Shown here: one piece after another, positions 1 to 64,000 of the stretch
Numbering within the stretch: position 1 is the first letter of the stretch
Layout of the letters: the number at the start of each line of letters is the position of its first letter
Assembly: GCA_018969615.1 (NCBI GenBank)
Contig: JAGWYA010000002.1
Coordinates: 3,070-67,069 of the forward strand
DNA from: Patescibacteria group bacterium
GTDB lineage: Bacteria; Patescibacteriota; Minisyncoccia; UBA6257; 02-FULL-45-10c
DNA: 64,000 nt
Reading direction: 5' to 3'
Made by a program: the position numbers and the translations under genes
Notes under the pieces: generated by a model
Databases searched by the model: none
What the model was told of the DNA's origin: nothing
Seen by the model: the letters and a program-made list of their open reading frames with translations, nothing else

Positions 1-969
1 CGCCGCTTCCTTTTGCACTACAACTTCCCGCCGTACTCGGTCGGTGAGATCGGTCCATTCCGCGGCCCGGGTCGCCGCGAGATCGGCCACGGCAACCTTG
101 CGCACAAAGCGCTCCGCGCGCTCATTCCGCCGCAGGAAGAATTCCCGTACACGATCCGCGTGGTATCCGAGATCCTTTCTTCGAACGGTTCATCCTCAAT
201 GGCGACCGTGTGCGCCGGCAGCTTGTCGATGATGGACGCAGGCGTTCCGCTCCGCAAACCGGCAGCCGGTATCGCCATGGGTCTCATCCTCAGCGATGAC
301 GGAAAGGACTTCAAAGTGTTGACCGATATTCAGGGCCCTGAGGACCACCACGGCGACATGGACTTCAAAGCCGCGGGAACCGATGCGGGCGTGACCGCGA
401 TCCAGATGGACGTAAAGATCCAGGGTATCACGATCGAAATGCTCGAAAAGACCCTCGCACAGGCAAAAGAAGCGCGCCTCCACATTTTAAAGACGATCAC
501 CGGCGCATTGCCGGCACCGCGCAAAGAGCTTTCCAAATATGCGCCGAGCATCATCACGATCATGATCGATCCTGAAAGGATCGGTGAACTGATCGGCCCG
601 GGCGGCAAAGTGATCAACGGCATCATTGAGAAGACCGGCGCAACGTCGATCGACATCGAAGATGACGGCCATGTCTTCATCACCGCAAAGGACCAGGAAA
701 CCGGCAAGAGAGCGCTCGCCGAAGTCGAAGGCATCATGAAAGAGTATAAGATCGGCGATGTCGTTGAAGGAACGGTTGTGAAGATCCTCGAATTCGGCGC
801 GATCGTCGAGTTCGCACCCGGCCATGACGGCATGGTCCATGTTTCCGAGCTCAAAGAAGGGTTCGTGAAGCGCGTGGAGGACGTCCTGAAGGTCGGCGAC
901 TTCGTCAAAGCGAAGATCGTCAAAATGGACCACGGGAAGATCGGCCTCTCCATCAAGCAGCTGAAGTAA
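1..969 (+). CDS. pnp: Polynucleotide phosphorylase (PNPase), C-terminal portion; the 5' end lies upstream of the window
   Basis: ORF 13..969 has its frame open to nt 1. The translation shows the second RNase-PH-like domain, a KH motif (GELIGPGGKVINGI) and a C-terminal S1 domain (GDVVEGTVVKILEFGAIVEF...GMVHVSEL). A strong terminator hairpin follows at 994-1038. Confidence 0.9.
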   Translation, partial: RRFLLHYNFPPYSVGEIGPFRGPGRREIGHGNLAHKALRALIPPQEEFPYTIRVVSEILSSNGSSSMATVCAGSLSMMDAGVPLRKPAAGIAMGLILSDDGKDFKVLTDIQGPEDHHGDMDFKAAGTDAGVTAIQMDVKIQGITIEMLEKTLAQAKEARLHILKTITGALPAPRKELSKYAPSIITIMIDPERIGELIGPGGKVINGIIEKTGATSIDIEDDGHVFITAKDQETGKRALAEVEGIMKEYKIGDVVEGTVVKILEFGAIVEFAPGHDGMVHVSELKEGFVKRVEDVLKVGDFVKAKIVKMDHGKIGLSIKQLK

Positions 970-993
970 TAGACTTGATAAGTTTGCGGCCAT

Positions 994-1043
994 AGTTTAT
1001 AAAAGATAAGACTCCACAGTGATGGAGTCTTATCTTTTTCAAA
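994..1043 (+). terminator. Rho-independent terminator of pnp (16-bp perfect stem aaaagataagactcca / tggagtcttatctttt, loop cagtga, then TTTTC)
   Basis: Perfect inverted repeat read directly from the sequence, immediately after the pnp stop codon at 967-969. Confidence 0.7.
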
Positions 1044-1060
1044 GGAGGAAAAGAAAAGAC

Positions 1061-1483
1061 ATGGCATCGTACTCATACAACGATGCGGGCCAGTTCATTG
1101 ACAGGTCAAAGATCCTTATCAGCGGACACGCACGAAGCCAATTCTTCGATCGTGTCAAAGAGGCATATCGCTTTTGCCAAGATCAGGGGGTGCGGGAGAA
1201 AAAAATGCTCAGCGTAATCGGCGCTCCGCGTCTCGCCACCTATGAGGAGGCGGATCAATGGATCCGACGGCTCTTAAACGAGGCGACCGCCCATAACGCC
1301 ATAACAAAAACACGGGGCGTGGATGCGGTCCTCGCATACTTGCGGACGAATGAGCGCGTCTTCTATTTACGCGCCGGTCATTGGCAGTTTGTGATCACGC
1401 CGCACAATGAACGCCGGGGTTTCTACGCCATTAAAACCGTCCTCTGGCTTGATGATCGGATCTATCAGCGCCTGCAGAGCTAA
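1061..1483 (+). CDS. Hypothetical protein (140 aa)
   Basis: ORF track 1019..1483. The track's upstream start (GTG 1019 / ATG 1022) lies inside the pnp terminator hairpin. ATG at 1061 is preceded by SD aaaggagg (1041-1048). No recognisable domain. Confidence 0.5.
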   Translation: MASYSYNDAGQFIDRSKILISGHARSQFFDRVKEAYRFCQDQGVREKKMLSVIGAPRLATYEEADQWIRRLLNEATAHNAITKTRGVDAVLAYLRTNERVFYLRAGHWQFVITPHNERRGFYAIKTVLWLDDRIYQRLQS

Positions 1484-1489
1484 AAGGGT

Positions 1490-1520
1490 ATCCCCAACGA
1501 ATTTGTTGGGGATTTTTGTT
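1490..1520 (+). terminator. Rho-independent terminator (atccccaac gaattt gttggggat + TTTTT)
   Basis: Perfect 9-bp stem followed by a T-run, directly after the stop of the 1061..1483 ORF. Confidence 0.6.
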
Positions 1521-1667
1521 ACTATGCTACAATAAAAGGTATACAACCCTCGGTATGCCGGCTCCGATCTGAGCCGCGTATCGCACGGCATTTAATAAAG
1601 TCGCTTCAACGAAATTAACATAATTAATCTGGTCCGCACGATACCGTCGGATCACCACCTACTACGT

Positions 1668-2825
1668 ATGGATAATAATTCACCTTTGGGCATGAATCAG
1701 CAGCCGGGAGGAATGCCGCCGGTTCCGCCGCAGCGGCCGACGACTCCGCCACCGCCGCCACCGCCGGAGATCACGCTCCGCACGATGCAGTCCGATATGC
1801 AGGATCTTAAGCAAAGCGGCGGAGCCGGATCCGCTCCGAAGCCGTTCACGCCTCCGGAACTGAAATCTGATCTGCGACAGTCAATGACCCCGCCTCCGAT
1901 GCCGAAAATGCCGCAGGGCAGTTTAGGCGAGCCGCGCCCGGCGATGCCGGCAGGTTCAGCAGCGCCGAAGATCGAAGCCGAAGCTCCGAAAGGAGGGAAC
2001 TGGAAAAAGATCGTCCTCTGGGGCGGCATCCTTATCGTGATCGTCGCCGCCGGCGTTGCAGGCTATCTCTTTGTTTACCCGGCGCTCTTCCCGCAGGTTC
2101 CGCCGGCGCCGCCTGCTCCGGTAGTAACCCCGGTCCAAACACCGACCCCGGCTCCATCACCGATGCCAGCCGCCCCGGTGACCGCTCCTGCGACAACGAC
2201 CGCAACCTCAACCGAGGCAACCGCAACGACGACGCTGAGCGCGACGACACCGGCGCCTGCACCGGCCCATGTTTCGCTTCTTGCATCCGTTGCAAACACC
2301 ATCCCGCTGACCATCTCGCCGCTTGACCTTGTGACCCTGAAAGCTGCATTGCAGACCGAAGCGCAAAAACTGGGTGCAACCGATACCCTCACCGAGGTCA
2401 CGCTTCACGATGCGAACGATCAGATGCTGACCGCGGGAAATGTCATGTCCGCGATCCTTCCTGATCTGACCGCAGGCACCGTCACGAATCTCTTCAATGC
2501 CGACATGACGACGGCGCTCTACAAGGACGCGAACGGCGTCTGGCCGGTCTACATCCTGCAGTTAAGCACGACCGCAAGCCAGGTAGCGGCACAGCCAACC
2601 GTGACCGGACTCGAATCATCGCCGAACCTCGCGAACCTCTTTATTTCGGCACCGGGCGCCGCAGCGGCAACCGCCTTCAAGAGCGGTACCGTGAACGGGA
2701 CTGCGACCCGCTATATGCCGTACACGACGACCGGCGCATCGCTGAACATCGCCTGGTCCGGAACGAAACTGGTCATCAGCACGTCATACAACGGCGTGAA
2801 AAAAGTTCTGAGCGACCTGAAATAA
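1668..2825 (+). CDS. Hypothetical membrane-anchored protein with Pro-rich N-terminus, one TM helix and a Thr/Ala-rich low-complexity linker
   Basis: 385-aa ORF; N-terminal PPPPPPPE tract; hydrophobic segment IVLWGGILIVIVAAGVAGYLFVY; TATATST-type low complexity. No enzymatic motif recognised. Confidence 0.5.
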   Translation: MDNNSPLGMNQQPGGMPPVPPQRPTTPPPPPPPEITLRTMQSDMQDLKQSGGAGSAPKPFTPPELKSDLRQSMTPPPMPKMPQGSLGEPRPAMPAGSAAPKIEAEAPKGGNWKKIVLWGGILIVIVAAGVAGYLFVYPALFPQVPPAPPAPVVTPVQTPTPAPSPMPAAPVTAPATTTATSTEATATTTLSATTPAPAPAHVSLLASVANTIPLTISPLDLVTLKAALQTEAQKLGATDTLTEVTLHDANDQMLTAGNVMSAILPDLTAGTVTNLFNADMTTALYKDANGVWPVYILQLSTTASQVAAQPTVTGLESSPNLANLFISAPGAAAATAFKSGTVNGTATRYMPYTTTGASLNIAWSGTKLVISTSYNGVKKVLSDLK

Positions 2826-2881
2826 CGATAGAATGAGATCGTTCAAAAAACCGCTTCGACTTTGGTCGGAGCGGTTTTTTA

Positions 2882-4423
2882 TTACACCTCGTCGCGCAGC
2901 CGGTAATGGAATGCTTCGCTGAGATGCTTCAAGGTCACCTGATCGCTCCGATCAAGGTCCGCGATCGTCCGCGCCGTCTTGAGCGCCCGATAATAGCCGC
3001 GCGCGGATAAGGTTTGTTTTGCATACAGTGTTTTTAAGAACTGTTCGCCTTCGGCATCAAGAGGGACCAGCGTATCGACCATGCGCGAGGTCATCTCGGA
3101 ATTCGTCATGATCGGGACCCCCGCCGCACGGAACCGCTCTTGCTGTCGCAGGCGCGCATCGGCGATCTGTTTTCGCATTGCCGCAGCGCCTTCCGTATCG
3201 CGCGTGCGCGCACGCAATTCATCAAGCTTCACGCGCGGAACTGCGATCTGCAGATCGATGCGGTCAAGCAGCGGACCGGAGATCTTCTTTTGATACCGGA
3301 TCGTCTCATAGGCGGAACAGGTGCATTCCTTTTCGTCATCCCCGTAATATCCGCACGGGCACGGGTTCATCGCCGCAACCAGGATGAATTTCGCCGGAAA
3401 GACCAGATTGTTCTTCACGCGCGAGATCACCACTTTTCCGCTCTCCAGCGGCTGGCGCAGCGCCTCTAAAAGATCACGCCTGAACTCGGGAAGCTCATCA
3501 AGGAACAGAACGCCGCGATGCGCAAGACTGATCTCGCCGGGGCGGGGATTCTGTCCGCCGCCGATGACCGCGACCGGGGATGCGGTCTGATGAGGGGACC
3601 TGAACGGACGCCAGCTGATGAACGCATCGTGCTTCAAAAGGCCCGCAGCGCTATAGATCTGCGTAACCTCAATGATCTCATCGTGCGCCGGCGGCGGGAG
3701 GAGCGATCCGAGCGCCTGAGCCAGCATCGTTTTTCCGGTTCCCGGACTTCCCTGCATCAGCAGATTATGACCGCCTGCCGCGGCGATCATCAGCGCGCGC
3801 TTTGCCGGCAACTGCCCTTTGATGTCCGCGATATCAACAAGATGGTGCGCCGACGAAAGCGATCCCCGGAGATCGGTCCGCGGCTGGAGAACGTTCGACG
3901 CACGTCCTTCAAGCATAAGAATAAGTTCCTGTAATGTGGCCGCGGGGAGCACCGAGACCCCTTCGACGATCGCCGCCTCAGCTGCGTTCGCCTTCGGGAC
4001 CACAACGGTTGTGAAACCGGCACGATGCGCGGCACGGGCGATGTTTAAAACTCCGCTCACGCTCCGGATCGCTCCATCCAAAGCGAGCTCGCCCGCAAAA
4101 AGCATCGCGGAAGCATCGAACGCTTTCATCTGCTTGGTCGCCAGGAGATAGCCGATCGCGATCCCGAGATCATATTGCGATCCGGTCTTCTTCACATCGG
4201 CGGGAGCCAAGTTCACCACGATCTTCCGGTTCTCCCGATTCGGCGGCTTCACGCCGCTGTTCTTCAGCGCCGAGCCGACGCGTTCTTTTGCTTCTGACAA
4301 CGATTTATCCGCAAGCCCGACGATCGCAAAACTATGCAGCCCCGAATGGATATCCGTCTCGATCTCGATCACCTGCGCATCGATCCCGTCAACCGATGCG
4401 GAAAAAACCTTGGAAAGGTTCAT
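2882..4423 (-). CDS. YifB/ComM family Mg-chelatase-like AAA+ ATPase
   Basis: 513-aa ORF. N-terminal Lon-like/ChlI domain, Walker A GSPGTGKT, Walker B VLFLDELPEF, CPCG zinc motif, C-terminal Mg_chelatase_C-like region. Confidence 0.85.
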   Translation of the reverse strand: MNLSKVFSASVDGIDAQVIEIETDIHSGLHSFAIVGLADKSLSEAKERVGSALKNSGVKPPNRENRKIVVNLAPADVKKTGSQYDLGIAIGYLLATKQMKAFDASAMLFAGELALDGAIRSVSGVLNIARAAHRAGFTTVVVPKANAAEAAIVEGVSVLPAATLQELILMLEGRASNVLQPRTDLRGSLSSAHHLVDIADIKGQLPAKRALMIAAAGGHNLLMQGSPGTGKTMLAQALGSLLPPPAHDEIIEVTQIYSAAGLLKHDAFISWRPFRSPHQTASPVAVIGGGQNPRPGEISLAHRGVLFLDELPEFRRDLLEALRQPLESGKVVISRVKNNLVFPAKFILVAAMNPCPCGYYGDDEKECTCSAYETIRYQKKISGPLLDRIDLQIAVPRVKLDELRARTRDTEGAAAMRKQIADARLRQQERFRAAGVPIMTNSEMTSRMVDTLVPLDAEGEQFLKTLYAKQTLSARGYYRALKTARTIADLDRSDQVTLKHLSEAFHYRLRDEV

Positions 4424-4623
4424 GAAATATGAGAAAAACCCGTGCCATGACGGGGTAAATAAAAAAGCCCGGAACCGACGATCCGGAGGAAGGGGTCAGA
4501 AAAACGTATTTTTCTGGTGGGACACATAACGTGGCGTACGGTGTGAAATGATACCTATCGTAATAGGGAAATAAGCTCTATGGCTTATTTCATGCACATG
4601 TTACTTGTAGTGAGCTTGCCGAA

Positions 4624-4965
4624 CTATTTTTTCTGCTTGCAGGCTTTGCAAAGCCGGGATTCGGGATCGATCTTCAAAACCTCAAGCGGGATCGCTTTGC
4701 CGCACTGCTCGCATTTCCCGTACTCTTTGCTGTCGATCTTGCCCAGAGCGTGTTCGATCTCGGCCAAGCGCTCCTTCAATGCGGTCGTGATACCAAGCTC
4801 GTTGCCGGTCTCTTCCGCTTCGTCGGCCTCTTCCGACATATCCTCGCCTTCGACGTCATCGCCGAAATCAGGCGTCTTTGAATGCCGCGCAACTTCCGCG
4901 TCTAATTCTCCCGCTTCTTTTTCCAGCTGCTCTTTCAGAGCTTGCATTTCTTTTTCAGTAAGCAT
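4624..4965 (-). CDS. DksA/TraR family C4-type zinc-finger protein
   Basis: 113 aa; acidic coiled-coil N-terminus then CEQCGKAIPLEVLKIDPESRLCKAC (CxxC-N17-CxxC), typical of DksA/TraR. Confidence 0.7.
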   Translation of the reverse strand: MLTEKEMQALKEQLEKEAGELDAEVARHSKTPDFGDDVEGEDMSEEADEAEETGNELGITTALKERLAEIEHALGKIDSKEYGKCEQCGKAIPLEVLKIDPESRLCKACKQKK

Positions 4966-5035
4966 GCCCTTATTCTAGTACAGCCGGCGGTTTTGTAAAG
5001 CGCCTTCCGGTACGAAAAACGCTATTTGACAGTGC

Positions 5036-5064
5036 AATTTTTTTATGGTACTCTATAAAACAAG
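5036..5064 (+). promoter_or_regulatory. Sigma-70-like promoter: TTGACA (5036-5041), 17-nt spacer, TGgTACTCT extended -10 (5056-5064)
   Basis: Consensus -35 hexamer and TG-extended -10 read from the sequence, about 75 nt upstream of the 5140 ATG. Architecture resembles the promoters at 43332 and 41563. Confidence 0.5.
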
Positions 5065-5139
5065 TTAGCCAGTACCTTGTACAACAGCAGAAGTGTCGTT
5101 AAATCAACCCCCAATACGGGGCAGGAGAGGTGTACGACC

Positions 5140-5907
5140 ATGAAGAACGAGTCGAGAGCGCAGGAGCTGGAAAAGAAGTACGGCCTCGTCTACAAGCTCG
5201 CCTCGAACGTCTCGACGACCGTCGGGACGCTGGAGAACCTGAAGCACAACGGGCAGGCACCGACGTCCGAGCAGGTTTCGGCGAGCGTCGAGGCGAAGAT
5301 GAAACTCCAGAGGGCCGCGATCGAGCTTTCCCCGAGGAAAGTCTCGGAGGTGGCGGAGTACGTCGAGCGGATGGCCTTCGCGTCGGCGATGGTTCCCGAG
5401 GGGAACAGACTCGTCTGGAAGCCCGAAGTGAGCTCGAGCATCGCGAACCGGCTCGTCTCGCTCCGGGAGGCGTTCGTCCTGAAGACGGAGGCTGAGGCGA
5501 AGCAGGACAGCCGCTGGAAGATCTGCTCGTCGCGGATCCTCTTCGTGCGGTCCTTCATCAACCTGGCCAAGGTGACGGGCTACGAGCCGCGCCACGGCAT
5601 GAACCCGCGCGCGGTGCGCGAGGTCCTGGAGATGGCGGACAAGCAGCTGAAGCATCTCGAGACGACGACGCTCGGAGACGCGGACAAGCGGATGAAGATG
5701 TGGGAGTCCGCGAAGCGCCTGCGGAGCGTCGCGCCGAAGCACTGGCTCGTCGAGAAGAAGCCGGAGCCCAAGCAGTACCAGGGCGAGTCCGGGTCGTTCA
5801 AGCTCGGCGCCGCGTGCGGCGTCGAGTCCGACACGACGGCCAATCCGTCCCCGAAGAAGGCGAAGAAGCGCCCGAAGTTCACCTCGGGCGGGGAGCAGAA
5901 GGCGTAA
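5140..5907 (+). CDS. Hypothetical lysine-rich protein (255 aa) with extreme GC-ending codon usage and a KKAKKRPKF C-terminal basic patch
   Basis: ATG 5140 preceded by SD aggagagg; ORF track 5077..5907. In a 37-codon stretch near the 5' end, 35 codons end in G/C. The long antisense ORF 5104..5997 is the usual artefact of GC3-rich coding DNA. A strong terminator lies at 5921-5957. Confidence 0.55.
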   Translation: MKNESRAQELEKKYGLVYKLASNVSTTVGTLENLKHNGQAPTSEQVSASVEAKMKLQRAAIELSPRKVSEVAEYVERMAFASAMVPEGNRLVWKPEVSSSIANRLVSLREAFVLKTEAEAKQDSRWKICSSRILFVRSFINLAKVTGYEPRHGMNPRAVREVLEMADKQLKHLETTTLGDADKRMKMWESAKRLRSVAPKHWLVEKKPEPKQYQGESGSFKLGAACGVESDTTANPSPKKAKKRPKFTSGGEQKA

Positions 5908-5920
5908 GCCGGCGACACAC

Positions 5921-5965
5921 GCCCCACCGATACCGATCAACTCGGTATCGGTGGGGCACCAATTT
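5921..5965 (+). terminator. Rho-independent terminator (16-bp perfect stem gccccaccgataccga / tcggtatcggtggggc)
   Basis: Perfect inverted repeat 14 nt after the stop codon at 5905-5907. Confidence 0.65.
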
Positions 5966-6095
5966 CTTACTGAGTGCACATCTGATGATCGAACCAAAGT
6001 TGGATCATGAAATGTGTTCTTTGACAGCTGGAAAATAGCACAGAGTCAAAACTGACCTGATTTGTTGACGCATACACCGTACCGAAGGAGGTCGT

Positions 6096-7535
6096 ATGAA
6101 CAAAAATGAGACCGGCGGAGCGTACTTCATCGCTCTCGGCGGCGGCAGCAACATCGGCGCAAAGATGCTCGTCCTGGTCTTTCCGCGGGAAAAGATGATC
6201 TTCATCTTCGACTGCGGCATCGGGATGTTGCCGAAGAACGGCAACGCGGATAACATCTACCTTTCAGATCTCGCGAAGTTCGCTGAGCTGATGGCGATGC
6301 ATCCCGGATTCCGGGTCGTGCTCATGCTCACGCATGCGCATATGGATCACATCGGCGGAGTTCCGCTTCTGAAGAAGCTCTACCCGCAGATCGAGATCCG
6401 CAGCACCGAGCCGACGGCCGGGGTCATGGAAGTGATGTGCCGGGATTCGATCAAGATCCGCAAAGGATCCGATCTGCCCGAACACTACACCGAAGATGAC
6501 CTCGTCAGATGTATAGAGTCCATTCATATCGTCCGGTCGGCTGACTGGATCGATCTGAAGCACAGCGGTTTCATGGTTCGGTTCGAACCCGCAGGTCATA
6601 TCTGCGGAGCCTCGACCGTCCTCGTGAAAACCCCGTACGGGATCTTCGCGGATTCCGGGGACATCAGCTTCTACGACACCACGACGGTTCGGGGTGCCTC
6701 CAAGAAGCTCTTCGACCAAGTTCGGTGGCTGTCGATCGAATCCACGAACGGAGATGTTTCGATCGAGGATCCGGAGACTGTCATGAGCGAGCTGGTGAAG
6801 GCGACTCTCGACATCAAGCGCAATAAAGGGAATAGCCTCATACCCGGATTCGCAAATGGCCGCGGACCGGATGTCGCGATCCGCCTCGGGAGAGAACTGC
6901 AGAAATACGGAATCAATGTGTGGTCAGGCGGGCTTCTCCGTCAAGTTACGGAGAGTCAAAGCAAGGCTCATTGGGGTTCCGATCGCCGCTTCCGGTATTC
7001 TTACCATCGGGGAAAGATGGGGAAACCGGTATTCAACCTGGAGCCTGAGAACGTTCGCTGGGTTCACGGATACAACTTCGGCGATATCGTTGATTCCTCG
7101 GGGAACGTCGTCGTCATTCCGAACGGGATGGTCGAGGCGGGGTACGCTCAGGACTTCCTTTCGGAATGGGCCGGGGACAGACGAAACGGCATCTTCATCG
7201 TCGGCTACCAAGCCGAAGGAACGAAAGGAAGGGAGCTTCTCGGCCTCAAGCCGGGCGGGAAGATCACCCTGACAAGTCCCATCAACGGGCACAGCGAGGA
7301 GATCACAGTGAACGCGACCGTGCGGCAGTTCCGTTTCTCAGGACACGCGGACGGCGACCAGCTCGCCGACTGGGTGCACCGGATGAACACGCACGACGGT
7401 CGTTCGCTCGACAAGATGATCCTGGTGCACGGAAATCCGAACGGACAGGAGGGTTTGCGTCAGAAAGCTCTGGCGCTGCCCAACAGTCCGAAAGAGATCC
7501 TCATCGGGAAAAACTGCGAGATCATCAAGCTGTAA
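6096..7535 (+). CDS. Metallo-beta-lactamase fold hydrolase, beta-CASP (RNase J / CPSF-like) family, divergent
   Basis: 479 aa. HxHxDH motif LTHAHMDHIGG; beta-CASP-type motif VGYQAEGTKGRELLG; C-terminal His (VHGNPNG). SD gaaggagg upstream of the ATG at 6096. Confidence 0.65.
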   Translation: MNKNETGGAYFIALGGGSNIGAKMLVLVFPREKMIFIFDCGIGMLPKNGNADNIYLSDLAKFAELMAMHPGFRVVLMLTHAHMDHIGGVPLLKKLYPQIEIRSTEPTAGVMEVMCRDSIKIRKGSDLPEHYTEDDLVRCIESIHIVRSADWIDLKHSGFMVRFEPAGHICGASTVLVKTPYGIFADSGDISFYDTTTVRGASKKLFDQVRWLSIESTNGDVSIEDPETVMSELVKATLDIKRNKGNSLIPGFANGRGPDVAIRLGRELQKYGINVWSGGLLRQVTESQSKAHWGSDRRFRYSYHRGKMGKPVFNLEPENVRWVHGYNFGDIVDSSGNVVVIPNGMVEAGYAQDFLSEWAGDRRNGIFIVGYQAEGTKGRELLGLKPGGKITLTSPINGHSEEITVNATVRQFRFSGHADGDQLADWVHRMNTHDGRSLDKMILVHGNPNGQEGLRQKALALPNSPKEILIGKNCEIIKL

Positions 7536-7540
7536 CGACA

Positions 7541-7578
7541 AGACCCCATGCACAACGTGTGTATGGGGTCTTTTTTTA
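7541..7578 (+). terminator. Rho-independent terminator (agaccccat ...13 nt... atggggtct + TTTTTTT)
   Basis: Perfect 9-bp stem followed by a 7-T run just after the stop codon at 7533-7535. Confidence 0.75.
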
Positions 7579-7599
7579 TTTTTGTATCATGTATTTCTT

Positions 7600-8000
7600 A
7601 AAAAACAAAAGTGTATTTTTTGGAGCATAAGAACCCGAGGATCTAAAAATACACTTTTGTTGCAACTTTAGGCTTATTCCCGCCTACTGCCCACTGCCTA
7701 CGCGCTACTCCCTACTTGGCGAATGGATTCAGAACCCATTTGCGAAATAGTTTCTAGGCGCGTTGCGAGGAAAAATGGAATAGCTCAAGAAGCAACGACG
7801 AGATCGCAGCATGAGCTGCCTCGAGGAGGAGCAACGAAGGGCTATTCCATTTTAACCGCAACCCACAGGGATAGGGTCAATTTTATTTATACCTTCGTTA
7901 CTCGTCAGAAAGGTAGCTACAGCTACGATTTCTTCCTCGCGCCTTACTCTAAATAAAATTGACCACTATCGCGCCAGTAATCTATTTCGCAAATGGGTTC
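7600..8000. repeat. About 400-nt non-coding region with four nested/serial inverted repeats; candidate structured RNA or decayed element
   Basis: Inverted repeats: caaaagtgtatttttt (7606-7621) / aaaaatacacttttg (7645-7659); aaaatggaatagc (7773-7785) / gctattccatttt (7840-7852); gtcaattttattta (7875-7890) / taaataaaattgac (7953-7966); outer pair gaacccatttgcgaaatag (7734-7752) / ctatttcgcaaatgggttc (7982-8000). The last pair overlaps the final codons of the M23 peptidase gene. Confidence 0.5.
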
Positions 8001-8980
8001 TTGGCCCCATAAACTTCAAAATGCAAATTACATCCCGAAGGCCCGTCATTCTGGCCCGTATCTCCCGTCAGCGCGATCTCCTTTCCTTTCGCCACATAAT
8101 CACCGACCGACACTAAGTTCTTTGAGGTATGCGCATACCGGGTCTTGGTGCCGTTCGGATGGTCGATCAAAATATAATTCCCGTATCCTCCGTTCCATCC
8201 CGAACCAACCACTTCAACGACCAATCCTTCGGCGGCCGCATACACCGGCGTACCGCATGCGTTCGTGATATCAACGGCATTATAGGAATACAACCGCCCG
8301 CCGTTCCAACCCGTCGTCGGGATCGAGAAATATCCAGGCAGGCTCGGCAGGCCGGAAAGCGACGCATAGTTCGTCGATCGCACCGGCCGCCCTCCCGGGA
8401 TGATCAGCGATGACGCGGTCGCGATCTGCGAAGGCACGAAGCCGGGGTTCGCATGAAGGATGCTTTGCACGGAAACATCGTACAGAGCGGCAATGCTGTC
8501 CAGTGTTTCACCGTCCTGTATCTGATGAAGCACGCCGTTCACCGGCAAGATCGTCAACTGCTGTCCCGGACGCAGCACTGACCAGTTAACACCCGTGTTC
8601 GCCCAGATCAATGTGTTCAATGAAATACCGAAGTTCGCCGCAATGATCGATGCCGAGTCGCCGGACTGGACCGTATAAAGCAATACGCCGCCGCGCGTCG
8701 GCACGACGTTGCTCAGCGGATTATCGCTGTTCAACAGCGCCGCACCGCCGACCACGTTCATCGGCGCATCAGTATTGACCGCGATCGCCGCCTCGCTGTC
8801 GATCGGACTTCCCGAATAGAGCGCCGCAGTGTCAGCGCTCAATGCGGCATCAACGGACAGCGGCTGCCCCGAAAGATAGAGCTGCGCCTTCAACGCCTGG
8901 TACCCGCCCGGCGCCGCAAAGATATATTGAGAGACCACAAAGTTCCCGATCGCCATGACCGCAATGAACACGACCGTCAT
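7982..8980 (-). CDS. LysM-domain / M23 family metallopeptidase (cell-wall endopeptidase), membrane-anchored
   Basis: N-terminal TM (MTVVFIAVMAIGNFVV); two LysM-like repeats (YTVQSGDSASIIAANFGISLNTLIWAN; HQIQDGETLDSIAALYDVSVQSILHAN); M23 motifs GGYGNYILIDH and HLHFEV. The ORF track extends to 9289, but that 5' extension overlaps uvrD; the start is placed at ATG 8980 (alternative 8956). Confidence 0.75.
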   Translation of the reverse strand: MTVVFIAVMAIGNFVVSQYIFAAPGGYQALKAQLYLSGQPLSVDAALSADTAALYSGSPIDSEAAIAVNTDAPMNVVGGAALLNSDNPLSNVVPTRGGVLLYTVQSGDSASIIAANFGISLNTLIWANTGVNWSVLRPGQQLTILPVNGVLHQIQDGETLDSIAALYDVSVQSILHANPGFVPSQIATASSLIIPGGRPVRSTNYASLSGLPSLPGYFSIPTTGWNGGRLYSYNAVDITNACGTPVYAAAEGLVVEVVGSGWNGGYGNYILIDHPNGTKTRYAHTSKNLVSVGDYVAKGKEIALTGDTGQNDGPSGCNLHFEVYGAKNPFAK

Positions 8981-9098
8981 CGCGGTCGTCCAATCTTTCA
9001 AAAAAGACGCGAGCGTCCTTGCTTTATGGAGTTGTTGACGTAAGATATCAATAATATCGATAGCGTAGCATGTGCCCCGTGCCCGCTCAATACCACCT

Positions 9099-10955
9099 AT
9101 GCCACAGCGCTCCCATCCTTCACCGCTCAATACAACCCAGGAACAAGCGGTCCGCCATTCCGGAGGACCGCTTTTGATCGCCGCCGGCGCCGGATCGGGA
9201 AAAACGAAAACGCTTACGAGCCGGCTTTTGCATCTTTTGGAGACCGGCGTCGCTCCGCAGGCGATCATTGCGATCACGTTCACCAACAAAGCCGCGAAAG
9301 AAATGAGGTCGAGAATAACGAATAATGAATTAGGAATAACGAACGGGGCGACTGATGAAAAAAAGAGCGGCGTAATTCATAATTCGAAATTCATACTTCC
9401 ATTTATAGGAACGTTCCACGCGCTCGGCGTCCGCATCCTGAAAGAAGAAGCGCACTGGGTGGGACGCACATCACACTTCACGATCTTCGACGACGAGGAT
9501 AGCGCGAGCCTGATCAAATCGATCCTGAAAGAACTGCAGCTCTCCAAGGACCGCTTCAGTCCGTACGCCGTCATCGGCCAGATCTCACGGATCAAGAATG
9601 AATTGATCAATGTCGATGAGTACGCGGACGAAGGCCGCTATGAACACACGATCGCGACCGTCTACCGGAAATATAATGAAACACTCCTGCACAGCAACGC
9701 GTTCGATTTTGACGATCTCATCGAGAAGGTCGTCCGCATCTTCCTTGAGCATCCCGAAGTGCTCGCCAAATACCGCGCCCGCTGGCAGTATGTTCTCGTC
9801 GATGAGTTCCAGGACGTGAACACGAACCAGTACCTGTTCGTAAAACTGCTCGCCCAGGAGCACAAGAACATCTTCGTGATCGGCGACGACGCGCAAAGCA
9901 TCTATGCGTTCCGCGGTTCCGATTTCCGGAACTTCCTCAATTTCGAAAAGGACTGGCCGGATGCGAAGGTGATCCTGCTGACCGAGAACTACCGTTCCAC
10001 GAAAAATATCATCAACGCCGCCTCGGCGCTCATCAAACATAATTCGTTCCAAAAGCCGAAGGATCTCTGGACCAGCAACCCGGAAGGGGAGCTGATCAAC
10101 GTTATGGCGTTCCAGAACGCCGAGGAGGAAGCGGTCTCGGTCGCCCAGCGGGTCCGCGAAGCGCTCGGCGGCGGCGAATCTCCGAAAGAGATCGCGGTCC
10201 TGTACCGTACGAACGCGCAATCCCGCGCGCTCGAGCAATCGCTCATCAGGAACAACATTCCGTACGAGATCTACGGCGGGCTGAAGTTCTATGCCCGCAA
10301 GGAGATCAAGGACATTGTCTCCGCGATCCGGTACGCGTTCAATCCGAAGGACCGCTCCGCGATCGACCGCATCACGAAAACGTTCAATAAAGGCCCGCGC
10401 ATCGCGCTTCTGGAAGCGCTTCCGCGTCTTGCCGAAGAAAGGCTGTCGCTCGTTGAACTGATCCAATATTTCCTTGAAGAGACCCGCTACACCGAATTCC
10501 TCGCCCTTCATTTCAAAAATCCCGATGAACGCCTTGAGAACATCAAAGAACTGATCCAATTTGCCGCGAGCTTCAACGATCCGCATGATTTCATCGAGCA
10601 GGTGACGCTGTTATCCTCGCTCGACGGCCGGCCGAAACTGCAGGAGAACGCGGTGAAACTGATGACGATCCATCTGTCCAAGGGCCTTGAGTTCGACCGC
10701 GTCTTCATCGTCGGCGCGAACGAAGGACTGCTTCCGCATGAACGCTCAATGATAAAGAACGATGACCTCGAAGAAGAGCGGCGCCTGATGTATGTCGCCA
10801 TAACCCGCGCCCGGAAACATCTCACGATCAGCTTTTATGATCTGCCGTCGCGGTTCCTCGGCGAACTGCCGCCGGAACTCATCGCATTCACGAAAGTCAG
10901 CAGTTACGGCGCCGAAACCCGCGACTGGGATGATGAAACGATATACTTAGAATAA
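9099..10955 (+). CDS. uvrD: UvrD/PcrA-type superfamily-1 DNA helicase carrying an in-frame AT-rich insertion between motifs Ia and Ib
   Basis: N-terminus PLNTTQEQAV...LIAAGAGSGKTKTLTSR (Walker A); motifs TFTNKAAKEM, GTFHALGVRIL, VLVDEFQDVN, VIGDDAQSIYAFRG, YRS, VTLLSSLDGRPK...LMTIHLSKGLEFDRVFIVG. The ORF track starts at GTG 9072; ATG 9099 matches the canonical N-terminus. Confidence 0.85.
   Translation: MPQRSHPSPLNTTQEQAVRHSGGPLLIAAGAGSGKTKTLTSRLLHLLETGVAPQAIIAITFTNKAAKEMRSRITNNELGITNGATDEKKSGVIHNSKFILPFIGTFHALGVRILKEEAHWVGRTSHFTIFDDEDSASLIKSILKELQLSKDRFSPYAVIGQISRIKNELINVDEYADEGRYEHTIATVYRKYNETLLHSNAFDFDDLIEKVVRIFLEHPEVLAKYRARWQYVLVDEFQDVNTNQYLFVKLLAQEHKNIFVIGDDAQSIYAFRGSDFRNFLNFEKDWPDAKVILLTENYRSTKNIINAASALIKHNSFQKPKDLWTSNPEGELINVMAFQNAEEEAVSVAQRVREALGGGESPKEIAVLYRTNAQSRALEQSLIRNNIPYEIYGGLKFYARKEIKDIVSAIRYAFNPKDRSAIDRITKTFNKGPRIALLEALPRLAEERLSLVELIQYFLEETRYTEFLALHFKNPDERLENIKELIQFAASFNDPHDFIEQVTLLSSLDGRPKLQENAVKLMTIHLSKGLEFDRVFIVGANEGLLPHERSMIKNDDLEEERRLMYVAITRARKHLTISFYDLPSRFLGELPPELIAFTKVSSYGAETRDWDDETIYLE
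9311..9396 (+). mobile_element. Roughly 87-nt AT-rich MITE-like insertion inside uvrD, in frame (encodes about TNNELGITNGATDEKKSGVIHNSKFILPF); the ends are homologous to the ends of the 10946-11365 cassette
   Basis: Left end gagaataacgaataatgaattaggaataacgaac matches ttagaataaggaagtatgaataaggaatcaggg at 10946. Right end ggcgtaattcataattcgaaattcatac matches ggccgtaattcctaattcgaaattcatg at 11331 (15-nt exact core taattcgaaattcat). Left and right ends are imperfect inverted repeats of each other (acgaataatgaattagg vs reverse complement tcgaattatgaattacg). Confidence 0.5.
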
Positions 10956-11365
10956 GGAAGTATGAATAAGGAATCAGGGAAAATAAGAAACTTTCAGGAC
11001 CTCGATGCATGGAGAGAAGGGCATCTCTTGGTTTTAGAGACCTATAAGGTCACAAAAAAATTCCCCAGGGAAGAAATTTTTGGATTGATAAGTCAGATGC
11101 GGCGGTGCGCGGTATCAATTACTTCTAATATTGCTGAAGGATTCAGTAGGCAGTCCTACAAAGAAAAGTTGCAATTTTATTCAATATCGCAAGGATCGGT
11201 CACTGAACTCCAAAATCAACTGCTTATATCAAAAGATGTGGGCTATATGGACGAAAGTGAATTTCAAAAAATTTCCGAACAGTCGATAAAAGTACATAAG
11301 ATCATAAACGGCCTGATCAGGCATTCTAAGGCCGTAATTCCTAATTCCTAATTCGAAATTCATGA
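10946..11365 (+). mobile_element. About 420-bp AT-rich cassette with imperfect terminal inverted repeats (gaat[a/t]aggaa-type) carrying a four-helix-bundle protein gene; it exactly fills the uvrD-rsmA intergenic space
   Basis: Base composition is visibly lower in GC than both neighbours. The left end contains the uvrD stop codon and the right end abuts the rsmA ATG. Homologous miniature copies lie at 9311-9396 and 37253-37340. Confidence 0.5.
10962..11351 (+). CDS. Four-helix-bundle protein (23S rRNA intervening-sequence protein family / Avd-like, PF05635/TIGR02436-like)
   Basis: 129 aa. SD aaggaag then ATG. Sequence (FQDLDAWREGHLLVLETYKVTKKFPREEIFGLISQMRRCAVSITSNIAEGFSRQSYKEKLQFYSISQGSVTELQNQLLIS) matches the conserved core of this family as I recall it. 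The gene is AT-rich relative to the genome. Confidence 0.7.
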   Translation: MNKESGKIRNFQDLDAWREGHLLVLETYKVTKKFPREEIFGLISQMRRCAVSITSNIAEGFSRQSYKEKLQFYSISQGSVTELQNQLLISKDVGYMDESEFQKISEQSIKVHKIINGLIRHSKAVIPNS

Positions 11366-12183
11366 GCCAATACCTGGGGCAACATTTTCTGAAAAATAAA
11401 ACCGCCGCGCGCAAGATCGTGAACGCGCTTGCCATCAAACCGGGCGATACCGTGATCGAGATCGGCCCGGGCAAAGGAGCGCTGACTGGCGATCTTCATC
11501 GCGCCGTGACGAATGCCAAAGGAAAACTTATCCTTGTCGAGATCGACCGGGATATCGCCGTCACACTTCATGAAAAATATTCATCGGATCCGGTCGTGAA
11601 GATCGTGAACGCCGATGCGCTGACCGCACTGCCTGAGGTCATTGCCGGGCTCGAAGATCGGCCCTACGCCATTATCGGCAATATTCCGTATTACATCACC
11701 GGGAAGCTCCTGCGCACCATCGGCGATCTCCCGCATCTTCCGCAACGCACGGTTCTCATGATCCAAAAAGAAGTTGCGGAACGAGTCTCTGCGCGGCCGC
11801 CTCGCATGAATCTGCTTGCCGCCGCCGTACAGCTGTGGGCTGAACCGAAACTGCTCTTCACGCTCTCTCCGGAGGATTTCGATCCGCCGCCGCAGGTCAA
11901 TTCCGCGGTCATCAGTCTTGGAAACCGCCCGGCGCAAGCCGATGAGCACGATCGTGATGCGTATTACCGCCTGCTCCATATCATCTTCAAGCAGCCGCGG
12001 AAAACCCTTCTCAATAACCTCGCCGAAGGGGCTTCCCAGACAAAATCAGAACTTGAAGAGCTCATCGCACCCCTCGGATACGACCAGAAAACACGCCCCC
12101 AGGAGCTTTCCGTCGACCGGATCAGAACTTTGGCATCACTGTTTAAAGAAAAGGGTATTGAGATCCCCTCTCTCCGTTCATAA
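11362..12183 (+). CDS. rsmA: 16S rRNA (adenine1518/1519-N6)-dimethyltransferase
   Basis: 273 aa; LGQHFL start, SAM-binding VIEIGPGKGALT, conserved NIPY motif (IGNIPYYIT). Confidence 0.9.
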   Translation: MSQYLGQHFLKNKTAARKIVNALAIKPGDTVIEIGPGKGALTGDLHRAVTNAKGKLILVEIDRDIAVTLHEKYSSDPVVKIVNADALTALPEVIAGLEDRPYAIIGNIPYYITGKLLRTIGDLPHLPQRTVLMIQKEVAERVSARPPRMNLLAAAVQLWAEPKLLFTLSPEDFDPPPQVNSAVISLGNRPAQADEHDRDAYYRLLHIIFKQPRKTLLNNLAEGASQTKSELEELIAPLGYDQKTRPQELSVDRIRTLASLFKEKGIEIPSLRS

Positions 12184-12250
12184 CCGCTCCCGAACAGCCA
12201 CTTATACACCCTTATTCTATTGTTCTTCACGAAGAAAAGGAGATATAATA

Positions 12251-13084
12251 GTGACAGATGTCGATCTGTGTCAAATCAGCCTTTTTGAGACGCTGATCAC
12301 GTCAATGACAATGGGGAAGGCACTGCTTGCAACAACTATTGTAGGGATCGCCCTCGTCGGCGCAGTCTTTTTGATACAAAAAAACAACGTCCCTACGCCG
12401 GCATCCGATGCGGCACAAACATCAGGAGCGAATAACATCGCCTCTTCTCAACCGTTCGTCGAAAAAGCACCGATCGACCAGCTTGCGGCGCTCACCCCGG
12501 GCACAAACCTGACCCAAGAATTCGGTGACGTTCTTGCGCAAGAGATCAGCAATGGAAATCCGGGTGGGCCTACAAACCTTAATGGACAAAATTCGATCGG
12601 CGTGCCAAACGCAGATACCTTTGCACAAAACCTTATCAGTCAGGCGGTTACAAAGTTCGATCCCTCAAAACTTTCCCCGGTCGTTAATGATTCCGATCTG
12701 CATATTATCCAAGATAACAGCAAGGCTGCGGTTATGAATTATGTCAGCCAACTTCATGCGATTGTCGTCGATGAAGCGCATGCGATTCCTTCTGGAGTTG
12801 TTTCAGATAATCCGACCATTGATCAGGTCACAACGCTCGTGCCGATCTATAAGGATATGCTCACCAAAGTCTTTGCCCTTTCCGTACCAAGTGTCGCTAT
12901 CGACATCCAAAAAAAAGAATTGGAATTGCTTATGAAAAAGGCGTATATTCTTTCGGCGATCGCAAACTATAAGAACGATCCGGTTACCACTATTCTCGTT
13001 TCCCAAGAGCTGGTCACTGTCGATCAAGAATTCAGCGATCTTTCAAATTCCGTAAAGGCGCTTATTCAAAAATATTCAGCATAA
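12251..13084 (+). CDS. Hypothetical membrane-anchored protein (first gene of the T4SS-like cluster)
   Basis: GTG 12251 with SD aaaggag at 12236-12242 (ORF track 11816..13084; the upstream part overlaps rsmA). N-terminal TM (ALLATTIVGIALVGAVFLI), Asn/Gln-rich extracellular region. Confidence 0.5.
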   Translation: MTDVDLCQISLFETLITSMTMGKALLATTIVGIALVGAVFLIQKNNVPTPASDAAQTSGANNIASSQPFVEKAPIDQLAALTPGTNLTQEFGDVLAQEISNGNPGGPTNLNGQNSIGVPNADTFAQNLISQAVTKFDPSKLSPVVNDSDLHIIQDNSKAAVMNYVSQLHAIVVDEAHAIPSGVVSDNPTIDQVTTLVPIYKDMLTKVFALSVPSVAIDIQKKELELLMKKAYILSAIANYKNDPVTTILVSQELVTVDQEFSDLSNSVKALIQKYSA

Positions 13085-13087
13085 AAC

Positions 13088-14665
13088 ATGCGCTATAAGA
13101 ATATACAAAAGATTATTGCGGGAATCCTTATAGGAACACTATTCTTCCCTCAATTAAGCGCTCTTCAGGCGCCGGCACCAAAAGCTCACGCTGTCTTGGG
13201 CGTAGGCGATATTACATTTACTGATGTGATCATGGACCCGACCACGCTTCTCTATTATTCAGATATGGTGACGGCCACTGATCTCAACTCCAGCGCAAAT
13301 ACAGCTTCATGGGCAACAAAAATATTAGAACTTGCAAAACAGGTCGCCTATGCCGCTTTCAAAGCCGCGATCCTCGATCAACTCGTGCAGGCGCTTATTA
13401 ATTGGATAAACAATGACGGCAAAGGACCGATCATCGCCGATTGGAATCAATTCTTCTATAATGCCGAAAATAACGCTGCGGGCGCGTTCATTGACGGACT
13501 TTCCGGAGGTGTCCTTTGTTCGCCATTCAACCTCCAGGTCCAACTTTCACTTGCGCCGGTACAGAATTTTAGCGATGTCACCTGTACGCTTAATCAAGTG
13601 ATCGGCAATATTGATAGCTTTATAAGCGACTTCCGCAATGGAAGCTGGCTTGCCTATCAGCAGATCTGGGACCCTCAAAATAACTTCTATGGTGCGGCCA
13701 TGATCGCCCAAGATGATCTGTTGAAACAAGAGTATAGCGCCGTCAATACATCACAAACCGAAGGAATAGCCGGACAAGGGTTCCTGTCCTTTACAAAATG
13801 CGATTATACGCCAGATCCTAACGGATCATATGTGCAAGTAGGAGGAAATTACATTCTTGCAAGTACTAATAATGCCAGCTCTCGATATTCAAAATCATGT
13901 CACGTTACCACGCCAGCTCAGGTCGCCGTTGAAGCGACAAAACAAGCACTGGTTGATGTCGGGATCGGGAATATTATAAACTCGCAGGATCTTTCCGCAT
14001 ATCTTACGGCGATCTTCAATGCGGCGATCAATCGATTGAAAGTAGCGGCAGCGAACGGTTTAGTTGGCCTTCTTTCGGACGCAACGCAAGGGGTGCATGT
14101 CAATCCGGTCTTCCCCTGTGCCGGAATTACCGGGCAGGCGTTTACCGCATGCATGCAATCGGTCAACTCTGAAAAGAATCTGGCGACAAGCTATCAGGAT
14201 CAGAGCAACACACTGGTTACCAGCGTGCTTGATGTTCGCCAGCAGATCAATGATACGCTTACCCAGGCGATCGCCCTCGAATCGCCGTATGTCGATGCGC
14301 TTACTCAGCTTTCAGCATGCCAGGCAAGCGCTACCGCAACACTCGCGACCGAACAGGGAATTCTCAATTCGCTCCAAGATTCACTGTCAACAAACCAAAC
14401 TTATCTTGATACCCTCAACGGTCTTTCAACGCCGATCGTCACTGCAACCAGTTCAAGCGTAACCGCGGATGATCTGGCAAAGATAAGCGCCATAGCCTCA
14501 GCTGCGACCGCAGCCGCAAATAATATCGGCGACGCTAACGCCGCTCTTCAAGATGCGAAAAACCAGCTCCAAACGATCCAAGCGAACGTCTCGGCGAATC
14601 TCCCGGGGATCCAAGCCCAGCTTCTCTCCTGCCCGGTCATAAGCGCAACAAGTACAACGCCTTAA
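13088..14665 (+). CDS. Large secreted hypothetical protein (signal peptide; Ala/Asn/Gln/Thr-rich)
   Basis: 525 aa; signal peptide MRYKNIQKIIAGILIGTLFFPQLSALQAPAPKAHA; no catalytic motif recognised. Confidence 0.5.
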   Translation: MRYKNIQKIIAGILIGTLFFPQLSALQAPAPKAHAVLGVGDITFTDVIMDPTTLLYYSDMVTATDLNSSANTASWATKILELAKQVAYAAFKAAILDQLVQALINWINNDGKGPIIADWNQFFYNAENNAAGAFIDGLSGGVLCSPFNLQVQLSLAPVQNFSDVTCTLNQVIGNIDSFISDFRNGSWLAYQQIWDPQNNFYGAAMIAQDDLLKQEYSAVNTSQTEGIAGQGFLSFTKCDYTPDPNGSYVQVGGNYILASTNNASSRYSKSCHVTTPAQVAVEATKQALVDVGIGNIINSQDLSAYLTAIFNAAINRLKVAAANGLVGLLSDATQGVHVNPVFPCAGITGQAFTACMQSVNSEKNLATSYQDQSNTLVTSVLDVRQQINDTLTQAIALESPYVDALTQLSACQASATATLATEQGILNSLQDSLSTNQTYLDTLNGLSTPIVTATSSSVTADDLAKISAIASAATAAANNIGDANAALQDAKNQLQTIQANVSANLPGIQAQLLSCPVISATSTTP

Positions 14666-14682
14666 AAGACTAACTTCAACCC

Positions 14683-16707
14683 ATGAATCGCGATCGATCC
14701 TCAAAATATCTTCTTCTCCTTACCGGCGCGCTATTCGTTGGATTAACGCCGTATGCACATGCTGCGAGCGTGGCAACGGCCGTTGGAACCCTGATCGGTG
14801 GAGTTACGTTGGGCGCTGTCCTGCTTCCGATGTCTCTTACGGCGTATCTTTTCGGATACATCGCAAGCTGGTTCGTTACGATCGGCGGCACGCTGACCAA
14901 TTGGTCGCTTGATCTTAACAGCCAGTTATTAAATAGTCCGATCGTTCAAACTGGATGGGTCGCATCCCGCGATCTTGCCAACCTTGGTTTTGTCCTTGCG
15001 ATCATTCTAATTGCTTTCGTTACGATCGTGCGCTATGAATCCTATGATTCAAAGAAAATGCTGGTCCGCCTTATCAGCGCAGCTCTTCTCGTTAATTTCA
15101 GCCTCGTCATTGCTGGCGTCTTCATTGATTTCACCGGTATTACCACAAATTTCTTCCTCAGTAATGCAACAAGTGGAGACCTCACGTCCGTGGGACAAGA
15201 ACTTACCAGCGCCTTTAGAGCACAAACGCTTTTTCAGCAAAACAACAGTGAATCGACGATCCAAAACTATGTGCAGGGCTTGTCGAACGATGTAAATAAA
15301 AAGATTGTCTTCCTTGCAACGGAAACATTCGTCGGCGTCTTTACCAGCCTGACCGCGATCTCTCTTCTTACGATAGCGGCAATGCTTTATATTCGCTATA
15401 TTGCGCTTACGATCCTGCTGATCCTTGCACCGCTTGCGTGGCTGATGTGGATCTGGCCTGATCTTGAGCGGTATTGGCATGAATGGTGGAGCTCATTCAT
15501 GAAATGGGCGTTCTTCGCTCCGGCGGTTTCATTCTTTATCTATCTTGCGATCAAGATAGCAACTGATTATGCCTCTAAAACTCCAAGCGCTATTGCAATT
15601 CCGGTCACAGGAACTGACTCGCTTGTTAACCTTGTTCAAAACTTCGGTTCGATCTTTGGACAAATGCTTGCGGTTCTCGGGATCCTCTATGGCGGACTTT
15701 ATGCCGCGAACCGGATGGGTATCGCCGGAGCCGGATTCGGTATCGCTATGGCAGGGAAAGTAAAGGGATATGTGACCGGAGCGCCTGCAGTTGCCGGGGG
15801 ATATGTCATGGGTGGTCATGGAGTCGGCGGATTAATGAATCGCGCAAGCACCGCAGTGACCGGAAAAACAGTCACTGAAAATCTGAGAGGGGTCACTGGA
15901 AATAGGCTCTTGCAAAGCATCCCGGTCGTTCGAACTGCGATGCAAGAAGCGAACAAGAACCTTGGCGCATTCGATGAGAAACGCATTGATGATCTTATGA
16001 AGCATTACAATTCCCTTGATCGAGAGACTCGGGCAAATTCCGGCGTAGGTGGTTTTGCCGATCCGGTTGAGCGCGCTGCATGGATGGCATCGATGGCGAA
16101 GAATAATCAGTTAAAAGATGCTAAGACGAAACTTGGTGAATCTCGTTATGACAGCATTGCGCAAGAGACTCTAAAAGTGGGCGGGCGGACTATTTCAAAA
16201 GAACTCCTTTCGCGCGATCCAGAACTTGCGCGCTTCAAGGTTGATCCTGGAGCGAGCGAGTGGAAAGGAAAGAGTTCTTCAGAAATTCGCGCTGCTCAAA
16301 AGCTTGAAGTGGCAAAGGCCTATAAAGATATTGCACAGGAAGCGGTTGAAAATATTTCTGCAGCTCAATTCGTAGAAAATCCGGAAAACCTTGCCCAGAT
16401 CCGCACTTCTTTCCTCGTTGCGTTCGGCGAGAAGCGAAGTCATGAAGATAAGGAGCTTATGATGTCCAAGTTAGGCGATCAGATCAAAAACCTTCAATCG
16501 AATGTTACAACTTTGTCGAGCGAACAGCGCGGTCTCTTAAACAATCTTTCGGCAAAATTAAACTTTATGGCAAAGAGCCCCTCATGGACTCCGTATGTAA
16601 CCCAGGATCTTTTACCGTTCCTTAAAAAAGGAGTTCGCAGAACGCTCGAGGGGATCGTAGAAGAGGAGGAAGAGACAAAAAATACTAAAGAAAATACTGA
16701 GAAATAG
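14683..16707 (+). CDS. Polytopic membrane protein, VirB6/TrbL-like (T4SS inner-membrane component) candidate
   Basis: 674 aa; signal peptide followed by at least six hydrophobic helices and a long hydrophilic C-terminal tail; located just upstream of PrgI-like and VirB4 genes, as in Gram-positive T4SS loci. Confidence 0.4.
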   Translation: MNRDRSSKYLLLLTGALFVGLTPYAHAASVATAVGTLIGGVTLGAVLLPMSLTAYLFGYIASWFVTIGGTLTNWSLDLNSQLLNSPIVQTGWVASRDLANLGFVLAIILIAFVTIVRYESYDSKKMLVRLISAALLVNFSLVIAGVFIDFTGITTNFFLSNATSGDLTSVGQELTSAFRAQTLFQQNNSESTIQNYVQGLSNDVNKKIVFLATETFVGVFTSLTAISLLTIAAMLYIRYIALTILLILAPLAWLMWIWPDLERYWHEWWSSFMKWAFFAPAVSFFIYLAIKIATDYASKTPSAIAIPVTGTDSLVNLVQNFGSIFGQMLAVLGILYGGLYAANRMGIAGAGFGIAMAGKVKGYVTGAPAVAGGYVMGGHGVGGLMNRASTAVTGKTVTENLRGVTGNRLLQSIPVVRTAMQEANKNLGAFDEKRIDDLMKHYNSLDRETRANSGVGGFADPVERAAWMASMAKNNQLKDAKTKLGESRYDSIAQETLKVGGRTISKELLSRDPELARFKVDPGASEWKGKSSSEIRAAQKLEVAKAYKDIAQEAVENISAAQFVENPENLAQIRTSFLVAFGEKRSHEDKELMMSKLGDQIKNLQSNVTTLSSEQRGLLNNLSAKLNFMAKSPSWTPYVTQDLLPFLKKGVRRTLEGIVEEEEETKNTKENTEK

Positions 16708-16710
16708 CAT

Positions 16711-17808
16711 ATGAATCCCTCTGAATCAAAAACGTTCCAGGAAAAGTTCTCTTTACTTCCCGATAAGATCAAAGAATGGCTTTCTTCAGAAGAGCTGGTC
16801 TATATCATCGGCGATATTGAGACCAAGCTTGGTTTGAGCGACGAAAAAGTACTTGTCATTCCAAGTCTTATCTTGCGCCTTGTGGTACAAGACATTGAAC
16901 CGCAGGATTTCACCAATACGCTTTCCCAGGAACTTGGCGTTTCTTCATTGATCGCAAAAACGATCGCTGAAGAGGTTGAAAAAAATGCATTGCGTCCGAT
17001 CGAGGGGGAGTTGCGTTCAAAGACCGGAATTGAAACAAAGCTTATCTACCATCCTCGTGCAGCAGAAAAAGAAGAGGCTCCAAGACCATCAGTGGCCACA
17101 GCTAAGACCGCAGAGGGTCCGGCATCACTCCCTCAGGAAACTCCGCGTCCGGCAGTTCAGGCAGCATCTCAGCCGAAGCCAGTCATGCCAGCAACCCCTT
17201 CTCCGCGCCCGATCTCGCCGCTCACCTTCACCGCCGGTCCGCAAAAAGAAATAAAACTTCCGGAACCTCCGAAGATGCCGTCTTCGGGAACTCCACAGAC
17301 AAAACCGGCGGCGCCAAGCCAGCCGATCCCGCCCGTTTCTCCTATACCATCCAGGATGCCGACCGCGGCACCAAAACCACAGCCGATTCAGCGGCCTATG
17401 CCGTCTCCTGCGGTAGAGCCGCAACCCGCAGCAGCGCCATTTATACTCCATCAGGAGGCAAGTCCGACCGTCGCGCCGTCGATCGCTCCGCAGCAACATA
17501 TAACCTCTGCGCCGAAACAAAGCCTGACCATGAAGATACAGAATTACTACCAATCCATGGGAACGGCCGAGCGTCCGATCTCAAAACCTGTCTCGGTCCA
17601 AACAGAGATCCCAATCGCGCCGCGCGCTTCAACGCCCCCTGCCGCACCGGACATAAAGCCGACTCCCCAAACCGAACAGGCGCGCGTCGTTCATTATAGC
17701 TCGTTCCGAACTCCGATAACTCCGGAAGGAACGACAAAGATCGAGCCGAAAGCACCAACGCCAAAAGCACCGAATCAGAACGTAGTTGATCTCAGAAAAT
17801 TCATGTAG
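16711..17808 (+). CDS. Hypothetical Pro-rich protein
   Basis: 365 aa; a structured N-terminal roughly 100 aa followed by a long PxxP-rich low-complexity region. Confidence 0.45.
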   Translation: MNPSESKTFQEKFSLLPDKIKEWLSSEELVYIIGDIETKLGLSDEKVLVIPSLILRLVVQDIEPQDFTNTLSQELGVSSLIAKTIAEEVEKNALRPIEGELRSKTGIETKLIYHPRAAEKEEAPRPSVATAKTAEGPASLPQETPRPAVQAASQPKPVMPATPSPRPISPLTFTAGPQKEIKLPEPPKMPSSGTPQTKPAAPSQPIPPVSPIPSRMPTAAPKPQPIQRPMPSPAVEPQPAAAPFILHQEASPTVAPSIAPQQHITSAPKQSLTMKIQNYYQSMGTAERPISKPVSVQTEIPIAPRASTPPAAPDIKPTPQTEQARVVHYSSFRTPITPEGTTKIEPKAPTPKAPNQNVVDLRKFM

Positions 17809-17817
17809 GCGTTTGCC

Positions 17818-18327
17818 ATGCAATTCCAGGTCCCTCAATTCATTGAAACAGAAGATAAGATCGTCGGACCGCTGACCCTGACCCAATTCCTGTATGTTGC
17901 GGCGGGCGGCGGGGTCTGCTTTATTCTCTTCTTCTTCCTTCAGACCCCGCTCTGGATCTTTTTTGTGCTTCTGATCATGCCGGCATCCGTTTCGCTTGCT
18001 TTCGTGAAGATCAACGGGCGCTCGCTTCCGGTCGTACTCCTTGCGGCGCTCGGCTACTACTGGAAACCGCGGTTTTATATTTGGCAGCGCGAAGAAGAAG
18101 CGGTTCCGACCATGCAGCTTCCTAAAATAGGCACGGGGGGTAGCACGCGTTCATTGCTTGATTCTCTGGTCGATCAGTTAAAAACAAGCAAGAACCCGAT
18201 CCCGAAACGCGAAAAAGCGATCGCACCGGCCATCACCGACCGCGTCAAAAGCAGCAAAGAACGATTTGAAACGCTCCGGAAGATCACAGGGGAGGCTGAA
18301 ACAGCCCGCCGCGTTGATTACCGATAG
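17818..18327 (+). CDS. PrgI/VirB3-like small membrane protein of T4SS
   Basis: 169 aa; N-terminus MQFQVPQFIETEDKIVGPLTLTQFLYVAAGG followed by two TM helices and ...KPRFYIW, resembling the PrgI family; placed immediately upstream of VirB4, as prgI-prgJ. Confidence 0.5.
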   Translation: MQFQVPQFIETEDKIVGPLTLTQFLYVAAGGGVCFILFFFLQTPLWIFFVLLIMPASVSLAFVKINGRSLPVVLLAALGYYWKPRFYIWQREEEAVPTMQLPKIGTGGSTRSLLDSLVDQLKTSKNPIPKREKAIAPAITDRVKSSKERFETLRKITGEAETARRVDYR

Positions 18328-18375
18328 GAATATTTCGTTTCATACTTTTCGCGTTTCCCTTTATACTAATAACGT

Positions 18376-19041
18376 ATGGCAAAGTCCCAAGAATCACTGC
18401 CGACGCAGCAATTCATCGGCATCGAATCGATCGATGCCGGCGTCGTAAAGCTCAAAGGCGGCGCGCTCCGCAAGGTTCTTTTAGTGTCCGGGATCAACTT
18501 TTCCTTGAAATCCGAGGAGGAGCAGGGACTTATCACGTATGCCTTTCAGGGATTCCTGAACTCGCTTAATTTTTCAGTACAGGTCTTTGTTCATTCGCGG
18601 AAATTAAATGTTGAGGAGTATTTGCAGAAGTTCGGCGAGCGCGAACAGCAGGAACCGAACCAGCTTCTGAAAAACCTGATCGTTGAATACCGGGAATTCA
18701 TCAAATCGTTCGTCTCTCAAAATGCGATCATGCAAAAAACGTTCTTCGTGATCGTCCCATATGATCCGGTCGGTCTTTCGAAAACCGGAGCGGGCATCGC
18801 CGATACGGTCCTTGGATTTTTCAAGCCGAAAACAGCCCAAGCCCCCGCAGCAAAACCGGAAGATGCCGCCGAGACCTTAGAACAATTGGATCAGCGCGTT
18901 GACCGTGTCGTCAGCGGCTTGAATCAAGTGGGTTTGCGCGCCGTCCCGCTGGATACCGATGAGCTCCTTGAGCTGTTCTACAATCTCTATAATCCGACCA
19001 CGACCGAGAAAAAAGGCATTGAATTCACCGAAAAGAAATAA
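18376..19041 (+). CDS. VirB4/TraE-family N-terminal domain encoded as a separate ORF (split or frameshifted virB4, part 1)
   Basis: 221 aa. IGIESIDAGVVKLKGGALRKVLLVSGINFSLKSEEEQ resembles the N-terminal domain of Gram-positive VirB4 (PrgJ/TcpF-like). It stops at TAA 19039-19041, two nt before the ATG of the ATPase ORF in the +1 frame. Confidence 0.55.
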   Translation: MAKSQESLPTQQFIGIESIDAGVVKLKGGALRKVLLVSGINFSLKSEEEQGLITYAFQGFLNSLNFSVQVFVHSRKLNVEEYLQKFGEREQQEPNQLLKNLIVEYREFIKSFVSQNAIMQKTFFVIVPYDPVGLSKTGAGIADTVLGFFKPKTAQAPAAKPEDAAETLEQLDQRVDRVVSGLNQVGLRAVPLDTDELLELFYNLYNPTTTEKKGIEFTEKK

Positions 19042-19042
19042 T

Positions 19043-20755
19043 ATGGACAAGAACGTTACGAACATCATCGCCCCGGCGGCGATCCAAGTCGATCCGAACT
19101 ACCTGAAGGTAGGGGATAAATACACGAAAACGATGTTCATCTTTACCTATCCGCGCTATCTGACCACCGGCTGGTTCTCAGGGATCATTGATATGCCTGA
19201 ACTGCTCGATATTTCCATCTTCATTCATCCCGTCGAAACGACTCTCGCGCTCAAAAAACTCCGCCGGAAAGCGGCACAGGTTGAATCCCAGGTGATGGAA
19301 CGCCAGCAAAAGGGGCAAGTGCGCGATCCGATGCTTGAGACCGCCTATCAGGATATCGAATCGCTCCGCGATTCGCTTCAACAGACCCGCGAAAACCTTT
19401 TCAATGTCGGCGTCTATTTGACGATCTATGCGGATACAGTTGAAGCGCTCCATAAAATAGAAGGTAAGATCACTTCGCTCCTCGAAAGCCGCCTTGTCTA
19501 CGTAAAACCGGCGCTCTTCCAGCAGATCGAAGGGTTCGAGTCAACGCTTCCGCTCGGACAGGATAAGCTTGGCGTCTATAATCCGCTCAATTCCGGGCCG
19601 CTCTCTTCGATCTTTCCGTTCACCTCGGCCGATCTTACCTCGAACAGCGGGATTATGTACGGCATCAACCGCCATAATAACACCCTGATCATCTTCGACC
19701 GCTTCTCGCTGGAAAATGCGAATATGGTGATCTTTGCAAAGTCCGGCAGCGGTAAATCCTACGCGACCAAGCTCGAGATCATCCGCCTTCTAATGCTCGG
19801 CACGGATGTCCTGGTGATCGACCCGGAGAACGAATACGAGAACCTCGCCTCGGCGGTCGGCGGAAGCTATTTCCGCATCTCGCTTGCCTCGGAACACCAC
19901 ATTAATCCGTTCGATCTTCCGGTCGTTCCGCCGGACGAAGATCCGTCCGATGTTCTCCGCTCCCATATTGTGAACCTCGCCGGCCTTCTCAAGATCATGC
20001 TTGGGCAGATCACCTCTGAAGAAGACGCGCTTCTTGATCGCGCATTGGGCGAAACCTACGCTTCCCACGATATCGTTGCCGGCAAAGACTTCACGAACGC
20101 AACGCCGCCGCTTTTGGAAGATCTTCAAAAGATCCTTCAAAACATGGAGGGCGGTCGGGGACTCGCGGAGCGCCTCTATAAATTCACCTCGGGAAGTTAC
20201 GCCGGCTTTACGAACCAGCCGACGAACATCGATATTAAGAACCGTCTGATCGTATTCTCGATCCGCGATCTTGAGGACGAGCTCCGGCCGATCGCCATGT
20301 ATATCGTCCTCAACTTCATCTGGAGCCTGATTCGCGCCACGCTCAAAAAACGCGTGCTGGTCATCGATGAGGCATGGGTCATTATGAAACACGACGACGG
20401 CGCGACCTTCCTCTTCGGTCTCGTAAAGCGCTGCCGCAAATATTTCATGGGCGTCACGACGATCACCCAAGACGTTGAAGACTTCTTAAAATCACCGTAC
20501 GGGCGGCCGATCATAACCAACTCATCGCTCCAATTGCTTTTGAAGCAGGCCCCGGCATCCATGGACGTCATCACGAAAACCTTCAACCTGACCGAAGGCG
20601 AAAAAGACCTTCTTCTCCAGGCGAGCGTAGGCGAGGGGCTCTTCTTTGCAGGCCTCAATCATGTTGCGATCCAGATCATCCCGTCCTATTTGGAGGATAA
20701 GATCGTTACTACAAAACCGGAACAGATCCTCGAGCAGAAATCTACGCTCGAATAA
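19043..20755 (+). CDS. virB4: VirB4/TrbE/CagE-family T4SS ATPase, C-terminal ATPase domain (part 2)
   Basis: 570 aa; Walker A AKSGSGKSYATK, Walker B VLVIDEAWVIM, and the typical ITQDVEDF C-terminal region. Confidence 0.8.
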   Translation: MDKNVTNIIAPAAIQVDPNYLKVGDKYTKTMFIFTYPRYLTTGWFSGIIDMPELLDISIFIHPVETTLALKKLRRKAAQVESQVMERQQKGQVRDPMLETAYQDIESLRDSLQQTRENLFNVGVYLTIYADTVEALHKIEGKITSLLESRLVYVKPALFQQIEGFESTLPLGQDKLGVYNPLNSGPLSSIFPFTSADLTSNSGIMYGINRHNNTLIIFDRFSLENANMVIFAKSGSGKSYATKLEIIRLLMLGTDVLVIDPENEYENLASAVGGSYFRISLASEHHINPFDLPVVPPDEDPSDVLRSHIVNLAGLLKIMLGQITSEEDALLDRALGETYASHDIVAGKDFTNATPPLLEDLQKILQNMEGGRGLAERLYKFTSGSYAGFTNQPTNIDIKNRLIVFSIRDLEDELRPIAMYIVLNFIWSLIRATLKKRVLVIDEAWVIMKHDDGATFLFGLVKRCRKYFMGVTTITQDVEDFLKSPYGRPIITNSSLQLLLKQAPASMDVITKTFNLTEGEKDLLLQASVGEGLFFAGLNHVAIQIIPSYLEDKIVTTKPEQILEQKSTLE

Positions 20756-20759
20756 CCCC

Positions 20760-21128
20760 ATGAATAAAAATGCAAAGATAGGCATTATTGATGCGATCAT
20801 TATGACACTGCTTTGCATCAGTGCAGATGCCGCCCAGATCATTGCTGATCTCAGTATCGCTATTCCAGTTGTCGGTGAGGTACTGCCATTAGCTGCATGG
20901 GCGTATGGGCTTGCCATTTCCGGTATTGTACTTTTTTGGCTTATAATGAAAGGAGTGAGCACGAAGTGGTTCCTTGGGGGAGCGGGTATCGATCTTATAC
21001 CTTTTGTAAATATCTTACCGGGAACTACCGCAGCGATCATTGCAACGATCATCGAGGATAATCTTCCTGAGAAGACAAAAGCAGTGACATCCCTTGTATC
21101 AAAAGCGGTCAATCCATTGGAAAAATAA
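20760..21128 (+). CDS. Small hydrophobic membrane protein (122 aa), possible pilin-like/T4SS subunit
   Basis: ATG 20760 directly after virB4; two long hydrophobic stretches; no signal-peptidase motif recognised. Confidence 0.4.
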   Translation: MNKNAKIGIIDAIIMTLLCISADAAQIIADLSIAIPVVGEVLPLAAWAYGLAISGIVLFWLIMKGVSTKWFLGGAGIDLIPFVNILPGTTAAIIATIIEDNLPEKTKAVTSLVSKAVNPLEK

Positions 21129-21877
21129 TGACGATCATGAGAACTCATACTAAAACCGGATCATTCGCCGCCCATCATCGACTGGCATGGTTTTCGGCTA
21201 TTTTACTGCCTACTGCCTACTGCCTCCTTGCTCTGACAGCAAACGCACAAACCGCTCCCGAGTTCATGGTTAGTTGGAAGGCCCTCGACTATGTTCCTGC
21301 GGACTATATCGGAAAAACATTGCCGACTCAAACGACGCAAGTCGAAGCGGCATTTGATGTGATCGATCAAGGAAAGATCGTCGATGTTTCAAAGAATATG
21401 ATAAATTGGTATGACAACAATGCCCTTATCGCCGCAGGGATAGGATTAAAGACGTTCAAGTTAACCCCCAGCAGCACGCAAAGCGACACCATCCGGATTG
21501 CGGTCTCGAATTATAATGCCAATGGGGATATCTCCACCTCATTTTTGGTCCCGATCGTGAAGCCTGAAGTGGCTGTCAGCGTACCGACACCGACCGCAAA
21601 TCTTTATCGGAACCGCACCGCTCTTGCACCTCAGCCCTATCTCCTTGAAGCCCGGCCTTTCTTTTTCAATGCGACCTCACTCTCCGGACTTACATTCTCT
21701 TGGCAGGTAAACAATACATCACCAACAGGGAATCCGGGAAATCCCAATTTTCTAACGCTTGATCTCTCTTCTCAAGGAACCCCTCAAGAAACCGATATTA
21801 CGCTTTCAGCCGGAGTGACTAATACCGGTAACCAACTCGAACTTGGCAGTCGCATGCTTAATCTTATCGTACAATAA
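21128..21877 (+). CDS. Secreted hypothetical protein; the signal-peptide coding region contains a (TACTGCC)x3 heptanucleotide repeat
   Basis: 249 aa; start overlaps the previous stop (taATG); signal peptide AILLPTAYCLLALTANAQT; heptamer tandem repeat at 21205-21228. Confidence 0.5.
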   Translation: MTIMRTHTKTGSFAAHHRLAWFSAILLPTAYCLLALTANAQTAPEFMVSWKALDYVPADYIGKTLPTQTTQVEAAFDVIDQGKIVDVSKNMINWYDNNALIAAGIGLKTFKLTPSSTQSDTIRIAVSNYNANGDISTSFLVPIVKPEVAVSVPTPTANLYRNRTALAPQPYLLEARPFFFNATSLSGLTFSWQVNNTSPTGNPGNPNFLTLDLSSQGTPQETDITLSAGVTNTGNQLELGSRMLNLIVQ

Positions 21878-21885
21878 CCATACAT

Positions 21886-23022
21886 ATGATCCATTATTCC
21901 TTTTCCGGTATCCCTAAAAAAGTCGCGATCTCTTTTTTAGTTGCATTCCTTTCAGTATCACTGGCTGGTCTTGCTGCGGCTCAACAATATGTGCCGCCGA
22001 TCAGTGGAGGGCAATGTCCCGCCGGTTCGATCCCGGCAGGAACATATTCTGATGGCACGCCCCGATGCCAAGTTCAATCGACAACCCCTGCCGCATCCAC
22101 AGCCAATACCTCAACCTCTCAGTCGGGGGACATTGTTCCTACAACACTTGGTCTCACGCCCTCGGGCCTTGTTGGTGTAACTTGTCCAAATGGATATACC
22201 GTGAACTATGACCTATCTGGGAATGGCGGGCAGATCTGCTTGAAGAACGGCGCGCCGACTCCATCAGGTTATCAGGTCCAATCAAGTACCGATACCGTGA
22301 AAGGCACGCCTGTCAGCTCTTCCACTGCAGCAGCCTTTAATCCTTCCTTAGCGCCTACGACTATTTCTCAGCATGTCGATTCTTATGCGGTTAAATACAC
22401 TATCCCATGCCAACCGACTGCCGGAGGAACGTGTCCCGCCGAAAGTAATTCATCGCCTGCAGCGTATATCGTCCGCCTCTATCAATTCGGTCTGATGATC
22501 GTCGGCCTCCTCGCGTTTGGCGCGATCGTCTATGGAGCATTGAAGTATATTCTCTCCGCGGGGAACATGGCCGATCAGTCCGATGCAAAAGATCAGATCA
22601 CCCAGGCGCTCTGGGGCGTTGTCCTCCTTCTTGGCGCCTATACGCTTCTTTATACGATCAATCCGCGGCTCGTCAGTTTAAGTAATCCGGAGATCGTTCC
22701 TCTGAACGTCTCGGCACTTCAATCACCGTCAGGGAATGGAACGCCGGGAAGTCAGATCCCGACCGCTGCCGGTCCAGGAGGCGATCCGCTTTGCAAGTTA
22801 TATGTGAATTCGGGTATTAACATAAACCTCTCAACCTCAGCAGGAAATCTTGGTGGAACTCCTCAAGGCTGCATCCAGTGTGTATCAAACGCATCAGTAT
22901 CAGGCGGCACATGCCAATGTGATACTGGATATACAACCACTGCAGGAACAGATAATAATACTTGTGTTCCGCTTCCGGCTAAAGGACCCAATAGTCCGAA
23001 ATTAACAGCCCCACTTCAATAA
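21886..23022 (+). CDS. Secreted Cys-rich protein with an internal pair of hydrophobic helices (VirB2/TrbC-pilin-like hairpin)
   Basis: 378 aa; signal peptide; many Cys in both N- and C-terminal thirds; central FGLMIVGLLAFGAIVYGALKYIL - loop - LWGVVLLLGAYTLLYTINP. Confidence 0.4.
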   Translation: MIHYSFSGIPKKVAISFLVAFLSVSLAGLAAAQQYVPPISGGQCPAGSIPAGTYSDGTPRCQVQSTTPAASTANTSTSQSGDIVPTTLGLTPSGLVGVTCPNGYTVNYDLSGNGGQICLKNGAPTPSGYQVQSSTDTVKGTPVSSSTAAAFNPSLAPTTISQHVDSYAVKYTIPCQPTAGGTCPAESNSSPAAYIVRLYQFGLMIVGLLAFGAIVYGALKYILSAGNMADQSDAKDQITQALWGVVLLLGAYTLLYTINPRLVSLSNPEIVPLNVSALQSPSGNGTPGSQIPTAAGPGGDPLCKLYVNSGININLSTSAGNLGGTPQGCIQCVSNASVSGGTCQCDTGYTTTAGTDNNTCVPLPAKGPNSPKLTAPLQ

Positions 23023-23065
23023 CAAACCCCCTCTGACATGACTGAGCATTTGAACATAACTCACT

Positions 23066-24148
23066 ATGAACTGGCTTAAACTTATAAAATATCTGGTCAT
23101 TATCCTCATCATTGTGGGGATCGTCTGGTTAGTGCGCTTCTTCTTTTTCTCAACGCCGGCAGGCCAAAATATTTTGAGCGCACTTCTCCCGCAACAGGCG
23201 GCGCAGCCGGTTGCCACTTCGACCGCGCAACAACTCAACGCACTGACCTCGGAACCGATCTTCGATTACTGGGTCAGTACGAGCACGAATGCCGTCTTTT
23301 ATGCGACCGAAACGGGGCAGATCATGAAGCTCGCCAATGCGCAAACAATGCCGGTTACATCCCAGACCATCACGCGGCTTCATTCCATTGCCGGATCATA
23401 TGATGGCGCATACGCCGTTGCCGAGTTCAATTATCCGTCCCTTCCGCTTTTCAGCGTCCTGACCACCGCGAATAAAACCTGGCAGCCACTGCCGGTCGGC
23501 ACGATCGCCGCCGCGTGGTCGCCTGACAAAGATCAGCTGGCCTACCTCAGCAGTACGGCATTGAATATCCTGGATATGGCCACGAATAAGACTACTCAGG
23601 TCATGCCGCTGACCCAGGAAGAACTGGCTATGACATGGGTGACCGATTCGAAGATCGTTTTGAGCACGCTGCCGACCGCCCAACTGAATACCGAGACCTG
23701 GACCATCGATCCGGTGAAGAAAACGATCACGTCGTCCCTGGAGGCCCCGGGGACCGTCACAAACTGGTCGCCGGACGGAACGATGGGCATCATGCTGACC
23801 AACACCAATAATGCTCCGGTTACGAGCCTCATCGATCCGAACCAAAACCAGCTCTCCCAGTTCTCCTTCGTCACGATGCCGGAGAAGTGCGCGTTCGACG
23901 GAACTAAGATCTACTGCGCGATCCCCAAAAACATTCCAACCCAGGCAACGCTTCCGGATGACTTCTACAAAAAATCGGTTTACTTCGATGATGCGATCTA
24001 TCTGATCGATCTTTCCTCGGGCGGATTCACGCAGGCGCAGACCGGCTCGGCAAACCCGATCGATGCGACCCATTTGGAAGTCCAGGGCTCGGCGCTGCTC
24101 TTCATCAACCGCCTCGACAACAAGCTGTACTCGCTGACACTGCAGTAG
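23066..24148 (+). CDS. TolB-like/PD40 beta-propeller repeat protein, membrane-anchored
   Basis: 360 aa; N-terminal TM; repeated WSPDKDQLAY / WSPDGTMGIM motifs typical of PD40 repeats. Confidence 0.5.
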   Translation: MNWLKLIKYLVIILIIVGIVWLVRFFFFSTPAGQNILSALLPQQAAQPVATSTAQQLNALTSEPIFDYWVSTSTNAVFYATETGQIMKLANAQTMPVTSQTITRLHSIAGSYDGAYAVAEFNYPSLPLFSVLTTANKTWQPLPVGTIAAAWSPDKDQLAYLSSTALNILDMATNKTTQVMPLTQEELAMTWVTDSKIVLSTLPTAQLNTETWTIDPVKKTITSSLEAPGTVTNWSPDGTMGIMLTNTNNAPVTSLIDPNQNQLSQFSFVTMPEKCAFDGTKIYCAIPKNIPTQATLPDDFYKKSVYFDDAIYLIDLSSGGFTQAQTGSANPIDATHLEVQGSALLFINRLDNKLYSLTLQ

Positions 24149-24323
24149 AATTTTTCCGCTCGTGAGGGCAGAGGAACTTATTTTGGGAACGTAAGAATTT
24201 CAATGTTCTCAAAAGAAGTTCCTCTGCCTTATAGCCTTTCACATATAAAAGTACCGCATCATTTTCTAAGTATTGAAATACTTACACTTAGAAAGTGATA
24301 CGGTGCTTTTTATAACTACTTAA

Positions 24324-24366
24324 GAAAATACTCTCCGACTTCTATTGGAGAGTATTTTCTTTTTTA
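24324..24366 (+). terminator. Terminator hairpin (gaaaatactctcc / ggagagtattttc + TTTTTT), third of three consecutive hairpins in 24167-24366
   Basis: Perfect 13-bp stem with T-run; the jag stop codon (24364-24366) abuts it. Confidence 0.6.
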
Positions 24367-24795
24367 CAGGTCCAGCGGTTTGACCACCACCTGCCGCGCT
24401 TCGCCTTCGCCGATGCTTTCCGTTTTGATGTCAGGCCGCGTCGCAAGCTCCACATGCACCAACCGGCGTTCATAGGCGTTCATCGCCGGGAGAGAAACCT
24501 CTTTCTTCTCCAGAAGCGCTTTGCGCGCGGCCGCTTTCGCGAGCTCGCCGATCAGACGCTCCCGTTCACGCTTGTAGTTGTTCACGTCAACGATCACGCG
24601 TTCCAGTTGCATCTTCTTCGCCATCAAACGCACGACATGGTCGAGGTCCTGCATCAAACGCGGAAGGAATCGGGCAACCACATCCTCGTCATGGATAAAA
24701 ATGCTCACGCGGCGCCCTTCAGCGTCCACGTCAACCGAGAAGTCCAGCCCGGACGGCCGTAACATCTGTTCGATCGTTTGTTTAAGCGAGTCCAT
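24364..24795 (-). CDS. Jag/KhpB-like RNA-binding protein (Jag_N + KH + R3H)
   Basis: 143 aa; conserved position downstream of yidC in the rnpA-yidC-jag cluster; C-terminal R3H-like ERRLVHVELA motif. Confidence 0.7.
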   Translation of the reverse strand: MDSLKQTIEQMLRPSGLDFSVDVDAEGRRVSIFIHDEDVVARFLPRLMQDLDHVVRLMAKKMQLERVIVDVNNYKRERERLIGELAKAAARKALLEKKEVSLPAMNAYERRLVHVELATRPDIKTESIGEGEARQVVVKPLDL

Positions 24796-25501
24796 GTACT
24801 TTTTCTTCTTCTTTAATATTGATGGTCTTATTGATATAGATCTGCTGACCGGCGGTAAAGACCGAGGTCACCACCCAGTACAAACCGATCGCCGAAGGAA
24901 GAGTTCCCAGGATCACCACCGTGATCACCGGACCGATGAAGATCATCTGCCGCGTCATTTGATCCGCAGTCGAGAGCTCCTGCCCCTTTTCGAGCTTCGG
25001 TAGTGCCAGGCGCCCTTGCACGTATTGTGCCGCTGCCGCCAGGATAACCATAAGAATACTCGGATTTTGGAGATTGAGCAAGTGCAGGAACGTAGCGTTT
25101 ATCTGCTGCGGGACGGCAACAAAGCTATACAGCAGCGTCAGAGACTCCGGAGTGATCTTCTGTAAAAAGACGCGATAAAGTCCGATCAACACCGGAAGCT
25201 GGACCAGCAGCATCAAAAATCCCGAAAAAGGGTTCACATTATGCTGCCGATAGAGCTCCATCATAGCCTGTGCCTGTTTTTCTTTATCATCCTTATGCTG
25301 ATGCTGGATCTTTTTAATATCCGGCTGAAGCTTTTGAATAAGGGTCTGGTTCCGGGCGCCTTTATAGAAAAGCGGCATGAATGCGATACGGATCGCGAGC
25401 GTCAAAAGAATGATCGCAACGCCAAGATCATGAAACGCGATCGTGTTATAGAACACGATGAGCGCATTGAGGAACGGGGTGTAGAAAATGGCTTGGAGCA
25501 T
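24782..25501 (-). CDS. yidC: Membrane protein insertase YidC/Oxa1 (short form)
   Basis: 239 aa; multi-TM; conserved region LAIRIAFMPLFYKGARNQTLIQKLQPDIKKIQHQHKDDKEKQAQAMMELYRQHNVNPFSG; located between rnpA and jag. Confidence 0.8.
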   Translation of the reverse strand: MLQAIFYTPFLNALIVFYNTIAFHDLGVAIILLTLAIRIAFMPLFYKGARNQTLIQKLQPDIKKIQHQHKDDKEKQAQAMMELYRQHNVNPFSGFLMLLVQLPVLIGLYRVFLQKITPESLTLLYSFVAVPQQINATFLHLLNLQNPSILMVILAAAAQYVQGRLALPKLEKGQELSTADQMTRQMIFIGPVITVVILGTLPSAIGLYWVVTSVFTAGQQIYINKTINIKEEEKVHGLA

Positions 25502-25516
25502 AGAAAGATAAATGGC

Positions 25517-25846
25517 TTACCGGGCGATGCCGCGGACCGCTGCTGCGACCGATCGGGTAAGATCGTGCGCATCGGTGCGGGATGCTGCGGCGTTCACAAT
25601 GAAAAGAAGATCGGAACGGGAGAGAAGCTTCGGGGCGTGCATCTCCCGCAAGGCATTAAAGAAGATACGGCGGAGGCGCGTGCGGTCGGATGCTTTTTTC
25701 ACGGTCCCTTTTTTAAGAACAACGCCAAAACGGGCATAGGGGAACGGGCTCGGGAACACTTTAACTGAAAATTCGGGGAAGGGGATCGTGCGGCCTCGCA
25801 TGTCCCGGGTTGACTGGATCGGAAGACGGTATTTCTTTGCCAGCAT
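25517..25846 (-). CDS. rnpA: Ribonuclease P protein component
   Basis: 109 aa basic protein with KKYRL start, RTRLRRIF motif, and position downstream of rpmH. Confidence 0.8.
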   Translation of the reverse strand: MLAKKYRLPIQSTRDMRGRTIPFPEFSVKVFPSPFPYARFGVVLKKGTVKKASDRTRLRRIFFNALREMHAPKLLSRSDLLFIVNAAASRTDAHDLTRSVAAAVRGIAR

Positions 25847-25886
25847 AGATACGCGAATCGCGGGACATGCCCGCGAATTGCTTTAC

Positions 25887-26021
25887 TTAGACCGTCAACC
25901 GATGACGCCCCTTATGACGGCGCGCCGTCAGTACTCGGCGCCCTCCCTTCGTCCTGTTCCGGCGAAGGAAACCATGCGTCCGGGCCCGTTTTCGCTTTTT
26001 AGGTTGATATGTTTGCGACAT
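25887..26021 (-). CDS. rpmH: 50S ribosomal protein L34
   Basis: 44 aa [44 protein letters not shown]; the ORF track extends to 26225, but the canonical L34 starts at the ATG whose complement is CAT at 26019-26021. Confidence 0.9.
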
Positions 26022-26217
26022 GAAACCAGTATATACTATCGTTTCAGGCGAGGCAAGCAAGGAATTCGCTCCGCTGCACGGCCATTTTTTGCGATCCGAC
26101 AGGCATTGCATGGCATACCAGCGCACGTTTGATACAAAATGGCAAATTACTATGGACAAACGATCTGCGTCTCGGTCATACTGATAAAAAATACACCCGT
26201 TGCTGATGCAAAAACAG

Positions 26218-26226
26218 TTATCCACA
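26218..26226 (+). promoter_or_regulatory. Perfect DnaA box TTATCCACA in the rpmH-dnaA intergenic region (candidate oriC/dnaA promoter element)
   Basis: Exact 9-mer consensus; nearby AT-rich tract taaaatgaatatatatttt at about 26280-26300. Confidence 0.6.
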
Positions 26227-26392
26227 AGGCATCAACAGATTATTATCTTTTCACTGTTTCCTTCTGCGGCGCATCCGTTTAAAATGAATATATATTTTCG
26301 GTGTGTTTCTCCGGTACTTCTTAAAAATCATTTTTCAGTCCGTTGAAGTAAGGCAACGGGCGGTGGGAGAGTAATCATTTTATTTTTTTATC

Positions 26393-27760
26393 ATGGAGTT
26401 CGAACAATTGTGGCAAACTGCGCTCGGTGAAATAGAAACTCAGGTTTCTAAGCCGAACTTTGCGACCTGGCTGAAGAACAGTAAGCTCTTGGACAAGCAA
26501 GAAGGCGTGGTCTTGGTCGGACTTCCGAACACTTTTGCAAAAGAATGGGTGGAGAACAAGTATCAGAAGATCATTTTGAACGCGCTGCGCAATCAGGACC
26601 AGGCGACAAAGAAGGTTCAGTTCACGGTGCATAACACGAACATCGCTCCGACGCCGCTCCCGCAGCGAAAACCGAAGCAGGTCAGCGAAGAAGAGTTCAA
26701 GAAACAGCTTGCGTTCGAAGAACTGAAGATCGATCCGGAAACGAACCTCAATCCGCGCTATCGCCTGAGTTCGTTTGTCGTCGGCAAAACGAACGAACTC
26801 GCGTACGCCGCCGCAAGCGCGGTTATTGATGAGATCGGCCGGAAATATAATCCGTTGTTCTTCTACGGCGGCACCGGACTGGGAAAGACCCATCTCATCC
26901 AGGCGATCGGGAACGAGATCAAAGTGCGCTACAAGGATAAAGTACGCGTGAAATATGTGTCGTCCGAAAAATTCACGAACGATGTGATCTACGGGATCCG
27001 GAACAAGCGCATGGAGGACATGAAGGACAAGTACCGGAACGTCGACGTTCTGATCATCGATGATATTCAGTTCATCGGCGGCAAGACCACGACGGAAGAG
27101 GAGTTCTTCCATACCTTCAACGCGCTCTACGAGAACAATAAACAGATCATCATCTCGTCCGACCGCCCGCCGAAGTTCATCCCGACCCTGGAAGACCGCC
27201 TGCGGTCCCGGTTCGAAGGCGGCATGATCGCGGATATCTCCTATCCTGACTACGAACTGCGCCTTGCTATCTTAAAGACTAAGCTCCAGGAGCGCGGAGC
27301 GGCCTTGCCGGAGAACATCGTTGAGTTCATCGCCAATAAGATCCAGAAGAACCTTCGCGAACTGGAGGGGGTGCTGAACCGGATCCTGTTCTACCAGTAC
27401 GCAAAGAAGGAAGTGACCCTGAAGATGGTGGAAGAGATCGTCAGCGGCGTCCTTCAGCAGCCGACCAAGAACATCAATCCGAACCAGGTCATTAAAGCGG
27501 TCGCTGATTACTATGAGATCTCCCAGAACGATCTGACCGGCCGCTGCCGCCAGAAAAGCATCGTAGAACCGCGCCAGATCACCATGTACCTCCTCCGGGA
27601 CATTCTCGGCCTTTCCTACCCGGATATCGGCCAAAAACTGGGCAAGCGCGACCATACCACGGCGATCTATGCGACGAATAAGATCTCCGAAGAGATCAAT
27701 AAAGATCAGGACCTCAATCAGAAGATCCTGGCGATCAAAGATCTGGTTTATAAAGAATAA
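26393..27760 (+). CDS. dnaA: Chromosomal replication initiator protein DnaA
   Basis: 455 aa; N-terminal domain, Walker A GGTGLGKTHL, Walker B VLIIDDIQF, sensor/arginine finger, C-terminal DNA-binding HTH (TTAIYATNKI). Confidence 0.95.
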   Translation: MEFEQLWQTALGEIETQVSKPNFATWLKNSKLLDKQEGVVLVGLPNTFAKEWVENKYQKIILNALRNQDQATKKVQFTVHNTNIAPTPLPQRKPKQVSEEEFKKQLAFEELKIDPETNLNPRYRLSSFVVGKTNELAYAAASAVIDEIGRKYNPLFFYGGTGLGKTHLIQAIGNEIKVRYKDKVRVKYVSSEKFTNDVIYGIRNKRMEDMKDKYRNVDVLIIDDIQFIGGKTTTEEEFFHTFNALYENNKQIIISSDRPPKFIPTLEDRLRSRFEGGMIADISYPDYELRLAILKTKLQERGAALPENIVEFIANKIQKNLRELEGVLNRILFYQYAKKEVTLKMVEEIVSGVLQQPTKNINPNQVIKAVADYYEISQNDLTGRCRQKSIVEPRQITMYLLRDILGLSYPDIGQKLGKRDHTTAIYATNKISEEINKDQDLNQKILAIKDLVYKE

Positions 27761-27762
27761 GG

Positions 27763-27853
27763 TGGGGATAAGGGATAGGATAGTCTCTGTATAAATATGA
27801 ACGTTCACACTGCATATAAAAATTATCCGAAGATCTTCAGAGGGTTATCCACA
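27763..27853 (+). promoter_or_regulatory. Candidate oriC in the dnaA-dnaN spacer: DnaA boxes TGGGGATAA (27763-27771, reverse orientation, 1 mismatch), TTATCCGAA (27823-27831) and perfect TTATCCACA (27845-27853), plus an AT-rich stretch
   Basis: Boxes read directly from the sequence; AT-rich segment tgtataaatatgaacgttcacactgcatataaaaatta between them. Confidence 0.55.
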
Positions 27854-27959
27854 AGAAATCAGCGGAAAGAAAAACTCTTTTTTCGTTATTCCGTCTGGCT
27901 TCTCCGGTTTTCTCCCCTGTATTAACATCCCCTATTACCTCTTCTAATTCTTTATCTAT

Positions 27960-29069
27960 ATGAAATTAGTAATACTCAAAAATAATCTCCGCGAAGGATT
28001 AACGGCGATTGACCGGGCTGCGGGAGAACATGCGAACCTTCCGATCCTGAAAAATGTCCTGGTAAAGACCGCTGATAATAAGATCCGCCTTTCGGCGACG
28101 AACCTTGAGATCGCCGCATCGCGGTCCGTATCGGGAAAGATCGTTGAGGAAGGGAGTATTACGGTTCCGCTTGCGACCTTGCTGACGATCGTGAACAATA
28201 CGGCAAGCGAACGGATCACGCTCGAGACCGACCAGAACACGCTGTTTTTCAAGACGGATAACTATGAAGCGACCATTCAGGGTCTTCCTGAAGAGGAATT
28301 TCCGATCATTCCGAAGATCGAGAATAAGAAGGAATATCTCTCGTTCAGCGCGGATGTTCTGCGCGATGCGGTCCTGAAGATCCTTTCAACGATCCAAGTT
28401 TCAGAGATCCGTCCCGAGATCGGCGGGATGCTTTTTGATTTTGAGATCACGTACCTGAAATTTGCGGGAACGGACAGTTTCCGGCTTGCGGAAAAAACGA
28501 TCACGGAAACGAATTTTACCAGCACGTTTACCCGCGGGTTTAAAGTGATCGTTCCGCTGAAAACGATGCAGGAAGTGCTCAGGATCATGGTTAAAGGCGA
28601 GGTGACGATCTTCATTGATCCGAACCAGATCCTCTTTCAAGGCGAGGATACCGAGATCATTTCCCGGCTTATCGAGGGGACCTATCCCGAGTATGACGCG
28701 ATCACGCCGAAATCATTTGAAACGGAAATGACGATCGAACGCGAGCATCTGATGAATGCGGTCAAATTGGTCAGTACGTTCAGCGGAAAAGTGAACGAGA
28801 TCAAAATGAAACTTCACGACGGAAAGAAGGTGTTGGAGGTCTATTCGATGAATCAGGCGCTGGGTGAAAATAAATATCTGGTGCCGGTCAAAGCGAAAGG
28901 GGAATCGTTCGAGACCGCGTTCAATTGGCGGTATGTCATGGAAGGATTGAAGAACTTTGAAAGCGCCGAAGTGTTCTTCGGTGTGAATGGCAGCCATCGT
29001 GCGGCGCTGCTGAAGAATCCGAGCGACGCATCATATTTTTATATTGTGATGCCGATCAATATGAACTAA
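27960..29069 (+). CDS. dnaN: DNA polymerase III beta sliding clamp
   Basis: 369 aa, immediately downstream of dnaA; typical MKLVILKNNLREGL start and three-domain length. Confidence 0.9.
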   Translation: MKLVILKNNLREGLTAIDRAAGEHANLPILKNVLVKTADNKIRLSATNLEIAASRSVSGKIVEEGSITVPLATLLTIVNNTASERITLETDQNTLFFKTDNYEATIQGLPEEEFPIIPKIENKKEYLSFSADVLRDAVLKILSTIQVSEIRPEIGGMLFDFEITYLKFAGTDSFRLAEKTITETNFTSTFTRGFKVIVPLKTMQEVLRIMVKGEVTIFIDPNQILFQGEDTEIISRLIEGTYPEYDAITPKSFETEMTIEREHLMNAVKLVSTFSGKVNEIKMKLHDGKKVLEVYSMNQALGENKYLVPVKAKGESFETAFNWRYVMEGLKNFESAEVFFGVNGSHRAALLKNPSDASYFYIVMPINMN

Positions 29070-29083
29070 AGATATCTGCCAAT

Positions 29084-29112
29084 AAAAAACCTCCCGGCCG
29101 GGAGGTTTTTTA
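29084..29112. terminator. Bidirectional terminator (AAAAAA cctcccggccgggagg TTTTTT) between dnaN (+) and the PBP gene (-)
   Basis: Perfect palindrome flanked by an A-run and a T-run. Confidence 0.75.
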
Positions 29113-29116
29113 TTGG

Positions 29117-31597
29117 CTACTTGCGATAGATGATCAGTTGCTGCGTCGTTGTGTTGTTTTGCGCATCGGTTACGCGAAGCGCAAGGGAATTTTGCGGAAG
29201 GACCGCGCCGGGGACGAGGGTAAATTGATACGAGAATGATGTCCCGAACGAGCCGGTGCGGTCGTCAACGACCGTATTATTGAAGAGAAGCTGGATATGC
29301 GCGATGGACGCTGCGGCGCTGATCGATGCGGATACCGGGAACGATGAGGCGATGAATGATCCGTTCGTCGGTGCGGAGAAGGTGATCACCGGAGATCCTC
29401 CTGCGGCCATACCCGGGGTCGCGTTCACGACCGGGTTCGATCCGACCGGGATCGGATGGTTGTAGAGAAGCGAGAAGTTTGTGACGTTCTGTTTTGCCCA
29501 GGAAAGCACCGGATCTTCCCAGTTCTTGAATTGCGGGTCGTTCGTCGGATCAAGCGGCTGCGGTCCCAGTATATTGTCTTTATTGATGTAATAGAGAATG
29601 TTATGGATCTGCGGATAATTTTCCGTGCCGACGGTGTAGTTTACGACATAATCCTTATTGAACATCGGTTTCTGGGAGGCGTACGGTTCCGGTTTATTGA
29701 ATGAGACGAGCGGGCGGTCCTTGAGCGTCGCTTTCATAAATTCGCTCCAGATCGGCATTGCCGCAAGAACGCTGTATCCGTGGTTCTGCATCGGTTCATT
29801 ATCGTTATTTCCCACCCAGACGCCGACGACGAGGTCAGGCGTGTAGCCCATCGTCCATGCATCGCGGTAATCGTTCGTGGTGCCGGTCTTGAGCGCGACC
29901 TCATGGCCCGGAAAGATCGTCATCGCAAGACTGACCGGCAGGAAGAGCCCGGCGCGTGCCTGCGTGTCGGAAAGGATGTCATTGATCATCCGCGGATACT
30001 GCGGATCAATGACCTGCTTCGAGTTATCCTGATATTTTTCAAGAAGATTTCCTTTCGAGTCGGAAACGGAAAGGATCATCGATTGATCATGATGCATGCC
30101 GTCCTGCGCGATCGTGGAATAGGCTGCCACCATATCTTTCATGGTCACTTCGGCACCGCCGAGCGTCAAGGAAAGTCCGTAGCGGCTCCGCTCGGTGAAG
30201 GTACTGATCCCGAAATTCGAGGCGAGGTCGATCATATTATTGATCCCGGCGATATAAAGAGCCTTTACGGCAGGAATGTTCAATGACCAGGCTAACGCAT
30301 CGCGGATCGTCACCGGACCTTTCGAATCCGTTTCAAAATCGGTCGGTTTATAGCTGTTCTGGGGGATGCCGGTCGTATCAAACTCGGTTGGAACATCGAA
30401 GAGGACGGTATCCGGCGTCAGGCCTTTCTCAAAGGCGGCCATATACGTGAACGGTTTGATCGCGGATCCCGGCTGGCGCAATGCCTGCGTTGCCGCGTTG
30501 AAATTTCCTTCAAAGAGACAATTCTTTCCCGGTGTGCATCCTGCTGGTTCCGGAGCGCCGAAATAATCCTTGGATCCCACCATGGCGAGGATCTGTCCGG
30601 TCGTCGAATCTTCGGCCATGAGCGCGGCATTGTCTCCGGCATAGAGCTTTGTATTGTTCGCGGCGCCGTCCGCAACCGCTTTTTCAGCTTCCTGCTGCAT
30701 ATTCCAATCAAGCGTCGTGACCACCGTGAGCCCCGCCGTTCGGACATAGGATTCCCCGTATTTGTTATTGAGATAATTTTCTACCGTAAGAACGAAATGC
30801 GGCGCCTTGATGCTGGTCGTTTGCGGAGCGAGCTGGACATTTTCGTTCAGCGCCTGCTGATATTGCGCATCGGTGATATAGCCGTACGCTTTCATATTTT
30901 CGAGGACCTGGGCCTTGCGTTGCATGAGCGCCGAAACATTGCTGCCGTCGGAATAATACGTCGGTGCCTGCGGGAGGCTTGATAAGACCGCCGATTCGGC
31001 AAGATCAAGATCGGAGGCGTGTTTATTGAAATAGGTTTCGGCAGCCGCTTCAATGCCATAGGCATTGTTCCCGTAAGGGATCTGGTTCAGATACATACCC
31101 AGGATCTGGTCCTTGGTATAGTGGCGCTCCAATTCGACCGCGACGATCAGTTCGCGGACCTTCCGGAGGATCGTTTTTTGCGGCGAGAGGAAGGCGTTTT
31201 TGGCGAGCTGTTGGGTGATGGTAGAGCCGCCCTGAACGTAGCCGCCGGCAATGAAATCAGCGAAGACCGAGCGGAGGATCGCCTGCCAGTCGAAGGCCGG
31301 TTCGGAATAGAAGTTATGGTCCTCGATGGAGATCGTTGCGTCTTTGACGTAGGAAGGAATATCGGAGAACGGGATCGTCGTCCGTTTTTCATCGCCGTGG
31401 ATCTCATACAGAAGGACGGTTCCGGTCCGGTCATAGATCTTGGTCGACTGTGCGACCTGGCGGTTCGCAAATTGTTCAGGGCTCGGAAGATCGCTCATGA
31501 CGACCGCCGTGAATGCCAAGCCGCCCGCGATCAGCGCGACGATGACCAAAGTGGCTGTAATACCCTTATTTTCCCGAACAAAACGAGGAAGCTTCAT
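29117..31597 (-). CDS. Class A penicillin-binding protein (glycosyltransferase GT51 + transpeptidase) with a long C-terminal extension
   Basis: 826 aa; N-terminal TM; GT51 motifs EDHNFY, GGSTITQQLAKN, RKVRE; transpeptidase SxxK (GSAIKP), SLN, KTGT. Confidence 0.9.
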   Translation of the reverse strand: MKLPRFVRENKGITATLVIVALIAGGLAFTAVVMSDLPSPEQFANRQVAQSTKIYDRTGTVLLYEIHGDEKRTTIPFSDIPSYVKDATISIEDHNFYSEPAFDWQAILRSVFADFIAGGYVQGGSTITQQLAKNAFLSPQKTILRKVRELIVAVELERHYTKDQILGMYLNQIPYGNNAYGIEAAAETYFNKHASDLDLAESAVLSSLPQAPTYYSDGSNVSALMQRKAQVLENMKAYGYITDAQYQQALNENVQLAPQTTSIKAPHFVLTVENYLNNKYGESYVRTAGLTVVTTLDWNMQQEAEKAVADGAANNTKLYAGDNAALMAEDSTTGQILAMVGSKDYFGAPEPAGCTPGKNCLFEGNFNAATQALRQPGSAIKPFTYMAAFEKGLTPDTVLFDVPTEFDTTGIPQNSYKPTDFETDSKGPVTIRDALAWSLNIPAVKALYIAGINNMIDLASNFGISTFTERSRYGLSLTLGGAEVTMKDMVAAYSTIAQDGMHHDQSMILSVSDSKGNLLEKYQDNSKQVIDPQYPRMINDILSDTQARAGLFLPVSLAMTIFPGHEVALKTGTTNDYRDAWTMGYTPDLVVGVWVGNNDNEPMQNHGYSVLAAMPIWSEFMKATLKDRPLVSFNKPEPYASQKPMFNKDYVVNYTVGTENYPQIHNILYYINKDNILGPQPLDPTNDPQFKNWEDPVLSWAKQNVTNFSLLYNHPIPVGSNPVVNATPGMAAGGSPVITFSAPTNGSFIASSFPVSASISAAASIAHIQLLFNNTVVDDRTGSFGTSFSYQFTLVPGAVLPQNSLALRVTDAQNNTTTQQLIIYRK

Positions 31598-31629
31598 ATA
31601 TCGAGTGATACTATACTATAACTCTTCAT

Positions 31630-31663
31630 CCTTATAAAACAATAACAGCCGGTACCGGCTGTT
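31630..31663 (-). terminator. Terminator for the minus-strand acidic-protein/ruvC/yebC transcript (palindrome aacagccggtaccggctgtt followed on the minus strand by a T-rich tract)
   Basis: Perfect 20-nt palindrome at 31644-31663. Confidence 0.5.
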
Positions 31664-31694
31664 ATGGTCAGATCTGCACGAATCCTAAGACTTT

Positions 31695-31865
31695 TTAGTA
31701 TTCATCGGACGGCGCATCCTTATCGGACCCGTCCGAGTCATCATCGTCGTCTTCATCATCGAACTCGAACAGTTCATCATCATCTCCGTCGTCGAGCCGT
31801 TCTTCTTCCTCAAGCTCTTCGTCGAGGACGTCGTCGTTCGTAGTTTTCTTTTTTTGCTTCGGCAT
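31695..31865 (-). CDS. Small highly acidic protein (56 aa; MPKQKKKTT then a D/E-rich tail)
   Basis: The ORF track 31695..32006 overlaps ruvC at its 5' end; it is trimmed here to the internal ATG (CAT at 31863-31865). Function unknown. Confidence 0.4.
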   Translation of the reverse strand: MPKQKKKTTNDDVLDEELEEEERLDDGDDDELFEFDDEDDDDDSDGSDKDAPSDEY

Positions 31866-31993
31866 TGTTCTTGGTGCGGCGCATCCGCGCCGGTATTTAC
31901 GCCAATACGACCTTTGAAATGATAGTGACCAAAAGAGGTAATGTAACTTACAGGAAAGTATAGCGGAGCCGTGAAGAGTGTCAAGGGGCTGTT

Positions 31994-32500
31994 TTAGGCG
32001 CCCCACTCCCGTTTTTGGGATGCGGCGATCGCGATCGCCAGCGCATCGCTGGCGTCGTCATAGCCTTTGATCGAGGGGAGTCCCAGCAGTTTTGCGGTCA
32101 TGGAAGCAACGCCTTTTTTATCGGCGTTGCCGTATCCGGTCACGGCGCGTTTAACCTCGGAAGGCGTGAACTCTTCGATCGGAATACCGAAGTGTGCAAC
32201 TTCATTAATGAGCGCGCCGCGGGCTTGGGCGACCTCGATACCCGTCTTAACGTTCTTGGTGAAAAAAAGCTTCTCTATCCCGATCTTCTCGGGATGGTGG
32301 GTCGTTATAATGGTTCGAAGTTCTTCCGATGCTTTTTCAAGCAGCGCGGCAAGGATGTTTCCCGAGCCGTGCGCCTGCTCGGCCACTTTTTTGCGGTCGA
32401 TCTCGATCACGCCGTAGGCGATCATTGATAACGTTCGGTCAGTGCGGATCACTCCGTAGCCGATACGGGTGCTGCCTGGGTCGATGCCGAGGATGATCAT
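31994..32500 (-). CDS. ruvC: Crossover junction endodeoxyribonuclease RuvC
   Basis: 168 aa; ILGIDPGSTRIGYGVI N-terminus with catalytic Asp; conserved DASDALAIA C-terminal motif. Confidence 0.9.
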   Translation of the reverse strand: MIILGIDPGSTRIGYGVIRTDRTLSMIAYGVIEIDRKKVAEQAHGSGNILAALLEKASEELRTIITTHHPEKIGIEKLFFTKNVKTGIEVAQARGALINEVAHFGIPIEEFTPSEVKRAVTGYGNADKKGVASMTAKLLGLPSIKGYDDASDALAIAIAASQKREWGA

Positions 32501-32506
32501 ACTGAG

Positions 32507-33034
32507 CTATGCGGCTGCGTTGGTCGTGACGAGTTGGACGTCGTCATGGTCATTCAGAGCTTCTACGAGCTCGGCGATCTGCGCTTTCGCGGTATCGCTG
32601 ATCGCCTGAGGGAATTTTGCCTGCCACACCCCGTCCTTTTTTTCGAATGACCAGAGCACGCTTCCCGGAGTTGCGATCTTGGCGTTATGTTCCGAGAGAA
32701 GATGCTTCACTTCGGCGATCGTCCGATTCGTGTTGTCGGTGATGCCTTCGATGATGAGCGCGACGCCCTCCGGGCCGTAGGCTTCGACGACGACATCCTC
32801 AAGCGGTTTTTCTTCGGATGCTTTCGAGACAGCGCGGTCGATATTATCCTGGGGTACGTTCGCTTTCTTCGCCTGGTCGATCGCGGAGCGGAGGCGGGGA
32901 TTGAACTGCGGATTCGGGTCGGCCTTCGCCGCGATGGCGATCGCCTTGAGGAGTTTGGAGAAAAGAAGTCCGCGTTTCTTATCCGCCGCACCTTTCTGAT
33001 TTTTGATCTGTGACCATTTATTGTGTCCTGACAT
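32507..33034 (-). CDS. YebC/PmpR family DNA-binding transcriptional regulator
   Basis: 175 aa (short form); MSGHNKWSQIKNQKGAADKKRG start is diagnostic of the YebC family. Confidence 0.85.
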   Translation of the reverse strand: MSGHNKWSQIKNQKGAADKKRGLLFSKLLKAIAIAAKADPNPQFNPRLRSAIDQAKKANVPQDNIDRAVSKASEEKPLEDVVVEAYGPEGVALIIEGITDNTNRTIAEVKHLLSEHNAKIATPGSVLWSFEKKDGVWQAKFPQAISDTAKAQIAELVEALNDHDDVQLVTTNAAA

Positions 33035-33137
33035 ATATAGTCAGTATATAAAAAAATAGATTTCACGCCAGGGCAGCCGCATATGCTATCCACAAGATTC
33101 CTTGTGTAATGGCCCATGCGGGAGTATTTTTAAGGTA

Positions 33138-34820
33138 ATGGCTCAGGACCAGGGAGATGCGGGACAATTGAAAAGTATCCTTGCAAAAGCCCGTCATGAA
33201 GCGGAAGAACGGGACGCGCAACGCCGCGCCGGAGCGGCGGGGGCTCTTTATATCGACCTGGCGACCCAGCCGGTGGAAACTGACGCCCTGAACCTTCTGT
33301 CCGAGGAGGAAGCCCGTGCGGCAGGGATCGCCGTGATCGAAAAAAAGGGGGATAAGATCGTAGTGGCCGCGTATGACCCCGGATCACCGAAGACGAAGGA
33401 GTGCATTGCCGATCTTGAGAAAAAAGGACTGAAAACCCGCGTTTTCGGTGCGTCGCAAACAAGCATGGAGCGCGCCTGGGAATTCTATAAATATGTAACG
33501 AAAAAAACCGGGCCGATCACCGGGCGCATTGATGTGGATAAGGAGCGCGTTGAGGGATTGATCAAAAAGCTTTCCACGCTGGACCTGGTCCGCGATGAGA
33601 TCGAACACTTCGATTTCAAGAAATTTTCGACCGCGCAGATCCTCGAGATCGTCTTGGCGGGCGCGCTCAGGAACCGCGCATCCGATATCCATTTTGAGGC
33701 CGGACGGCTGGCGGTCAAATTGCGGTACCGCATTGACGGCGACCTTCATGAAGTGTTGAACGATCTGAAACCGGTGCTGTATTCGCACATCGTCTCACGG
33801 ATCAAGCTGCTTTCGAACTTGAAACTGAACGTCCGCGATGAAGCGCAGGACGGCCGATTCACGATCGGCATCGGGGCAAAGGAGATCGAGATCCGCGTGG
33901 CCGTCGCCCCCTCCGAGTTCGGCGAAGTGATCGTGATGCGCGTGCTCGATCCGGATGCGATCAATCTGAGCCTGCAAGACCTGGGCTTGCGGAGCGACGA
34001 TCTCGTGATCGTCGAAAAGGAACTGAACCGTCCGAACGGCATGATCCTCAATACCGGTCCGACCGGGTCCGGTAAGACGACGACGCTGTACGCGTTCCTG
34101 CGGCATAAGAATTCGGAGGACATTAAGATCATTACCGTTGAAGACCCGATCGAATATCACGTTGAGGGGATCGAGCAGACGCAAGTCGATGTTGAGGCTG
34201 ACTACACGTTCGCGAACGGCTTGAAGTCATTGATGCGCCAGGACCCGGACGTCATCCTGATCGGTGAGATCCGCGACAAGGAAACCGCCGAGATCGCGAT
34301 CCAGGCGGCGCTGACCGGCCATTTGGTTTTCTCGACCGTGCATGCAAATGAAGCGTCGGGTGCGATCCCGCGTTTATTAGACCTCGGCGTGAAAGCGAAC
34401 AGCATCGGTCCGGCGTTGAACCTGATCATTGCGCAGCGTTTGGTGAAGCGGCTGTGCGAACCGTGCAAGGTTGCAGCGGCGCCGTCGAAGGAACTGACCG
34501 CACAGATCGCTGCGCTTGCGAAGGCATTGCCTGAGCGTGTGGACCGTGCTCTTTTGAAAGACGTGAAGATCTTCGCGCCGAAAGGATGCGATGCCTGCGG
34601 CGGAACCGGGTTCCGCGGGCGTATCGGAATCTACGAACTTCTCAGAGTAACAAAAGAGCTTGAAGAGCTCATGGCGAAGGGCGCGGGAGAGATCGCGATC
34701 CAGGAATATGCCGTGAAACAAGGAATGGTGACGATGCAGCAGGACGGGTTGTTGAAGGTCCTTGCGGGCGTCACTACGGTCGATGAAGTGGAAAAAGTAA
34801 CAGGCCCGATCGGAGAATAG
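33138..34820 (+). CDS. pilB: Type II/IV secretion ATPase, GspE/PilB family
   Basis: Walker A GPTGSGKTTTL; Asp/His boxes; tetracysteine CEPC...CDACGGTGFRGRIGIYEL. ATG 33138 (ORF track 33102). Confidence 0.85.
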   Translation: MAQDQGDAGQLKSILAKARHEAEERDAQRRAGAAGALYIDLATQPVETDALNLLSEEEARAAGIAVIEKKGDKIVVAAYDPGSPKTKECIADLEKKGLKTRVFGASQTSMERAWEFYKYVTKKTGPITGRIDVDKERVEGLIKKLSTLDLVRDEIEHFDFKKFSTAQILEIVLAGALRNRASDIHFEAGRLAVKLRYRIDGDLHEVLNDLKPVLYSHIVSRIKLLSNLKLNVRDEAQDGRFTIGIGAKEIEIRVAVAPSEFGEVIVMRVLDPDAINLSLQDLGLRSDDLVIVEKELNRPNGMILNTGPTGSGKTTTLYAFLRHKNSEDIKIITVEDPIEYHVEGIEQTQVDVEADYTFANGLKSLMRQDPDVILIGEIRDKETAEIAIQAALTGHLVFSTVHANEASGAIPRLLDLGVKANSIGPALNLIIAQRLVKRLCEPCKVAAAPSKELTAQIAALAKALPERVDRALLKDVKIFAPKGCDACGGTGFRGRIGIYELLRVTKELEELMAKGAGEIAIQEYAVKQGMVTMQQDGLLKVLAGVTTVDEVEKVTGPIGE

Positions 34821-34832
34821 CTTTAAAATAAA

Positions 34833-34995
34833 AATAGAAGGCTTTGTTCTGTGGGCAAATATCCCGTCAGGGAAAAAGTGGAACTTTCCTAAAATAAATT
34901 TTAGAAAAGGTTAGAATTATTCTGAGGAGTGGCCTCGCCTGAGCCAAGCCATCCGTCTAGAAGTAATTCCCGCCCACAGAACAAAACCTTCTATT
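34833..34995. repeat. About 163-nt non-coding element bounded by a 24-bp inverted repeat (1 mismatch): aatagaaggctttgttctgtgggc ... gcccacagaacaaaaccttctatt
   Basis: Inverted repeat read directly from the sequence. The interior contains the palindrome ctaaaataaattttag; the element sits between pilB and ruvB. Confidence 0.5.
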
Positions 34996-35062
34996 TATCG
35001 GAGAACACCTGCATTGGATTGATAATAATATAGCATAAATAAATACTATTGTCAATACCCTT

Positions 35063-36091
35063 ATGGAATCACAAAACACAAAAAAAAGTATACCAAAAAA
35101 GGACCCGAAAAGGGAAGAGGACGCGCACATTGATCTCGCGCTCCGTCCTTCGAATTGGGAAGACTATATCGGACAGGAAAAGATCAAGAAAAACCTCCGG
35201 GTGATCCTGGACGCGGCGTTGAAGCGCGCGGAATCATCCGATCACCTGCTGTTCTACGGCCAGGCGGGCCTCGGCAAGACGACGCTCGCGCATTTGGTCG
35301 CCAAAGAGATGGGCGCGAACCTGAAAGTGACCTCCGGACCGACGTTGGAAAAGATGGGGGACCTTGCGGCGATCCTTAGTAACCTCGAAAGCGGCGACGT
35401 ACTGTTCATTGATGAGGCGCACCGGTTGAACCATCAGATCGAAGAAGTGCTCTATCCGGCGCTTGAGAGCCGGAAGCTCCACTTGGTGATCGGCAAAGGA
35501 CCGGGCGCACGAACCTTCTCGCTTGATCTTCCGCCGTTCACACTGATCGCGGCGACCACGCGCGCGAACTTGCTGTCCGGCCCGCTTCGTTCCCGATTCG
35601 GTGCATCGTTCAAATTGGATTACTACACCGTTGCCGACATTGAGGCGATCCTGGAGCGTTCGGCGAAGCTTCTCGGCGTGGCCGCGGAACCGGCGGCGCT
35701 GAATGCGATCGCAAAAGCGTCCCGGTTCACGCCGCGCATTGCGAACCGGCTTTTGAAGCGCGCCCGCGATTATGCGGAGGTGAACGATATGCCGACGATC
35801 ACGGAAGAAGCGGCGCGCAACGCGCTTGAAATGCTGGAGATCGACGAGCTCGGCCTTGAGCCGACCGACCGGCAGCTCCTTTCGATCATTATCGAGAAGT
35901 TCAACGGCGGTCCGGTCGGGATCCAGACCCTCGCCGCGGCGTTGAACGATGACCGCGGGATCATTGAGGACGTGTATGAGCCGTATCTGATGAGCATCGG
36001 ACTATTGAACCGTACGCCGGCAGGTCGCCGCGTGACCGCGGAGGGGTACAAGCACCTCGGATACAAGATCTCTAAGGACGGACTGCTTTAA
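35063..36091 (+). CDS. ruvB: Holliday junction branch-migration ATPase RuvB
   Basis: 342 aa; Walker A GQAGLGKTTLA, Walker B VLFIDEAHRL, RuvB_C winged helix. Confidence 0.95.
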   Translation: MESQNTKKSIPKKDPKREEDAHIDLALRPSNWEDYIGQEKIKKNLRVILDAALKRAESSDHLLFYGQAGLGKTTLAHLVAKEMGANLKVTSGPTLEKMGDLAAILSNLESGDVLFIDEAHRLNHQIEEVLYPALESRKLHLVIGKGPGARTFSLDLPPFTLIAATTRANLLSGPLRSRFGASFKLDYYTVADIEAILERSAKLLGVAAEPAALNAIAKASRFTPRIANRLLKRARDYAEVNDMPTITEEAARNALEMLEIDELGLEPTDRQLLSIIIEKFNGGPVGIQTLAAALNDDRGIIEDVYEPYLMSIGLLNRTPAGRRVTAEGYKHLGYKISKDGLL

Positions 36092-36100
36092 AGATCGATT

Positions 36101-36685
36101 ATGGATAATCCATTGGAAAAAATGATGCGGCAGGGGAACAGAGAAAAAATTGAGGAACCCTCAGAGCTTCATGAAGAAGAGCAAAAATCGATCACGACCG
36201 GCAGGCTTGAAGAATTAGCCGCAGATATTAAAAAGATGTCGGTGATCCCTCCGATCAGCGATGAATATTTTTTAAACAAAGAAGCGGTAGAACTTGATGC
36301 GGAATTAAGTGAATTTGTTGCAGCAGAAAACCGACTCGATTCTAATTCGAAGAAAAAATTATATCGGCGGCTCAAACAGGAAGTTCTTGATGAAAAAATA
36401 AAAGAATTTCAAACCCATGCGCATGGAACAGTGAATGAAATAGCGGAAAAAGTGCGGCTCGCCACGCGCCCCGCCCTTTCTTCAGATGAGGAGATGCAAT
36501 TGGAAATATATCTAGGAAAAGCACCGGCATGGCAGCGTTTAAAAGCGGTGGAATCTTTGGAAGAAGTTTTTAAGAAGGTCGGTTTTGTCGACCCTCAACT
36601 GCAAGAGAAGATTAAGGAAATAGAGAAAATGATCGGTAAAGATGACTATAGGACACAGGAAGCAAAATTAGGCGGATATGATTAA
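36101..36685 (+). CDS. Hypothetical charged protein (194 aa)
   Basis: Lower-GC codon usage than its neighbours; no recognisable motif; terminator aagagcccgtatgggctcttttt at 36706-36728. Confidence 0.45.
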   Translation: MDNPLEKMMRQGNREKIEEPSELHEEEQKSITTGRLEELAADIKKMSVIPPISDEYFLNKEAVELDAELSEFVAAENRLDSNSKKKLYRRLKQEVLDEKIKEFQTHAHGTVNEIAEKVRLATRPALSSDEEMQLEIYLGKAPAWQRLKAVESLEEVFKKVGFVDPQLQEKIKEIEKMIGKDDYRTQEAKLGGYD

Positions 36686-36760
36686 GGTAATACCCTAAGA
36701 AGCGCAAGAGCCCGTATGGGCTCTTTTTATTGGCGGCGAGTGAGCGTAAACTAAGAGCAT

Positions 36761-37276
36761 ATGCGCAGTTCATCGATCCATATGACCCGGCGCTTCGCGG
36801 CCCGGCTGGCAAGGCGGATCCTGAAAAAGGGACCGTTGCGTTCCGGTGCGACGATCGTCGCGCTCCGGGGAGATCTTGGCGCGGGAAAGACGACGTTCAC
36901 TCAGGGGTTCGTGAAAGCGCTCGGCGTGAAGGGGCGGGTGACGAGTCCGACCTTTTTGCTGATGCGGCGGTATGCGCTAAAGAGTCGAAAGTCCCGCCAA
37001 AGGCGAGGCTCCCGCTTCGCAGCGAGGCGAGCGCCAAAGGCGGCAAAGGTCAAAGGTCACATGTTTAAAAATGTCTACCATTTCGACCTCTATCGCATCC
37101 AGCGGGCAAGCGATCTGCAGGCGCTTGAGTTCAATAAGATCATTGCGGAACCGGCGAATATCGTGCTGATCGAATGGCCGGAGCGACTGGGAAAAAAGAA
37201 GCATGCGCATACGGTTCATTTCAAGCACGGAAAAAATGAAAAAGAGCGTGAGATTAGAATTAAGAATACTGAATAG
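36761..37276 (+). CDS. tsaE: tRNA threonylcarbamoyladenosine biosynthesis protein TsaE, with an in-frame insertion of about 25 aa of basic low-complexity sequence
   Basis: P-loop GDLGAGKTTFTQG; SPTFLLMRRY and YHFDLYRI motifs. Between them lies SRKSRQRRGSRFAARRAPKAAKVKGHMF, encoded by GC-rich direct repeats (ccaaaggcg x2, caaaggtca x2). The 3' end and stop codon lie in the AT-rich repeat at 37253-37340. Confidence 0.75.
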   Translation: MRSSSIHMTRRFAARLARRILKKGPLRSGATIVALRGDLGAGKTTFTQGFVKALGVKGRVTSPTFLLMRRYALKSRKSRQRRGSRFAARRAPKAAKVKGHMFKNVYHFDLYRIQRASDLQALEFNKIIAEPANIVLIEWPERLGKKKHAHTVHFKHGKNEKEREIRIKNTE

Positions 37277-37340
37277 TGAATCAGGAACAGGTCCGGTAAT
37301 GCCAGCTTCCTTATTCGCAATTCATGCTTCATAATTCATT
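37253..37340 (+). mobile_element. Roughly 88-nt AT-rich MITE-like copy of the cassette ends (gene-less), between tsaE and the polA 5'-3' exonuclease ORF
   Basis: Left end ttagaattaagaatactgaatagtgaatcaggaa matches ttagaataaggaagtatgaataaggaatcaggga at 10946 (26/34 identical). Right end ggtccggtaatgcc...ttccttattcgcaattcatgcttcataattcatta matches ggccgtaattcctaattcgaaattcatg at 11331. Confidence 0.45.
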
Positions 37341-37344
37341 ATAT

Positions 37345-38211
37345 ATGCGTAAATTCCTTCTCATTGATGCGAACTCATTGATCCACCGGTCGTTCCATGC
37401 GCTGCCGCCGCTGACGACGCCGAAAGGCGAGCCGATCAACGCGGTCTACGGGCTTTCCTCGATCCTGTTGAAATTGATCAAAGACCATCAGCCGGATTAT
37501 GTCGCGGCCGCCTTTGACCGCCCGGAAGCGACTTTCCGCAAAGTGATGTATCAGGAATATAAAGCGCATCGGCCGCCGACCGCGAGCGAGCTGGTATCCC
37601 AGCTGGTGGAGGCGCACCGCACGTTCGAAAAGTTCGGCATTCCGGTCATTGAAAAAGCGGGGCTGGAGGCTGATGATATTGTCGGAACGCTGGCGGAGCA
37701 GATGAAAAAAGAGCCCGATGTGAAAGTGGTTATTTTTTCCGGCGATAAAGATAATCTGCAGCTGATCGACGGCGACCGGGTCGTGGTGGAGCTGTTGAAG
37801 ACCGGCGTGAGCAAGACCGTGACCTATAATGAACCGTTGTTTTTGCAGGAATACGGATTCTCGCCGAAGCAGCTGATCGATTTCAAGGCGCTGATTGGCG
37901 ATACCTCGGATAATATTCCCGGCGTGACCGGCATCGGGCCGAAAGGGGCGACCGATCTGATCCGCGAATACGGAAGCATTGAGAAGATCTATGAGGAGGT
38001 GGGATTGATCGCGAAAGAATCGCTCCGGAAAAAATTGGAAGCGGGGCGGGAGAGCGCGCTCCTTTCCAAGACGCTCGCCACGATCAAGCGCGACGCGGAT
38101 CTGGGCGTTTCACTCGCTGATTTCAGCCAGCATCCGCTGGACCGGGACGGGTTGAGAAAATATTTCGAAGAGCTTGGATTCCGCAGCCTGGTGGAGCGGA
38201 TGTCATCATGA
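37345..38211 (+). CDS. polA: DNA polymerase I 5'-3' exonuclease (FEN-like) domain encoded as a separate ORF
   Basis: MRKFLLIDANSLIHRSFHAL start; conserved Asp clusters (AFDRPEATFR, GLEADDIVGTLA, FSGDKD); H3TH region GIGPKGATDLI. The stop TGA (38209-38211) overlaps the ATG of the next ORF (ATGA). Confidence 0.85.
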   Translation: MRKFLLIDANSLIHRSFHALPPLTTPKGEPINAVYGLSSILLKLIKDHQPDYVAAAFDRPEATFRKVMYQEYKAHRPPTASELVSQLVEAHRTFEKFGIPVIEKAGLEADDIVGTLAEQMKKEPDVKVVIFSGDKDNLQLIDGDRVVVELLKTGVSKTVTYNEPLFLQEYGFSPKQLIDFKALIGDTSDNIPGVTGIGPKGATDLIREYGSIEKIYEEVGLIAKESLRKKLEAGRESALLSKTLATIKRDADLGVSLADFSQHPLDRDGLRKYFEELGFRSLVERMSS

Positions 38212-39659
38212 CCGATTTCGATCTGAAAGAAAAATTTAAAACATTGCGCCGGGAGGGCGCGGCGCTGCCGAAAACCTTTTGCGACCTCGGTGTCGCATTT
38301 TGGCTTTTGAATCCCGACGAGGCGAAGCATGAGCCTGAATATTTGAGCGAACGCTATTTGCATACGAAAAGCATTTCGAAAAAAGCATTGGCGGCATATG
38401 CGGAGAAGAGGCTGAAGGAATATAAGCTTGAAGCTTTGTTCCGCGACGTCGAGCTTCCGCTGATCCCTATCCTTGCGGAGATGGAGCTGAGGGGCATTGC
38501 CGTGGACCGGAAAGCGCTCCAGGCGCTGGACGCTGAACTGGGGAAAAAGATCACGGCGCTCGCAAAGGATATCTACCGCACTGCCGGAGGGCCGTTCAAT
38601 ATCAATTCGCCGAAACAGCTGGGGCAGATCCTTTTTGAAAAATTAGCGATCAGCGGAGAGGGGGTCAAAAAGACCAAGGGCGGTGCCGTCTCCACGAACA
38701 TTGATACGCTGATGACGATCAAGGAGCGGCATCCGATCGTGAAGTACATTCTTGAATATCGCGAGTTGTTTAAATTGCAGTCGACGTACGTGAAGCCGCT
38801 CCAGGAACTGGCGGATACGAACGGCCGCGTGCACACGACCTATCTCCAGACCGGAACTTCGACGGGGCGGCTCAGCTCGCAGAACCCGAATCTGCAGAAC
38901 ATCCCTACAGGCGGCGAGTGGGCAAATCGCGTACGAAGCGTCTTTGTCCCTGAGAAAGGGTACGCATTCGTTTCGTTTGATTATTCGCAGATCGAACTGC
39001 GCGTGCTTGCATCGTTATGCGGCGATCCGCAGATGATCAAGGCGTTCACTGAAGGCGCCGACATTCACCGGCTGACCGCGGCAAACGTGTTCAATGTGCC
39101 GATCGCGAACGTGACGCCGGAGATGCGGCGTTTGGCAAAGACCCTGAACTTCGGCGTCGTGTACGGCATGGGGGCGCAGGCGTTCGCGAAAACGAGCGGG
39201 CTGAGCTTTACCGAAGCCAAGAAATTCATCGATGAATATTTCCATGATTTCGCCCAAGTGAAGACCTGGCAGGAAGAGATCAAGGCTTTTGCGCGGACGC
39301 ATGGGTATGTCGTGAACCGGAACGGCCGCCGGCGGCTGCTTTTGCACGCGACCTCGATGTTCCGCGGCGAGGCGGCGGAAGCGGAGCGTGCGGCGATCAA
39401 TATGCCGGTCCAGGGATTGGCGGCGGATATCGTGAAGATCGCCATGGTGAACGTCGCAGCCGAGATCCGCAGGCGAAAATGGGATGATGCGGTGCGGATG
39501 CTGCTGACGATCCACGATGAATTGTTGTTCGAGGTCAGGAAGGATATACTAAAAGAAGCGATCGGCGTCATTCAGCCGATCATGGAGCGTGCGTATACGC
39601 TTGAAGTGCCGTTGACCGTCAATGTAAAGACGGGAACGACCTGGGGTGACCTCGCGTGA
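38208..39659 (+). CDS. polA: DNA polymerase I polymerase (family A palm/fingers) domain; no 3'-5' exonuclease domain evident
   Basis: 483 aa; motif A (VSFDYSQIELRVLA), motif B (RRLAKTLNFGVVYGMGAQAFA), motif C (IHDELLFEV). Confidence 0.85.
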   Translation: MTDFDLKEKFKTLRREGAALPKTFCDLGVAFWLLNPDEAKHEPEYLSERYLHTKSISKKALAAYAEKRLKEYKLEALFRDVELPLIPILAEMELRGIAVDRKALQALDAELGKKITALAKDIYRTAGGPFNINSPKQLGQILFEKLAISGEGVKKTKGGAVSTNIDTLMTIKERHPIVKYILEYRELFKLQSTYVKPLQELADTNGRVHTTYLQTGTSTGRLSSQNPNLQNIPTGGEWANRVRSVFVPEKGYAFVSFDYSQIELRVLASLCGDPQMIKAFTEGADIHRLTAANVFNVPIANVTPEMRRLAKTLNFGVVYGMGAQAFAKTSGLSFTEAKKFIDEYFHDFAQVKTWQEEIKAFARTHGYVVNRNGRRRLLLHATSMFRGEAAEAERAAINMPVQGLAADIVKIAMVNVAAEIRRRKWDDAVRMLLTIHDELLFEVRKDILKEAIGVIQPIMERAYTLEVPLTVNVKTGTTWGDLA

Positions 39660-40993
39660 CCGAACTTATGAAACGCTTTTGGAACAATTTAGGCGATTAT
39701 ATGCGCTTGCCGGAGATGCGGGTCTTTTGGCTGTTCCTTTTTCTGGTTTTGCTGATCCTGGTCGTTGACGTGATCTATCTCACCGCGTTCTGGACGATTG
39801 TCAGCATGGTTATCTTGTTCTCGGTGGGCGTGGTGATGTTCGTGACCAATATCCGTGCGGCGGCGACCAAAGTGCAGCTGATGAACGAAAAGCGCCGCGT
39901 CGATAATATCATTCTCAGCATGGGGGACGGGGTTATGGTATACGACCCTGATTTCAGGATCCAGCTGTTCAATCGGTCGGCGGAGCATATCTTCGGCCTG
40001 GCGACGCAGGATATCATCGGCCAAACGATCACGCCGGAAAGCGTGCGGAACCCGAAATTGGAAACACTGGCAAAAGTGATCTTCCAGTCGCTGGCGCCGC
40101 AGGTGATCCGCCGTTCGCCGGAGGGAGAGTATCCGCAGATCGCCGATCTTTCGTTCGAGGAGCCGCATCTTGAGCTGCGCGTGACGACCGACCGGATCCT
40201 GAAAGAGGACGGTTCGATCGGCGGGTTCCTGAAGATCGTCCGTGACCGGACCCATGAGGTTGAACTGGTGCGCGCCAAGAGCGAGTTCATTACCGTCGCG
40301 GCGCATCAGCTCCGGACGCCGCTGTCGGCGATCAACTGGACCTTCCAGTCGCTCAATGACGAGAAGCTGACGGATTCGCAGAAGGACCTGGTGAACACCG
40401 GTTTGTCCGCATCGACGAACCTGCTGAAGATCGTCGAAGACCTTTTGAACACGGCGAAGATCGAAGAAGGGAAGTTCGGCTATAATTTCCAGAGGACCGA
40501 TATCGTGGCGTTCCTCCAGAACCTGCTCAATCAGGCGATGGTCGTGGCGAAGGAATACAATGTGAAGATCTATATGGAGCGGCCGCCGGAAGCGGCGATG
40601 CCGGCGGAGATCGACGCGGAGCGCATGGGGCTGGTCGTCGCCAATCTCCTTGAGAACGCGATCAAATACAACGTGCAGAACGGCCAGGTTGTGGTGAGCG
40701 TCCAGCGCCGCAACGACGGTCCGTTCATCCAGGTGAATATCGCGGATACCGGGCTCGGTATGTCGCAGGAAACCCAGCAGAAGCTGTTCACGAAGTTCTA
40801 TCGTGGCGACAACGTGGTCACAAAGGAGGCGAACGGTTCCGGTCTCGGTCTCTACATCGCAAAGAACATCATCCGCCGCCATGGCGGGCAGATCTGGGTG
40901 GAATCGGAGCTGAACCGCGGCACCACGTTCCATTTTACGGTCGCGACCGATCCGTCGGTGGTCCCGCAGCGGGAGACCGCGATCGAAGAATAA
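39656..40993 (+). CDS. Sensor histidine kinase (2 TM, PAS, HisKA, HATPase_c)
   Basis: GTG 39656 overlaps the polA stop; H-box FITVAAHQLRTPLSAI; N, G1 and G2 boxes (ENAIKYN, DTGLGM, GSGLGLYIAKNI). The antisense ORF 39689..40933 is rejected. Confidence 0.85.
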   Translation: MTELMKRFWNNLGDYMRLPEMRVFWLFLFLVLLILVVDVIYLTAFWTIVSMVILFSVGVVMFVTNIRAAATKVQLMNEKRRVDNIILSMGDGVMVYDPDFRIQLFNRSAEHIFGLATQDIIGQTITPESVRNPKLETLAKVIFQSLAPQVIRRSPEGEYPQIADLSFEEPHLELRVTTDRILKEDGSIGGFLKIVRDRTHEVELVRAKSEFITVAAHQLRTPLSAINWTFQSLNDEKLTDSQKDLVNTGLSASTNLLKIVEDLLNTAKIEEGKFGYNFQRTDIVAFLQNLLNQAMVVAKEYNVKIYMERPPEAAMPAEIDAERMGLVVANLLENAIKYNVQNGQVVVSVQRRNDGPFIQVNIADTGLGMSQETQQKLFTKFYRGDNVVTKEANGSGLGLYIAKNIIRRHGGQIWVESELNRGTTFHFTVATDPSVVPQRETAIEE

Positions 40994-41059
40994 CCTTCTT
41001 GTTTTTGAAGCGTCACGCTGCTACAGTAAGAGCAGCTATTTTTATTTTGAGGAGGCGGG

Positions 41060-41533
41060 ATGGAACAGACCTTGATGTGGACTGCGGCGTTCATCGTTGC
41101 GGCGATCCTTTTGATCTCACTTGGTCCGTGGCTGTATAAGCGGCATACCGAGCAGAAGAAAAAAGAGTTTAATGATTATAAAGTGGGAGTATATACCCAT
41201 AGCGAAGCCAACGGCTATGTGCTCGGGCAGGAATTTCGCGGCTTAGTTCTTGCGATCGCTCATTATCACGCAGCTATTGCCGGAAAGCTCATGACGACCA
41301 AAGAAGCGGACGCGAATCATGATAATAATGAAAAACTTATCCTTACTGAGGATGAGGAGGATGCGTTTCGTCAGGCGCTCAAGGAGCTCAGCTGTGAGGG
41401 GTCGCGATGCGTTGTTTGCGATAAACTCCCCACTCTCCTTGAGAAGGTTCGTCGGCTACGGAAAGAATATGAAAGGAAGTACGAGCTGGAGAAGCAGAAA
41501 GAACAGGAGCGGCGAAAAAAGAAGCCGCTGTAA
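41060..41533 (+). CDS. Hypothetical membrane-anchored protein (157 aa) with a charged coiled-coil C-terminus
   Basis: SD gaggagg 7 nt upstream; N-terminal TM helix; CVVC motif. Confidence 0.45.
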   Translation: MEQTLMWTAAFIVAAILLISLGPWLYKRHTEQKKKEFNDYKVGVYTHSEANGYVLGQEFRGLVLAIAHYHAAIAGKLMTTKEADANHDNNEKLILTEDEEDAFRQALKELSCEGSRCVVCDKLPTLLEKVRRLRKEYERKYELEKQKEQERRKKKPL

Positions 41534-41562
41534 ACACCCTCACGGGTGTTTTTTATTAAAAA

Positions 41563-41591
41563 TTGACAATACTCTATATTATCAATATACT
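41563..41591 (+). promoter_or_regulatory. Consensus sigma-70 promoter TTGACA-17-TATACT upstream of the 41628 ORF
   Basis: Exact -35 hexamer and TATACT -10 with a 17-nt spacer; preceded by the terminator aacaccctcacgggtgtttttt. Confidence 0.55.
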
Positions 41592-41627
41592 CATTTGAGA
41601 TCGCTAAAAAGCAATAAGAGGAACTGA

Positions 41628-41885
41628 ATGATCTTTTGGGTTTGCTTAGCCGTTTGGATCCTTATTGGTAGGTCGCTTATCTGGCTTTATCGCAGAGAGT
41701 ATCATAATAAATATCCATTCTTGCGAGAGCTTCAGGAACTGGAAGATAAAGAAGTTAATGAATTTCGCGCAGAAGTGTATCCGATCATAAGATGCGCAGC
41801 AGATTTCGCAGTTATTCTTATTACCGGATTGCTGTGGCCATTGGATATCTATATGTATCGCAGGTGGGCAAATAAAAGAATTTAG
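41628..41885 (+). CDS. Small membrane protein (85 aa, two TM)
   Basis: AT-rich ORF; two hydrophobic helices; terminator ggaatcgcctataaaataggcgatttttttt follows. Confidence 0.4.
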   Translation: MIFWVCLAVWILIGRSLIWLYRREYHNKYPFLRELQELEDKEVNEFRAEVYPIIRCAADFAVILITGLLWPLDIYMYRRWANKRI

Positions 41886-41970
41886 TTTTGGAATCGCCTA
41901 TAAAATAGGCGATTTTTTTTGCACACGTTATTCATTTTCATTGGCGAGGTGTCAGTGTACAGTAAAGGTA

Positions 41971-42777
41971 ATGATCATTTCGCTGTACGGGCCGGACAGT
42001 TATCGCCGGCAGAAAAAACAGGATGATATCCTTGCGGGATACCGCGCCAAGCATTCGGGGTTGTCGGTGGAATATTTCGACTTGGAGGACGATAATGCTT
42101 TTGATGCGCTTCGGGAGTTCGTCCGGGCGACATCGCTGTTCGATGCGATGAAATGCGCGGTCGTGCGGCATGCGGACGCGCTGGGAAAGGCGGAGGGAAA
42201 AGAGTTCCGTGCTTTTTTAAAGGACCAGCTGGCGCGCAAGGAGTCGACCCTCGTACTACTCTGGGATAAAAAGCCGACCAAGGAATATGCATTCTTACTG
42301 AAGGCGCCGGCGCTGGCGCAGGAATTCGCCGAGCTGAGCGGATCGGCGCAGCTGGCATTCATCGCGAATGAAGCGAAGGCGCGCGGGATCACGATCGACC
42401 GTGCGGGGATCGACCTGCTGAGCCGTGCGTTCCAGGGGAATACCTGGGGCCTTGTAACCGAGCTTGAGAAGCTGGCGCTACTGGATGAAAAAACTGTAAC
42501 CCTGAAGACGATCAGCGGGCATCTTGAGTTGTTCAATGAACTGAATCTTTTTACCGCGCTCGGAACGATCCGAACCTCTCCCGATCGTGCGGAGCGTCTG
42601 CGGCTTCTCGAGGAGCTATTGAGCCGCCATAATGATCCGGCGATGCTCTTTAATATGATCGCGGTCGCGCCGTACGAAGGAAGGGAATGGAAGACCGCGG
42701 TCGCCGACTATGATGTCGCGGTCAAATCGGGGAAGCTTGAATACGAAGAGGCGCTGCTTGCCTTGGCGCTGCGATAA
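41971..42777 (+). CDS. holA: DNA polymerase III delta subunit (HolA-like), short form
   Basis: 268 aa starting MIISLYGPDSYRRQKK; overall helical AAA+-lid-like organisation typical of HolA. The assignment is by family resemblance only. Confidence 0.45.
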   Translation: MIISLYGPDSYRRQKKQDDILAGYRAKHSGLSVEYFDLEDDNAFDALREFVRATSLFDAMKCAVVRHADALGKAEGKEFRAFLKDQLARKESTLVLLWDKKPTKEYAFLLKAPALAQEFAELSGSAQLAFIANEAKARGITIDRAGIDLLSRAFQGNTWGLVTELEKLALLDEKTVTLKTISGHLELFNELNLFTALGTIRTSPDRAERLRLLEELLSRHNDPAMLFNMIAVAPYEGREWKTAVADYDVAVKSGKLEYEEALLALALR

Positions 42778-42802
42778 ACATCGTTTGAATTATTTTGCGC
42801 GA

Positions 42803-42863
42803 GAAAGCGCCAGTCCCTTTTTCAGTAACGGGTTCTTACACTGAAAAAGGGACTGGCGCTTTC
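42803..42863. repeat. Perfect 24-bp-stem hairpin (gaaagcgccagtccctttttcagt / actgaaaaagggactggcgctttc, 13-nt loop)
   Basis: Inverted repeat read directly from the sequence, 26 nt after the holA stop; it may serve as the holA terminator, although the stem is far longer than typical terminators. Confidence 0.55.
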
Positions 42864-42891
42864 TTCGTATTGCGTATTTTATATAAAAATA

Positions 42892-42950
42892 AGGCAGGAT
42901 ATCTTTGGGGCAGCATAAGACCCCGGCGCTGTTCCAAAGATATCCTGCCT
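42892..42950. repeat. Perfect 17-bp-stem hairpin (aggcaggatatctttgg / ccaaagatatcctgcct, 25-nt loop)
   Basis: Inverted repeat read directly from the sequence. Confidence 0.55.
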
Positions 42951-43022
42951 GTTCTTGTATGGCTGTGTTTTTTAAAAACAGTGCGGCAAAGACGGACAAA
43001 AAAATTCCCCGGAGGGAAATTT

Positions 43023-43283
43023 TTATTTTGCCGTTGCGAGAAGTTTTGCGAGGCGGGACTTGAGGCGGGAGGCGGTGTTCTTTTTGATCGTTCCCACTTT
43101 TGCGGTCTTGTCGAGAACCTTGTAGACCTTCGGAAGTTCCGCTTTTGCTTCGTCGAGCTTCTTTGCTGCGACGAGTTTCTTATAGGCTTTGAGCGCTTTC
43201 TTCATCACTTCCTTCCGCGCTTCGTTCTGTGCGCGGCGGGTGAGGTTCTGGCGGTAGGCCTTTTTTGCTGATTTCGTGATCAT
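43023..43283 (-). CDS. rpsT: 30S ribosomal protein S20
   Basis: 86 aa; MITKSAKKAYRQNLTRRAQNEARKE... is characteristic of S20; a terminator hairpin lies at 43000-43022 on the minus strand. Confidence 0.9.
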   Translation of the reverse strand: MITKSAKKAYRQNLTRRAQNEARKEVMKKALKAYKKLVAAKKLDEAKAELPKVYKVLDKTAKVGTIKKNTASRLKSRLAKLLATAK

Positions 43284-43331
43284 AGGTGATAGCGTATAGT
43301 GTAGACGCTTCCCGGTCCGATGTCAATATAT

Positions 43332-43359
43332 TTGACAAAAGGCAATTTTATGCTATACT
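43332..43359 (+). promoter_or_regulatory. Consensus sigma-70 promoter TTGACA (43332-43337), 16-nt spacer, TATACT (43354-43359)
   Basis: Hexamers read directly; the surrounding sequence (tatttgaca ... gcaatttt ... atg.tact.tat) resembles the promoter at 5036. Confidence 0.55.
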
Positions 43360-43394
43360 ATCTTCCAGAACGTCACATTCTTAGGGAGGGCCAT

Positions 43395-43739
43395 ATGGCC
43401 AAACACCAGAAGGGCGAGAAGAAGAGCAAGAAGCAGCTCAAGGAAGAGAAGAAGGCGCAGCAGGAGGCCGCCAAGTCGCACCGCAAGGCCTTCGTGGGTC
43501 TGCCGGCGCGCGAGCGGCATCCGGCGCAGGTGTTGTGCCGCATCCTCCAGTCGAGCGGCCTGAAGGCGATGGGCGAGTACTCGCAGAAGCACGGCCTGCA
43601 GAGGGTCATCGAGTCCCCGCAGGTCATCGCGGCGGTCGCCCGCTACGAGAAGCGCAAGGAAGACCGGCGCGTCGGCCGCCAGAAGAAGGAGGAGGCCGCG
43701 AAGACCGACGAGTCGGTCGCGCAGCAGACGGAGGCCTGA
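43395..43739 (+). CDS. Hypothetical small basic Lys/Glu-rich protein (114 aa) with extreme GC-ending codon usage
   Basis: SD agggaggg then ATG 43395. 109 of 114 codons end in G/C and AAG is used for 18 of 19 Lys codons, unlike the neighbouring rpsT. A terminator hairpin follows at 43745-43782. Confidence 0.55.
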   Translation: MAKHQKGEKKSKKQLKEEKKAQQEAAKSHRKAFVGLPARERHPAQVLCRILQSSGLKAMGEYSQKHGLQRVIESPQVIAAVARYEKRKEDRRVGRQKKEEAAKTDESVAQQTEA

Positions 43740-43744
43740 CACAA

Positions 43745-43782
43745 GCCCCGTTCCATCGAAAGATGGAGCGGGGCTCTTTTTT
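43745..43782 (+). terminator. Rho-independent terminator (gccccgttccatc gaaa gatggagcggggc + TTTTTT)
   Basis: 13-bp stem (one G-U) followed by a T-run, directly after the stop at 43737-43739. Confidence 0.7.
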
Positions 43783-43894
43783 ATTGTTTGTCCAAATTAA
43801 ATTCTGACTGATAGGTCGGAGTTTAATTTGGGTATAAACAATAAACCCCGCCAAAGGCGGGGTAATATCGAGAGGCGATCCTGATCTTGCTTAC

Positions 43895-45676
43895 TTATTT
43901 CTCTCCGGCGAGTCGCGAGAGGTCGCTTTCGGTAATGGCCTTCTTGATCGCTACCGGCATTTTTCCGCCGCGTTTATTGAACGCTTTTTGGATCTTTTGG
44001 CGGCGATCGGTTTCCTGGATTACTTTTTTCATAGAGTCGGTAAGGCGGTCGGCGTACAAAATAACTTTGCCATTGATGGACCGCGCGGCGCGGCCGGCCA
44101 TCTGCATGAGGCCGCGGAAGTTGCGGAGGAATCCTTCACGGTCCGCATCAAGGATCGCAACGAGGCTGACCTCGGGAAGATCGAGCCCTTCGCGGAGCAG
44201 GTTGATGCCGACAATGACGTCGACGATGCCTTTGCGGAGGTCGTTCAGGATCTCCGGGCGCTTCAGGGTCTTTACTTCGGAATGAAGGTAATGCGCTTTC
44301 ACGCCTTTGGCGAGTAAATATTCGGTCAGGTCTTCGGCGGACCGTTTCGTGAGCGTCAGCGCCAGCACGCGCTCATCGCGGTCGCGGCGGATCTCGATCT
44401 CTTTGAGAAGATCTTCAACCTGCGTAGCGACCGGCCGGATCTCAAGATTCGGATCCAAGATGCCCGTCGGGCGAACGACCTGCTCCGCCACATGGGCGCC
44501 GCTTTTTTCGAGCTCGTACGGACCCGGCGTTGCGGAGACGTAAATGGTCTGGCCGATGCGTTCCTGGAACTCGGGGAATTTCAGCGGGCGATTGTCCAGC
44601 GCCGACGGAAGCCGGAAGCCGTAATTGACGAGGTTCGCTTTGCGGCGGCGGTCGCCTTCATACATGGCGCCGAGCTGCGGAACGCTGATGTGCGATTCGT
44701 CGATGAAGAGCAGGAACGGTTTCGGGAAATAATCGAGCAGCGTCGCCGGCGGTTCGCCTGCATTGCGGAACGCAAGATGGCGCGAATAATTTTCGATGCC
44801 GTTCACATAGCCGTTCTTTTTCAGCATTTCGAGATCGAACAGCGTGCGCTTTTCGATGCGGTCGGCTTCTTCGAAGCGGTTCGAGGACTGGAAATCTTCG
44901 ACGCGCTCTTCCATTTCCGATTTAATGTTTGCTAATGCGAGCTTCAGCTTCTGCTGCGGCGTGACCCAGAACTTCGACGGATAGATGTCGAGTTGCTGCA
45001 CGATCTCTTCGTTGCGGATGATCTGCGCGATCTTTTTCTGATTGAACTCAAGCACGGCCTGTTCGCCGGTGACGAGGCTGATCGTGATACGGTCATTGCT
45101 GACGCGGTATTCGCCCGGGTTCGGATCTTTGGTGGTGCGGAGGTACTGCAAAAAGCTGAGATGCCGCGCGGCGTCGCTTGGGCTGAGGCTTTGTCCTGCG
45201 CGGAGCTCAAGGCGGGTTTTGATGTATTCGGTTGGATCGCCGAGGCCGTAAATGCAGGACACGGACGCGATGACGATCGTATCCCGGCGTGCGAGCACGC
45301 TTTGGATCGCCGAGTGGCGGAGCTTATCGATCTCCTTATTGATGCGCGCATCCTTTTGGATGTACATGTTCGTCCGGGGAAGATACGCTTCCGGCTGGTA
45401 GTAGTCGTAGTACGAAACGAAATAGTGAACGGCGTTCTCCGGGAAGAAGGCTTTGAACTCTTGGTAAAGCTGGGCCGCGAGGGTCTTGTTCGGCGAGATG
45501 ATCAGGGTCGGCAAATTCGCGCGCGCGATGACGGACGCCATGGTAAAGGTCTTTCCGGATCCGGTCACGCCGAGCAGGGTCTGATCCTTGGCGCCGGCAC
45601 TGAGGCCTTGGCTCAGTTTTTCGATTGCCAAAGGTTGGTCTCCGGTGGGTTTAAAATTGGATATGAGCTTGAACAT
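43895..45676 (-). CDS. uvrB: Excinuclease ABC subunit B
   Basis: MFKLISNFKPTGDQPLAI start; Walker A GVTGSGKT; DESH box (LFIDESH); beta-hairpin YYDYYQPEAY; C-terminal helicase domain and UvrB/C interaction motif. The ORF track extends 21 codons upstream to 45739. Confidence 0.95.
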   Translation of the reverse strand: MFKLISNFKPTGDQPLAIEKLSQGLSAGAKDQTLLGVTGSGKTFTMASVIARANLPTLIISPNKTLAAQLYQEFKAFFPENAVHYFVSYYDYYQPEAYLPRTNMYIQKDARINKEIDKLRHSAIQSVLARRDTIVIASVSCIYGLGDPTEYIKTRLELRAGQSLSPSDAARHLSFLQYLRTTKDPNPGEYRVSNDRITISLVTGEQAVLEFNQKKIAQIIRNEEIVQQLDIYPSKFWVTPQQKLKLALANIKSEMEERVEDFQSSNRFEEADRIEKRTLFDLEMLKKNGYVNGIENYSRHLAFRNAGEPPATLLDYFPKPFLLFIDESHISVPQLGAMYEGDRRRKANLVNYGFRLPSALDNRPLKFPEFQERIGQTIYVSATPGPYELEKSGAHVAEQVVRPTGILDPNLEIRPVATQVEDLLKEIEIRRDRDERVLALTLTKRSAEDLTEYLLAKGVKAHYLHSEVKTLKRPEILNDLRKGIVDVIVGINLLREGLDLPEVSLVAILDADREGFLRNFRGLMQMAGRAARSINGKVILYADRLTDSMKKVIQETDRRQKIQKAFNKRGGKMPVAIKKAITESDLSRLAGEK

Positions 45677-45741
45677 AGGTATACTAAAGATACGTATTTC
45701 AATGAAAACGCGCGCGGGCGTACCGCGCATGATCCGCACCT

Positions 45742-46335
45742 ATGATCCATTCCCTTATCGGAACACTAAAAGCAAAGGAAGGAAATCAGTTTGTGGTTGA
45801 GTTGGGCCTTGGCGGCCGGAACGGCATCGCATTTTCGATACGGTCTTCGGTTAATGTTGTGCAGAGTTTGCCACAAATTGGCGAAACTGTCAATGTGCTT
45901 ACCTATCTGCACGTGAAAGAGGATGGGATGGAGCTATACGGTTTTCTCAAAAAAGCCGAGCTTGAGTTCTTCCAGTTATTGATCAGCGTCTCGGGGATCG
46001 GACCGAAATCGGCACTTGGGATCTTGGGAACGGAAAGCGTAGATAAGCTTCAGGCGGCGATCAGTGAGGGGCGTATTGAATTATTGACGAAAGCATCGGG
46101 TATCGGAAAGAAGACCGCCGAGCGGATCATTTTGGAGCTGCGATACAAGCTGGTTCAGCCGGGGTCCGAGAAGATCGTCGGTTTAATGGAGTCCGACCGG
46201 GATATCGTGGATGCGCTGGTGAACCTCGGCTATACCGCAGGGCAGGCGAAAGCCGCGCTTGAGAAGCTTGATCCGAAAGTGACAAAAATGGAAGAACGCA
46301 TTAAGCAGGCGCTCAGCGTCTTAAAACGCTCATGA
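45742..46335 (+). CDS. ruvA: Holliday junction DNA helicase RuvA
   Basis: 197 aa; OB-fold N-terminus; two helix-hairpin-helix motifs (GIGPKSALGIL, GIGKKTAERII); C-terminal domain III. Confidence 0.9.
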   Translation: MIHSLIGTLKAKEGNQFVVELGLGGRNGIAFSIRSSVNVVQSLPQIGETVNVLTYLHVKEDGMELYGFLKKAELEFFQLLISVSGIGPKSALGILGTESVDKLQAAISEGRIELLTKASGIGKKTAERIILELRYKLVQPGSEKIVGLMESDRDIVDALVNLGYTAGQAKAALEKLDPKVTKMEERIKQALSVLKRS

Positions 46336-47555
46336 CGAAAATGGAACACCTTCGGTCGCTCTATCATTACACCCTCGCATGGATCGGGAGCATTTGGTAT
46401 GGCCATCCGTCCAAAAAGCTTTTTGTCGTCGGCGTGACCGGCACGAAAGGAAAATCGACCGTGACCGAACTGATCAATGCGATCTTGGAGGCTGCGGGAA
46501 AGAAAACCGCGATCAGCTCATCGGTGCGGTTCAAGATCGGCAGCGAGAGCGTGCAGAATACCACCGGCATGAGCATGCCGGGCCGCTTTTTTATCCAGCG
46601 GTTCTTGGCTGATGCCGTTGCCGAGCACTGCGACTATGCGGTCATTGAAGTGACCTCACAGGGCATCCTGCAGCACCGGCATCGGTTCGTGCATTTTGAT
46701 GCGGCGGTGATCACGAACCTTGAGCCGGAGCATATTGAGGCGCACGGATCGTTCGAGAACTACCGCGACAGCAAAGTCCGCTTGTTCAGTGATGCCGCAT
46801 TTCATTCGGCAAAACACGAGAAAGCGTTCATTATCAATTCGGACGCACGGGACTATGAATTTTTCGTCGGCGCCGTGGGCGAGAAAGGCGTGGTCACGCT
46901 GTTCAATAAACACGATGTGGCGAAGGTGAAGATCAAAACAAAACTGATCGGTGAGTTTAACCTTGAGAACATCGCCGCGGCGATCGCGTTCGCGCGGTCG
47001 CAGGATATTGATTGGGATACGATCAAGAACGCGATCGAGTCGTTCGACGGCGTACCGGGGCGCCTGGAATTCGTCCAAAAGACGCCGTTCCCGGTCATCA
47101 TTGATTATGCGCATACGCCGGATTCGCTCGAGAAGGTTTATCAGACCGTGAAGCCGAAGCATGACAAGCAGGGCGAGCATAAGCTGATCTGTGTGCTGGG
47201 TGCGGCCGGCGGCGGCCGCGACATGTGGAAGCGTCCGGTCATGGGTGAGATCGCCGGGAAGTATTGCGATCAGATCATTCTGACGAACGAAGATCCGTTT
47301 GATGAGGATCCGCAGGAGATCCTTGATGAGATCGAGGCGGGTATTTTGCATACGGCAAAGAAAAAAGTGCGGATGGTCCTCGACCGCCGCGATGCGATCC
47401 GGACCGCGGTCAGGCTCGCGAAGAAAGGCGACACCGTGATCATTACCGGAAAGGGTTCGGAGAGCTCGATCCGCATGGCCGGAGGCAAAAAGATCCCGTG
47501 GAACGAGAAGGAGATCGTCTCAAAGATCCTCAATAGCGAGCGGATTGAAGCGTAG
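46332..47555 (+). CDS. Mur ligase family protein (MurE/MurF-like central and C-terminal domains; N-terminal domain absent)
   Basis: 407 aa; ATP-binding P-loop VGVTGTKGKST; the Mur ligase middle domain. Confidence 0.7.
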   Translation: MTKMEHLRSLYHYTLAWIGSIWYGHPSKKLFVVGVTGTKGKSTVTELINAILEAAGKKTAISSSVRFKIGSESVQNTTGMSMPGRFFIQRFLADAVAEHCDYAVIEVTSQGILQHRHRFVHFDAAVITNLEPEHIEAHGSFENYRDSKVRLFSDAAFHSAKHEKAFIINSDARDYEFFVGAVGEKGVVTLFNKHDVAKVKIKTKLIGEFNLENIAAAIAFARSQDIDWDTIKNAIESFDGVPGRLEFVQKTPFPVIIDYAHTPDSLEKVYQTVKPKHDKQGEHKLICVLGAAGGGRDMWKRPVMGEIAGKYCDQIILTNEDPFDEDPQEILDEIEAGILHTAKKKVRMVLDRRDAIRTAVRLAKKGDTVIITGKGSESSIRMAGGKKIPWNEKEIVSKILNSERIEA

Positions 47556-47598
47556 GAAGCCCGGTGCTATACTGGCGGCAGAAGCTTGGGAGGGTGTC

Positions 47599-47808
47599 AT
47601 GAAACGCTATCACAAGTCGGGATGTGCCGTCGTGTGGAGCCGCCTGCCCGGCGACCCCGTCGGTCCCGTTATTCGGCCTTTGGATGAGATCCTTGAGGCG
47701 ATCACGTGGGAATTTCCGGGTAAGGCGCCTGCTGAGATGGCGCTCACGCCCTGCGACGACGCGCTGATCATGATTCCGCGCGATATTCCCGTGCCGGCCA
47801 TCGAATAG
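47599..47808 (+). CDS. Small hypothetical protein (69 aa)
   Basis: SD gggaggg 5 nt upstream; TATACT at 47570-47575; terminator ccggccat...atggccgg + TTTTT at 47791-47820. Confidence 0.4.
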   Translation: MKRYHKSGCAVVWSRLPGDPVGPVIRPLDEILEAITWEFPGKAPAEMALTPCDDALIMIPRDIPVPAIE

Positions 47809-47882
47809 ATGGCCGGTTTTTGTTGTCTTTATTGCGGAGTATACTAAAGGTAAGGTCGATACTATTTGTATATACATTACGT

Positions 47883-48089
47883 ATGCTTAAAGATCACAAT
47901 CACGATCTGATCAAGCAGCTTTCTGTCAGCTCTTCCAGCCTCTGGCGTATGGAGGAGTATCGAAAGAATGCGAAAGGGTGCCCGCATTGCGAGAAGCTTT
48001 GGGGCGAGGTGGAAAAACTGCAGGAAAAGATCTCGGCGCTGCTGACCGATGAGGTCACGCGGCACGTGAAAGAAGGGAAATTTGAATAA
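47883..48089 (+). CDS. Small hypothetical protein (68 aa) with a CPHC motif
   Basis: Internal ATG of ORF 47820..48089; followed by a 30-nt perfect palindrome terminator aaggatccgccgatatcggcggatcctt (48097-48126). Confidence 0.35.
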   Translation: MLKDHNHDLIKQLSVSSSSLWRMEEYRKNAKGCPHCEKLWGEVEKLQEKISALLTDEVTRHVKEGKFE

Positions 48090-48137
48090 TGAGCCAAGGA
48101 TCCGCCGATATCGGCGGATCCTTGTTATACTGAGCAT

Positions 48138-49484
48138 ATGAAGATCACGTTTTTCGGCGGGACCGGCGAAGTGACCGGTTCGAACTATTTGGTGGAAAGC
48201 GGCGAGACGAAAGTGCTCGTCGATTGCGGTCTGCATCAGGGGGAACATTTTTCCGCTCGGCATAACTGGGAGGCCTTTCCGTACGATCCGAAAGGGATCG
48301 ATGCGGTTTTTGTTACTCATGCGCATCTGGACCATACCGGACGGTTGCCGAAGCTGGTGAAGGAGGGTTTGCGCGGCCGCGTTCATTCAACGCCGCCGAC
48401 CCGCGATTTTGCGAATCTGCTGCTTTTAGATTCAGAACATGTCCTGTTGGATGAAGCGCAGCGGACGGGGAATCCGCCGCTCTACGGCGTCCGGGAGGTG
48501 GAGGATCTGATGGGACAGTGGGATGTGCTGCCGTACCATCAGCCGCTGAAAGTGGGGCCGATGACTGTGACGCTCTATAACGCCGGGCATATTTTGGGAT
48601 CGAGTATCGTGGTCATTGAAGCCGAAGGGAAACGCATCGCATTTTCCGGCGACCTCGGGAACAGCCCGGCGCCGATCATCGGGCCGTACGAGCTCTTGGG
48701 GGACCTCAATATTGATTGCTGCGTGATCGAATCGGCGTACGGCGACCGCATCCATGATCCGGTCGACGAAAAAGTCCTTGAGGACCTGATCGAAGAAACG
48801 GTAAAGAACGGCGGCGTGCTGATGATCCCGGCGTTCGCGATGGAACGCACGCAAAAATTATTATTTACGATCAATGAATTAGTGAATAAGGGAAAGATCC
48901 CGCGCGTTCCGGTCTATCTGGACAGCCCGCTCGCGATCAAAGTGACTGAGGTCTACAAAAAATATACGAAGTATTTCGATGCGTCGACCAAGGCCCTTAT
49001 GCGCGACGATAGCGCCCTCTTTGAGTTTCCGGGATTACATAAGGCGCTGACCACGGAACAATCGAAGGAGATCAATGATGTTCCTCCGCCGAAGATCGTG
49101 ATCGCCGGATCGGGCATGTCGCACGGCGGCAGGATCCTGCATCATGAGAAGCGTTATTTGCCGGACCCGAAGAGCGCGATCCTGTTCGTCGGGTACCAGG
49201 CCGACAAATCGCTGGGGCGGAAGATCCGCGACGGTGTGTCGCCGGTCCGGATCCTCGGAGACGACATTCCGGTCCGCTGCAAGAAAGTTTCCATTGAGGG
49301 CTATTCCGCGCATGCTGATCAGCGCCAGTTGCTTGCCTGGCTTTCGCCGATGCGGAAAACGCTCATGCGGGTGTTCGTGGTCCAGGGCGAGGAGGAGGGA
49401 AGCGATGTACTTGCGCACAAGATCACTGAGGACCTCGGAGTTGCGGCGGAAGCTCCTCAATTCGGCAGAGTCTTTGAGTGCTAA
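48138..49484 (+). CDS. Metallo-beta-lactamase / beta-CASP family ribonuclease (RNase J / CPSF-like)
   Basis: 448 aa; HxHxDH VTHAHLDHTGRLP; beta-CASP motifs (FSGD, VGYQADKSLGR, final His). Confidence 0.8.
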   Translation: MKITFFGGTGEVTGSNYLVESGETKVLVDCGLHQGEHFSARHNWEAFPYDPKGIDAVFVTHAHLDHTGRLPKLVKEGLRGRVHSTPPTRDFANLLLLDSEHVLLDEAQRTGNPPLYGVREVEDLMGQWDVLPYHQPLKVGPMTVTLYNAGHILGSSIVVIEAEGKRIAFSGDLGNSPAPIIGPYELLGDLNIDCCVIESAYGDRIHDPVDEKVLEDLIEETVKNGGVLMIPAFAMERTQKLLFTINELVNKGKIPRVPVYLDSPLAIKVTEVYKKYTKYFDASTKALMRDDSALFEFPGLHKALTTEQSKEINDVPPPKIVIAGSGMSHGGRILHHEKRYLPDPKSAILFVGYQADKSLGRKIRDGVSPVRILGDDIPVRCKKVSIEGYSAHADQRQLLAWLSPMRKTLMRVFVVQGEEEGSDVLAHKITEDLGVAAEAPQFGRVFEC

Positions 49485-49505
49485 GGGGTGTGGTATACTG
49501 ACACT

Positions 49506-50108
49506 ATGGCAGCGAAACTAAGCACCCGAGACCATCTGAAATATAAGATCTGCATTTCCGGCGCGGCTGATACCGGCCATTGCGCTGCGGATGCTCCGCA
49601 GAAGGCTGAACAGCTGGGCCGCGAGATCGCTAAACGCGGTATGGTGTTGGTGACCGGCGCGACCGTCGGCATTCCGTATTGGGCGGCGAAGGGCGCGAAA
49701 GAAATGGGCGGCATGGTCATCGGATTGTCGCCGGCGGCGTCCGAAGCGGCGCATGTGAAAACGTATCAGCTTCCGACGGACTACCACGATGTGATCGTCT
49801 ATACCGGTTTTGAATATTCGGGGCGCAATCTGTTGCTGACCCGTTCCGCGGATGCGATCATTCACATCTGCGGCCGTATGGGAACCTTGAATGAGTTTAC
49901 GATCGCGTTTGAAGACGAGAAGCCGATCGGCGTGCTGGAGGGGACCGGCGGAACTGCGGATGAGCTGCATGATATCGTGAAGAAAATGCATCGCGGACCG
50001 GGGCGGGTGATCTACGGAAAGAATATTTCCGATCTGCTGGACAAGGTGGTCGCCGAGATCGACAAGGACCGGAAGAACAAGGATCACGACCGGTACGTCC
50101 GCGGATAA
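49506..50108 (+). CDS. TIGR00725/SLOG (LOG-like) Rossmann-fold family protein
   Basis: KICISGAADTG...VLVTGATVGIPY...GRMGTLNEF pattern. ATG 49506 lies 7 nt downstream of TATACT (49494-49499), suggesting a leaderless transcript; the ORF track offers GTG 49488 as an alternative. Confidence 0.5.
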   Translation: MAAKLSTRDHLKYKICISGAADTGHCAADAPQKAEQLGREIAKRGMVLVTGATVGIPYWAAKGAKEMGGMVIGLSPAASEAAHVKTYQLPTDYHDVIVYTGFEYSGRNLLLTRSADAIIHICGRMGTLNEFTIAFEDEKPIGVLEGTGGTADELHDIVKKMHRGPGRVIYGKNISDLLDKVVAEIDKDRKNKDHDRYVRG

Positions 50109-50123
50109 CGATCTTTATTTTTT

Positions 50124-50429
50124 ATGCTGAAGAACATTCTTCGATCACTGGGGAAAAAGAAGCCGAAGGTGCGGACCGATAAACCGGTCGGCACGGTGAC
50201 GCATTATTACGGAGGCTTGGGCGTGGCGATCGTAAAATTCAAAAAGATCATGCCGGCGGGAGCTGATGTGCAGTTCTGCGGCGCAACAACCGATTTTTCT
50301 CAGACGCTCGATTCGATGGAACTGAACCGGAAACCGATCGCGAAGGCGCCGAAGGGGAAGGAAGTGGGCATCAAAGTGAAGAAAAAAGTGCGGGAAGGCG
50401 ACAACGTGTACGAAAATAAGGAAGAGTAA
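50124..50429 (+). CDS. Small basic hypothetical protein (101 aa), beta-barrel-like (EF-Tu domain-2-like pattern)
   Basis: VGTVTHYYGGLGVAIVKF...GADVQF...EVGIKV resembles small translation-factor-like beta-barrels. Weak assignment. Confidence 0.35.
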   Translation: MLKNILRSLGKKKPKVRTDKPVGTVTHYYGGLGVAIVKFKKIMPAGADVQFCGATTDFSQTLDSMELNRKPIAKAPKGKEVGIKVKKKVREGDNVYENKEE

Positions 50430-50441
50430 CCGATCGGACGG

Positions 50442-51578
50442 ATGGACTCCTTTTTGAAAACCGTTCTGCAGCCGGCAAGCATCCTTTCAGGAACGATCAT
50501 CGGCGCCGGCGTGTTCGCGCTTCCGTATATTTTCGCGCAGGTTGGCGTGCGCGCGGGTTTGATCGGCCTGGTCCTGTGCGGAGTGCTCTTCGGCTTCCTT
50601 TATTATGTGTATGGCGATGTGATCGCGCGGACGGCGGGCGAGCACCGTTTTGTCGGATATGCGCGGACCTATCTGGGGAAGCCGGGATTCCTCCTTGCGC
50701 TGTTCGTCGGGTTCTTTGAGCTCATCGTGATCCTGGCGATCTACCTGATCCTGGCGCCGAGCTTTTCTCAATTGATCGTCGGCGGCGCGGCGGGATGGCA
50801 TTTGTTGGCTTTCTGGATCATCGCTTCCGCGGTTGCGCTCAGCAGCAATCGGAAAATGGCGTTTCTGGAGTTCCTGATCGTGGCCGGGATCGTCATGATC
50901 ATGGCGCTGCTGTTCATCCTGGGTATTCCGAAGTTTTCGCCGGCGCTGATCTCGGGCGTTGATTGGAAACACTTGTGGAACTTCGCGATCGTCGGTCCGA
51001 TCCTGTTCTCGCTTTCCGGGAGCCTCGCGGTTCCGGAGATCATCCGTTATTTTCATGATGAAAAAATTCCCGTCGCGTTCTTCCGCCGTACGGTTTGGCT
51101 CGGTATGAGCATCGCGATCGTCGCCTATGCGGCATTTGTGCTCGGCGTGCTCAGCCTCTCTCCGGCGGTCTCGTCTGATGCGGTGAGCGGTTTGCGCGGT
51201 GCGGTGGCGCCTGGAGTCCTTGCGGTGATCGGAGTGCTCGGGATCCTTTCATTGTTAAGTTCGTATATCGTTGCCGGGCTCAATGTGCGCCATATCGTCG
51301 AATACGATCTCGGCCTTCCGCGTCTTGCAGGCGCGGGAACGCTCGTTGCGGCGCCGCTGCTGCTTTATATGGCCGGTCTGCAGAATTTCATGGGCGCGGT
51401 GTCGTTCGCCGGGTCCATTTTTCTTCCGTTGGAGAGCATTCTGATCATCTTTATGTGGATGAAGATGCGGCGCCAAACGACCGCGGAACCGGTATTCTCA
51501 GGGGTATGGACCCTAGTTCCGGCAATCGGAGCGTTGGTTATTTTTGTGACTATCCTGTTTTATGCGATACTAAAGTAG
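50442..51578 (+). CDS. Amino-acid permease-like polytopic membrane transporter (about 11 TM)
   Basis: 378 aa; N-terminal SILSGTIIGAGVFALPYIF typical of aromatic/hydroxy amino-acid permease-type transporters. Confidence 0.55.
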   Translation: MDSFLKTVLQPASILSGTIIGAGVFALPYIFAQVGVRAGLIGLVLCGVLFGFLYYVYGDVIARTAGEHRFVGYARTYLGKPGFLLALFVGFFELIVILAIYLILAPSFSQLIVGGAAGWHLLAFWIIASAVALSSNRKMAFLEFLIVAGIVMIMALLFILGIPKFSPALISGVDWKHLWNFAIVGPILFSLSGSLAVPEIIRYFHDEKIPVAFFRRTVWLGMSIAIVAYAAFVLGVLSLSPAVSSDAVSGLRGAVAPGVLAVIGVLGILSLLSSYIVAGLNVRHIVEYDLGLPRLAGAGTLVAAPLLLYMAGLQNFMGAVSFAGSIFLPLESILIIFMWMKMRRQTTAEPVFSGVWTLVPAIGALVIFVTILFYAILK

Positions 51579-51611
51579 ATAAGGCTCTCGAGTAAAATTA
51601 ATATCTTTTTT

Positions 51612-52133
51612 ATGGCGCAAGCGGAAAAACGAGGGACGGGGAATAGTAAGCTTCCGTCTCCACATCGTCGCATCGAGATGTTCGGCGGAGCGCAGAAGGG
51701 AGTCGTCGTATGCGTAAAGTGCGGCAGTTATTTTTATAAGAAGGCCTGGCATCATGACGCTAAGGCGTTCTTGGCAAAGCGCGAAAATAAAGGTATGCCG
51801 GTTACGCAACGTTTGTGCCCGGTGGATGAACGGCTTGCGCAGGGGAAATACGGCGGGAAATTGGTGATAACCCGGGTTCCGGCGGCAGAACAAAAGGACC
51901 TGCTGAATTTGGTTCGCGGATTTTGTGAACGCGCCGAAGATCGCGATCCGCTTGCTCGCCTTATCGCGCTTACGGTAAAAAGCGGCACGGTCACGGTGAC
52001 CGTGAGCGAAAATAGACTTGCGCAGCATCTCGCAAAAAAGATCTCCGATGCGTTCAAAAAGAAAGCGGTGATCGCATACCTTCGTGAGCCGGATGATATC
52101 GCGCAGATCGCCATTGAGTTTTCCGGAAAATGA
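51612..52133 (+). CDS. Hypothetical protein with an N-terminal CxxC zinc-ribbon-like motif (173 aa)
   Basis: VVVCVKCGSYFYKK...RLCPVDERL; no confident family assignment. Confidence 0.4.
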   Translation: MAQAEKRGTGNSKLPSPHRRIEMFGGAQKGVVVCVKCGSYFYKKAWHHDAKAFLAKRENKGMPVTQRLCPVDERLAQGKYGGKLVITRVPAAEQKDLLNLVRGFCERAEDRDPLARLIALTVKSGTVTVTVSENRLAQHLAKKISDAFKKKAVIAYLREPDDIAQIAIEFSGK

Positions 52134-52155
52134 GCCTATCCTGGGGAAGTAGTTC

Positions 52156-52227
52156 GTCCCCGTGGTTCAATGGATAGAACGTAGCCCTCCGAAGGCTGAG
52201 ATCGAGGTTCGATTCCTCGCGGGGACA
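52156..52227 (+). tRNA. tRNA-Arg (anticodon CCG); CCA not encoded
   Basis: 7-bp acceptor stem GTCCCCG/CGGGGAC; D-stem GTTC/GAAC; anticodon stem-loop with loop CTCCGAA (U33, anticodon CCG, A37); T-stem CGAGG/CCTCG with loop TTCGATT; discriminator A. Confidence 0.8.
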
Positions 52228-52363
52228 CAAAGGAAAACAAAGCCTCTTTCGCGCAGTACTGGGTTCTTATACTGCTTCAAAGAGGTTTTGTTTTTAGGAT
52301 AGTAAAAAGAAAAACCTGCTATGACACGTCATAGCAGGTGTATTTATTTTGGAGATGCGCAGG

Positions 52364-52672
52364 CTATTTTTTCTTGAAGATGAAATCCTTTCGGCGAAAG
52401 CCGCGGCTTATAAAATAAGCAAGATGTTCTTCAAGTTCTGAGGCGATTGAGGGATAGAGTAGCTCGAGTTGATCGATGTCGCATCGTTTTGCCCAGGCGG
52501 CGACCGCATTTTTAAGGAGGTCTTCGCTGTAAGCGCAAATGCCGCATGCTCCGCATACGAAATAAGGAGCATGAAACGCGACAAAGGAATACCCTCTTAA
52601 AAGAAGCTCGTTTTTTTCGGGAACTTTTCCGCAAGAAGGGCAGTAAAAATCATCAGACGACAACTCGCTCAT
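52364..52672 (-). CDS. YgiT-type zinc-finger (MqsA N-domain-like) protein, 102 aa
   Basis: YCPSCG...LRGYSFVAFHAPYFVCGACGICAYSE matches the YgiT/MqsA zinc-ribbon pattern. Terminator cctgctatgacacgtcatagcagg (52313-52336) on the minus strand. Confidence 0.5.
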   Translation of the reverse strand: MSELSSDDFYCPSCGKVPEKNELLLRGYSFVAFHAPYFVCGACGICAYSEDLLKNAVAAWAKRCDIDQLELLYPSIASELEEHLAYFISRGFRRKDFIFKKK

Positions 52673-52959
52673 GAGATCTCCATTTTAAAAAAACTACCAA
52701 CAGGATAGCTTAATTAGAGATCCTCTTGCAATGAGAATACTTAATTTTGCGGCGATCACCGATAATTAGCCCCACTATAATGTGTCATAGCAGGGTATTC
52801 TTTTTCCTCAAGCGAGGAAGTATTTCTGGTTGTTTTTTCATCGTAAGACCCCGGTGATGAAAAAAATAACCCGAAATGTTCTGAGTGTATTTTTCCTTGA
52901 ATTAGCGAATATATTCAGCTACCCTGAGTGTAGTTTCTTGGTACAAGGAAGAGAGAAAA

Positions 52960-54297
52960 ATGAAGACAGCGCTTCACGTACTGGGATGGGTGGCATTCCT
53001 ATTGGGTGCCGCATTCGTCTATATTCTGACGCGGATCTGGTTCATGTGGTTTCCGGTGATGTATTTCCCGAAGCCGACGGAAATGCATCAGCCGATCCCG
53101 CAGTACTCGCTCCGAACTTTCGGCGTTCCGGTGCGGGCTGGATTCGCGAAACGCGATATCACACCGTCCGGCATTCCGTGGCTCGGCGGCTATATGCCGC
53201 CGCATCCCGCGTTTGCCGTCGATAGTCGTCTGTGGGTGAAGAGCCTTGCGCTCGAAGATGCGCATGGCCATACGCTGGTGCTTGTCTCGTGCGAACTGGT
53301 CGGCATGCTGCCGACCGATGTCGCGAAGATCAAGGCGCGGATCACGGGCGTGCCGCCTGATCATATCCTGATCATGGCGACGCATACCCATTCGGGTCCC
53401 GATACGATCGGGTTCTGGCTGGGACGACGGAAGGCGTACATGGAGTTCCTCCGCTCTCAGGTCGCAGCCGCTATTCAAAGATCGATCAACGGGTTGGGGC
53501 CGGCGGCGATCCGATACGGACGCGGAGCGTCTCCGTACGGAGAAAAGAACGTCAGGAACTGGGCGAACGGGAGCGATGATAATCCCCCCGATCCGCAGAT
53601 CGCGGTGATCCAGGTGTTGATGAAGCATTCTCCGCGGAACCGCTTGGTGACGCTGGTGAACTGGTCGTGCCATCCGGATATCGTCGAAGGATTCGCGGTG
53701 ACGGGAGACTTCCCGCACTTTCTGAGCGAGCGTTTGAAACGCCGCTTGGGAAGCGAAACGATGTATGTCCAGGGCGCGATCGGCGCGGTTCAACCGGAAG
53801 CGGGGAACAACGACGACAAGTCTGCGCAGACCTTCCTGGAGCGGAATCTCGGCGAAAAACTCGGCGACAAGGTGGTCTCGATCATGCGGCATCCATTGCC
53901 GATGAAGGGCGCTGACATTTCGGTCATCGGACAGACGGTCCGGGCGCCGTTTGAGAACACGCAGGACATGGCTTTCGCGCTGCATCATCATATGGTTCCG
54001 GACCTTCTTGACTCGCATGGCGATCTCGTCACGCGGGTGGAGCGGGTGACGCTGGGACCGATGACGATCCTGACGGTGCCGGGCGAACTGTTCCCGGATA
54101 TCTGGTGGTCGGTGAAGCGACTGATGCACGGTCAGACGCATATGGTGTTCGGCCTGTGCAATGCCGAGTTCGGTTACATCCTTCTTCCGAGGGATTTCCG
54201 GAACGGACGGCATCGGTATCACACGAGCGTGTCCATCGGGCCGACGTTCGGCGCGCGGATCTCCGAAGCATTGCATTTTCTCGCTGTGCAAAAATAA
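52960..54297 (+). CDS. Neutral/alkaline ceramidase-like hydrolase, membrane-anchored
   Basis: SD aaggaag; N-terminal TM; AGFAKRDITP, GGYM, LVLVSCELVGM and the hallmark IMATHTHSGPD motif of the neutral ceramidase N-terminal domain. Confidence 0.65.
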   Translation: MKTALHVLGWVAFLLGAAFVYILTRIWFMWFPVMYFPKPTEMHQPIPQYSLRTFGVPVRAGFAKRDITPSGIPWLGGYMPPHPAFAVDSRLWVKSLALEDAHGHTLVLVSCELVGMLPTDVAKIKARITGVPPDHILIMATHTHSGPDTIGFWLGRRKAYMEFLRSQVAAAIQRSINGLGPAAIRYGRGASPYGEKNVRNWANGSDDNPPDPQIAVIQVLMKHSPRNRLVTLVNWSCHPDIVEGFAVTGDFPHFLSERLKRRLGSETMYVQGAIGAVQPEAGNNDDKSAQTFLERNLGEKLGDKVVSIMRHPLPMKGADISVIGQTVRAPFENTQDMAFALHHHMVPDLLDSHGDLVTRVERVTLGPMTILTVPGELFPDIWWSVKRLMHGQTHMVFGLCNAEFGYILLPRDFRNGRHRYHTSVSIGPTFGARISEALHFLAVQK

Positions 54298-54303
54298 TTG
54301 CAT

Positions 54304-54333
54304 CGCCCCGACTTCAGTCGGGGCGCTTTTTTA
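54304..54333. terminator. Terminator hairpin cgccccgacttcagtcggggcg + TTTTTT; near-identical to the hairpin at 57968-57989
   Basis: Perfect stem-loop; 20 of 22 nt identical to caccccgacttcggtcggggtg. Confidence 0.7.
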
Positions 54334-54382
54334 TTTGGGCCGTGAAAACGGTATAATAGAACTAAGAAGGCCTTTGCTCTTT

Positions 54383-54739
54383 ATGCGTTTTTCCGACATC
54401 TCATTCGTCTATCTTTTGAACCGGCTCCTGCAGCGTCTGGTGGATTTTGTCCGCCATTGGTATGTGGACGGTTTTTTCCAGGCCGTTGATTGGATGTTGG
54501 ATATTTTGGAGAAGCTCGACCGCAGTTTTGCGCTCCGGATCACGGTCAAATATTGGCTCCAGCCGCTGTATCAGGATTACACGATGATTGGTTATGTCTG
54601 GGGCTTCATCTTCCGGACGGTCAGGATCCTGATCGCGCTTGTCGTCTATCTGCTTTTGATCGCCTGCGCACTGGCGTTGTTCCTTGCCTGGGCGGCGATC
54701 CCGCTGTGGGTGCTCTATAATATTTTCACGAACCTATGA
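54383..54739 (+). CDS. Small polytopic membrane protein (118 aa)
   Basis: Internal ATG of ORF 54161..54739, downstream of the terminator and promoter; its stop overlaps the start of the Clp-like gene (ATGA). Confidence 0.45.
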   Translation: MRFSDISFVYLLNRLLQRLVDFVRHWYVDGFFQAVDWMLDILEKLDRSFALRITVKYWLQPLYQDYTMIGYVWGFIFRTVRILIALVVYLLLIACALALFLAWAAIPLWVLYNIFTNL

Positions 54740-57273
54740 CGCCCGCCGCACCTCAAGCCGTATTTTCAGAACCGCGTTTCCGGATGACGCACGGCGGCCG
54801 CCTGTTGGTCCGGGTCATTTTCTATATCGGATATGCGCTTACGCTGGTCGCTGCGGCGATCTTCTTGCTCTCCGATGTTAAATGGATCTTTTGGACCGGG
54901 GTCTTGCTCGCGCTTTTTATCATCGACCATATCAAACATTACGGCCAGGCGCGCCGGTCGCTCCGTGAAGCGCCCGGACCGAACGCGAACCTTGCGGATT
55001 ATTTGAATCCCGCGAGTTTCGGCGTACTGGAATATTCGTTCGAGCGGAGCCTGCTCGTCGGCGGGAACTTCTATCTGTTCCTGATGAAGAAACTTTTGGA
55101 GCGGAAGAACATCCGCGCCGGCTTGGTGCGCATGGATATCAACGTGCAGGAGGTCGCCGATAAAGTGGAGGCGCTTTTGAAAGAAAGCCTTGCGGATCCG
55201 AAGTTCCGGACGAACAGCGCCGAGCGCAAGCAGAAGCTCTTGGGGGAGATCGAAAAGATCGTCGCGCTCGCCTCGCAGCAGGCGCTTGCCGCGGATAATC
55301 GCTTCATCGAACCGAAAGACATCTTCGCGGCGCTCAGTTATTGCGACAGTACGGCGGTTTTGCGGGTGTTGCAGCTTTTCGGCGTCGATCCGGGCGATCT
55401 GGAAAAAGCCCTGATCTTCGGCCGGTACCGGAAGTCCGGGCTGTTCCGCCAGCTGCCGGGAACGATCGGAGGCTTTGTTTATAAATCGTACAAGGTGCGC
55501 CACCGCGTGATGAACCGGGCATGGAGCGCGCGGCCGACGCCGCTGCTGGACCAGTACAGCGAGGACCTGACCGATTTTGCGCGGCTGGGAGAGGTCGGCT
55601 TTTTGATCGGCCACCGGGAGGAATATGAGCGGATGGTCGACATCTTGTCGCGTCCGTCCAAGCCGAACGTATTACTGGTCGGCGAGCCGGGTGTCGGAAA
55701 AGAAGCGCTCGTGACCCATTTGGCCTATAAGATCTCCAAGGACGAGGTTCCGGCCGAGCTGTTCGATAAGCGGTTGGTCTTGCTCCGCATCGGGAGCCTG
55801 ATGGCGGGCGCGGGGAACGCCGGCGAGATCCAGGCGCGGGTGACGCGGATCGTGGAGGAGATCGTCCAGGCGGGGAATATCATCCTGTATTTCCCGGATA
55901 TCCATAATCTGTTGAAGACCTCCGATAAGTCGGGCGTGAACGCGGCGGATATCTTTTTGCCGGCGTTCTCATCCAGTGCCTTCTCGCTGATCGGCGCGAC
56001 CTATCCGAAAGAGTACAAGCAGACGCTCGAGCCGCAGGCGGATTTTGTCGAGGTGTTCGAGAACATTCCGGTTGAAGAGATCACGATCGATGAAGCGACG
56101 ACGCTCCTGGTGTACGACAGCATTATTTTGGAGCGGCAGTTCGGCATTACGATCACCTTCGGCGCGGCAAAACAGGCGGTCCAGCTCGCTTCGAAATATT
56201 TCCGCGATAAATTATTGCCGTCCAGCGCCGAGGACCTTTTGAAAGAAGCGCTGTCCGATGCGAAAGGGAAGAATGAGAAGATGCTCGACAGCGATGCGGT
56301 CATCGATGTCGCGCAGCGGCGCGTGACGATCCCGTTGCGCCAGGCGAAAGCGGCGGAAGCGGAGAAGCTTCTGCATATGGAGGACATCATCCATGAACGC
56401 CTCGTGGACCAGGAGGAAGCGGTCAAGGCGGTTTCCGAAGCATTGCGGGAATACCGGAGCGGTCTTTCGCGCAAAGGAGGACCGATCGCGACGTTCCTGT
56501 TCGTCGGGCCGACCGGCGTCGGTAAAACGGAGCTTTCCAAGATCCTGGCGAACATCCAGTTCGGATCGGAGGATGCGATGGTCCGCTTCGACATGTCCGA
56601 ATATCAGGACAAGCAGAGCGTGTTCCGCTTTATCGGGTCTCCGGACGGTGCGGTCAGCGGCGAACTGACCGATGCGATCCTGAAGAAGCCGTACTGCCTC
56701 GTGCTGCTCGATGAGTTTGAAAAAGCGCATCCGGATATCCTGAACCTGTTCCTGCAGGTGTTCGACGACGGACGTCTGACCGACAACATGGGCCGGACGG
56801 CTGATTTCCAGAACACGATCATCATCGCGACCAGCAACGCGAACTCGGACTTTATTAAGTCATCCATCGAAGCGGGGAAGACCATGGCGGACATCAGCGA
56901 CGAAGTGAAGAAAAAACTGACCGAGACGTTCCGTCCCGAGCTGGTGAACCGTTTTTCCGGCATCATCGCGTTCAAGGACCTTTCCAAAGATGATACCTTC
57001 GCGATCGCGAAGATCCTATTGAGCGACCTGGCGAACGATGTGAATGAAAAACAGGGGATCCGGATGCAGTTCTCGGACGATGCGGTGCGGCAGATCGCGA
57101 CATGGGGATATGATCCGGTCTTTGGCGCCCGTCCGTTGCGTGAGGTGATCTCGAACAAGGTCCGGAGCGTGCTTGCGGAAAAGATCCTCCGCGGAGAAGT
57201 ACAAAAAGGCGGGAATCTGGTAATATCTATAGAGGGCGGAGAACTGAAGTTCGACTCCCACGATGATTTTTAA
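54736..57273 (+). CDS. Membrane-anchored Clp/Hsp100-family double AAA+ protein (ClpC/ClpA-like) with a degenerate D1 module
   Basis: 845 aa. Two N-terminal TM helices; Clp_N-like repeats. D1 Walker A is GEPGVGKE (Thr to Glu) and Walker B is ILYFPDIH (Glu to Ile). D2 is intact (GPTGVGKTEL, LVLLDEFEKAH, GARPLRE). Both pore loops lack the canonical aromatic residue (AGNAGE; GSPDGAVSG). Confidence 0.75.
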   Translation: MTPAAPQAVFSEPRFRMTHGGRLLVRVIFYIGYALTLVAAAIFLLSDVKWIFWTGVLLALFIIDHIKHYGQARRSLREAPGPNANLADYLNPASFGVLEYSFERSLLVGGNFYLFLMKKLLERKNIRAGLVRMDINVQEVADKVEALLKESLADPKFRTNSAERKQKLLGEIEKIVALASQQALAADNRFIEPKDIFAALSYCDSTAVLRVLQLFGVDPGDLEKALIFGRYRKSGLFRQLPGTIGGFVYKSYKVRHRVMNRAWSARPTPLLDQYSEDLTDFARLGEVGFLIGHREEYERMVDILSRPSKPNVLLVGEPGVGKEALVTHLAYKISKDEVPAELFDKRLVLLRIGSLMAGAGNAGEIQARVTRIVEEIVQAGNIILYFPDIHNLLKTSDKSGVNAADIFLPAFSSSAFSLIGATYPKEYKQTLEPQADFVEVFENIPVEEITIDEATTLLVYDSIILERQFGITITFGAAKQAVQLASKYFRDKLLPSSAEDLLKEALSDAKGKNEKMLDSDAVIDVAQRRVTIPLRQAKAAEAEKLLHMEDIIHERLVDQEEAVKAVSEALREYRSGLSRKGGPIATFLFVGPTGVGKTELSKILANIQFGSEDAMVRFDMSEYQDKQSVFRFIGSPDGAVSGELTDAILKKPYCLVLLDEFEKAHPDILNLFLQVFDDGRLTDNMGRTADFQNTIIIATSNANSDFIKSSIEAGKTMADISDEVKKKLTETFRPELVNRFSGIIAFKDLSKDDTFAIAKILLSDLANDVNEKQGIRMQFSDDAVRQIATWGYDPVFGARPLREVISNKVRSVLAEKILRGEVQKGGNLVISIEGGELKFDSHDDF

Positions 57274-57285
57274 CGAATACGAACT

Positions 57286-57939
57286 ATGAAGATCAAGATC
57301 GATGTCAGTTTAAATGTAGGCAAAGTGGTCAAGACGCTCGTCCTTTCCGATTTCATACTCATGGCGGGATGGGGATTTATCTCGCCGATGTTTTCGGTGT
57401 TCATTGTGAACAAGATCGCCGGCGCGACCCTGGCGACGGTCGGTATCACGACCGCCTTGTATTGGTTGCTCCGCTCGCTCATCCAGCTTCCGATCGCGAA
57501 TTACCTTGATCGCTCTGAGGCGGAAAAAGATGATTTTTATGCGCTTATTTTTGCATTGATCCTGGCGGGCATCTCCGCGTTCGGCTACACCGTCGTCCGC
57601 ACCGTCCCGCAGCTGTATTTCTTCCAGGTGCTTCAGGCGATCGCGTTCGGGATCTACACGCCGTCTTGGTCAGGGATCTTTTCAAGGCATTTGGACGAGA
57701 AGCGCAGGTCTTTCGATTACTCACTGGATAGCACTGCGATTGGGGTCTCTTCCGGTGTCGCGGGACTTCTTGGCGGCCTTATCAGCCAGCGATTCGGATT
57801 TAATGCGATCTTTGTTCTGGGCGGCACCTTATCGCTGTTCGCGGCGTTTGTGGTGATCACGTTCCCGAAATTGATCATTCCGCCAAAGGTATCGAATGTG
57901 ACCGAAATGCGCGATCATCGCCCGCCGGCGACCGGATAG
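57286..57939 (+). CDS. Six-TM membrane protein, MFS-transporter half-like
   Basis: 217 aa; six hydrophobic helices; no full 12-TM MFS repeat. Weak assignment. Confidence 0.4.
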   Translation: MKIKIDVSLNVGKVVKTLVLSDFILMAGWGFISPMFSVFIVNKIAGATLATVGITTALYWLLRSLIQLPIANYLDRSEAEKDDFYALIFALILAGISAFGYTVVRTVPQLYFFQVLQAIAFGIYTPSWSGIFSRHLDEKRRSFDYSLDSTAIGVSSGVAGLLGGLISQRFGFNAIFVLGGTLSLFAAFVVITFPKLIIPPKVSNVTEMRDHRPPATG

Positions 57940-57961
57940 CGTTCATAGCGTATAAAGAAAT

Positions 57962-57996
57962 AAAAAACACCCCGACTTCGGTCGGGGTGTTGTTTC
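57962..57996. terminator. Bidirectional terminator hairpin AAAAAA caccccgacttcggtcggggtg TTGTTT
   Basis: Perfect stem-loop between convergent genes; homologous to the 54304 hairpin. Confidence 0.65.
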
Positions 57997-57997
57997 G

Positions 57998-58639
57998 TTA
58001 AGGGACTTTGATCAACTGGGAAGGATCGAGCTTCGGCGGGCTGATCATATTGCCGAACACGCGGAGGAACGAGCTCTGCCGGTCCGCGGTCTTGATCGGC
58101 GTCCGGTTCAGATCGATGCCGGCGACCTCATCGATGCCGGTCTTATCGTTCTTCCGGAAGATGATCGTCAGTTGAGTGTCGACGCCTCGGCTGCAGGTAT
58201 CGAAGTTATTGACGTAGGCGAGCTCGCGGTCGGTTCTCAGTTGACGCCAATTCGCATGGCATCGGATCGCCGAGTACTGCCGCTTGCTGTCCATTGCCGT
58301 CTGGATGCTCGACTCGGGGATGATGGAGCTTCCCAGAATGAGCTGGGACGCTTCGATCCAGCCGACCGCATCGCACGGATGCGAGACGGAGGTCTCGGTG
58401 GTGAAACCGAGTCCCATGACCGTTTCTTTGGTCATGCCGTCCTTCAGCTTCAGCGCCGCTTCCCCGAACTCCTTGGGGTCGTTATGGAACGCACCCTGGA
58501 CGTCGATGCTCTTCTGGTCGTTCTTCCAGATGGAACGTTTGTTCCACTGATCGGCGGACGGACACCGCAGCGGCGCGGAAGCGCACGCCGAAGCGCCGAT
58601 AGCGTACAGGACGATCGCGAGAGTCTGTCGTATGGACAT
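57998..58639 (-). CDS. Secreted hypothetical protein, possible lipoprotein (213 aa)
   Basis: ATG (CAT 58637-58639) with SD gaaagaggg; signal peptide MSIRQTLAIVLYAIGASACAS. The ORF track extends to 58831, overlapping the polX start. Confidence 0.5.
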   Translation of the reverse strand: MSIRQTLAIVLYAIGASACASAPLRCPSADQWNKRSIWKNDQKSIDVQGAFHNDPKEFGEAALKLKDGMTKETVMGLGFTTETSVSHPCDAVGWIEASQLILGSSIIPESSIQTAMDSKRQYSAIRCHANWRQLRTDRELAYVNNFDTCSRGVDTQLTIIFRKNDKTGIDEVAGIDLNRTPIKTADRQSSFLRVFGNMISPPKLDPSQLIKVP

Positions 58640-58761
58640 TTTCCCTCTTTCGGTATGTAAGTTACTGCATCCACTATAGGGTTTTTTGAGGGGCGGTGTC
58701 AATGAAAAAAAATATGCGCTCTGCATGCGCCTGAGGGGGTGCGGCGGTATACTAAAAGGGT

Positions 58762-60486
58762 ATGGTGAACGACGAAATTGCCCGCCTTTTGCGGGAGATC
58801 GCGATCTATCTCGAGATGGATGATGTTCCATTCCGGCCGCGCGCTTATGAGAAGGCGAGCGAGGGTGTTTTAGGCTCCGATGAGGACATGAAAGAGGTTT
58901 ATGCCCGGGGCGGGCTCAAAGCGCTGGAACAGGTACCGGCGGTGGGTGTTTCGATCGCGGAAAAGATCGAGGAATTTTTGAAGACGGGAAGGATCGCCTA
59001 TCACGACGAGCTGAAGAAAAAGGTCCCGGTGGAGCTTGGCGAGTTTGCGGGCATCGAAGGGATCGGCCCGAAGACCCTGAAGACGCTCTATCAGAAATTG
59101 AAGGTCAGGAACCTTGCCGATCTTGAGAAGGCGGCGCAGCAGGGGAAGATCAAAAAGCTTCCGGGCTTCGGTCCGAAAAGCGAAGAGAATATTCTGCAGG
59201 GGATCGCGTTCGTCCGCCGTTCGGGCGGCCGTTTCGTGCTCGGCCAGGTGATGCCGGAGATCGAACTGATCCGGGAGCGCCTGGGCGTGCTTGCCGGTGT
59301 GGAAAGCGTGACGGTGGCGGGATCGGTGCGCCGAAGAAAGGATACGGTCGGCGATGCGGACCTGTTAGTCATCGCGAAGAAGCCGAAGCCGGTGATGGAC
59401 TATTTTGTTGCGATGCCCGAGGTGGTCCAGGTCCATGCGCACGGCGAGACGAAATCGTCCGTGAAGCTCAAGAACGGGATGGATGTCGATGTGCGGATCG
59501 TGCCGAAGGAATCCTACGGCGCGGCGCTGAACTATTTTACCGGATCGAAGGACCATAACGTCGCGCTCCGCGAGCTTGCGATCAAAAAGGGATGGAAGCT
59601 GAACGAATACGGCCTGTTCGCGGGAACGAAGCGGATCGCGGGCAAGACCGAGGACGAGGTGTACCGGAAGCTGGGATTGCGCTATATCGAGCCGGAACTG
59701 CGGGAAATGACCGGCGAACTGGAGGCGGCGCGGAAGAACGCGCTTCCGGACCTGATCCCGTACGGATCGCTCCGAGGTGATCTCCAGGTGCAGACGGATT
59801 GGACGGACGGCGACGCTTCGATCGAGGAGATGGCGCAGACTGCGATCAAGGCGGGCTTGGACTATATCGTGATCACCGACCACACGAAGCGCCTGGCGAT
59901 GACGCACGGATTGGATGCCAAGCGGATCAAGCAGCAATGGGCCGAGATCGACCGCGTGAACGCGGCGCTCAAGAAGAAAGGAAAGAAGTTCACGATCTTG
60001 AAAGGGACCGAGTGCGATATTTTGAAGGACGGAACGATGGACCTTCCGGACGAGATCCTCGCGCAATGCGATGTGGTCGGCGGATCGGTGCATTCGCTGT
60101 TCAATCTGCCCGAGAAGGAACAGACCGCCCGGATCATGCGGGCAATGAGCAACCCGCACGTGGATATCATCTTCCATCCGACCGGCCGGGTGCTCAACAA
60201 GCGCGAAGCGTATGCCGTGAACATGCCCGAGCTGATCCGTCATGCGAAAAAGACGGGAACGGTCCTGGAGATCGATGCGTACCCGGATCGCGCGGACCTG
60301 AAAGCGGAGCATATCCGCCTGTGCGTGGAAGCTGGCGTGAAGATGTCCATTGATTCCGATGCGCATGCGCCGGCGCATATCCAGTTCCTCGACTACGGCG
60401 TCGCGCAGGCGCGCCGGGGCTGGGCCGGAAAGAAGGATATCATCAACGCGTGGCCGCTCGAAAAGATGCTGAAAATGTTGAAATAG
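58762..60486 (+). CDS. polX: Family X DNA polymerase with C-terminal PHP phosphoesterase domain
   Basis: 574 aa; HhH motifs (GVGVSIAEKI, GIGPKTLKTL); Pol-beta palm with GSVRRRKDTVGDADLLV; PHP His/Asp motifs (ITDHT, HS, HP). Confidence 0.85.
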   Translation: MVNDEIARLLREIAIYLEMDDVPFRPRAYEKASEGVLGSDEDMKEVYARGGLKALEQVPAVGVSIAEKIEEFLKTGRIAYHDELKKKVPVELGEFAGIEGIGPKTLKTLYQKLKVRNLADLEKAAQQGKIKKLPGFGPKSEENILQGIAFVRRSGGRFVLGQVMPEIELIRERLGVLAGVESVTVAGSVRRRKDTVGDADLLVIAKKPKPVMDYFVAMPEVVQVHAHGETKSSVKLKNGMDVDVRIVPKESYGAALNYFTGSKDHNVALRELAIKKGWKLNEYGLFAGTKRIAGKTEDEVYRKLGLRYIEPELREMTGELEAARKNALPDLIPYGSLRGDLQVQTDWTDGDASIEEMAQTAIKAGLDYIVITDHTKRLAMTHGLDAKRIKQQWAEIDRVNAALKKKGKKFTILKGTECDILKDGTMDLPDEILAQCDVVGGSVHSLFNLPEKEQTARIMRAMSNPHVDIIFHPTGRVLNKREAYAVNMPELIRHAKKTGTVLEIDAYPDRADLKAEHIRLCVEAGVKMSIDSDAHAPAHIQFLDYGVAQARRGWAGKKDIINAWPLEKMLKMLK

Positions 60487-60557
60487 AGATCCTGGACAAG
60501 CTTGTTTTAGTTCTGGTATCGTGGGAACAGTTCATCCTATTGGAATACGAGGGTCTT

Positions 60558-60932
60558 ATGAAGAAACGAAAACGTTTTGAACGCCATTTCGAAGCGTTCA
60601 TGACGCTCGCTGAGCAGTGGAAGCTTTCCGAGAAAGAACGTCGGCAGCTCTTGAACATTAAGTCTGAGAGAACCTTCTTGTCGTTCGCGACCGGAAAGGA
60701 AGCTCCACCGGCCGAGGTTCTGACTCGCATGCATTACTGCATGCAGATCTATCGCGCATTGCATATCCTTCTTCCGTCGTATACTTCGGCGAACGATTGG
60801 ATCCATGCGGCGAACAAAGCCCCGCTCTTCCAAAGGACTGGTTATAAGACCGCGCTTGAAGCGATGCTTTCCGATAATATTCGCGATCTGAAGACCGTCC
60901 ACGACTATCTTCTTGCACAGTTGCATGCATGA
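60558..60932 (+). CDS. Possible Xre/MbcA/ParS-type antitoxin-like protein (DUF2384-like C-terminus), with no partner toxin adjacent
   Basis: 124 aa; internal ATG of ORF 60450..60932; WIHAANKAPLFQRTGYKTALEAMLSDNIRDLKTVHDYL loosely fits the DUF2384 consensus. A strong terminator follows at 60937-60972. Confidence 0.35.
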   Translation: MKKRKRFERHFEAFMTLAEQWKLSEKERRQLLNIKSERTFLSFATGKEAPPAEVLTRMHYCMQIYRALHILLPSYTSANDWIHAANKAPLFQRTGYKTALEAMLSDNIRDLKTVHDYLLAQLHA

Positions 60933-60936
60933 GATC

Positions 60937-60972
60937 AAGCCTCTTCACCGTATGGTGAAGAGGCTTTTTTAT
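60937..60972 (+). terminator. Rho-independent terminator (aagcctcttcacc gtat ggtgaagaggctt + TTTTTT)
   Basis: Perfect 13-bp stem with T-run. Confidence 0.75.
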
Positions 60973-61007
60973 TGTCTTTCGCCCTCCCGCGGGAGTAGAA
61001 TACCAAT

Positions 61008-61739
61008 ATGCAAAAGAAGCTTAAGGCGATGCCGGTATCGCGGCGCGCGGCAAAACAAAAGGTGGCGATCTTCGACATCGACGGAACGATCTTCCGCTCG
61101 AGCCTTTTGATCGAGCTGACCGATGCGATGATCCAGGAGGGGATCTTTCCGAAAAAAGCGGGCATGGCCTATGCGAAGTCGTACAAGAACTGGCTGGACC
61201 GGAAGGATATCTATGACAAATATGTCTGGGACGTGATCGTTTCGTTCGAGAAGAACATCCGCGGCGTGCCGGTGAAGGAATTTTTGAGAATGGGAAAGAC
61301 GGTGACCGCGTTTCATCACAATCGCGTGTACCGCTATACCCGGGACCTCGTGAAGGACCTGCGCCGCAGAGGTTATTTCATTTTGGCGATCTCGCATTCG
61401 CCGAAGGTGATGGTGAGCGAGTTCTGCAAGAGTTTGGGCTTTGATAAGGTGTACGGCCGCATCTATGAAGTCGACGTGAAAGGGAAGCTGACCGGCAAGA
61501 CGCTCGAGCCGGAGGTGATCGCGGACAAGGCGAAGGTTTTGAAGCGCGTGATCAAAAAAGAGAATCTGACGCTCCGCGGTTCCATCGGCGTGGGCGATTC
61601 CGAGTCCGATATCCGGTTCCTGCGGATGGTGGACAAGCCGATCTGCTTCAATCCGAACGCGAAGCTGTACAAGCACGCGCACCGCGCCGGCTGGACCGTG
61701 GTCGTCGAGCGCAAGGACGTGATCTATACGCTGGATTAA
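61008..61739 (+). CDS. HAD-superfamily hydrolase (subfamily IB-like)
   Basis: Motif I IFDIDGTI; motif II S/T (ISHSP); motif III K with GDSESD. Confidence 0.75.
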   Translation: MQKKLKAMPVSRRAAKQKVAIFDIDGTIFRSSLLIELTDAMIQEGIFPKKAGMAYAKSYKNWLDRKDIYDKYVWDVIVSFEKNIRGVPVKEFLRMGKTVTAFHHNRVYRYTRDLVKDLRRRGYFILAISHSPKVMVSEFCKSLGFDKVYGRIYEVDVKGKLTGKTLEPEVIADKAKVLKRVIKKENLTLRGSIGVGDSESDIRFLRMVDKPICFNPNAKLYKHAHRAGWTVVVERKDVIYTLD

Positions 61740-61746
61740 TTTTTAT

Positions 61747-63234
61747 ATGCTCGTTTCAAAAACCGATTACATTCTCTACCGGGAATGTCCTAAAAATACA
61801 TGGATGAAGGTCCATCAGCCGGATATTTATTATGCGGAGGAGCTTTCGTCCTTTGAAAAGCACATTATCGAGACCGGAAACGAAGTGGAAGCCGAGGCGC
61901 GGAAGATCTTCGATGACGGCATCCTGATCGAAGGCCGCGGCGAGGAAGCGCAGAAGATGACGGAGAAACTGCTCGCCGAAAAGAAGGCGACCTTGTTCCA
62001 GCCGGTGTTCATCAAGGACGGATTCATGGCCGCCGTCGATATCCTGAAATACGACGCGGACACGGACAGCTACCGCATCTATGAGATCAAAGCGTCCAAT
62101 GAAGCCGATAAGAACCGCCATTATTACGATCTTGCGTTCCAGGTGAACCTTCTGCGCCGCTGCGGGCTGAACGTCGCCGTCGCAAGCATTATGCATTTGA
62201 ACCCGGAGTATGTCCGCTCGGGCGCGCTGGACCTGAACGAGCTTTTTAAGAGCGACGACATCACGGCGGAGATCAATGCCCTCCAGGAAGAGGTTGCGGC
62301 GGAAATGGAGCAGGCGAAAGCGTATCTGGCGGCCGAAGCGGAGCCGGCCGGCCCGTGCTGCTGCATCTATAAGGGCCGTTCCAATCACTGCACGACCTTC
62401 AGCCATTCCAACGGCCATGTGCCGAAGTACGGCGTGCACGACATCACCCGCATCGGGCTCAGCAAGAAGAAGCTCAAAGCGCTCATCGACAGCGAGGTTT
62501 TTCATCTCCATGAAGTGCCGGACGATTTCGAGCTTTCCGACGCTCAGCGGAACCAGGTGGATGCGTATAAGATGGATACGGTCCTGATGCACAAAGGACA
62601 GATCGGCGAAGAGCTCGAGAAGCTGGCCTATCCGCTGTATTTCATCGACTATGAGACCTTCCCGTCCGCGATCCCGCTCTTTGACGGATTCTCGCCGTAC
62701 CAGCAGATCCCGTTCCAGTTCTCGCTCTATACCCAGGACGCGCCGGGCGGCGAATTAAAGCATAGCGAATTTTTGTATGAACAGCAGGCGGACCCGAGCG
62801 GGGCGTTCGCGGCCGCGATGCAGGAGATGATCGGCCCGAAGGGGAGCGTGATCGTCTGGAGCAAGAAGTTCGAATGCACGATCAATAAGCAGATCGCCGA
62901 GCGCGTGCCGGAGGCGAAAGCGTTCCTCGATGACGTCAATGCGCGCGTGTACGATCTGATGGACGCGTTCTCGAAACAGCACTATGTCCACAAGGATTTC
63001 AAAGGAAGCACCTCCATCAAGAAAGTGCTCCCGGTCATGGCGCCGGAACTGTCCTATAAAGAGCTCGCGATCCGCGAAGGCGGCGCCGCGGCGTCCAGCT
63101 GGATCAAGCTCGTCGGCACCGCCCTGACCCCGCCCGAAAAAGAGAAGCTCAAAGAGGATATGCTTGCCTACTGCAAAATGGACACCTGGGCGATGGTCCG
63201 GATCCTGCAAGAATTAGAAAAGGTCATAAAATAA
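61747..63234 (+). CDS. DUF2779-like protein: N-terminal PD-(D/E)xK / Cas4-like nuclease with a Cys cluster fused to a C-terminal DEDD-type 3'-5' exonuclease-like domain
   Basis: 495 aa. EIKAS...QVNLL core; CCCIYKGRSNHC cluster; YFIDYETF (Exo I-like) and YCKMDTWAM (Exo III-like Yx3D) motifs. Confidence 0.5.
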   Translation: MLVSKTDYILYRECPKNTWMKVHQPDIYYAEELSSFEKHIIETGNEVEAEARKIFDDGILIEGRGEEAQKMTEKLLAEKKATLFQPVFIKDGFMAAVDILKYDADTDSYRIYEIKASNEADKNRHYYDLAFQVNLLRRCGLNVAVASIMHLNPEYVRSGALDLNELFKSDDITAEINALQEEVAAEMEQAKAYLAAEAEPAGPCCCIYKGRSNHCTTFSHSNGHVPKYGVHDITRIGLSKKKLKALIDSEVFHLHEVPDDFELSDAQRNQVDAYKMDTVLMHKGQIGEELEKLAYPLYFIDYETFPSAIPLFDGFSPYQQIPFQFSLYTQDAPGGELKHSEFLYEQQADPSGAFAAAMQEMIGPKGSVIVWSKKFECTINKQIAERVPEAKAFLDDVNARVYDLMDAFSKQHYVHKDFKGSTSIKKVLPVMAPELSYKELAIREGGAAASSWIKLVGTALTPPEKEKLKEDMLAYCKMDTWAMVRILQELEKVIK

Positions 63235-63339
63235 ACGAATTGCTTTTCGTTCCGGTTTTGTTAGAATTGATGCATATCCATCGAGATCTACGGCTCTCGC
63301 GGAAGAAGTAATTGTCATGAGCCGTAAGGCTCATTTTTT

Positions 63340-64000
63340 ATGAAAATAAAAGACCTGGCGAAAGTGGACCGACCCCGTGAGAAGCTCGTGAAATACGGTC
63401 CGGGGAAACTGAAAGACGCCGAGCTTCTGGCGATCCTGTTGGGGACGGGAACAAAAGGCGTGAACGTCGTGGAGCTTTCGCAGAAAATAATAAGGCGATT
63501 TGATGAGGGCAAGCTGGCAAACGCCTCAGTGCAAGAATTGCGCGAAGTTTCCGGTCTGGGAACCGCAAAAGCGGCGGAGATTGTCTCTTGTTTTGAACTC
63601 GGGCGTCGTTTTCTTCATGAGAAGCGATCGGCGCTGATCCTTTCGCCGCGAGACGTTTGGGAGGAACTGAAAGATATCCGAAGCGGCAAGAAGGAGCATT
63701 TTATCATTCTCTTTCTTGATACGCGGAATCAGGAGATCCGCCGGGAGACGATCTCCGTCGGATCGTTAAACGCGAGCCTCGTGCATCCGCGGGAGGTGTT
63801 CGAGCCCGCCATCCAGCATCTGGCGGCGCACATTATCGTCGCGCACAACCATCCGTCAGGAAACACCGAACCTTCGGACGAGGACGTCGCCATCACGCGC
63901 CGGCTTGCCGAAGCCGGCGCGCTCCTCGGTATCGAGCTGCTCGACCACGTGATCGTGGCTTCGTCCGGATTTACGAGCCTGAAGGAAAGGGGATTAATAT
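63340..64000 (+). CDS. radC: RadC-like JAB/MPN domain protein (3' end beyond the window or at its edge)
   Basis: HhH-containing N-terminal region (LLAILLGTG), JAMM motif HNHPSG, and the preceding conserved E; preceded by the terminator atgagccgtaaggctcat + TTTTT. Confidence 0.85.
   Translation, partial: MKIKDLAKVDRPREKLVKYGPGKLKDAELLAILLGTGTKGVNVVELSQKIIRRFDEGKLANASVQELREVSGLGTAKAAEIVSCFELGRRFLHEKRSALILSPRDVWEELKDIRSGKKEHFIILFLDTRNQEIRRETISVGSLNASLVHPREVFEPAIQHLAAHIIVAHNHPSGNTEPSDEDVAITRRLAEAGALLGIELLDHVIVASSGFTSLKERGLI

Follow-up and report, generated by a model that had tools for sequence, protein, structure and literature searches.

The window analysed here is a stretch of DNA 64 kb in length. 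In it, the open reading frame at positions 5140–5907 of the forward strand (gene 1) encodes a basic protein of 255 aa (pI 9.8, net charge +16). The G + C content of its first, second and third codon positions is 0.57, 0.43 and 0.945, respectively, and its third bases are comprised of 147 G, 94 C, 9 A and 6 T. For the 41 other confident genes of the window, the third-position value (GC3) has a mean of 0.667 (sd 0.090) and a maximum of 0.80, which confirms an earlier interpretation of this DNA from its letters alone (the sequence-only reading), where this ORF was described as having an extreme GC3 well above that of its neighbours. The same reading pointed to a second gene with this codon signature and a similar promoter, and this observation also holds, as gene 2 (43395–43739, forward strand) has a GC3 of 0.956. 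Relative to the 41 other genes, the GC3 z-scores of genes 1 and 2 are 3.1 and 3.2, and the binomial probabilities against the other window gene with the highest GC3 are 8e-11 and 2e-6, respectively. In a sliding scan of the window, these two genes were the only long stretches in which G + C reached at least 0.9 at one codon phase, and they did so over their full length. The ribosomal protein gene rpsT of the window, which gene 1 was said to exceed and does exceed, has a GC3 of 0.66 and contains 11 AAG and 10 AAA codons; the view that high expression alone is insufficient to account for gene 1 is correct for ordinary high expression of the kind seen in ribosomal protein genes. The bias in gene 1 extends exactly from the ATG to the stop codon, and the leader preceding it is AT-rich (GC ~42–48%).

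A strong sigma-70-type promoter is predicted for gene 1 at 5026–5054 of the forward strand, with the elements described previously. The −35 element TTGACA (5026–5031) is followed by a 17-nt spacer with a T7 tract, an extended −10 TG (5046–5047) and the −10 element TACTCT (5049–5054). The exact TTGACA and the extended −10 TATG-N-TA are retained at all loci of the gene 1 family, and the spacer GGGTCTTTTTTTATG is conserved in the loci L007, L015, L061 and L137. The pattern TTGACA-N9-15-TTTATGSTA was observed three times in the window, as against none expected. A transcription start placed from the position of the −10 element would give a 5′ leader of ~80 nt (5062–5139, forward strand). The leader contains an invariant 17-mer, CAGTACCTTGTACAACA (5070–5086), that includes the 8-bp palindrome TTGTACAA, a small hairpin CCCCC/GGGG (5108–5121, forward strand) and the Shine–Dalgarno (SD) sequence AGGAGAGG (5123–5130, forward strand), the last of which had likewise been noted. 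A strong SD and a long conserved leader are found at every family locus, and the leader is more conserved across the family than the coding sequence: the 17-mer is identical in the window, L001, L015 and L061 and differs by one change in L007, while the identity of the proteins between groups is just 22–34%. The pairing of the CCCC/GGGG hairpin is also maintained, with two compensatory pairs. A metagenome scan with the 17-mer yielded 120 matches, essentially all of them due to chance and only that to L061 genuine. An Rfam search of positions 4900–6150, covering the leader and the 3′ region, gave no match below E = 0.6, and in the whole window nothing reached the gathering score except one tRNA; the tRNA content of the window is a single Arg-CCG.

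Thirteen nucleotides past the stop codon of gene 1 lies a perfect 16-bp hairpin (GCCCCACCGATACCGA/TCGGTATCGGTGGGGC; 5921–5936 and 5942–5957, forward strand) with the loop TCAAC. The sequence-only reading regarded it as a terminator. The perfect stem is indeed present, but the assignment needs qualification: only a poor U-tract, ACCAAUUUCUUAC, comes after it, and a consensus terminator scan did not call it because of the poor T-run. Judged by its sequence, it is a putative 3′ terminus of the transcript or a stabilising hairpin, its U-tract being weak. Perfect stems of 16–20 bp occur at the same 3′ position in every family locus, and since the stem sequence differs lineage by lineage, the 3′ hairpin exhibits full covariation. 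A second hairpin, CACATCTGATGATCG...GGATCATGAAATGTG, is located at 5977–6023 (forward strand; stem region 5977–6016) and ends in TTCTTTG, giving a UUCUUUG tail. It is nearly invariant across the window, L001 and L007, and other lineages carry a different second hairpin with the same ending, AAGTTCTTT. This element is a candidate for a second terminator in tandem or for the leader of the gene that follows.

Gene 2 encodes a protein of 114 aa (pI 10.1) with a conserved 4-helix core (residues ~37–90) that is bordered on both sides by K/E-rich helices. The proteins of genes 1 and 2 show no relationship to each other (hhalign probability 0.1%). The predicted promoter of gene 2 (43332–43359, forward strand) consists of TTGACA (43332–43337), a 16-nt spacer and a TG-extended −10 TATACT (43354–43359), thus matching the promoter pattern of gene 1, and a predicted intrinsic terminator, with the stem GCCCCGTTCCATC/GATGGAGCGGGGC followed by a T-run, is present at 43744–43783 (forward strand).

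The gene 1 protein family and its origin

About 14 relatives of the gene 1 protein are known, all of them from Patescibacteria MAGs or metagenome contigs, which bears out the earlier suggestion of a lineage-specific family. Among the carriers are the MAGs GCA_021840525.1, GCA_023245025.1, GCA_009991905.1 and GCA_020724845.1, the Harrisonbacteria JACROC01 and the KGO95 assembly of the window. For finding the loci, the family alignment A4 was too divergent and the subset A5 was used instead. The family proteins are 234–298 aa in length, all-helical and basic (pI 9.1–9.9), and a disordered tail with a K/R terminal cluster is present in all 14 members; in the gene 1 protein the helical body comprises residues 1–203 and the tail residues 206–255. 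The motif KKAKKRPKF, which had been placed at the end of this protein, lies near the C-terminus, and the actual end is ...KKAKKRPKFTSGGEQKA. The absence of any recognisable bacterial domain was upheld, as no Pfam family matched the gene 1 protein and the matches elsewhere in the family were weak, scattered and limited to single members. A profile search of the PDB gave nothing below E = 0.017. The proposal that the protein is secreted or effector-like is not supported by its N-terminus, which is hydrophilic and lacks a signal-peptide-like stretch. Similarly, what was termed an NLS-like tail is a family-wide compositional trait of a generally basic protein, and it appears more typical of nucleic-acid-binding tails. 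The gene 1 product is probably an abundant nucleic-acid-binding protein, the binding being suggested by charge alone. In being small and very basic, with a K/R/P-rich disordered tail and presumably high abundance, it resembles the lysine-rich nucleoid or H1-like proteins (Chlamydia Hc1 and proteins with HupB- or AlgP-type tails). However, no similarity in sequence, profile or fold was detected to the HU, H-NS, Lsr2 or Hc1-type nucleoid and histone-like families or to the HupB- and AlgP-type proteins, and its tail is short, with only the last ~10 residues strongly basic.

The gene 1 protein evolves fast, with a dN of 0.19 compared to 0.065 for the adjacent ComM and DksA; this is atypical for very highly expressed proteins and counts against the explanation that is favoured below. 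The apparent dN/dS of gene 1 is 0.7–0.9. A near-neutral reading of the value of 0.9 was dropped because the silent sites of this gene are themselves constrained: its observed silent differences amount to 39% of saturation, as against 67–78% in the adjacent genes.

The gene order S15-NYN-PNPase...ComM-DksA-gene 1-(beta-CASP or small gene)-LysM/M23-UvrD-KsgA is conserved in the window, L001, L015, L140 and L143, and the family gene is located between a DksA-like gene and a beta-CASP or LysM/M23 gene in the window, L001, L015, L140, L141, L143 and L144. Independent assemblies of this locus, each from other samples, are available from NCBI, ENA, JGI and Logan, which excludes a chimera. The sequence-only reading had considered a foreign origin from a host or virus, and recent acquisition from a host, virus or plasmid of high GC content would agree with the composition of gene 1, which is atypical for its resident genome (GC3 0.945 versus the mean of 0.667), with its self-contained organisation and with the absence of homologues outside a narrow group. 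Alien genes and genomic islets show the same sharp compositional discontinuity of a single gene that has its own promoter and terminator. However, the syntenic position is constant in at least eight genomes, and the orthologues in related genomes, whose examination had been proposed, share the bias at this site even though the proteins are only 22–34% identical, an outcome that the sequence-only reading had itself named as a refutation. In an amelioration test for alien genes, no decay towards host composition was seen, the logit shift S of 1.05–2.66 being kept on backgrounds of 0.19–0.71. Searches of 1.84 billion representatives and 5.8 billion clusters retrieved homologues of the gene 1 protein from CPR only, and no relatives were present in IMG/VR, the INPHARED phages or the PLSDB plasmids. 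No integrase, transposase or other mobility gene flanks gene 1 in the window. Its GC1 and GC2 are also unlike those of a high-GC donor, and within the G/C-ending class its codon choices are those of the resident genome; codon preferences equal the genome's own minus the A/T-ending codons. A recent transfer from a virus, phage, plasmid or other high-GC donor is therefore rejected as highly improbable, and gene 1 is a native, vertically inherited member of a family specific for Patescibacteria (a Parcubacteria subclade).

Third-position composition across lineages

At all 11 loci for which neighbouring genes were available, the GC3 of the family member (0.75–0.96) was higher than that of its neighbours (background 0.19–0.71). 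The member and neighbour values at these loci are 0.94/0.71, 0.96/0.71, 0.88/0.68, 0.87/0.47, 0.84/0.49, 0.75/0.44, 0.78/0.42, 0.78/0.19, 0.75/0.51, 0.94/0.52 and 0.95/0.64, which correspond to S of 1.05–2.66, and the most extreme contrast (0.78 versus 0.19) is found in a genome of 35% GC. In view of the between-group protein identity of 22–34%, the silent sites have been replaced many times, and the bias is still present. In L140, synonymous first positions are also shifted towards G/C (Leu CTN 15/4 and Arg CGN 14/4, against backgrounds of 34 and 32%). GC1 and GC2 equal those of the neighbours in the window and are mildly raised in AT-rich genomes (0.56/0.37 versus 0.46/0.34 in L140; 0.68/0.43 versus 0.53/0.37 in L143). 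No enrichment of SD-like motifs was detected in the coding sequences of the family (z −2.4 to +0.4), and searches of the literature on CPR yielded no specific description of such a GC3 phenomenon.

The GC3 values of ribosomal protein genes are 0.66 for rpsT in the window and 0.70 for rpsO in L001, on a background of ~0.71, and 0.65 for rpsT in L009; rpsO of L140 has a GC3 of 0.29 on a background of 0.19. The lack of a comparable shift in these genes and the tolerance of Arg AGR codons, which are not avoided in several family members, both count against the explanation favoured below. The occurrence of the same outlier at the same syntenic site, on backgrounds with GC3 from 0.19 to 0.71, indicates that it is a selected trait, and the persistence of the GC3 excess speaks for a gene-specific selection on silent sites that is unusually strong.

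Explanations for the silent-site bias

We favour, with moderate confidence, the explanation that gene 1 is a native, stand-alone cassette for maximal output, whose extreme GC3 would be a family trait actively maintained by selection for high and durable output. On the predicted strengths of its parts, each family gene would be such a cassette, uniting a near-consensus promoter of the extended −10 type with a strong SD, a leader that is long and conserved and, on the 3′ side, one or two hairpins of very high stability. A roughly constant pressure from A/T to G/C (W-to-S; logit shift ~1–2.7) would act on the silent sites atop the mutational background of each genome, and the most likely source of this pressure, we infer, is selection that favours very high and lasting production of an abundant nucleic-acid-binding protein. 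It could operate at the level of decoding, G/C-ending codons being read efficiently, at that of the mRNA, which would be GC-rich, RNase-resistant and long-lived, or at both levels, and gene 2 would apparently be under the same regime. In groundwater Patescibacteria, 75–93% of expression derives from genes without an assigned function (PMC9938205).

Three other accounts of the bias are less probable. Under classical translational selection only, G/C-ending codons would be those best decoded and gene 1 would simply be the protein gene with the highest expression. All amino acids are affected by the bias, the cassette has the predicted features of a very strongly expressed gene, NNC codons are the Watson–Crick matches to GNN anticodons, and an S of ~2 is reportedly within the known range for the top genes of fast-growing bacteria. 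However, the ribosomal protein genes show little or no shift, as judged from few reference genes (rpsT in the window and L009, rpsO in L001 and L140), so that such selection would have to act on gene 1 alone. Further, AAG, GAG and CAG are preferred even in genomes in which their share is 15–25%, and an Akashi-type test revealed no accuracy signature (GC3 0.87 at conserved versus 0.85 at variable residues; odds ratio 1.23, p = 0.23). In CPR, with their slow growth and few rRNA operons, translational selection is also expected to be weak, and we consider this account unlikely. Still less probable is GC-biased gene conversion at a recombination hotspot, where frequent recombination with biased repair would drive W-to-S changes. 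It could draw upon the fast evolution of the protein and upon the downstream beta-CASP gene, which is non-orthologous between the window and L001 (26% identity) and thereby indicates a recombination breakpoint nearby; in addition, the GC3 of downstream genes is often mildly raised (0.84 in L001, 0.67 in L143, 0.71 in L145 and 0.61 for the partner gene in L140), as are GC1 and GC2 in AT-rich genomes. In contrast, the shift is confined to the coding sequence, its limits at the start and stop codons are sharp, the leader and the intergenic DNA are AT-rich, the divergent DksA-like gene upstream is below background (GC3 0.49 in L001), and the protein has remained Lys-rich (AAG) with no drift to Gly, Ala, Arg or Pro. 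Reported effects of gene conversion in bacteria amount to a few percent, far below GC3 shifts of 0.25–0.6, and a single gene would have to remain a hotspot across deep CPR divergence; conversion is thus an unlikely cause of the GC3 of gene 1. Least credible is dual coding, in which G/C third positions would be retained in order to keep a long ORF open in the antisense or an alternative frame. An antisense ORF of 297 aa (5104–5997, reverse strand) is longer than the sense ORF and is open also in L001, L007 and L015, but it is open only as a consequence of the G/C third positions and does not represent a gene, since in-register antisense stops cannot arise from sense NNS codons. This candidate was rejected, as the in-register antisense frame is broken by TCA or CTA codons in four of eight members (L061, L136, L137 and L138), no other frame is conserved as open in these eight, and the sense strand carries the promoter, the SD and the terminator alike.

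It is possible, though doubtful, that the property under selection resides in the RNA, namely in how GC-rich and how structured the transcript is, which could serve a long-lived message (e.g., in dormant or starved cells), a second role as a structured RNA, or escape from the gene's own AT/AU-preferring basic product. This alternative overlaps with the mRNA-stability arm of the favoured explanation, of which it is a more pointed form rather than a genuine rival. The density of minimum folding energy is nearly constant (−0.415 to −0.473 kcal/mol per nt) across members with GC3 of 0.76–0.96, most neighbours lying at −0.23 to −0.41 kcal/mol per nt. All eight members examined fold better than their synonymous shuffles (z −1.1 to −6.5), the effect being strongest in L136–138 (−4.9 to −6.5); however, the z-scores of neighbouring control genes are negative too (−0.1 to −4.5). 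Structure in excess of what codon usage imparts is not specific to the family, and this also counts against the favoured explanation. The raised GC1 and GC2 in AT-rich genomes (L140 and L143), the shift of synonymous first positions to G/C, the very long 3′ hairpins, which are typical of stabilised mRNAs, and the occurrence of the trait in two unrelated basic proteins (genes 1 and 2) are in favour of an RNA-level property, whereas the AT-rich leader and the tolerated AGR codons argue against it. As a tentative extension, to which we give slightly more credence, CPR may employ a "GC-armoured mRNA" strategy, in which nucleotide-level selection would keep the coding sequences of a few abundant basic proteins GC-rich and highly structured whatever the composition of the genome. 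Its purpose could be exceptional longevity of the message, or escape from AT/AU-directed binding or degradation, possibly by its own product, and the same device would include the 17-mer of the leader along with the tandem 3′ hairpins.

The favoured explanation, selection for high and durable output, has parallels among known systems. The top-expressed codon-biased genes of other bacteria (tuf, ribosomal protein, HU, Lpp and cold-shock genes) show a gene-specific silent-site shift of similar magnitude and also combine a near-consensus promoter, a strong SD, a long leader and a stable 3′ hairpin, and the shift in the gene 1 family scales with the background as mutation-selection balance would in the mutation-selection-drift model of codon bias. 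In this family, by contrast, the shift does not extend to the ribosomal protein genes of the genomes concerned, and it is uniformly towards G/C (AAG, GAG, CAG and the first positions of Leu and Arg codons) even in a 35% GC genome; moreover, the hosts are CPR, where weak translational selection is expected, and the protein is fast-evolving. With the stabilised E. coli mRNAs of the ompA and cspA type, gene 1 shares a 5′ UTR that is long and conserved, a 3′ hairpin of very high stability and the predicted organisation of a monocistronic high-output unit, but it differs from them in that the coding region itself is compositionally remodelled and the leader has no homology to theirs (no Rfam match).

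Single-gene GC3 outliers are routinely read as horizontal transfer, and in the gene 1 family such an outlier represents a selected trait instead. The family, being present on many mutational backgrounds, provides an unusually clean natural experiment on silent-site selection, set in organisms in which codon selection is presumed to be slight. Attention is also drawn to a basic protein that is uncharacterised and probably very abundant, together with an unrelated second one under the same type of promoter, and the combination of promoter pattern and GC3 shift provides a simple genomic screen for this presumed high-output class. If it is true, the GC-armoured mRNA would amount to a new class of constraint on silent sites, and it could be used as a marker to find the dominant unknown proteins of Patescibacteria.

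Composition of the two outlying genes and their products

The open reading frame at positions 5140–5907 (+ strand; gene 1) was confirmed to be a real gene encoding 255 aa, and the codon bias noted in the sequence-only reading was borne out, the GC contents of its first, second and third codon positions (GC1, GC2 and GC3) being 0.57, 0.43 and 0.94 (third bases: G 147, C 94, A 9, T 6). The same was true of gene 2 (43395–43739, + strand; GC3 0.95). The 41 other confident genes of the window have a mean GC3 of 0.667 (sd 0.09, maximum 0.80), relative to which the z values of genes 1 and 2 are 3.1 and 3.2; against the highest of these genes, the binomial P values are 8e-11 and 2e-6, respectively. 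When the window was scanned in sliding blocks of 40 codons, long stretches staying at or above 0.9 were seen only in these two genes. The earlier comparison with rpsT also holds, as this gene, with a GC3 of 0.66, shows no preference between AAG and AAA.

The AlphaFold2 model of the gene 1 product, based upon an alignment of only three sequences (pTM 0.63), consists of an all-helical body (residues 1–203; pLDDT mostly 75–90) and a disordered tail (residues 206–255). All 14 family members compared have a pI of 9.1–9.9 and, at the C-terminus, a short K/R cluster behind a Pro/Ala/Gly-rich linker. Gene 2 is unrelated to gene 1, and its product (pI 10.1) has a small conserved helical core with K/E-rich flanks. 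No hydrophobic signal-like N-terminal segment was seen in the sequence of either product, and the suggested effector or NLS role of the gene 1 protein is unsupported. Motifs similar to (L)KESVA(Q/S) are present in the disordered tails of several gene 1 family members (LKESVAS, LKESVAQ and MKESISG in the family loci L015, L140 and L001), and the tail of gene 2, though unrelated, carries a similar DESVAQQ (...KTDESVAQQTEA; window 43700–43730); the resemblance may reflect a short linear motif common to both or be coincidental.

Vertical inheritance and maintenance of the codon bias

The family was recovered from 15 loci in NCBI, ENA, JGI and Logan assemblies, and because these four sources assembled the loci from different samples, a chimeric assembly is ruled out as the source of gene 1. 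The gene is always preceded by ComM and a divergently transcribed DksA/TraR-type zinc-finger gene, and it is followed by a beta-CASP metallo-beta-lactamase gene or another small gene and then by LysM/M23 peptidase, UvrD and KsgA. The order S15-NYN-PNPase...ComM-DksA-gene...LysM/M23-UvrD is common to the window, L001, L140 and L143, and the position of gene 2 is likewise kept (rpsT-gene-uvrB-ruvA). In some lineages the place of the beta-CASP gene is taken by another small gene that is also conserved, partner B (motif FE.QR.NIG.AY...EASKDG; L140 8945–9706, L137 1959–2489, L139 1310–2044 and L142 1080–1775), which by HMM does not belong to the gene 1 family; its GC3 is raised in L140 (0.61 vs. 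0.19) but not in L137 and L142 (0.47).

At all 11 loci with neighbouring genes, GC3 of the family member exceeds that of its neighbours: 0.94 vs. 0.71 in the window, 0.96 vs. 0.71 in L001, 0.88 vs. 0.68 in L007, 0.87 vs. 0.47 in L015, 0.84 vs. 0.49 in L061, 0.75 vs. 0.44 in L136, 0.78 vs. 0.42 in L137, 0.78 vs. 0.19 in L140 (a 35% GC genome), 0.75 vs. 0.51 in L142, 0.94 vs. 0.52 in L143 and 0.95 vs. 0.64 in L145. The shift, defined as logit(target) minus logit(neighbours), is 1.05–2.66 over these loci and 1.7–2.2 for gene 2. As the proteins from different groups of the family are only 22–34% identical, the silent sites have undergone many rounds of substitution with the bias kept. In each lineage, the G/C-ending codon usage of gene 1 is actively upheld on mutational backgrounds that differ widely. 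Gene 1 is native, vertically inherited and CPR-specific, in agreement with the earlier suggestion of a lineage-specific family; the foreign origin proposed alongside it is contradicted by retention of the bias across the family loci, a pattern which the sequence-only reading had itself named as refuting it. A recent transfer was rejected in view of synteny, the persisting bias, the lack of donors and the resident-type codon choice.

Among the G/C-ending codons, the preferences of the gene match those of the genome in which it resides, and its codon usage resembles the background stripped of A/T-ending codons. Lysine is encoded by AAG in 77–96% of cases in most members, even where the neighbours use it at 14–32%, L142 being an exception (10 AAG to 8 AAA). 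The move toward G/C extends to synonymous first positions (Leu CTN over TTR and, in AT-rich genomes, Arg CGN over AGR), although several members still use AGR codons. GC3 does not differ between conserved and variable residues (0.87 vs. 0.85, p = 0.23), and GC1 and GC2 match the neighbouring genes in the window and are slightly raised over them in AT-rich genomes.

Promoter, leader and 3' hairpins

The promoter, the SD and the 16-bp perfect hairpin were found as placed in the sequence-only reading and two details differed: the first 3' hairpin, taken as the terminator, has a poor U-tract and a second hairpin behind it, and KKAKKRPKF, taken as the protein end, lies near the C-terminus but not at it. 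All family loci have a -35 box that reads exactly TTGACA and a -10 with the TG extension, and several also share the spacer GGGTCTTTTTTTATG. Conservation is higher in the leader (about 80–130 nt) than in the protein; the 17-mer CAGTACCTTGTACAACA of the leader (window 5070–5086), with the palindrome TTGTACAA, is identical in the window, L001, L015 and L061 and has one change in L007, across lineages at ~22–34% protein identity, and the variants GCAGTACATTCACA and GTAGCACCTTGTGAAG occur in L136–138 and L140. Since the GTAC/GTAC pairing is broken in L007, the 17-mer probably serves for recognition by a protein or an RNA and does not form a hairpin. A CCCC/GGGG hairpin with two compensatory pairs adjoins the SD. 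Directly 3' of the stop, each lineage has a perfect hairpin of 16–20 bp, different in sequence, and the second hairpin (window 5977–6023; same position in L001, L007, L015, L136, L139, L140 and L142) has a conserved end (AAGTTCTTT, (A)AGTTCTTT or TGTTCTTTG) on a stem whose sequence varies from lineage to lineage; this second hairpin may serve either as a tandem terminator or as the next gene's leader.

Three matches to the pattern TTGACA-N9-15-TTTATGSTA lie in the window, where none is expected: before gene 1, before gene 2 and upstream of a region of ~165 nt without an ORF, between a pilB-like gene and ruvB (34832–34996, - strand; promoter 35031–35055, TTGACA...TTTATGCTA, of the same type as those of both GC3-extreme genes). 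The predicted fold of this region has a closing stem of 24+ bp, three inner hairpins and a U-tract (MFE -83.1 kcal/mol, z = -9.8 vs. shuffles), and no Rfam match was found for it; it is a candidate for a novel abundant small RNA.

Divergence and possible causes of the bias

Between the window and L001 (9516–10286), the p-distances of gene 1 at codon positions 1, 2 and 3 are nearly equal (0.19/0.15/0.18), with an apparent dN/dS of 0.9 (0.7–0.9 when L007, 1024–1728, is included). Its dS is 0.21 vs. 0.81 and 1.93 for the adjacent ComM and DksA, its silent differences reach 39% of the saturation expected under its own codon usage vs. 67–78% for these genes, and its dN is about threefold higher (0.19 vs. 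0.065). Our reading is that the silent sites are under constraint and that the protein evolves fast. Gene 2 behaves likewise (0.22/0.18/0.22). Such near-equal distances are unusual for conserved coding genes and constrained silent sites explain them only partly; as divergence is heterogeneous across these genomes (dS of 0.31 for uvrB and 0.16 for ruvA), the locus may have a more recent common ancestry. The downstream beta-CASP/RMMBL gene (window 6096–7535; L001 10479–11954) is only 26% identical between the window and L001, a close relative, whereas the ComM and DksA flanks are 88–90% identical, which implies that the gene was replaced by a non-orthologous one or that a recombination breakpoint lies directly beside gene 1.

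This breakpoint, together with the milder GC3 rise often seen in the downstream gene, would fit biased gene conversion as the driver of GC3. However, this explanation is unlikely, as the shift is very large and bounded by the coding sequence (from ATG to stop, the leader being AT-rich), the protein stays Lys-rich and the divergent upstream gene lies below background. The latter gene (L001 9000–9341; L004, a further locus, 257–598; window orthologue 4624–4965, - strand) has a GC3 of 0.49 vs. ~0.71 for the genome in L001 and L004, a shift opposite in direction. Dual coding was rejected, the in-register antisense frame being interrupted in four of eight members and open only where GC3 is highest. 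As to possible selection for extra mRNA structure, all eight family messages compared with synonymous shuffles fold better than these (z -1.1 to -6.5), but so do many neighbours (-0.1 to -4.5); the family messages nevertheless have a notably uniform MFE density, at -0.415 to -0.473 kcal/mol per nt, which is larger in magnitude than that of most neighbours.

More probably, gene 1 is geared to an output that is very high or long-lasting, in which case the pressure on its silent sites would come from efficient decoding of G/C-ending codons, from a GC-rich, RNase-resistant and long-lived message, or from both. The main tensions with a high-output gene are that ribosomal protein genes show no comparable shift (GC3 of rpsT and rpsO is at or near background) and that the protein evolves quickly. 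An abundant protein of this kind is plausible because, in a multi-omics study of groundwater Patescibacteria that does not address gene 1 itself, 75–93% of expression came from genes without a functional category (PMC9938205). The product of gene 1 would be an abundant basic nucleic-acid-binding protein, and the selected codon bias of the gene is unusual in size, direction and persistence over genomes of 35% to 55% GC.

Follow-up and report, generated by a model that had tools for sequence, protein, structure and literature searches.

A pseudo-symmetric cloverleaf at the end of an M23 peptidase gene belongs to a previously undescribed family of structured elements of Patescibacteria

Results

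Organization of the locus

The DNA analyzed here, referred to as the window, is a stretch of 64,000 nt from a Patescibacteria group bacterium in which a beta-CASP gene on the + strand and a LysM-M23 peptidase gene on the - strand face each other. These genes, which the original prediction described as divergent, are actually convergent. All four inverted-repeat pairs reported for this region are present, nearly at the coordinates given for them. They had been described as nested or serial. Three of them form a single unit (7731-8001), hereafter the element, and the fourth (7604-7661) is a separate terminator-like hairpin. The outer pair (7731-7762 and 7970-8001) is real, but longer than had been proposed, with arms of 32 nt that are 88% complementary. 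Its first 20 nt match perfectly, and this sequence turns up in the 64-kb window just twice, at the two arms (0.02 expected). As predicted, the right arm corresponds to the peptidase C-terminus (AAG AAC CCA TTT GCG AAA TAG, KNPFAK-stop), with the perfect 20-nt match ending exactly at the stop codon. The features of the locus are as follows.

6096-7535, + strand: beta-CASP gene.
7540-7582, + strand: intrinsic terminator of the beta-CASP gene, a hairpin (7540-7572) with a 15-bp stem, then a T-run.
7604-7661, - strand: separate 17-bp hairpin then U6, outside the element; arms 7604-7620 and 7645-7661, 17/17 paired.
7712-7730, - strand: degenerate third copy of the gene end (X''), reading G AAT CCA TTC GCC AAG TAG, NPFAK-stop.
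7731-8001: whole element, 271 nt, a cloverleaf with a four-way junction, from profile, alignment and covariation; the + orientation of the family corresponds to the + strand of the window.
7731-7762, + strand: 5' arm of stem A; the family's conserved terminus is AGAACCCATTT, the outermost 11 nt.
7763-7861, + strand: arm B, from inverted repeats, covariation and G-U/A-C counts.
7763-7767 with 7857-7861: junction helix of arm B, TTGCG/CGCAA.
7772-7784 with 7841-7853: basal stem of arm B, 13/13 pairs.
7785-7805 with 7820-7840: middle helix of arm B, with two tandem G·A/A·G mismatches between covarying C-G pairs.
7806-7810 with 7815-7819: 5-bp tip hairpin of arm B.
7862-7870: central mini-hairpin CCC-ACA-GGG, CCCACAGGG; in the alignment the loop is variable and CCC and GGG, which were specified in the search pattern, are invariant.
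7871-7969: arm C, from inverted repeats, covariation and comparison with arm B.
7871-7874 with 7966-7969: junction helix of arm C, ATAG/CTAT.
7875-7889 with 7950-7964: basal stem of arm C, 15/15 pairs.
7890-7912 with 7927-7949: middle helix of arm C, with tandem U·C/C·U on the + strand, equal to tandem G·A on the - strand.
7913-7917 with 7922-7926: 5-bp tip hairpin of arm C.
7970-8001, + strand: 3' arm of stem A; 7982-8001 comprises the last six peptidase codons and the stop codon (- strand).
7982-9289, - strand: LysM-M23 peptidase ORF.

The two tip hairpins, the central mini-hairpin and the third gene-end copy had been overlooked previously. The peptidase probably starts near 8980 rather than at the upstream limit of its ORF, since its homologues are 331-344 aa long.

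The sequence features of an intrinsic terminator are found at 7540-7582 on the + strand and, more loosely, at 7661-7604 on the - strand. The former has a conserved counterpart in two contigs carrying beta-CASP homologues (L001 and L002). The latter escaped a consensus terminator scan because of its 24-nt loop. It has no conserved counterpart in L002, and it probably terminates the peptidase transcript. Neither arm of the element is directly followed by a U tract in the window, and the element itself is not an intrinsic terminator. The portion of the original prediction that placed the structure in the 3' UTR of the peptidase transcript stands, in that read-through is most probable, with the next terminator-like hairpin on the - strand at 7661-7604; the portion that made it a regulator specific to the peptidase does not, for reasons given below.

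RNA folding, which had been proposed as a check, showed both strands to be far more stable than shuffled sequences (z about -9.3). The region 7725-8005 folds with -118.9 kcal/mol on the + strand and -122.3 kcal/mol on the - strand, as against a shuffle mean of about -70 (z = -9.4 and -9.3, respectively), and none of 200 shuffles was equally stable. The ORF at 7723-7956 was rejected as a protein-coding gene: it has no Pfam match, in line with the earlier judgment that it lacks support, and members of the family described below differ by indels.

A family of homologous elements

Two homologous loci, L002 and L004, were found by synteny. L002, whose beta-CASP protein is 71% identical to that of the window, carries the element at the same place, and in L004 the element follows a peptidase gene on the same strand. 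The orthologous site lacks the element in L001, where the beta-CASP protein is also 71% identical, and in the more distant contigs L005-L011. A first search pattern drawn from the window and synteny sequences gave at least three genuine matches in GTDB, comprising two Saccharibacteria MAGs and one further Patescibacteria MAG; the matches in L012, L013, L014 and L016 were chance matches. A second pattern, consisting of the center and the right half, gave at least 40 metagenome loci, all genuine in appearance. The homologues thus come from Patescibacteria MAGs and from taxonomically unassigned metagenome contigs. Both patterns required the fused center, and the sample is biased toward conserved cores.

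After removal of duplicates, 37 distinct full-length elements (the window and 36 others) of 266-316 nt align end to end. Partial and extra copies exist besides these, including a second copy that nhmmer detected in L031/L042/L051 and that the pattern had not selected; in L031, two direct copies 512 nt apart flank rpmE. With a median pairwise identity of 60% and a highest value of 89%, no two copies are identical or nearly so, and the three that resemble one another most (87-89% identical) each have different surroundings. Sequence conservation is best at the extreme ends: all members have the termini AGAACCCAT...ATGGGTTCT, forming terminal inverted repeats with conserved ends, and the arms of most members read AGAACCCATCTCAAAAATA. 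A profile of the family matches the window element over its full length (E = 1.5e-61) as the sole match in the 64 kb, and no further copy was found in the window either with a 20-mer allowing up to 3 mismatches or with full and half profiles in nhmmer. The copy number appears low, with one copy in the 64-kb window.

The element does not fall into a catalogued RNA family. With the 4227 models of Rfam 15 at gathering threshold, the only match in the 64-kb window is one tRNA at 52156. At E <= 10, the region 7450-8150 gave weak terminator-hairpin matches only, none above noise on 7731-8001, and five consensus-like members of the family gave no Rfam match; assignment to a known family, which the original prediction had named as one possible outcome of such a search, was not obtained. 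ARAGORN detected no tRNA or tmRNA at the element. 6S RNA, a rod with a large central bubble, was rejected as well: there is no match to RF00013 or any other Rfam model, the covariation favors a four-way junction, not a rod, and in subfamily II the basal stem of B is unable to pair with that of C. No catalogued RNA family fits, and the defining tests of every family tested failed. Phage, plasmid and viral collections gave no genuine match by BLAST and two viral-contig pattern scans (one viral-collection match, L059, was a chance match), and full-text searches of the published literature, including searches with the terminal sequences, found no description of the element. We conclude that it belongs to a family of structured elements of ~270 nt that has not been described before and that is, as far as seen, restricted to Patescibacteria.

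Covariation supports a cloverleaf with a perfect four-way junction

Four parts make up the fold: terminal helix A (27-32 bp), arms B and C, and, between these arms, a CCC-NNN-GGG mini-hairpin. They meet at a perfect four-way junction with no unpaired bases between the four helices. Arms B and C, each of about 100 nt, both consist of a basal stem, a helix with two tandem mismatches and a 5-bp tip hairpin. RNAalifold predicted 82 pairs, 58 of them with compensatory changes. When the cloverleaf was made explicit (91 pairs), 94.1% of cells were standard pairs, compared with 35-44% when partners were slid by 1-3 columns; 64 of the 91 pairs had changed on both sides, including 17 of the 27 pairs of stem A, and not one of 500 shuffles attained any of five measures. 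Mutual information and pair counts reveal that the apparent large internal loops in B and C are helices, in which covarying Watson-Crick pairs bracket the two tandem G·A/A·G mismatches (one such position is G-C in 22 sequences and C-G in 12).

These data show the compensatory changes preserving helices that are the generic mark of a structured RNA. They also bear out the multibranch fold that had been predicted around the two inner hairpins: it is real and maintained by selection, and the check for compensatory changes in relatives found them in every helix. The orthologous copies in the window and L002 exhibit compensatory differences in every stem while the flanking beta-CASP proteins are only 71% identical, which indicates selection in place.

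The pairs flanking the junction (GCG|TTGCG, CGCAA|CCC, GGG|ATA and TAT|CGC) never vary in the alignment, although CAACCC, GGGATA, TATCGC and ATGGGTT were fixed by the second pattern and their invariance is partly a matter of ascertainment. Independent support for these columns therefore comes from the synteny finds, the first-pattern finds and the unselected copy in L031, which keeps all pattern-fixed bases and has a 4-nt central loop (CCC-AAAT-GGG). In L025, L050, L055 and the second copy of L031, extra hairpins of 20-45 nt are inserted at fixed points on the periphery, and these may be likened to RNA expansion segments.

Two related arms carry the same motif on opposite strands

The element is pseudo-two-fold symmetric, with base 7866 in the middle of the mini-hairpin as its exact dyad center. 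Arm B carries its tandem G·A motifs on the + strand and arm C has the equivalent design on the - strand. The arm B consensus is 69% identical to the reverse complement of the arm C consensus, and all elements give full-length, opposite-strand matches to their own profile (E 1e-17 to 1e-42). We rejected pairing of the two arms, whether as an extended rod or by loop-loop contacts, as the cause of this symmetry, having found no well-supported inter-arm helix. The consensus positions at which B departs from the reverse complement of C are conserved mismatches, and this speaks against pairing as the driving force. Two short, partly conserved inter-arm complementarities remain, and four columns flip in concert between two subfamilies.

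Several observations bear on the functional strand, and they disagree. Counts of G-U versus A-C pairs on the + strand are 26:5 in the B stem, 30:26 in the A stem and 15:18 in the C stem, and the G-U excess of the B stem holds in every context class, whatever the orientation of the neighboring genes. Folding energies, both for the consensus and per sequence, are equal or better on the - strand. Co-directional flanking genes, read from ORF maps, favor the + strand by about 13 to 4, and, judging from the flank sequences, a hairpin and T-run directly follow the 3' arm on the + strand in L031, L052 and L027. Across the loci there was no consistent promoter. In the window, no promoter-like site was found on the + strand, where transcription would need to start between two terminator-like hairpins, and a search of the element's interior yielded a single weak match, on the - strand, and no qualifying + strand promoter. 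Overall, the + strand of the family is somewhat more likely to be the functional one.

Two further candidate signals were rejected. An outward sigma-70 promoter in the right half (TTGGCC-17-TATTTT) agrees with the consensus at 8 of 12 positions, and was not called in the window, where the gene end spoils it. Eight right-flank ORFs of at least 72 aa start exactly at the ATG of ATGGGTTCT. Near-adjacent downstream ORFs are about evenly in-frame and out-of-frame with this ATG, and a start codon in the arm was dismissed because there is no clear departure from the one-in-three chance expectation.

A terminal arm supplies the end of the peptidase gene

At five loci (the window, L002, L018, L050 and L004), the element adjoins an M23 peptidase gene such that the terminal stem includes the last codons and the stop codon. 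In these loci, the arm reads AGAACCCATTTGCGAAATAG or a close variant, which is the gene end. This dual use of the terminal stem as gene end (NPFAK-stop) is found in the M23-peptidase lineage only; in the window, the stem supplies the last six codons. The third copy of the gene end, immediately beyond the far arm, is likewise confined to the peptidase loci; it differs from the functional gene end by synonymous changes, and the 19-nt repeat, in which 14 of 19 nt are identical, is specific to the peptidase gene. The third copy is kept in L002, L018 and L050, whereas the adjacent sequence is not, and in the window it can pair with the adjacent left arm.

Removal of 270 nt (GAACCC...GGGTTCT on the - strand) joins ...GCC AA to the G AAT CCA TTC GCC AAG TAG of the third copy and restores the same C-terminus, so that the third copy looks like the original gene end displaced by an insertion. 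By this reckoning from the sequence, 7712-7730 is probably the displaced original end of the peptidase gene. Where the orthologous site is empty (L001 and L005-L011), the peptidases still end in NPFAK, NPFSK or NPFVK. The idea that the left arm had been copied from the gene end has the direction reversed: the gene end lies within the terminal stem of an element that existed already, and this stem now encodes it.

The arms of the interior follow the gene in the order B-then-C at two loci (L004 and L050) and C-then-B at the other three (the window, L002 and L018). Both orientations could result from insertion of a palindromic-ended unit either way, or from later recombination between the arms. 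No orientation polymorphism was detected among five elements each assembled independently from two or three samples.

Genomic contexts

An all-versus-all BLASTP comparison of ORFs within 5 kb of the 37 loci revealed no conserved neighboring protein such as a reverse transcriptase, transposase or recombinase. Recurrent neighbors are limited to the M23 peptidase, at 5 loci, and type IV pilus ATPases, at 3. Other neighbors, as read from translated flanking ORFs, include rpsL, rpmE, rpsH, infB/rbfA, ileS, rpoB, ftsH, scpA/scpB, metK and dprA, with a tRNA (L045) and a 16S rRNA gene (L031) also in the vicinity. Many copies adjoin the flanking ORFs at a spacing of 0-5 nt. Relatives of the window genome have the element in the same neighborhood at other junctions, L028 next to ComM and L022 at the start of pilB, 4.6 kb from dnaN. 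The window element is 18 kb from dnaA.

Given these diverse housekeeping neighbors, with a peptidase at only 5 of 37 loci, the element does not behave as a gene-specific cis-regulator. The same element and termini (AGAACCCAT.../...ATGGGTTCT) occur in unrelated contexts at 32 of the 37 aligned loci, contrary to the earlier suggestion of a 3' regulatory element specific to the peptidase.

Discussion

We tentatively favor, while stopping short of even confidence, the explanation that the element represents a new structured RNA family that behaves as a discrete insertion unit. This reading is based on the depth of covariation, the conservation of orthologues in place and the expansion-type insertions. 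Under this model, the element would act as an RNA, transcribed either by read-through of the adjacent genes or from its own weak promoter, with ends that may be defined or protected by the terminal helix and with the tandem-G·A arms serving as candidate protein-binding modules; the "stable ncRNA" option of the original prediction survives as a possibility in this form. As a discrete, low-copy insertion, the element would have been relocated during the evolution of Patescibacteria. In the window lineage, it presumably entered 19 nt before the end of the M23 peptidase ORF, so that a terminal arm now encodes NPFAK-stop, the opposite arm would have co-evolved to remain complementary to the gene end, and the displaced original end would persist beyond the far arm. 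The peptidase mRNA would then bear the element in its 3' UTR, as the minus-strand version of the family.

Some observations fit poorly with an RNA. Stems A and C have about as many A-C as G-U combinations, and the purine-purine motif of arm C lies on the - strand, which is unexplained by an RNA made from one strand. Many copies abut ORFs with zero spacing, and elements that are 87-89% identical reside in different contexts. The termini are conserved in sequence, and conserved termini are commoner in recombination and transposition substrates than in RNA helices. It is possible, though by no means probable, that the same tandem-G·A module is placed on opposite strands around the four-way junction in order to work on both, either in RNAs made from either direction or in single-stranded DNA bound by a symmetric host factor. 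The element might hence be a new housekeeping RNA or RNP of the CPR, or a low-copy, structure-dependent mobile unit of a new kind, able to supply the 3' ends of genes that it enters.

The main rival to the RNA-family reading, which we regard as rather unlikely, is that the element is mobile or recombination DNA, a non-autonomous, MITE-like unit of two inverted halves of about 135 bp, each comprising a conserved terminus and a sub-terminal hairpin that an enzyme acting in trans would read on single-stranded DNA. Such an enzyme would need the same motif on opposite strands at the two ends, and the pseudo-two-fold symmetry, with tandem G·A on the + strand in B and on the - strand in C, would provide this. 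Terminal inverted repeats most strongly conserved at the extreme ends, precise boundaries whose 270-nt excision rejoins the peptidase ORF to its displaced end, empty orthologous sites in L001 and L005-L011, both orientations relative to the peptidase gene, the similar elements in different contexts and the two direct copies around rpmE in L031 are all consistent with mobility. Against this, the 32 non-peptidase loci exhibit no target-site duplication, identity among copies does not exceed 89% (median 60%), and the 64 kb of the window hold a single copy. Neither a recurrent transposase, recombinase or reverse transcriptase near the 37 loci nor a match in phage, plasmid or viral collections was found, and an autonomous partner is lacking among the matches to search patterns that required the fused center. 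Moreover, relatives retain the element in the same chromosomal neighborhood, and orthologues are intact and covarying over deep divergence, unlike what would be expected of a parked non-autonomous element.

An improbable alternative is a fixed, cis-acting chromosomal DNA site that would form a cruciform or single-stranded structure and bind a host protein symmetrically, perhaps during replication, segregation or DNA uptake. A dyad that places one motif on both strands, the low copy number and proximity to the replication origin in both cases that can be judged (18 kb from dnaA and 4.6 kb from dnaN) would suit such a site, although the evidence from position amounts to two data points. The long terminal stem, however, would require all 270 nt to be single-stranded, the 3-bp mini-hairpin and the expansion-type insertions fit an RNA better, and no DnaA box, parS or dif motif was recognized by eye.

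Very unlikely, in our estimation, is a 3'-UTR regulator devoted to the peptidase, in which pairing onto the stop-codon region would control termination or the decay of the M23 mRNA. At the five peptidase loci, the stem does include the last codons and stop, the order of gene end, interior, complement and third copy is kept on the mRNA in both interior orientations, and the third copy, conserved where neighboring sequence is not, could provide an alternative pairing partner when ribosomes open the stem. Yet only 5 of the 37 aligned loci involve the peptidase, an association younger and narrower than the element itself, and close relatives lack the element.

An invertible DNA switch, with the inverted repeats as recombination sites and flipping of the 207-bp interior altering transcription, seems more doubtful still. 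Inverted repeats of 20-32 bp do flank an interior whose orientation differs between the window, L002 and L018 on the one hand and L004 and L050 on the other. For five elements, however, two or three assemblies each gave the same orientation relative to the flanks; no recurrent invertase or recombinase lies near the 37 loci; inversion would leave the protein and, by symmetry, most of the RNA unchanged; and the interior has no qualifying + strand promoter, the one match being weak and on the - strand. We give even less credence to a retron-like template RNA, with stem A as a1/a2, B as msr, and C as the template for a cDNA hairpin that would act as the complementary strand. End-to-end inverted repeats enclosing two hairpins, a B arm that behaves as a + strand structure and a C arm with its purine motif on the complement would accord with this design, but no reverse transcriptase accompanies any of the 37 loci (the window neighbors are a beta-CASP nuclease and an M23 peptidase), the junction lacks an unpaired branching G, and similarity between B and C is not a retron feature. 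Finally, a chance structure or neutral scar from inverted duplication of the gene end, as once envisaged because one arm copies that end, is refuted by z = -9.3 and by a homologous family of 37 distinct full-length sequences with covariation.

The new RNA family that we tentatively favor has partial parallels among known systems. Its genomic behavior is closest to that of ERIC (IRU) and Correia (NEMIS) sequences, imperfect palindromes that are conserved within transcribed intergenic DNA of Enterobacteria and Neisseria. Like them, the element is a discrete palindromic unit with defined, conserved ends and no gene of its own, situated between genes and in 3' UTRs in either orientation, variably present at orthologous sites, conserved in sequence across species and able to fold in mRNA on either strand. 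ERIC and Correia sequences are simple hairpins of 100-155 bp in tens to hundreds of copies, with a TA duplication in the case of Correia, whereas this element spans 270 nt, has a low copy number and extensive compensatory evolution, and possesses a four-way junction, invariant core pairs and motif-bearing arms.

In structural depth, the element is closest to the orphan structured RNAs. As in raiA, OLE, ROOL and GOLLD RNAs, a medium to large size is combined with heavy covariation, conserved junctions and internal-loop motifs, and no neighboring gene explains the function; the element differs in its lack of an Rfam match, its restriction so far to Patescibacteria and its pseudo-symmetry, as opposed to the clear strand of those RNAs. 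More distant likenesses are found elsewhere. The inverted terminal repeat of the parvovirus AAV folds into a T-shaped A-B-B'-C-C'-A' palindrome that occurs in flip and flop forms. It is 125 nt long, serves as the telomere of a linear genome of single-stranded DNA and is resolved by Rep. There too an outer palindrome encloses two inner ones and the interior occurs in both orientations, but the element is internal to a bacterial chromosome, is twice as long and has shown no polymorphism within populations. Retron msr-msd regions similarly have terminal inverted repeats (a1/a2) that close separate hairpin domains, and differ from the element in their adjacent reverse transcriptase, in their branching-G context and in that their arms are not related by inversion. 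The processing stalks of rRNA, RNase III substrates formed from sequences flanking 16S and 23S rRNA, likewise join the two ends of a structured RNA in a long helix within a longer transcript; unlike the terminal helix of this element, they are not sequence-conserved distally.

Patescibacteria make up a large share of bacterial diversity and have tiny genomes with almost no spare DNA, and our literature searches found no lineage-specific non-coding RNA described for them. An element of 270 nt that is kept by compensatory evolution from Saccharibacteria to other Patescibacteria lineages must pay its way. If it acts as an RNA, it would constitute a new structured class, unusual in the symmetry of its design and equipped with candidate protein-binding modules, that could be tested in the cultivable and genetically tractable Saccharibacteria. 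If it acts at the DNA level, it would exemplify a novel kind of insertion unit, one by which host gene ends are replaced without harm. On either reading, the element needs to be annotated if the starts and ends of adjacent genes are to be assigned correctly.

Covariation and insertion within the arms

Among the 37 distinct full-length elements in our alignment, the two subfamilies are distinguished by a joint flip from G-C/C-G to C-G/G-C, in which a single Watson-Crick pair from each of arms B and C is reversed in concert (compact columns 68, 94, 176 and 202; 25 members in subfamily I and 12, including the window element, in subfamily II). Both intra-arm and inter-arm complementarity are preserved by this change, which could reflect either a single historical event or a contact between the two arms. 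Arm B also carries a very similar palindromic insertion of approximately 20 nt (CCTGCCTGCC.GCAGGCAGG; columns 147-171 of the same alignment) in the elements of two comparison loci, L025 and L050, where it occupies the same point although the elements belong to different subfamilies. It may be a conserved hairpin that is optional in the family, or else a small insertion that arose independently.

Genomic surroundings of the element

Features in the window and in comparison loci
Window 7604-7661, minus strand: hairpin with a perfect 17-bp A+T-rich stem and a 24-nt loop, followed by U6
Window 7982-9289, minus strand: mechanically called peptidase ORF (435 aa, TTG start)
Window 10962-11351: gene for a small four-helix 23S_rRNA_IVP / bAvd-like protein, between uvrD and ksgA
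Window 24782-29069: replication origin region, with yidC (minus strand), dnaA (26393-27760), dnaN (27960-29069) and the cumulative GC skew minimum
L007 2927-3286: gene for a small four-helix 23S_rRNA_IVP / bAvd-like protein, likewise between uvrD and ksgA
L031 10668-11770, minus strand: two direct element copies either side of rpmE (ribosomal protein L31)
L031 12295-13729: 16S rRNA gene, divergently oriented relative to the two element copies

The hairpin at 7604-7661, which was missed by the consensus scan because of its long loop, is probably the terminator of the peptidase gene; it is not conserved in the comparison locus L002. At the other end of this gene, the mechanically called ORF overlaps the opposite-strand uvrD ORF (9072-10955), and, given the length of peptidase homologues (331-344 aa), translation probably begins at the ATG near 8980. 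L001 comes from a relative without the element; there, the spacer between the beta-CASP and peptidase genes is occupied instead by a PAS_3-domain gene of low G+C content (3271-3642; 123 aa). The 23S_rRNA_IVP / bAvd-like family also includes accessory proteins of diversity-generating retroelements. The skew minimum, at approximately 26-28 kb, coincides with yidC, dnaA and dnaN, and dnaA lies approximately 18 kb from the element.

The two-copy rpmE arrangement of L031 is identical in L042 and L051. Past the upstream copy in L031 lie a shortened second version of the rpmE 5′ end and a promoter close to consensus (TTGCCA-17-TATAAT); the downstream copy is followed by a terminator. The nearby 16S rRNA gene is split by an ORF (12883-13449) that contains a LAGLIDADG motif and presumably encodes a homing endonuclease carried within an intron.

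A promoter-like sequence in the right half

Read continuously, the basal stem of arm C, which is conserved, and the 3′ arm of the element give TTGGCC and, after 17-18 nt, TATTTT; in the window version (e.g. 7958-7987), TTGACC replaces TTGGCC. This arrangement lies approximately 7 nt ahead of the ATG in the 3′ arm. Approximately 22 of the 31 right-hand neighbours lie on the plus strand, and many start 0-70 nt away. The stretch is a weak, outward-facing sigma-70-like arrangement.

Follow-up and report, generated by a model that had tools for sequence, protein, structure and literature searches.

The spacer between uvrD and rsmA in a 64,000-nucleotide stretch of DNA from a Patescibacteria group bacterium (analysed at its full length and referred to here as the window) is filled by a low-GC cassette that is a non-rRNA counterpart of the classical 23S rRNA intervening sequence (IVS). 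The reading that we hold to be somewhat probable is that this segment is a selfish hairpin cassette of the IVS type located outside rRNA, consisting of a promoterless PF05635 gene between inverted tandem-heptamer arrays, and the arrangement of arrays, gene and inverted arrays is a recurrent architecture found across several phyla.

The cassette spans positions 10950-11361 of the window (about 412 nt) and takes up the entire spacer that separates two host genes of the same direction, uvrD upstream (9072-10955, + strand), which encodes a UvrD/PcrA-type helicase identified by Pfam and NCBIfam matches and by orthologue alignment, and rsmA/ksgA downstream (11362-12183, + strand; TIGR00755, 198 bits against a cut-off of 171). 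GC content over 10900-11399 is 0.36-0.415, compared to about 0.49-0.63 on either side, which bears out a preliminary description of a low-GC segment filling this spacer. The left end (10950-10977, + strand; supported by the sequence, phased-GAAT scans and the predicted fold) consists of the heptamers GAATAAG GAAGTAT GAATAAG GAATCAG, and the right end (11334-11361, - strand; supported by the sequence, the scans and repeat families D5 and I14) reads GTAATTC CTAATTC CTAATTC GAAATTC in + strand letters, that is, GAATNNN units when read on the - strand. The consensus of the left array is (GAATNAN)4, that of the right array (NTNATTC)4. The end sequences quoted in the preliminary description are correct and the ends are inverted, but what had been taken for simple repeats are in fact phased tandem-heptamer arrays. 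The uvrD stop TAA (10953-10955) lies within the first left unit, GAATAAG, and the rsmA ATG (11362-11364) abuts the final unit of the right array, GAAATTC. The gene carried by the cassette has its ATG (10962-10964) inside the left array and its TAA stop (11349-11351) inside the right array.

These end motifs are repeated beyond chance, with six occurrences of GAATWAGGAA in the window against 0.27 expected, and a phased-GAAT scan of the window returned exactly six arrays, which form three inverted pairs, while block shuffles averaged 0.13. No rRNA was found within the window. A period-7 array at 21200-21235 was considered as a part of the element and rejected, as it falls within the coding region of a signal peptide and lacks an inverted partner.

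The window therefore contains a single full cassette plus two pairs of arrays that lack a gene but share its heptamer dialect, these pairs being at essentially the places previously proposed for them (9311-9396 and 37253-37340), with boundaries that we set at 9313-9399 and 37250-37337, both on the + strand and both supported by the sequence, the scans and a hairpin fold. Miniature element 1 (87 nt) is composed of a left array (9313-9347) and a right array (9372-9399) separated by a loop of about 24 nt; it contains no stop codon and lies in frame within the uvrD coding sequence, where it is translated as ...TNNELGITNGATDEKKSGVIHNSKFILP... at a variable insertion position of the UvrD alignment, between the motifs TFTNKAAKEM and GTFH. 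Three UvrD orthologues (P0128, P0135 and P0138) are devoid of this element, and others have different dialects at the same position. Miniature element 2, with a left array at 37250-37291, a right array at 37296-37337 and a hairpin fold z-score of -2.95, is found between tsaE (36761-37276, identified by its TsaE Pfam match) and the gene of the polA 5'-3' exonuclease, which starts with an ATG at 37345; the array of the element encodes the C-terminus and stop of tsaE, EIRIKNTE*. In two other loci, L013 and L034, a full cassette lies immediately upstream of a homologous polA-type exonuclease gene.

The sole long ORF of the cassette (10962-11351, + strand) encodes a 129 aa four-helix-bundle protein of the family PF05635/TIGR02436 ("23S rRNA IVS protein", S23p). 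This assignment, already made in the preliminary description, was confirmed by profile searches with scores far above the cut-offs, both for PF05635 (128.7 bits, cut-off 33.8; 1.3e-37) and for TIGR02436 (119.3 bits, cut-off 24; 8.6e-35). The motif R-x3-S-x3-N-x2-E conserved in this family (PMC3936711) is present as R48, S52, N56 and E59 in ...MRRCAVSITSNIAEG..., and residues 2-111 are homologous to Xcc0516 of Xanthomonas (PDB 2GSC; phmmer E = 8.4e-21), which in the crystal is a pentamer of four-helix bundles; the 129 aa also agree with the length of about 110-130 aa expected of the family. An identical protein was also retrieved from NCBI in the homology search. PF05635 and bAvd were the only families matched by the protein, as a relaxed Pfam scan detected no HEPN-like or other informative weak match, and PADLOC reported nothing for the cassette. 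Comparison of the cassette gene with its orthologue in a more distant relative (L163) gave a pN of 0.089 against a pS of 0.75, showing that the four-helix-bundle protein is under strong purifying selection, a result that a function beneficial to the host would explain just as well.

To define the layout in other genomes, loci were scored as positive when a 4-mer occurred at least three times in phase on the left and its reverse complement at least three times in phase on the right. In these loci, taken mostly from metagenome assemblies, which can err at repeats, phased arrays with an inverted partner flank the gene in 61 of 81 homologous Patescibacteria loci, compared to 5 of 295 control ORFs, and period-7 identity in the Patescibacteria cassette flanks is 0.71 versus 0.40-0.42 in controls. 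The energy of the duplex between arms did not discriminate the loci from control ORFs, because the control flanks are richer in GC, and it was replaced by phased k-mer and register-based counts. The same layout was found in other phyla, in the cyanobacteria Calothrix, Nostoc, Geminocystis and Picosynechococcus and in Riemerella, and orthologues of Xcc0516 in Xanthomonas lie between accB and accC inside GGGAATC arrays. In one cyanobacterial case, a Pseudanabaena locus, the arrays are in direct orientation. PF05635 genes were located at uvrD-rsmA, atpA-atpG, upstream of the polA exonuclease gene, accB-accC, nrdB-nrdA, cas6-cas4 and cmr2-cmr3, and the family is also known from 16S and 23S rRNA, with 23S_rRNA_IVP ORFs described in rRNA insertions of CPR bacteria (PMC11270868). 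The number of units per array runs from 3 to at least 14; for this reason a simple match between five heptamers and the five subunits of the pentamer was considered and dropped.

The heptamer core differs among loci (GAAT/ATTC, GTAT/ATAC, GATTC/GAATC and others), and the two arms switch together. Complementarity between the arms reaches 0.93 at heptamer position 2, versus 0.57 in between-locus controls, and for the variable positions 5 and 7 the corresponding values are 0.57 and 0.52, with controls of 0.33 and 0.29. The GTAT type has several separate origins on the protein tree. Other arrays in a locus match the core of the local cassette, the counts being 33:2 for GAAT loci and 2:15 for GTAT loci (Fisher p = 4e-9), and the other cargos found bracketed by heptamers are again PF05635 proteins, divergent paralogues each with a dialect of its own.

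Among the closest known systems is the S23p-encoding IVS of Coxiella and Leptospira, which has a homologous PF05635 cargo. Such an IVS is an element of about 0.4-0.8 kb whose single S23p ORF is enclosed by terminal inverted repeats able to pair into a stem, a description that also fits the window cassette. In Coxiella burnetii, the helix-45 IVS is 428 nt long, a size similar to the approximately 412 nt found here, and contains an S23p ORF, tandem GACAGAT heptamers before the ATG and a 28-bp terminal stem cut by RNase III, with a heptamer copy number that varies among strains (PMC4990558). The position of the heptamers at the start codon has its parallel in the four phased GAATNNN units that contain the ATG of the window cassette, and the 28 bp of the Coxiella stem equal 4 x 7 bp. 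On the other hand, the IVS resides in helix 25 or 45 of 23S rRNA whereas the window copy has a protein-coding gene on either side, the heptamers are of another sequence, mismatches interrupt the stem in the window, and nothing like the in-frame gene-less copy within a coding sequence is described in the IVS literature examined.

As a working model, the cassette would be transcribed by read-through from the host operon, with start codon, stop codon and a Shine-Dalgarno-like AGGA provided by the arms, and the arms would pair into an interrupted stem that, by analogy with the homologous IVSs of Coxiella and Leptospira, could be a substrate for RNase III. The oligomeric four-helix-bundle protein would recognise heptamer arrays of its own dialect, including those of the gene-less copies in trans, acting either as something like a master gene of the repeat family or as a maturase-like factor; the conservation of the protein would, in this proposal, follow from such a role. 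No recombinase or other element-encoded mobilisation enzyme was found in the cassette, and gain and loss may take place at the DNA level, with hairpin- or slippage-mediated events and homologous recombination by the host as candidates. We infer both a probable recognition by the protein of its own heptamer arrays and the manner in which the cassette would move.

Cassettes lie between co-directional ORFs in 61 of 73 cases, with a gap of about 25 nt on each side. A promoter/terminator scan and an Rfam search at permissive thresholds revealed no signal for the cassette. The predicted fold pairs 10957-10980 with 11333-11361, in helices of 5-6 bp with a mismatch about every 7 nt, and the fold z-scores are modest (-1.6 to -3). 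Among stem positions that are not Watson-Crick pairs, a count of G.U against A.C as a test of selection at the RNA level yielded 62 and 74, respectively, with no excess of G.U, and complementarity between facing heptamers was only slightly higher than between non-facing heptamers of the same locus (0.57 and 0.52 versus 0.45 and 0.47). Given the lack of a G.U excess and the small advantage of facing heptamers, selection on a sense-strand RNA stem is not demonstrated.

To find empty sites, relatives were located by protein search followed by contig look-ups; in a metagenome scan with UvrD, the matches listed were relatives at about 40% identity, owing to a universal helicase motif, and were uninformative on empty sites. 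Three relatives have UvrD proteins that share 92-94% identity with one another; in L177 the orthologous uvrD-rsmA junction is filled, in L165 and L178 it is empty. The junction of the more distant L163 is filled with the same cassette, and that of L161 holds an unrelated PDDEXK_3 cassette. Presence/absence polymorphism at this junction is thus demonstrated. This comparison and the repetition of the end motifs far beyond chance, the two checks set in the preliminary description, both favour a dynamic element. Filled sites (window, L163 and L177) compared to empty ones (L165 and L178) present no target-site duplication, a 9-nt spacer being replaced. Furthermore, identity among the window, L163 and L177 is 78-84% for the four-helix-bundle proteins and 73-79% for their UvrD neighbours; since both diverge to a similar extent, the polymorphism is accounted for equally well by transposition and by vertical descent combined with precise loss or exchange of alleles. 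The polymorphism is what the data establish, and they fall short of demonstrating active transposition of the cassette.

These last results bear on the best surviving alternative, a domesticated, non-mobile host module in which the protein is a host factor, for example an RNA-binding regulator, the arrays are cis-regulatory or operon-processing hairpins, and the relatives differ by deletion and allele exchange. Besides the divergence shared with UvrD and the lack of a recombinase and of target-site duplication, the strong purifying selection on the protein, the constant sense orientation of the cassette and its tight embedding in operons speak for such a module, as does the report that, in a comparison of two Xanthomonas species, regions with GGGAATC arrays were less changed than controls, with 90% of the arrays between the same ORFs (PMC4692102). 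We nevertheless consider it unlikely. The PF05635 gene occupies the unrelated sites listed above, rRNA included, close relatives show an empty junction or a different cassette, gene-less copies lie within coding sequence, and the GC content of the cassette is about 15 points lower than that of the host, all of which are typical of selfish insertions.

A non-autonomous DNA transposon with MITE-like derivatives, with the arrays serving as terminal inverted repeats for a transposase encoded elsewhere and the four-helix-bundle gene as a passenger, appears still less probable, a reading to which we give little credence. It would account for the inverted ends, the gene-less miniatures and the filled and empty sites, and the absent G.U excess would agree with constraint acting on the DNA. 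However, there is no target-site duplication, and the ends, which are inverted, are repetitive arrays variable in length and sequence that are difficult to equate with defined termini. From one lineage to another they also change completely, with PF05635 as the constant cargo, which is the opposite of the pattern that conserved functional ends with a passenger gene would give. In agreement with the preliminary description, no reverse transcriptase, transposase or integrase was found in the 50 of 62 candidate ORFs of the window that were scanned; the window also has no pair of long direct repeats.

Two other kinds of dispersed repeat resemble the elements of the window. RAYTs are enzymes of the HUH/Y1 transposase family, and in REP/RAYT systems (REPINs, "REPtrons"), as here, a single small gene is flanked inversely by a repeat that is also dispersed as gene-less hairpin pairs, with a repeat dialect that matches the local gene, as also holds for Xanthomonas GGGAATC; in contrast, the protein described here is a four-helix bundle without known catalytic motif and not an HUH/Y1 enzyme, and its repeats are tandem heptamer arrays where REP is a single palindrome. 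Rickettsia palindromic elements (RPEs) are gene-less palindromes in frame in protein-coding genes, translated as an extra surface peptide. Miniature element 1 is similarly palindromic, in frame in uvrD and missing from some orthologues, but it belongs to an unrelated sequence family in another phylum and has a gene-carrying relative nearby.

The label "Avd-like" given to the protein in the preliminary description stands as a distant similarity, with a match to PHROG 3206 ("Avd protein of DGR") at 1.2e-10, a shared four-helix-bundle fold and a pentameric relative, but not as membership, as the scores are below the curated thresholds both for the bAvd profile (32.1 bits versus 40) and for NCBIfam Avd NF033474 (22.3 bits versus 80). 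That the gene is a remnant or accessory gene of a diversity-generating retroelement (DGR) is very improbable: the scanned ORFs contain no RVT domain, the window has no long direct repeat resembling a TR/VR pair, and the genomic context is different, with the gene among housekeeping genes in 80 homologous loci. The cassette protein is not a DGR Avd, and the label should not imply a link to DGRs. An integron gene cassette was also discarded, as arms lie on both sides of the ORF where a single downstream attC would be expected, and no integrase was found in the ORFs scanned. Finally, a chance resemblance of AT-rich, low-complexity DNA around an ordinary small gene, to which the AT-rich, imperfect arms and modest fold z-scores might point, has a negligible probability, being already refuted by the numbers of arrays and loci over their expectations and controls, along with the joint change of the arms and the recurrence of the layout across phyla.

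The selfish hairpin cassette that we favour also touches on the tandem heptamer families described in other bacteria, such as the cyanobacterial STRR-type repeats, Xanthomonas GGGAATC, 70-75 of which form convergent inverted pairs (PMC4692102), and the TAACTGA tandem heptamers of Beggiatoaceae (PMC4679880). These are likewise tandem 7-nt intergenic units that often end at a start codon; however, the reports on the G-rich heptamers of Xanthomonas and Nostoc (PMC4692102) and on Beggiatoaceae (PMC4679880) tie the repeats to no gene, whereas here the arrays bracket PF05635, the pair GGGAATC/Xcc0516 included. We found no publication making a general link between PF05635 and heptamers. The presence of the same architecture around PF05635 in several phyla suggests that protein and heptamer repeats constitute one selfish-element system. 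More tentatively, and with the odds as we see them somewhat against it, PF05635 proteins could be the dedicated partners ("master genes") of tandem-heptamer families (GAATNAN/GTATNAN in Patescibacteria, STRR-like in cyanobacteria, GGGAATC in Xanthomonas), each paralogue reading its own dialect, so that gene plus arrays would form an autonomous selfish hairpin element without transposase whose gene-less derivatives colonise spacers, rRNA helices and coding sequences.

The S23p/PF05635 ORF of the 23S rRNA IVS has a solved structure and thousands of homologues, and its function is a long-standing puzzle; the function of the tandem heptamers abundant in cyanobacteria, Xanthomonas and other bacteria is likewise puzzling, and both have so far been treated apart. 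They are joined here in a fixed layout of left array, gene and inverted array in Patescibacteria, cyanobacteria, Bacteroidota and Gammaproteobacteria. The cassettes split operons (accBC, nrdAB, cas), which may explain the statistical "association" of the family reported with CRISPR loci, and essential proteins such as UvrD gain peptides from the gene-less copies. If the protein does bind the arrays, this would be a new kind of selfish system of repeat and protein, testable in culturable Xanthomonas or Nostoc, and the master-gene reading, if true, would explain, by one multi-phylum system, the puzzling IVS ORF as well as where the heptamer repeats come from.

The segment between uvrD and rsmA, singled out in the preliminary description as AT-rich with a single gene inside, exists as such, with a GC content of 0.36-0.415 over positions 10900-11399 versus about 0.49-0.63 in its flanks in the window. 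Its sole ORF (10962-11351, plus strand, 129 aa) lies between a gene for a UvrD/PcrA-type helicase on the 5' side (9072-10955) and rsmA on the 3' side (11362-12183). In profile searches the protein scored 128.7 bits against PF05635 (cut-off 33.8) and 119.3 bits against TIGR02436 (cut-off 24), which marks it, at the level of sequence, as a clear member of this family. Assignment to the DGR accessory protein Avd was rejected, as both Avd cut-offs were missed (bAvd, 32.1 vs 40 bits; NF033474, 22.3 vs 80 bits). The protein is homologous to Xcc0516 (PDB 2GSC; E = 8.4e-21), a solved pentameric four-helix bundle, and has the R-x3-S-x3-N-x2-E family motif. The genome is that of a member of the Patescibacteria (CPR); an NCBI contig of 105,719 bp encodes an identical protein, and the closest homologues are encoded by Patescibacteria MAGs. 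Comparison of the window with L163, a relative's locus (pN 0.089, pS 0.75), shows the gene to be under strong purifying selection.

The ends of the cassette, previously taken for imperfect inverted repeats, are indeed inverted but not simple repeats; they are inverted arrays of tandem heptamers, GAATAAG GAAGTAT GAATAAG GAATCAG on the left (10950-10977) and GTAATTC CTAATTC CTAATTC GAAATTC on the right (11334-11361). The left array holds the uvrD stop codon and the ATG of the cassette gene, and the right one holds the stop codon of that gene, directly followed by the rsmA ATG. A scan of the 64 kb for phased GAAT detected exactly six arrays, forming three inverted pairs, against 0.13 in shuffled DNA, so that the end motifs recur beyond chance; the pairs are the cassette and the two gene-less miniature copies reported before, one in frame within uvrD (9313-9399) and the other in the spacer from tsaE to the polA 5'-3' exonuclease gene (37250-37337), where the final TsaE codons, stop included, are part of it. 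With the ORF removed, the cassette ends align end to end with both copies (56-62% identity, mainly in the heptamer cores), and all three elements are predicted to form hairpins of 5-6 bp helices broken about every 7 nt, with modest fold z-scores (-1.6 to -3). A second heptamer type, CCTACTG/CTACTGC, forms two plus-strand runs (7682-7716 and 21203-21230), neither with an inverted partner, one in a convergent-gene spacer and the other in the signal-peptide coding region of an ORF (21128-21877).

The uvrD copy is 87 nt long and encodes the peptide TNNELGITNGATDEKKSGVIHNSKFILP. When 22 UvrD orthologues were aligned, a hypervariable insertion site emerged between TFTNKAAKEM and GTFH, at which some orthologues (P0128, P0135, P0138) have nothing and in others translated heptamer arrays appear as peptides such as MNNESGIMNN...IHNSKFIIPF. 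The sequence type, or dialect, of the heptamers at this site is GAAT in the window and in L161, of the ATTGACA type in L163 and, by appearance, GTAT-like in L164, with a short remnant only in L165. The uvrD copy behaves like a Rickettsia palindromic element. Further lineage-specific in-frame insertions occur at two other sites in the Patescibacteria UvrD proteins P0171, P0177, P0183 and P0200 (alignment columns about 418-472 and 640-663).

In the contigs that encode the nearest UvrD relatives, the uvrD-rsmA junction was found filled, empty or differently filled, and its arrangement is therefore not fixed. The cassette is present as in the window in L177 (UvrD P0123) and L163 (P0139, 73% to the window), the latter with a left array of about 10 units, whereas L165 (P0124) and L178 (P0126) are empty, with a GAATAG stop, 9 nt and an ATG; P0123, P0124 and P0126 are mutually 92-94% identical, and the search for empty sites came out in favour of a dynamic element. 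In L164 and L179 (P0125, P0128) the site is occupied by an ORF of 145-154 aa without heptamers, and in L161 (P0127) by an unrelated cassette (L161:2382-2892) with a 124-aa PDDEXK_3 (PF13366) gene and inverted ends of its own, each about 30 nt long (AATACGAATAAGATAAAATCATACGAACACC / GGTGTTCGCATAAAATTACTCTATTCGTATT). Upstream of uvrD, L161 also has a 119-aa PF05635 gene within a simple inverted repeat lacking heptamer structure. Comparison of filled and empty junctions revealed no target-site duplication, the 9-nt spacer being simply replaced. Because the four-helix-bundle proteins (78-84% identical) and the UvrD proteins (73-79%) are about equally diverged, the polymorphism is as compatible with vertical inheritance combined with precise loss or exchange of alleles as with repeated insertion.

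Within Patescibacteria, a scan of species-representative genomes yielded 80 loci whose homologues are 59-79% identical to the window protein, 81 loci with the window. Arrays, scored when at least three copies of a 4-mer on the left and at least three of its reverse complement on the right were spaced in 7-nt phase, were found in 61 of the 81 (window included) versus 5 of 295 similar-sized control ORFs from the same loci, and period-7 identity of the flanks was 0.71 versus 0.40-0.42 in controls. The consensus heptamer is G-[A/T]-A-T-N-A-N, with a GAAT core in 48 loci (automatic call), GTAT in about 15 (sequences read), and GATTC, GAAA and GAATGGA among the others. Between loci the core switches jointly on both arms; arm complementarity is 0.93 at heptamer position 2 (0.57 in between-locus controls) and 0.57 and 0.52 at variable positions 5 and 7 (0.33 and 0.29). 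The GTAT type has several origins on the protein tree (9 changes; mean 13.9, minimum 11 with shuffled labels), and other arrays within a locus have the same core as its cassette (33:2 in GAAT loci, 2:15 in GTAT loci; Fisher p = 4e-9). Co-directional ORFs flank 61 of 73 cassettes on both sides (median gaps 25 and 24 nt), the arrays themselves being the intergenic spacers. Wherever a further element-oriented inverted heptamer pair enclosed a short ORF, that ORF was a PF05635 gene, a divergent paralogue with its own dialect (TGGAAGG in L016; AAAATGA in L075, which also has a truncated PF05635 copy between inverted heptamers). Several of the loci that have Patescibacteria-type cassettes and neighbours (L002, L004, L007, L010 and others) belong to binchicken MAGs named 'uncultured Gammaproteobacteria', 'Pseudomonadales' or 'Bdellovibrionales', labels that look unreliable.

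Using tblastn against plasmids, homologues were found in cultured cyanobacteria and Riemerella, with inverted heptamer arrays of wholly different units in 6 of the 8 flanks read: GGGTGTA / TACACCC in Calothrix, AGGAGTC / GACTCCT in N. punctiforme, GGGAGTA / TACTCCC in N. edaphicum (between nrdB and nrdA), AAAGGGA / TCCCTTT in Geminocystis, GGAGATA / TATCTCC in Picosynechococcus (between cmr2 and cmr3) and AAGGTTT / AAACCTT in Riemerella. The copy beside an ISL3 transposase in Nostoc 7120 has a right-hand array only, and an exception to the hairpin layout is the gene between cas6 and cas4 on a Pseudanabaena galeata plasmid (L169), with very long direct-orientation arrays of about 14 x AAAAGCT upstream and about 10 x AAAAGCC downstream. 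In Xanthomonas, orthologues of Xcc0516 lie between accB and accC, preceded by GGGAATC GGGAGTG GAGAATC GGGAATC, with the start codon within, and followed by CCCATTC CCCATTC TCGACTC CCTATTC and the accC ATG. PF05635 cassettes split the nrdB-nrdA, cas6-cas4, cmr2-cmr3 and accB-accC operons (L168, L169, L172, L174-L176). The GGGAATC heptamer family is reported to be highly enriched in Xanthomonas, where X. campestris has about 186 such arrays and 70-75 of these form convergent inverted pairs, with no known function and no linked gene (PMC4692102).

The window consists of chromosomal core plus a T4SS-like cluster downstream of rsmA (11816-24148), mostly of ORFs without a Pfam match; a PrgI-family protein (17818-18327) and a TraG/VirB4-like P-loop ATPase (18959-20755) suggest a type IV secretion or competence-like apparatus. 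A weak TrbL_3 match occupies the equivalent place in L161. Of all inverted repeats in the window, the longest (52301-52347 / 52762-52808) has 47-nt arms that are 79% complementary and separated by 414 nt; it closely follows tRNA-Arg(CCG) (52156-52228) and encloses a minus-strand 102-aa Cys-rich ORF (52364-52672) without a Pfam match. Two other non-heptamer inverted pairs are located in the pilB-ruvB spacer (34832-34856 / 34972-34996; 25-nt arms, 96%, 115-nt gap) and between the beta-CASP RNase and M23 peptidase genes (7731-7762 / 7970-8001; 32-nt arms, 88%, 207-nt gap). The Pfam profile of TsaE (36761-37276) is matched in two stretches separated by a strongly basic insertion (...ALKSRKSRQRRGSRFAARRAPKAAKVKGH...), and DNA polymerase I is split into two ORFs with a 4-nt overlap (37324-38211, 5'-3' exonuclease; 38208-39659, family-A polymerase domain).

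A PF05635 gene without a promoter sits between inverted heptamer arrays that fill host-operon spacers, its arms have a dialect in common with the gene-less copies, and close relatives differ in what occupies the uvrD-rsmA site. The preliminary interpretation is upheld and sharpened by the resolution of the arrays into heptamers and by the filled and empty junctions, with no link to DGRs read into the 'Avd' label. The cassette is homologous in cargo and layout to an S23p-type 23S rRNA intervening sequence (IVS) and would work like one, but it does not lie in 23S rRNA, the location that defines this class, and is best named an IVS-type cassette outside rRNA. The Coxiella IVS (428 nt, S23p-encoding) has two or three tandem GACAGAT and a degenerate GACAGAA just 5' of the ATG, in strain-variable number, and a 28-bp terminal stem cleaved by RNase III; the study's authors cite an old proposal of this IVS having been a mobile element (PMC4990558). 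In CPR, 16S and 23S rRNA gene insertions contain 23S_rRNA_IVP ORFs (PMC11270868). REP/RAYT systems are closest in logic, although their protein fold is unrelated.

Scans for promoters, terminators and Rfam families gave no signal for the cassette, whose gene would be expressed by read-through. By analogy with Coxiella, the arms may pair into a stem that could be processed by RNase III. The data would fit equally well with a DNA-level constraint or with a protein that directly recognises both arms: the stems have no excess of G.U over A.C (62 vs 74), and complementarity between facing heptamers barely exceeds that between non-facing ones of one locus, so a sense-strand RNA stem is not demonstrated as a selected feature. 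The oligomeric protein might recognise its own arrays, gene-less ones included, much as an intron maturase or the master gene of a REP/RAYT system would, and gain and loss could proceed via host recombination and events mediated by hairpins or slippage; protein-array binding and the movement mechanism are hypotheses. The scan of window ORFs, covering 50 of 62, revealed no recombinase. The usual TIR transposon was rejected, given the lack of a target-site duplication and of a transposase among the scanned ORFs, as was an integron cassette as the class of the uvrD-rsmA element.

The reported 'association' of the PF05635 family with cas loci (PMC3936711; PMC10910872) may be explained by operon-splitting insertions such as those at cas6-cas4 and cmr2-cmr3. 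A full-text literature search, with subscription journals and database annotations outside it, returned no general link between heptamer arrays and PF05635, and the cross-phylum connection appears not to have been described previously. The interest of these cassettes lies in the coupling of heptamer repeats with PF05635 genes across phyla.
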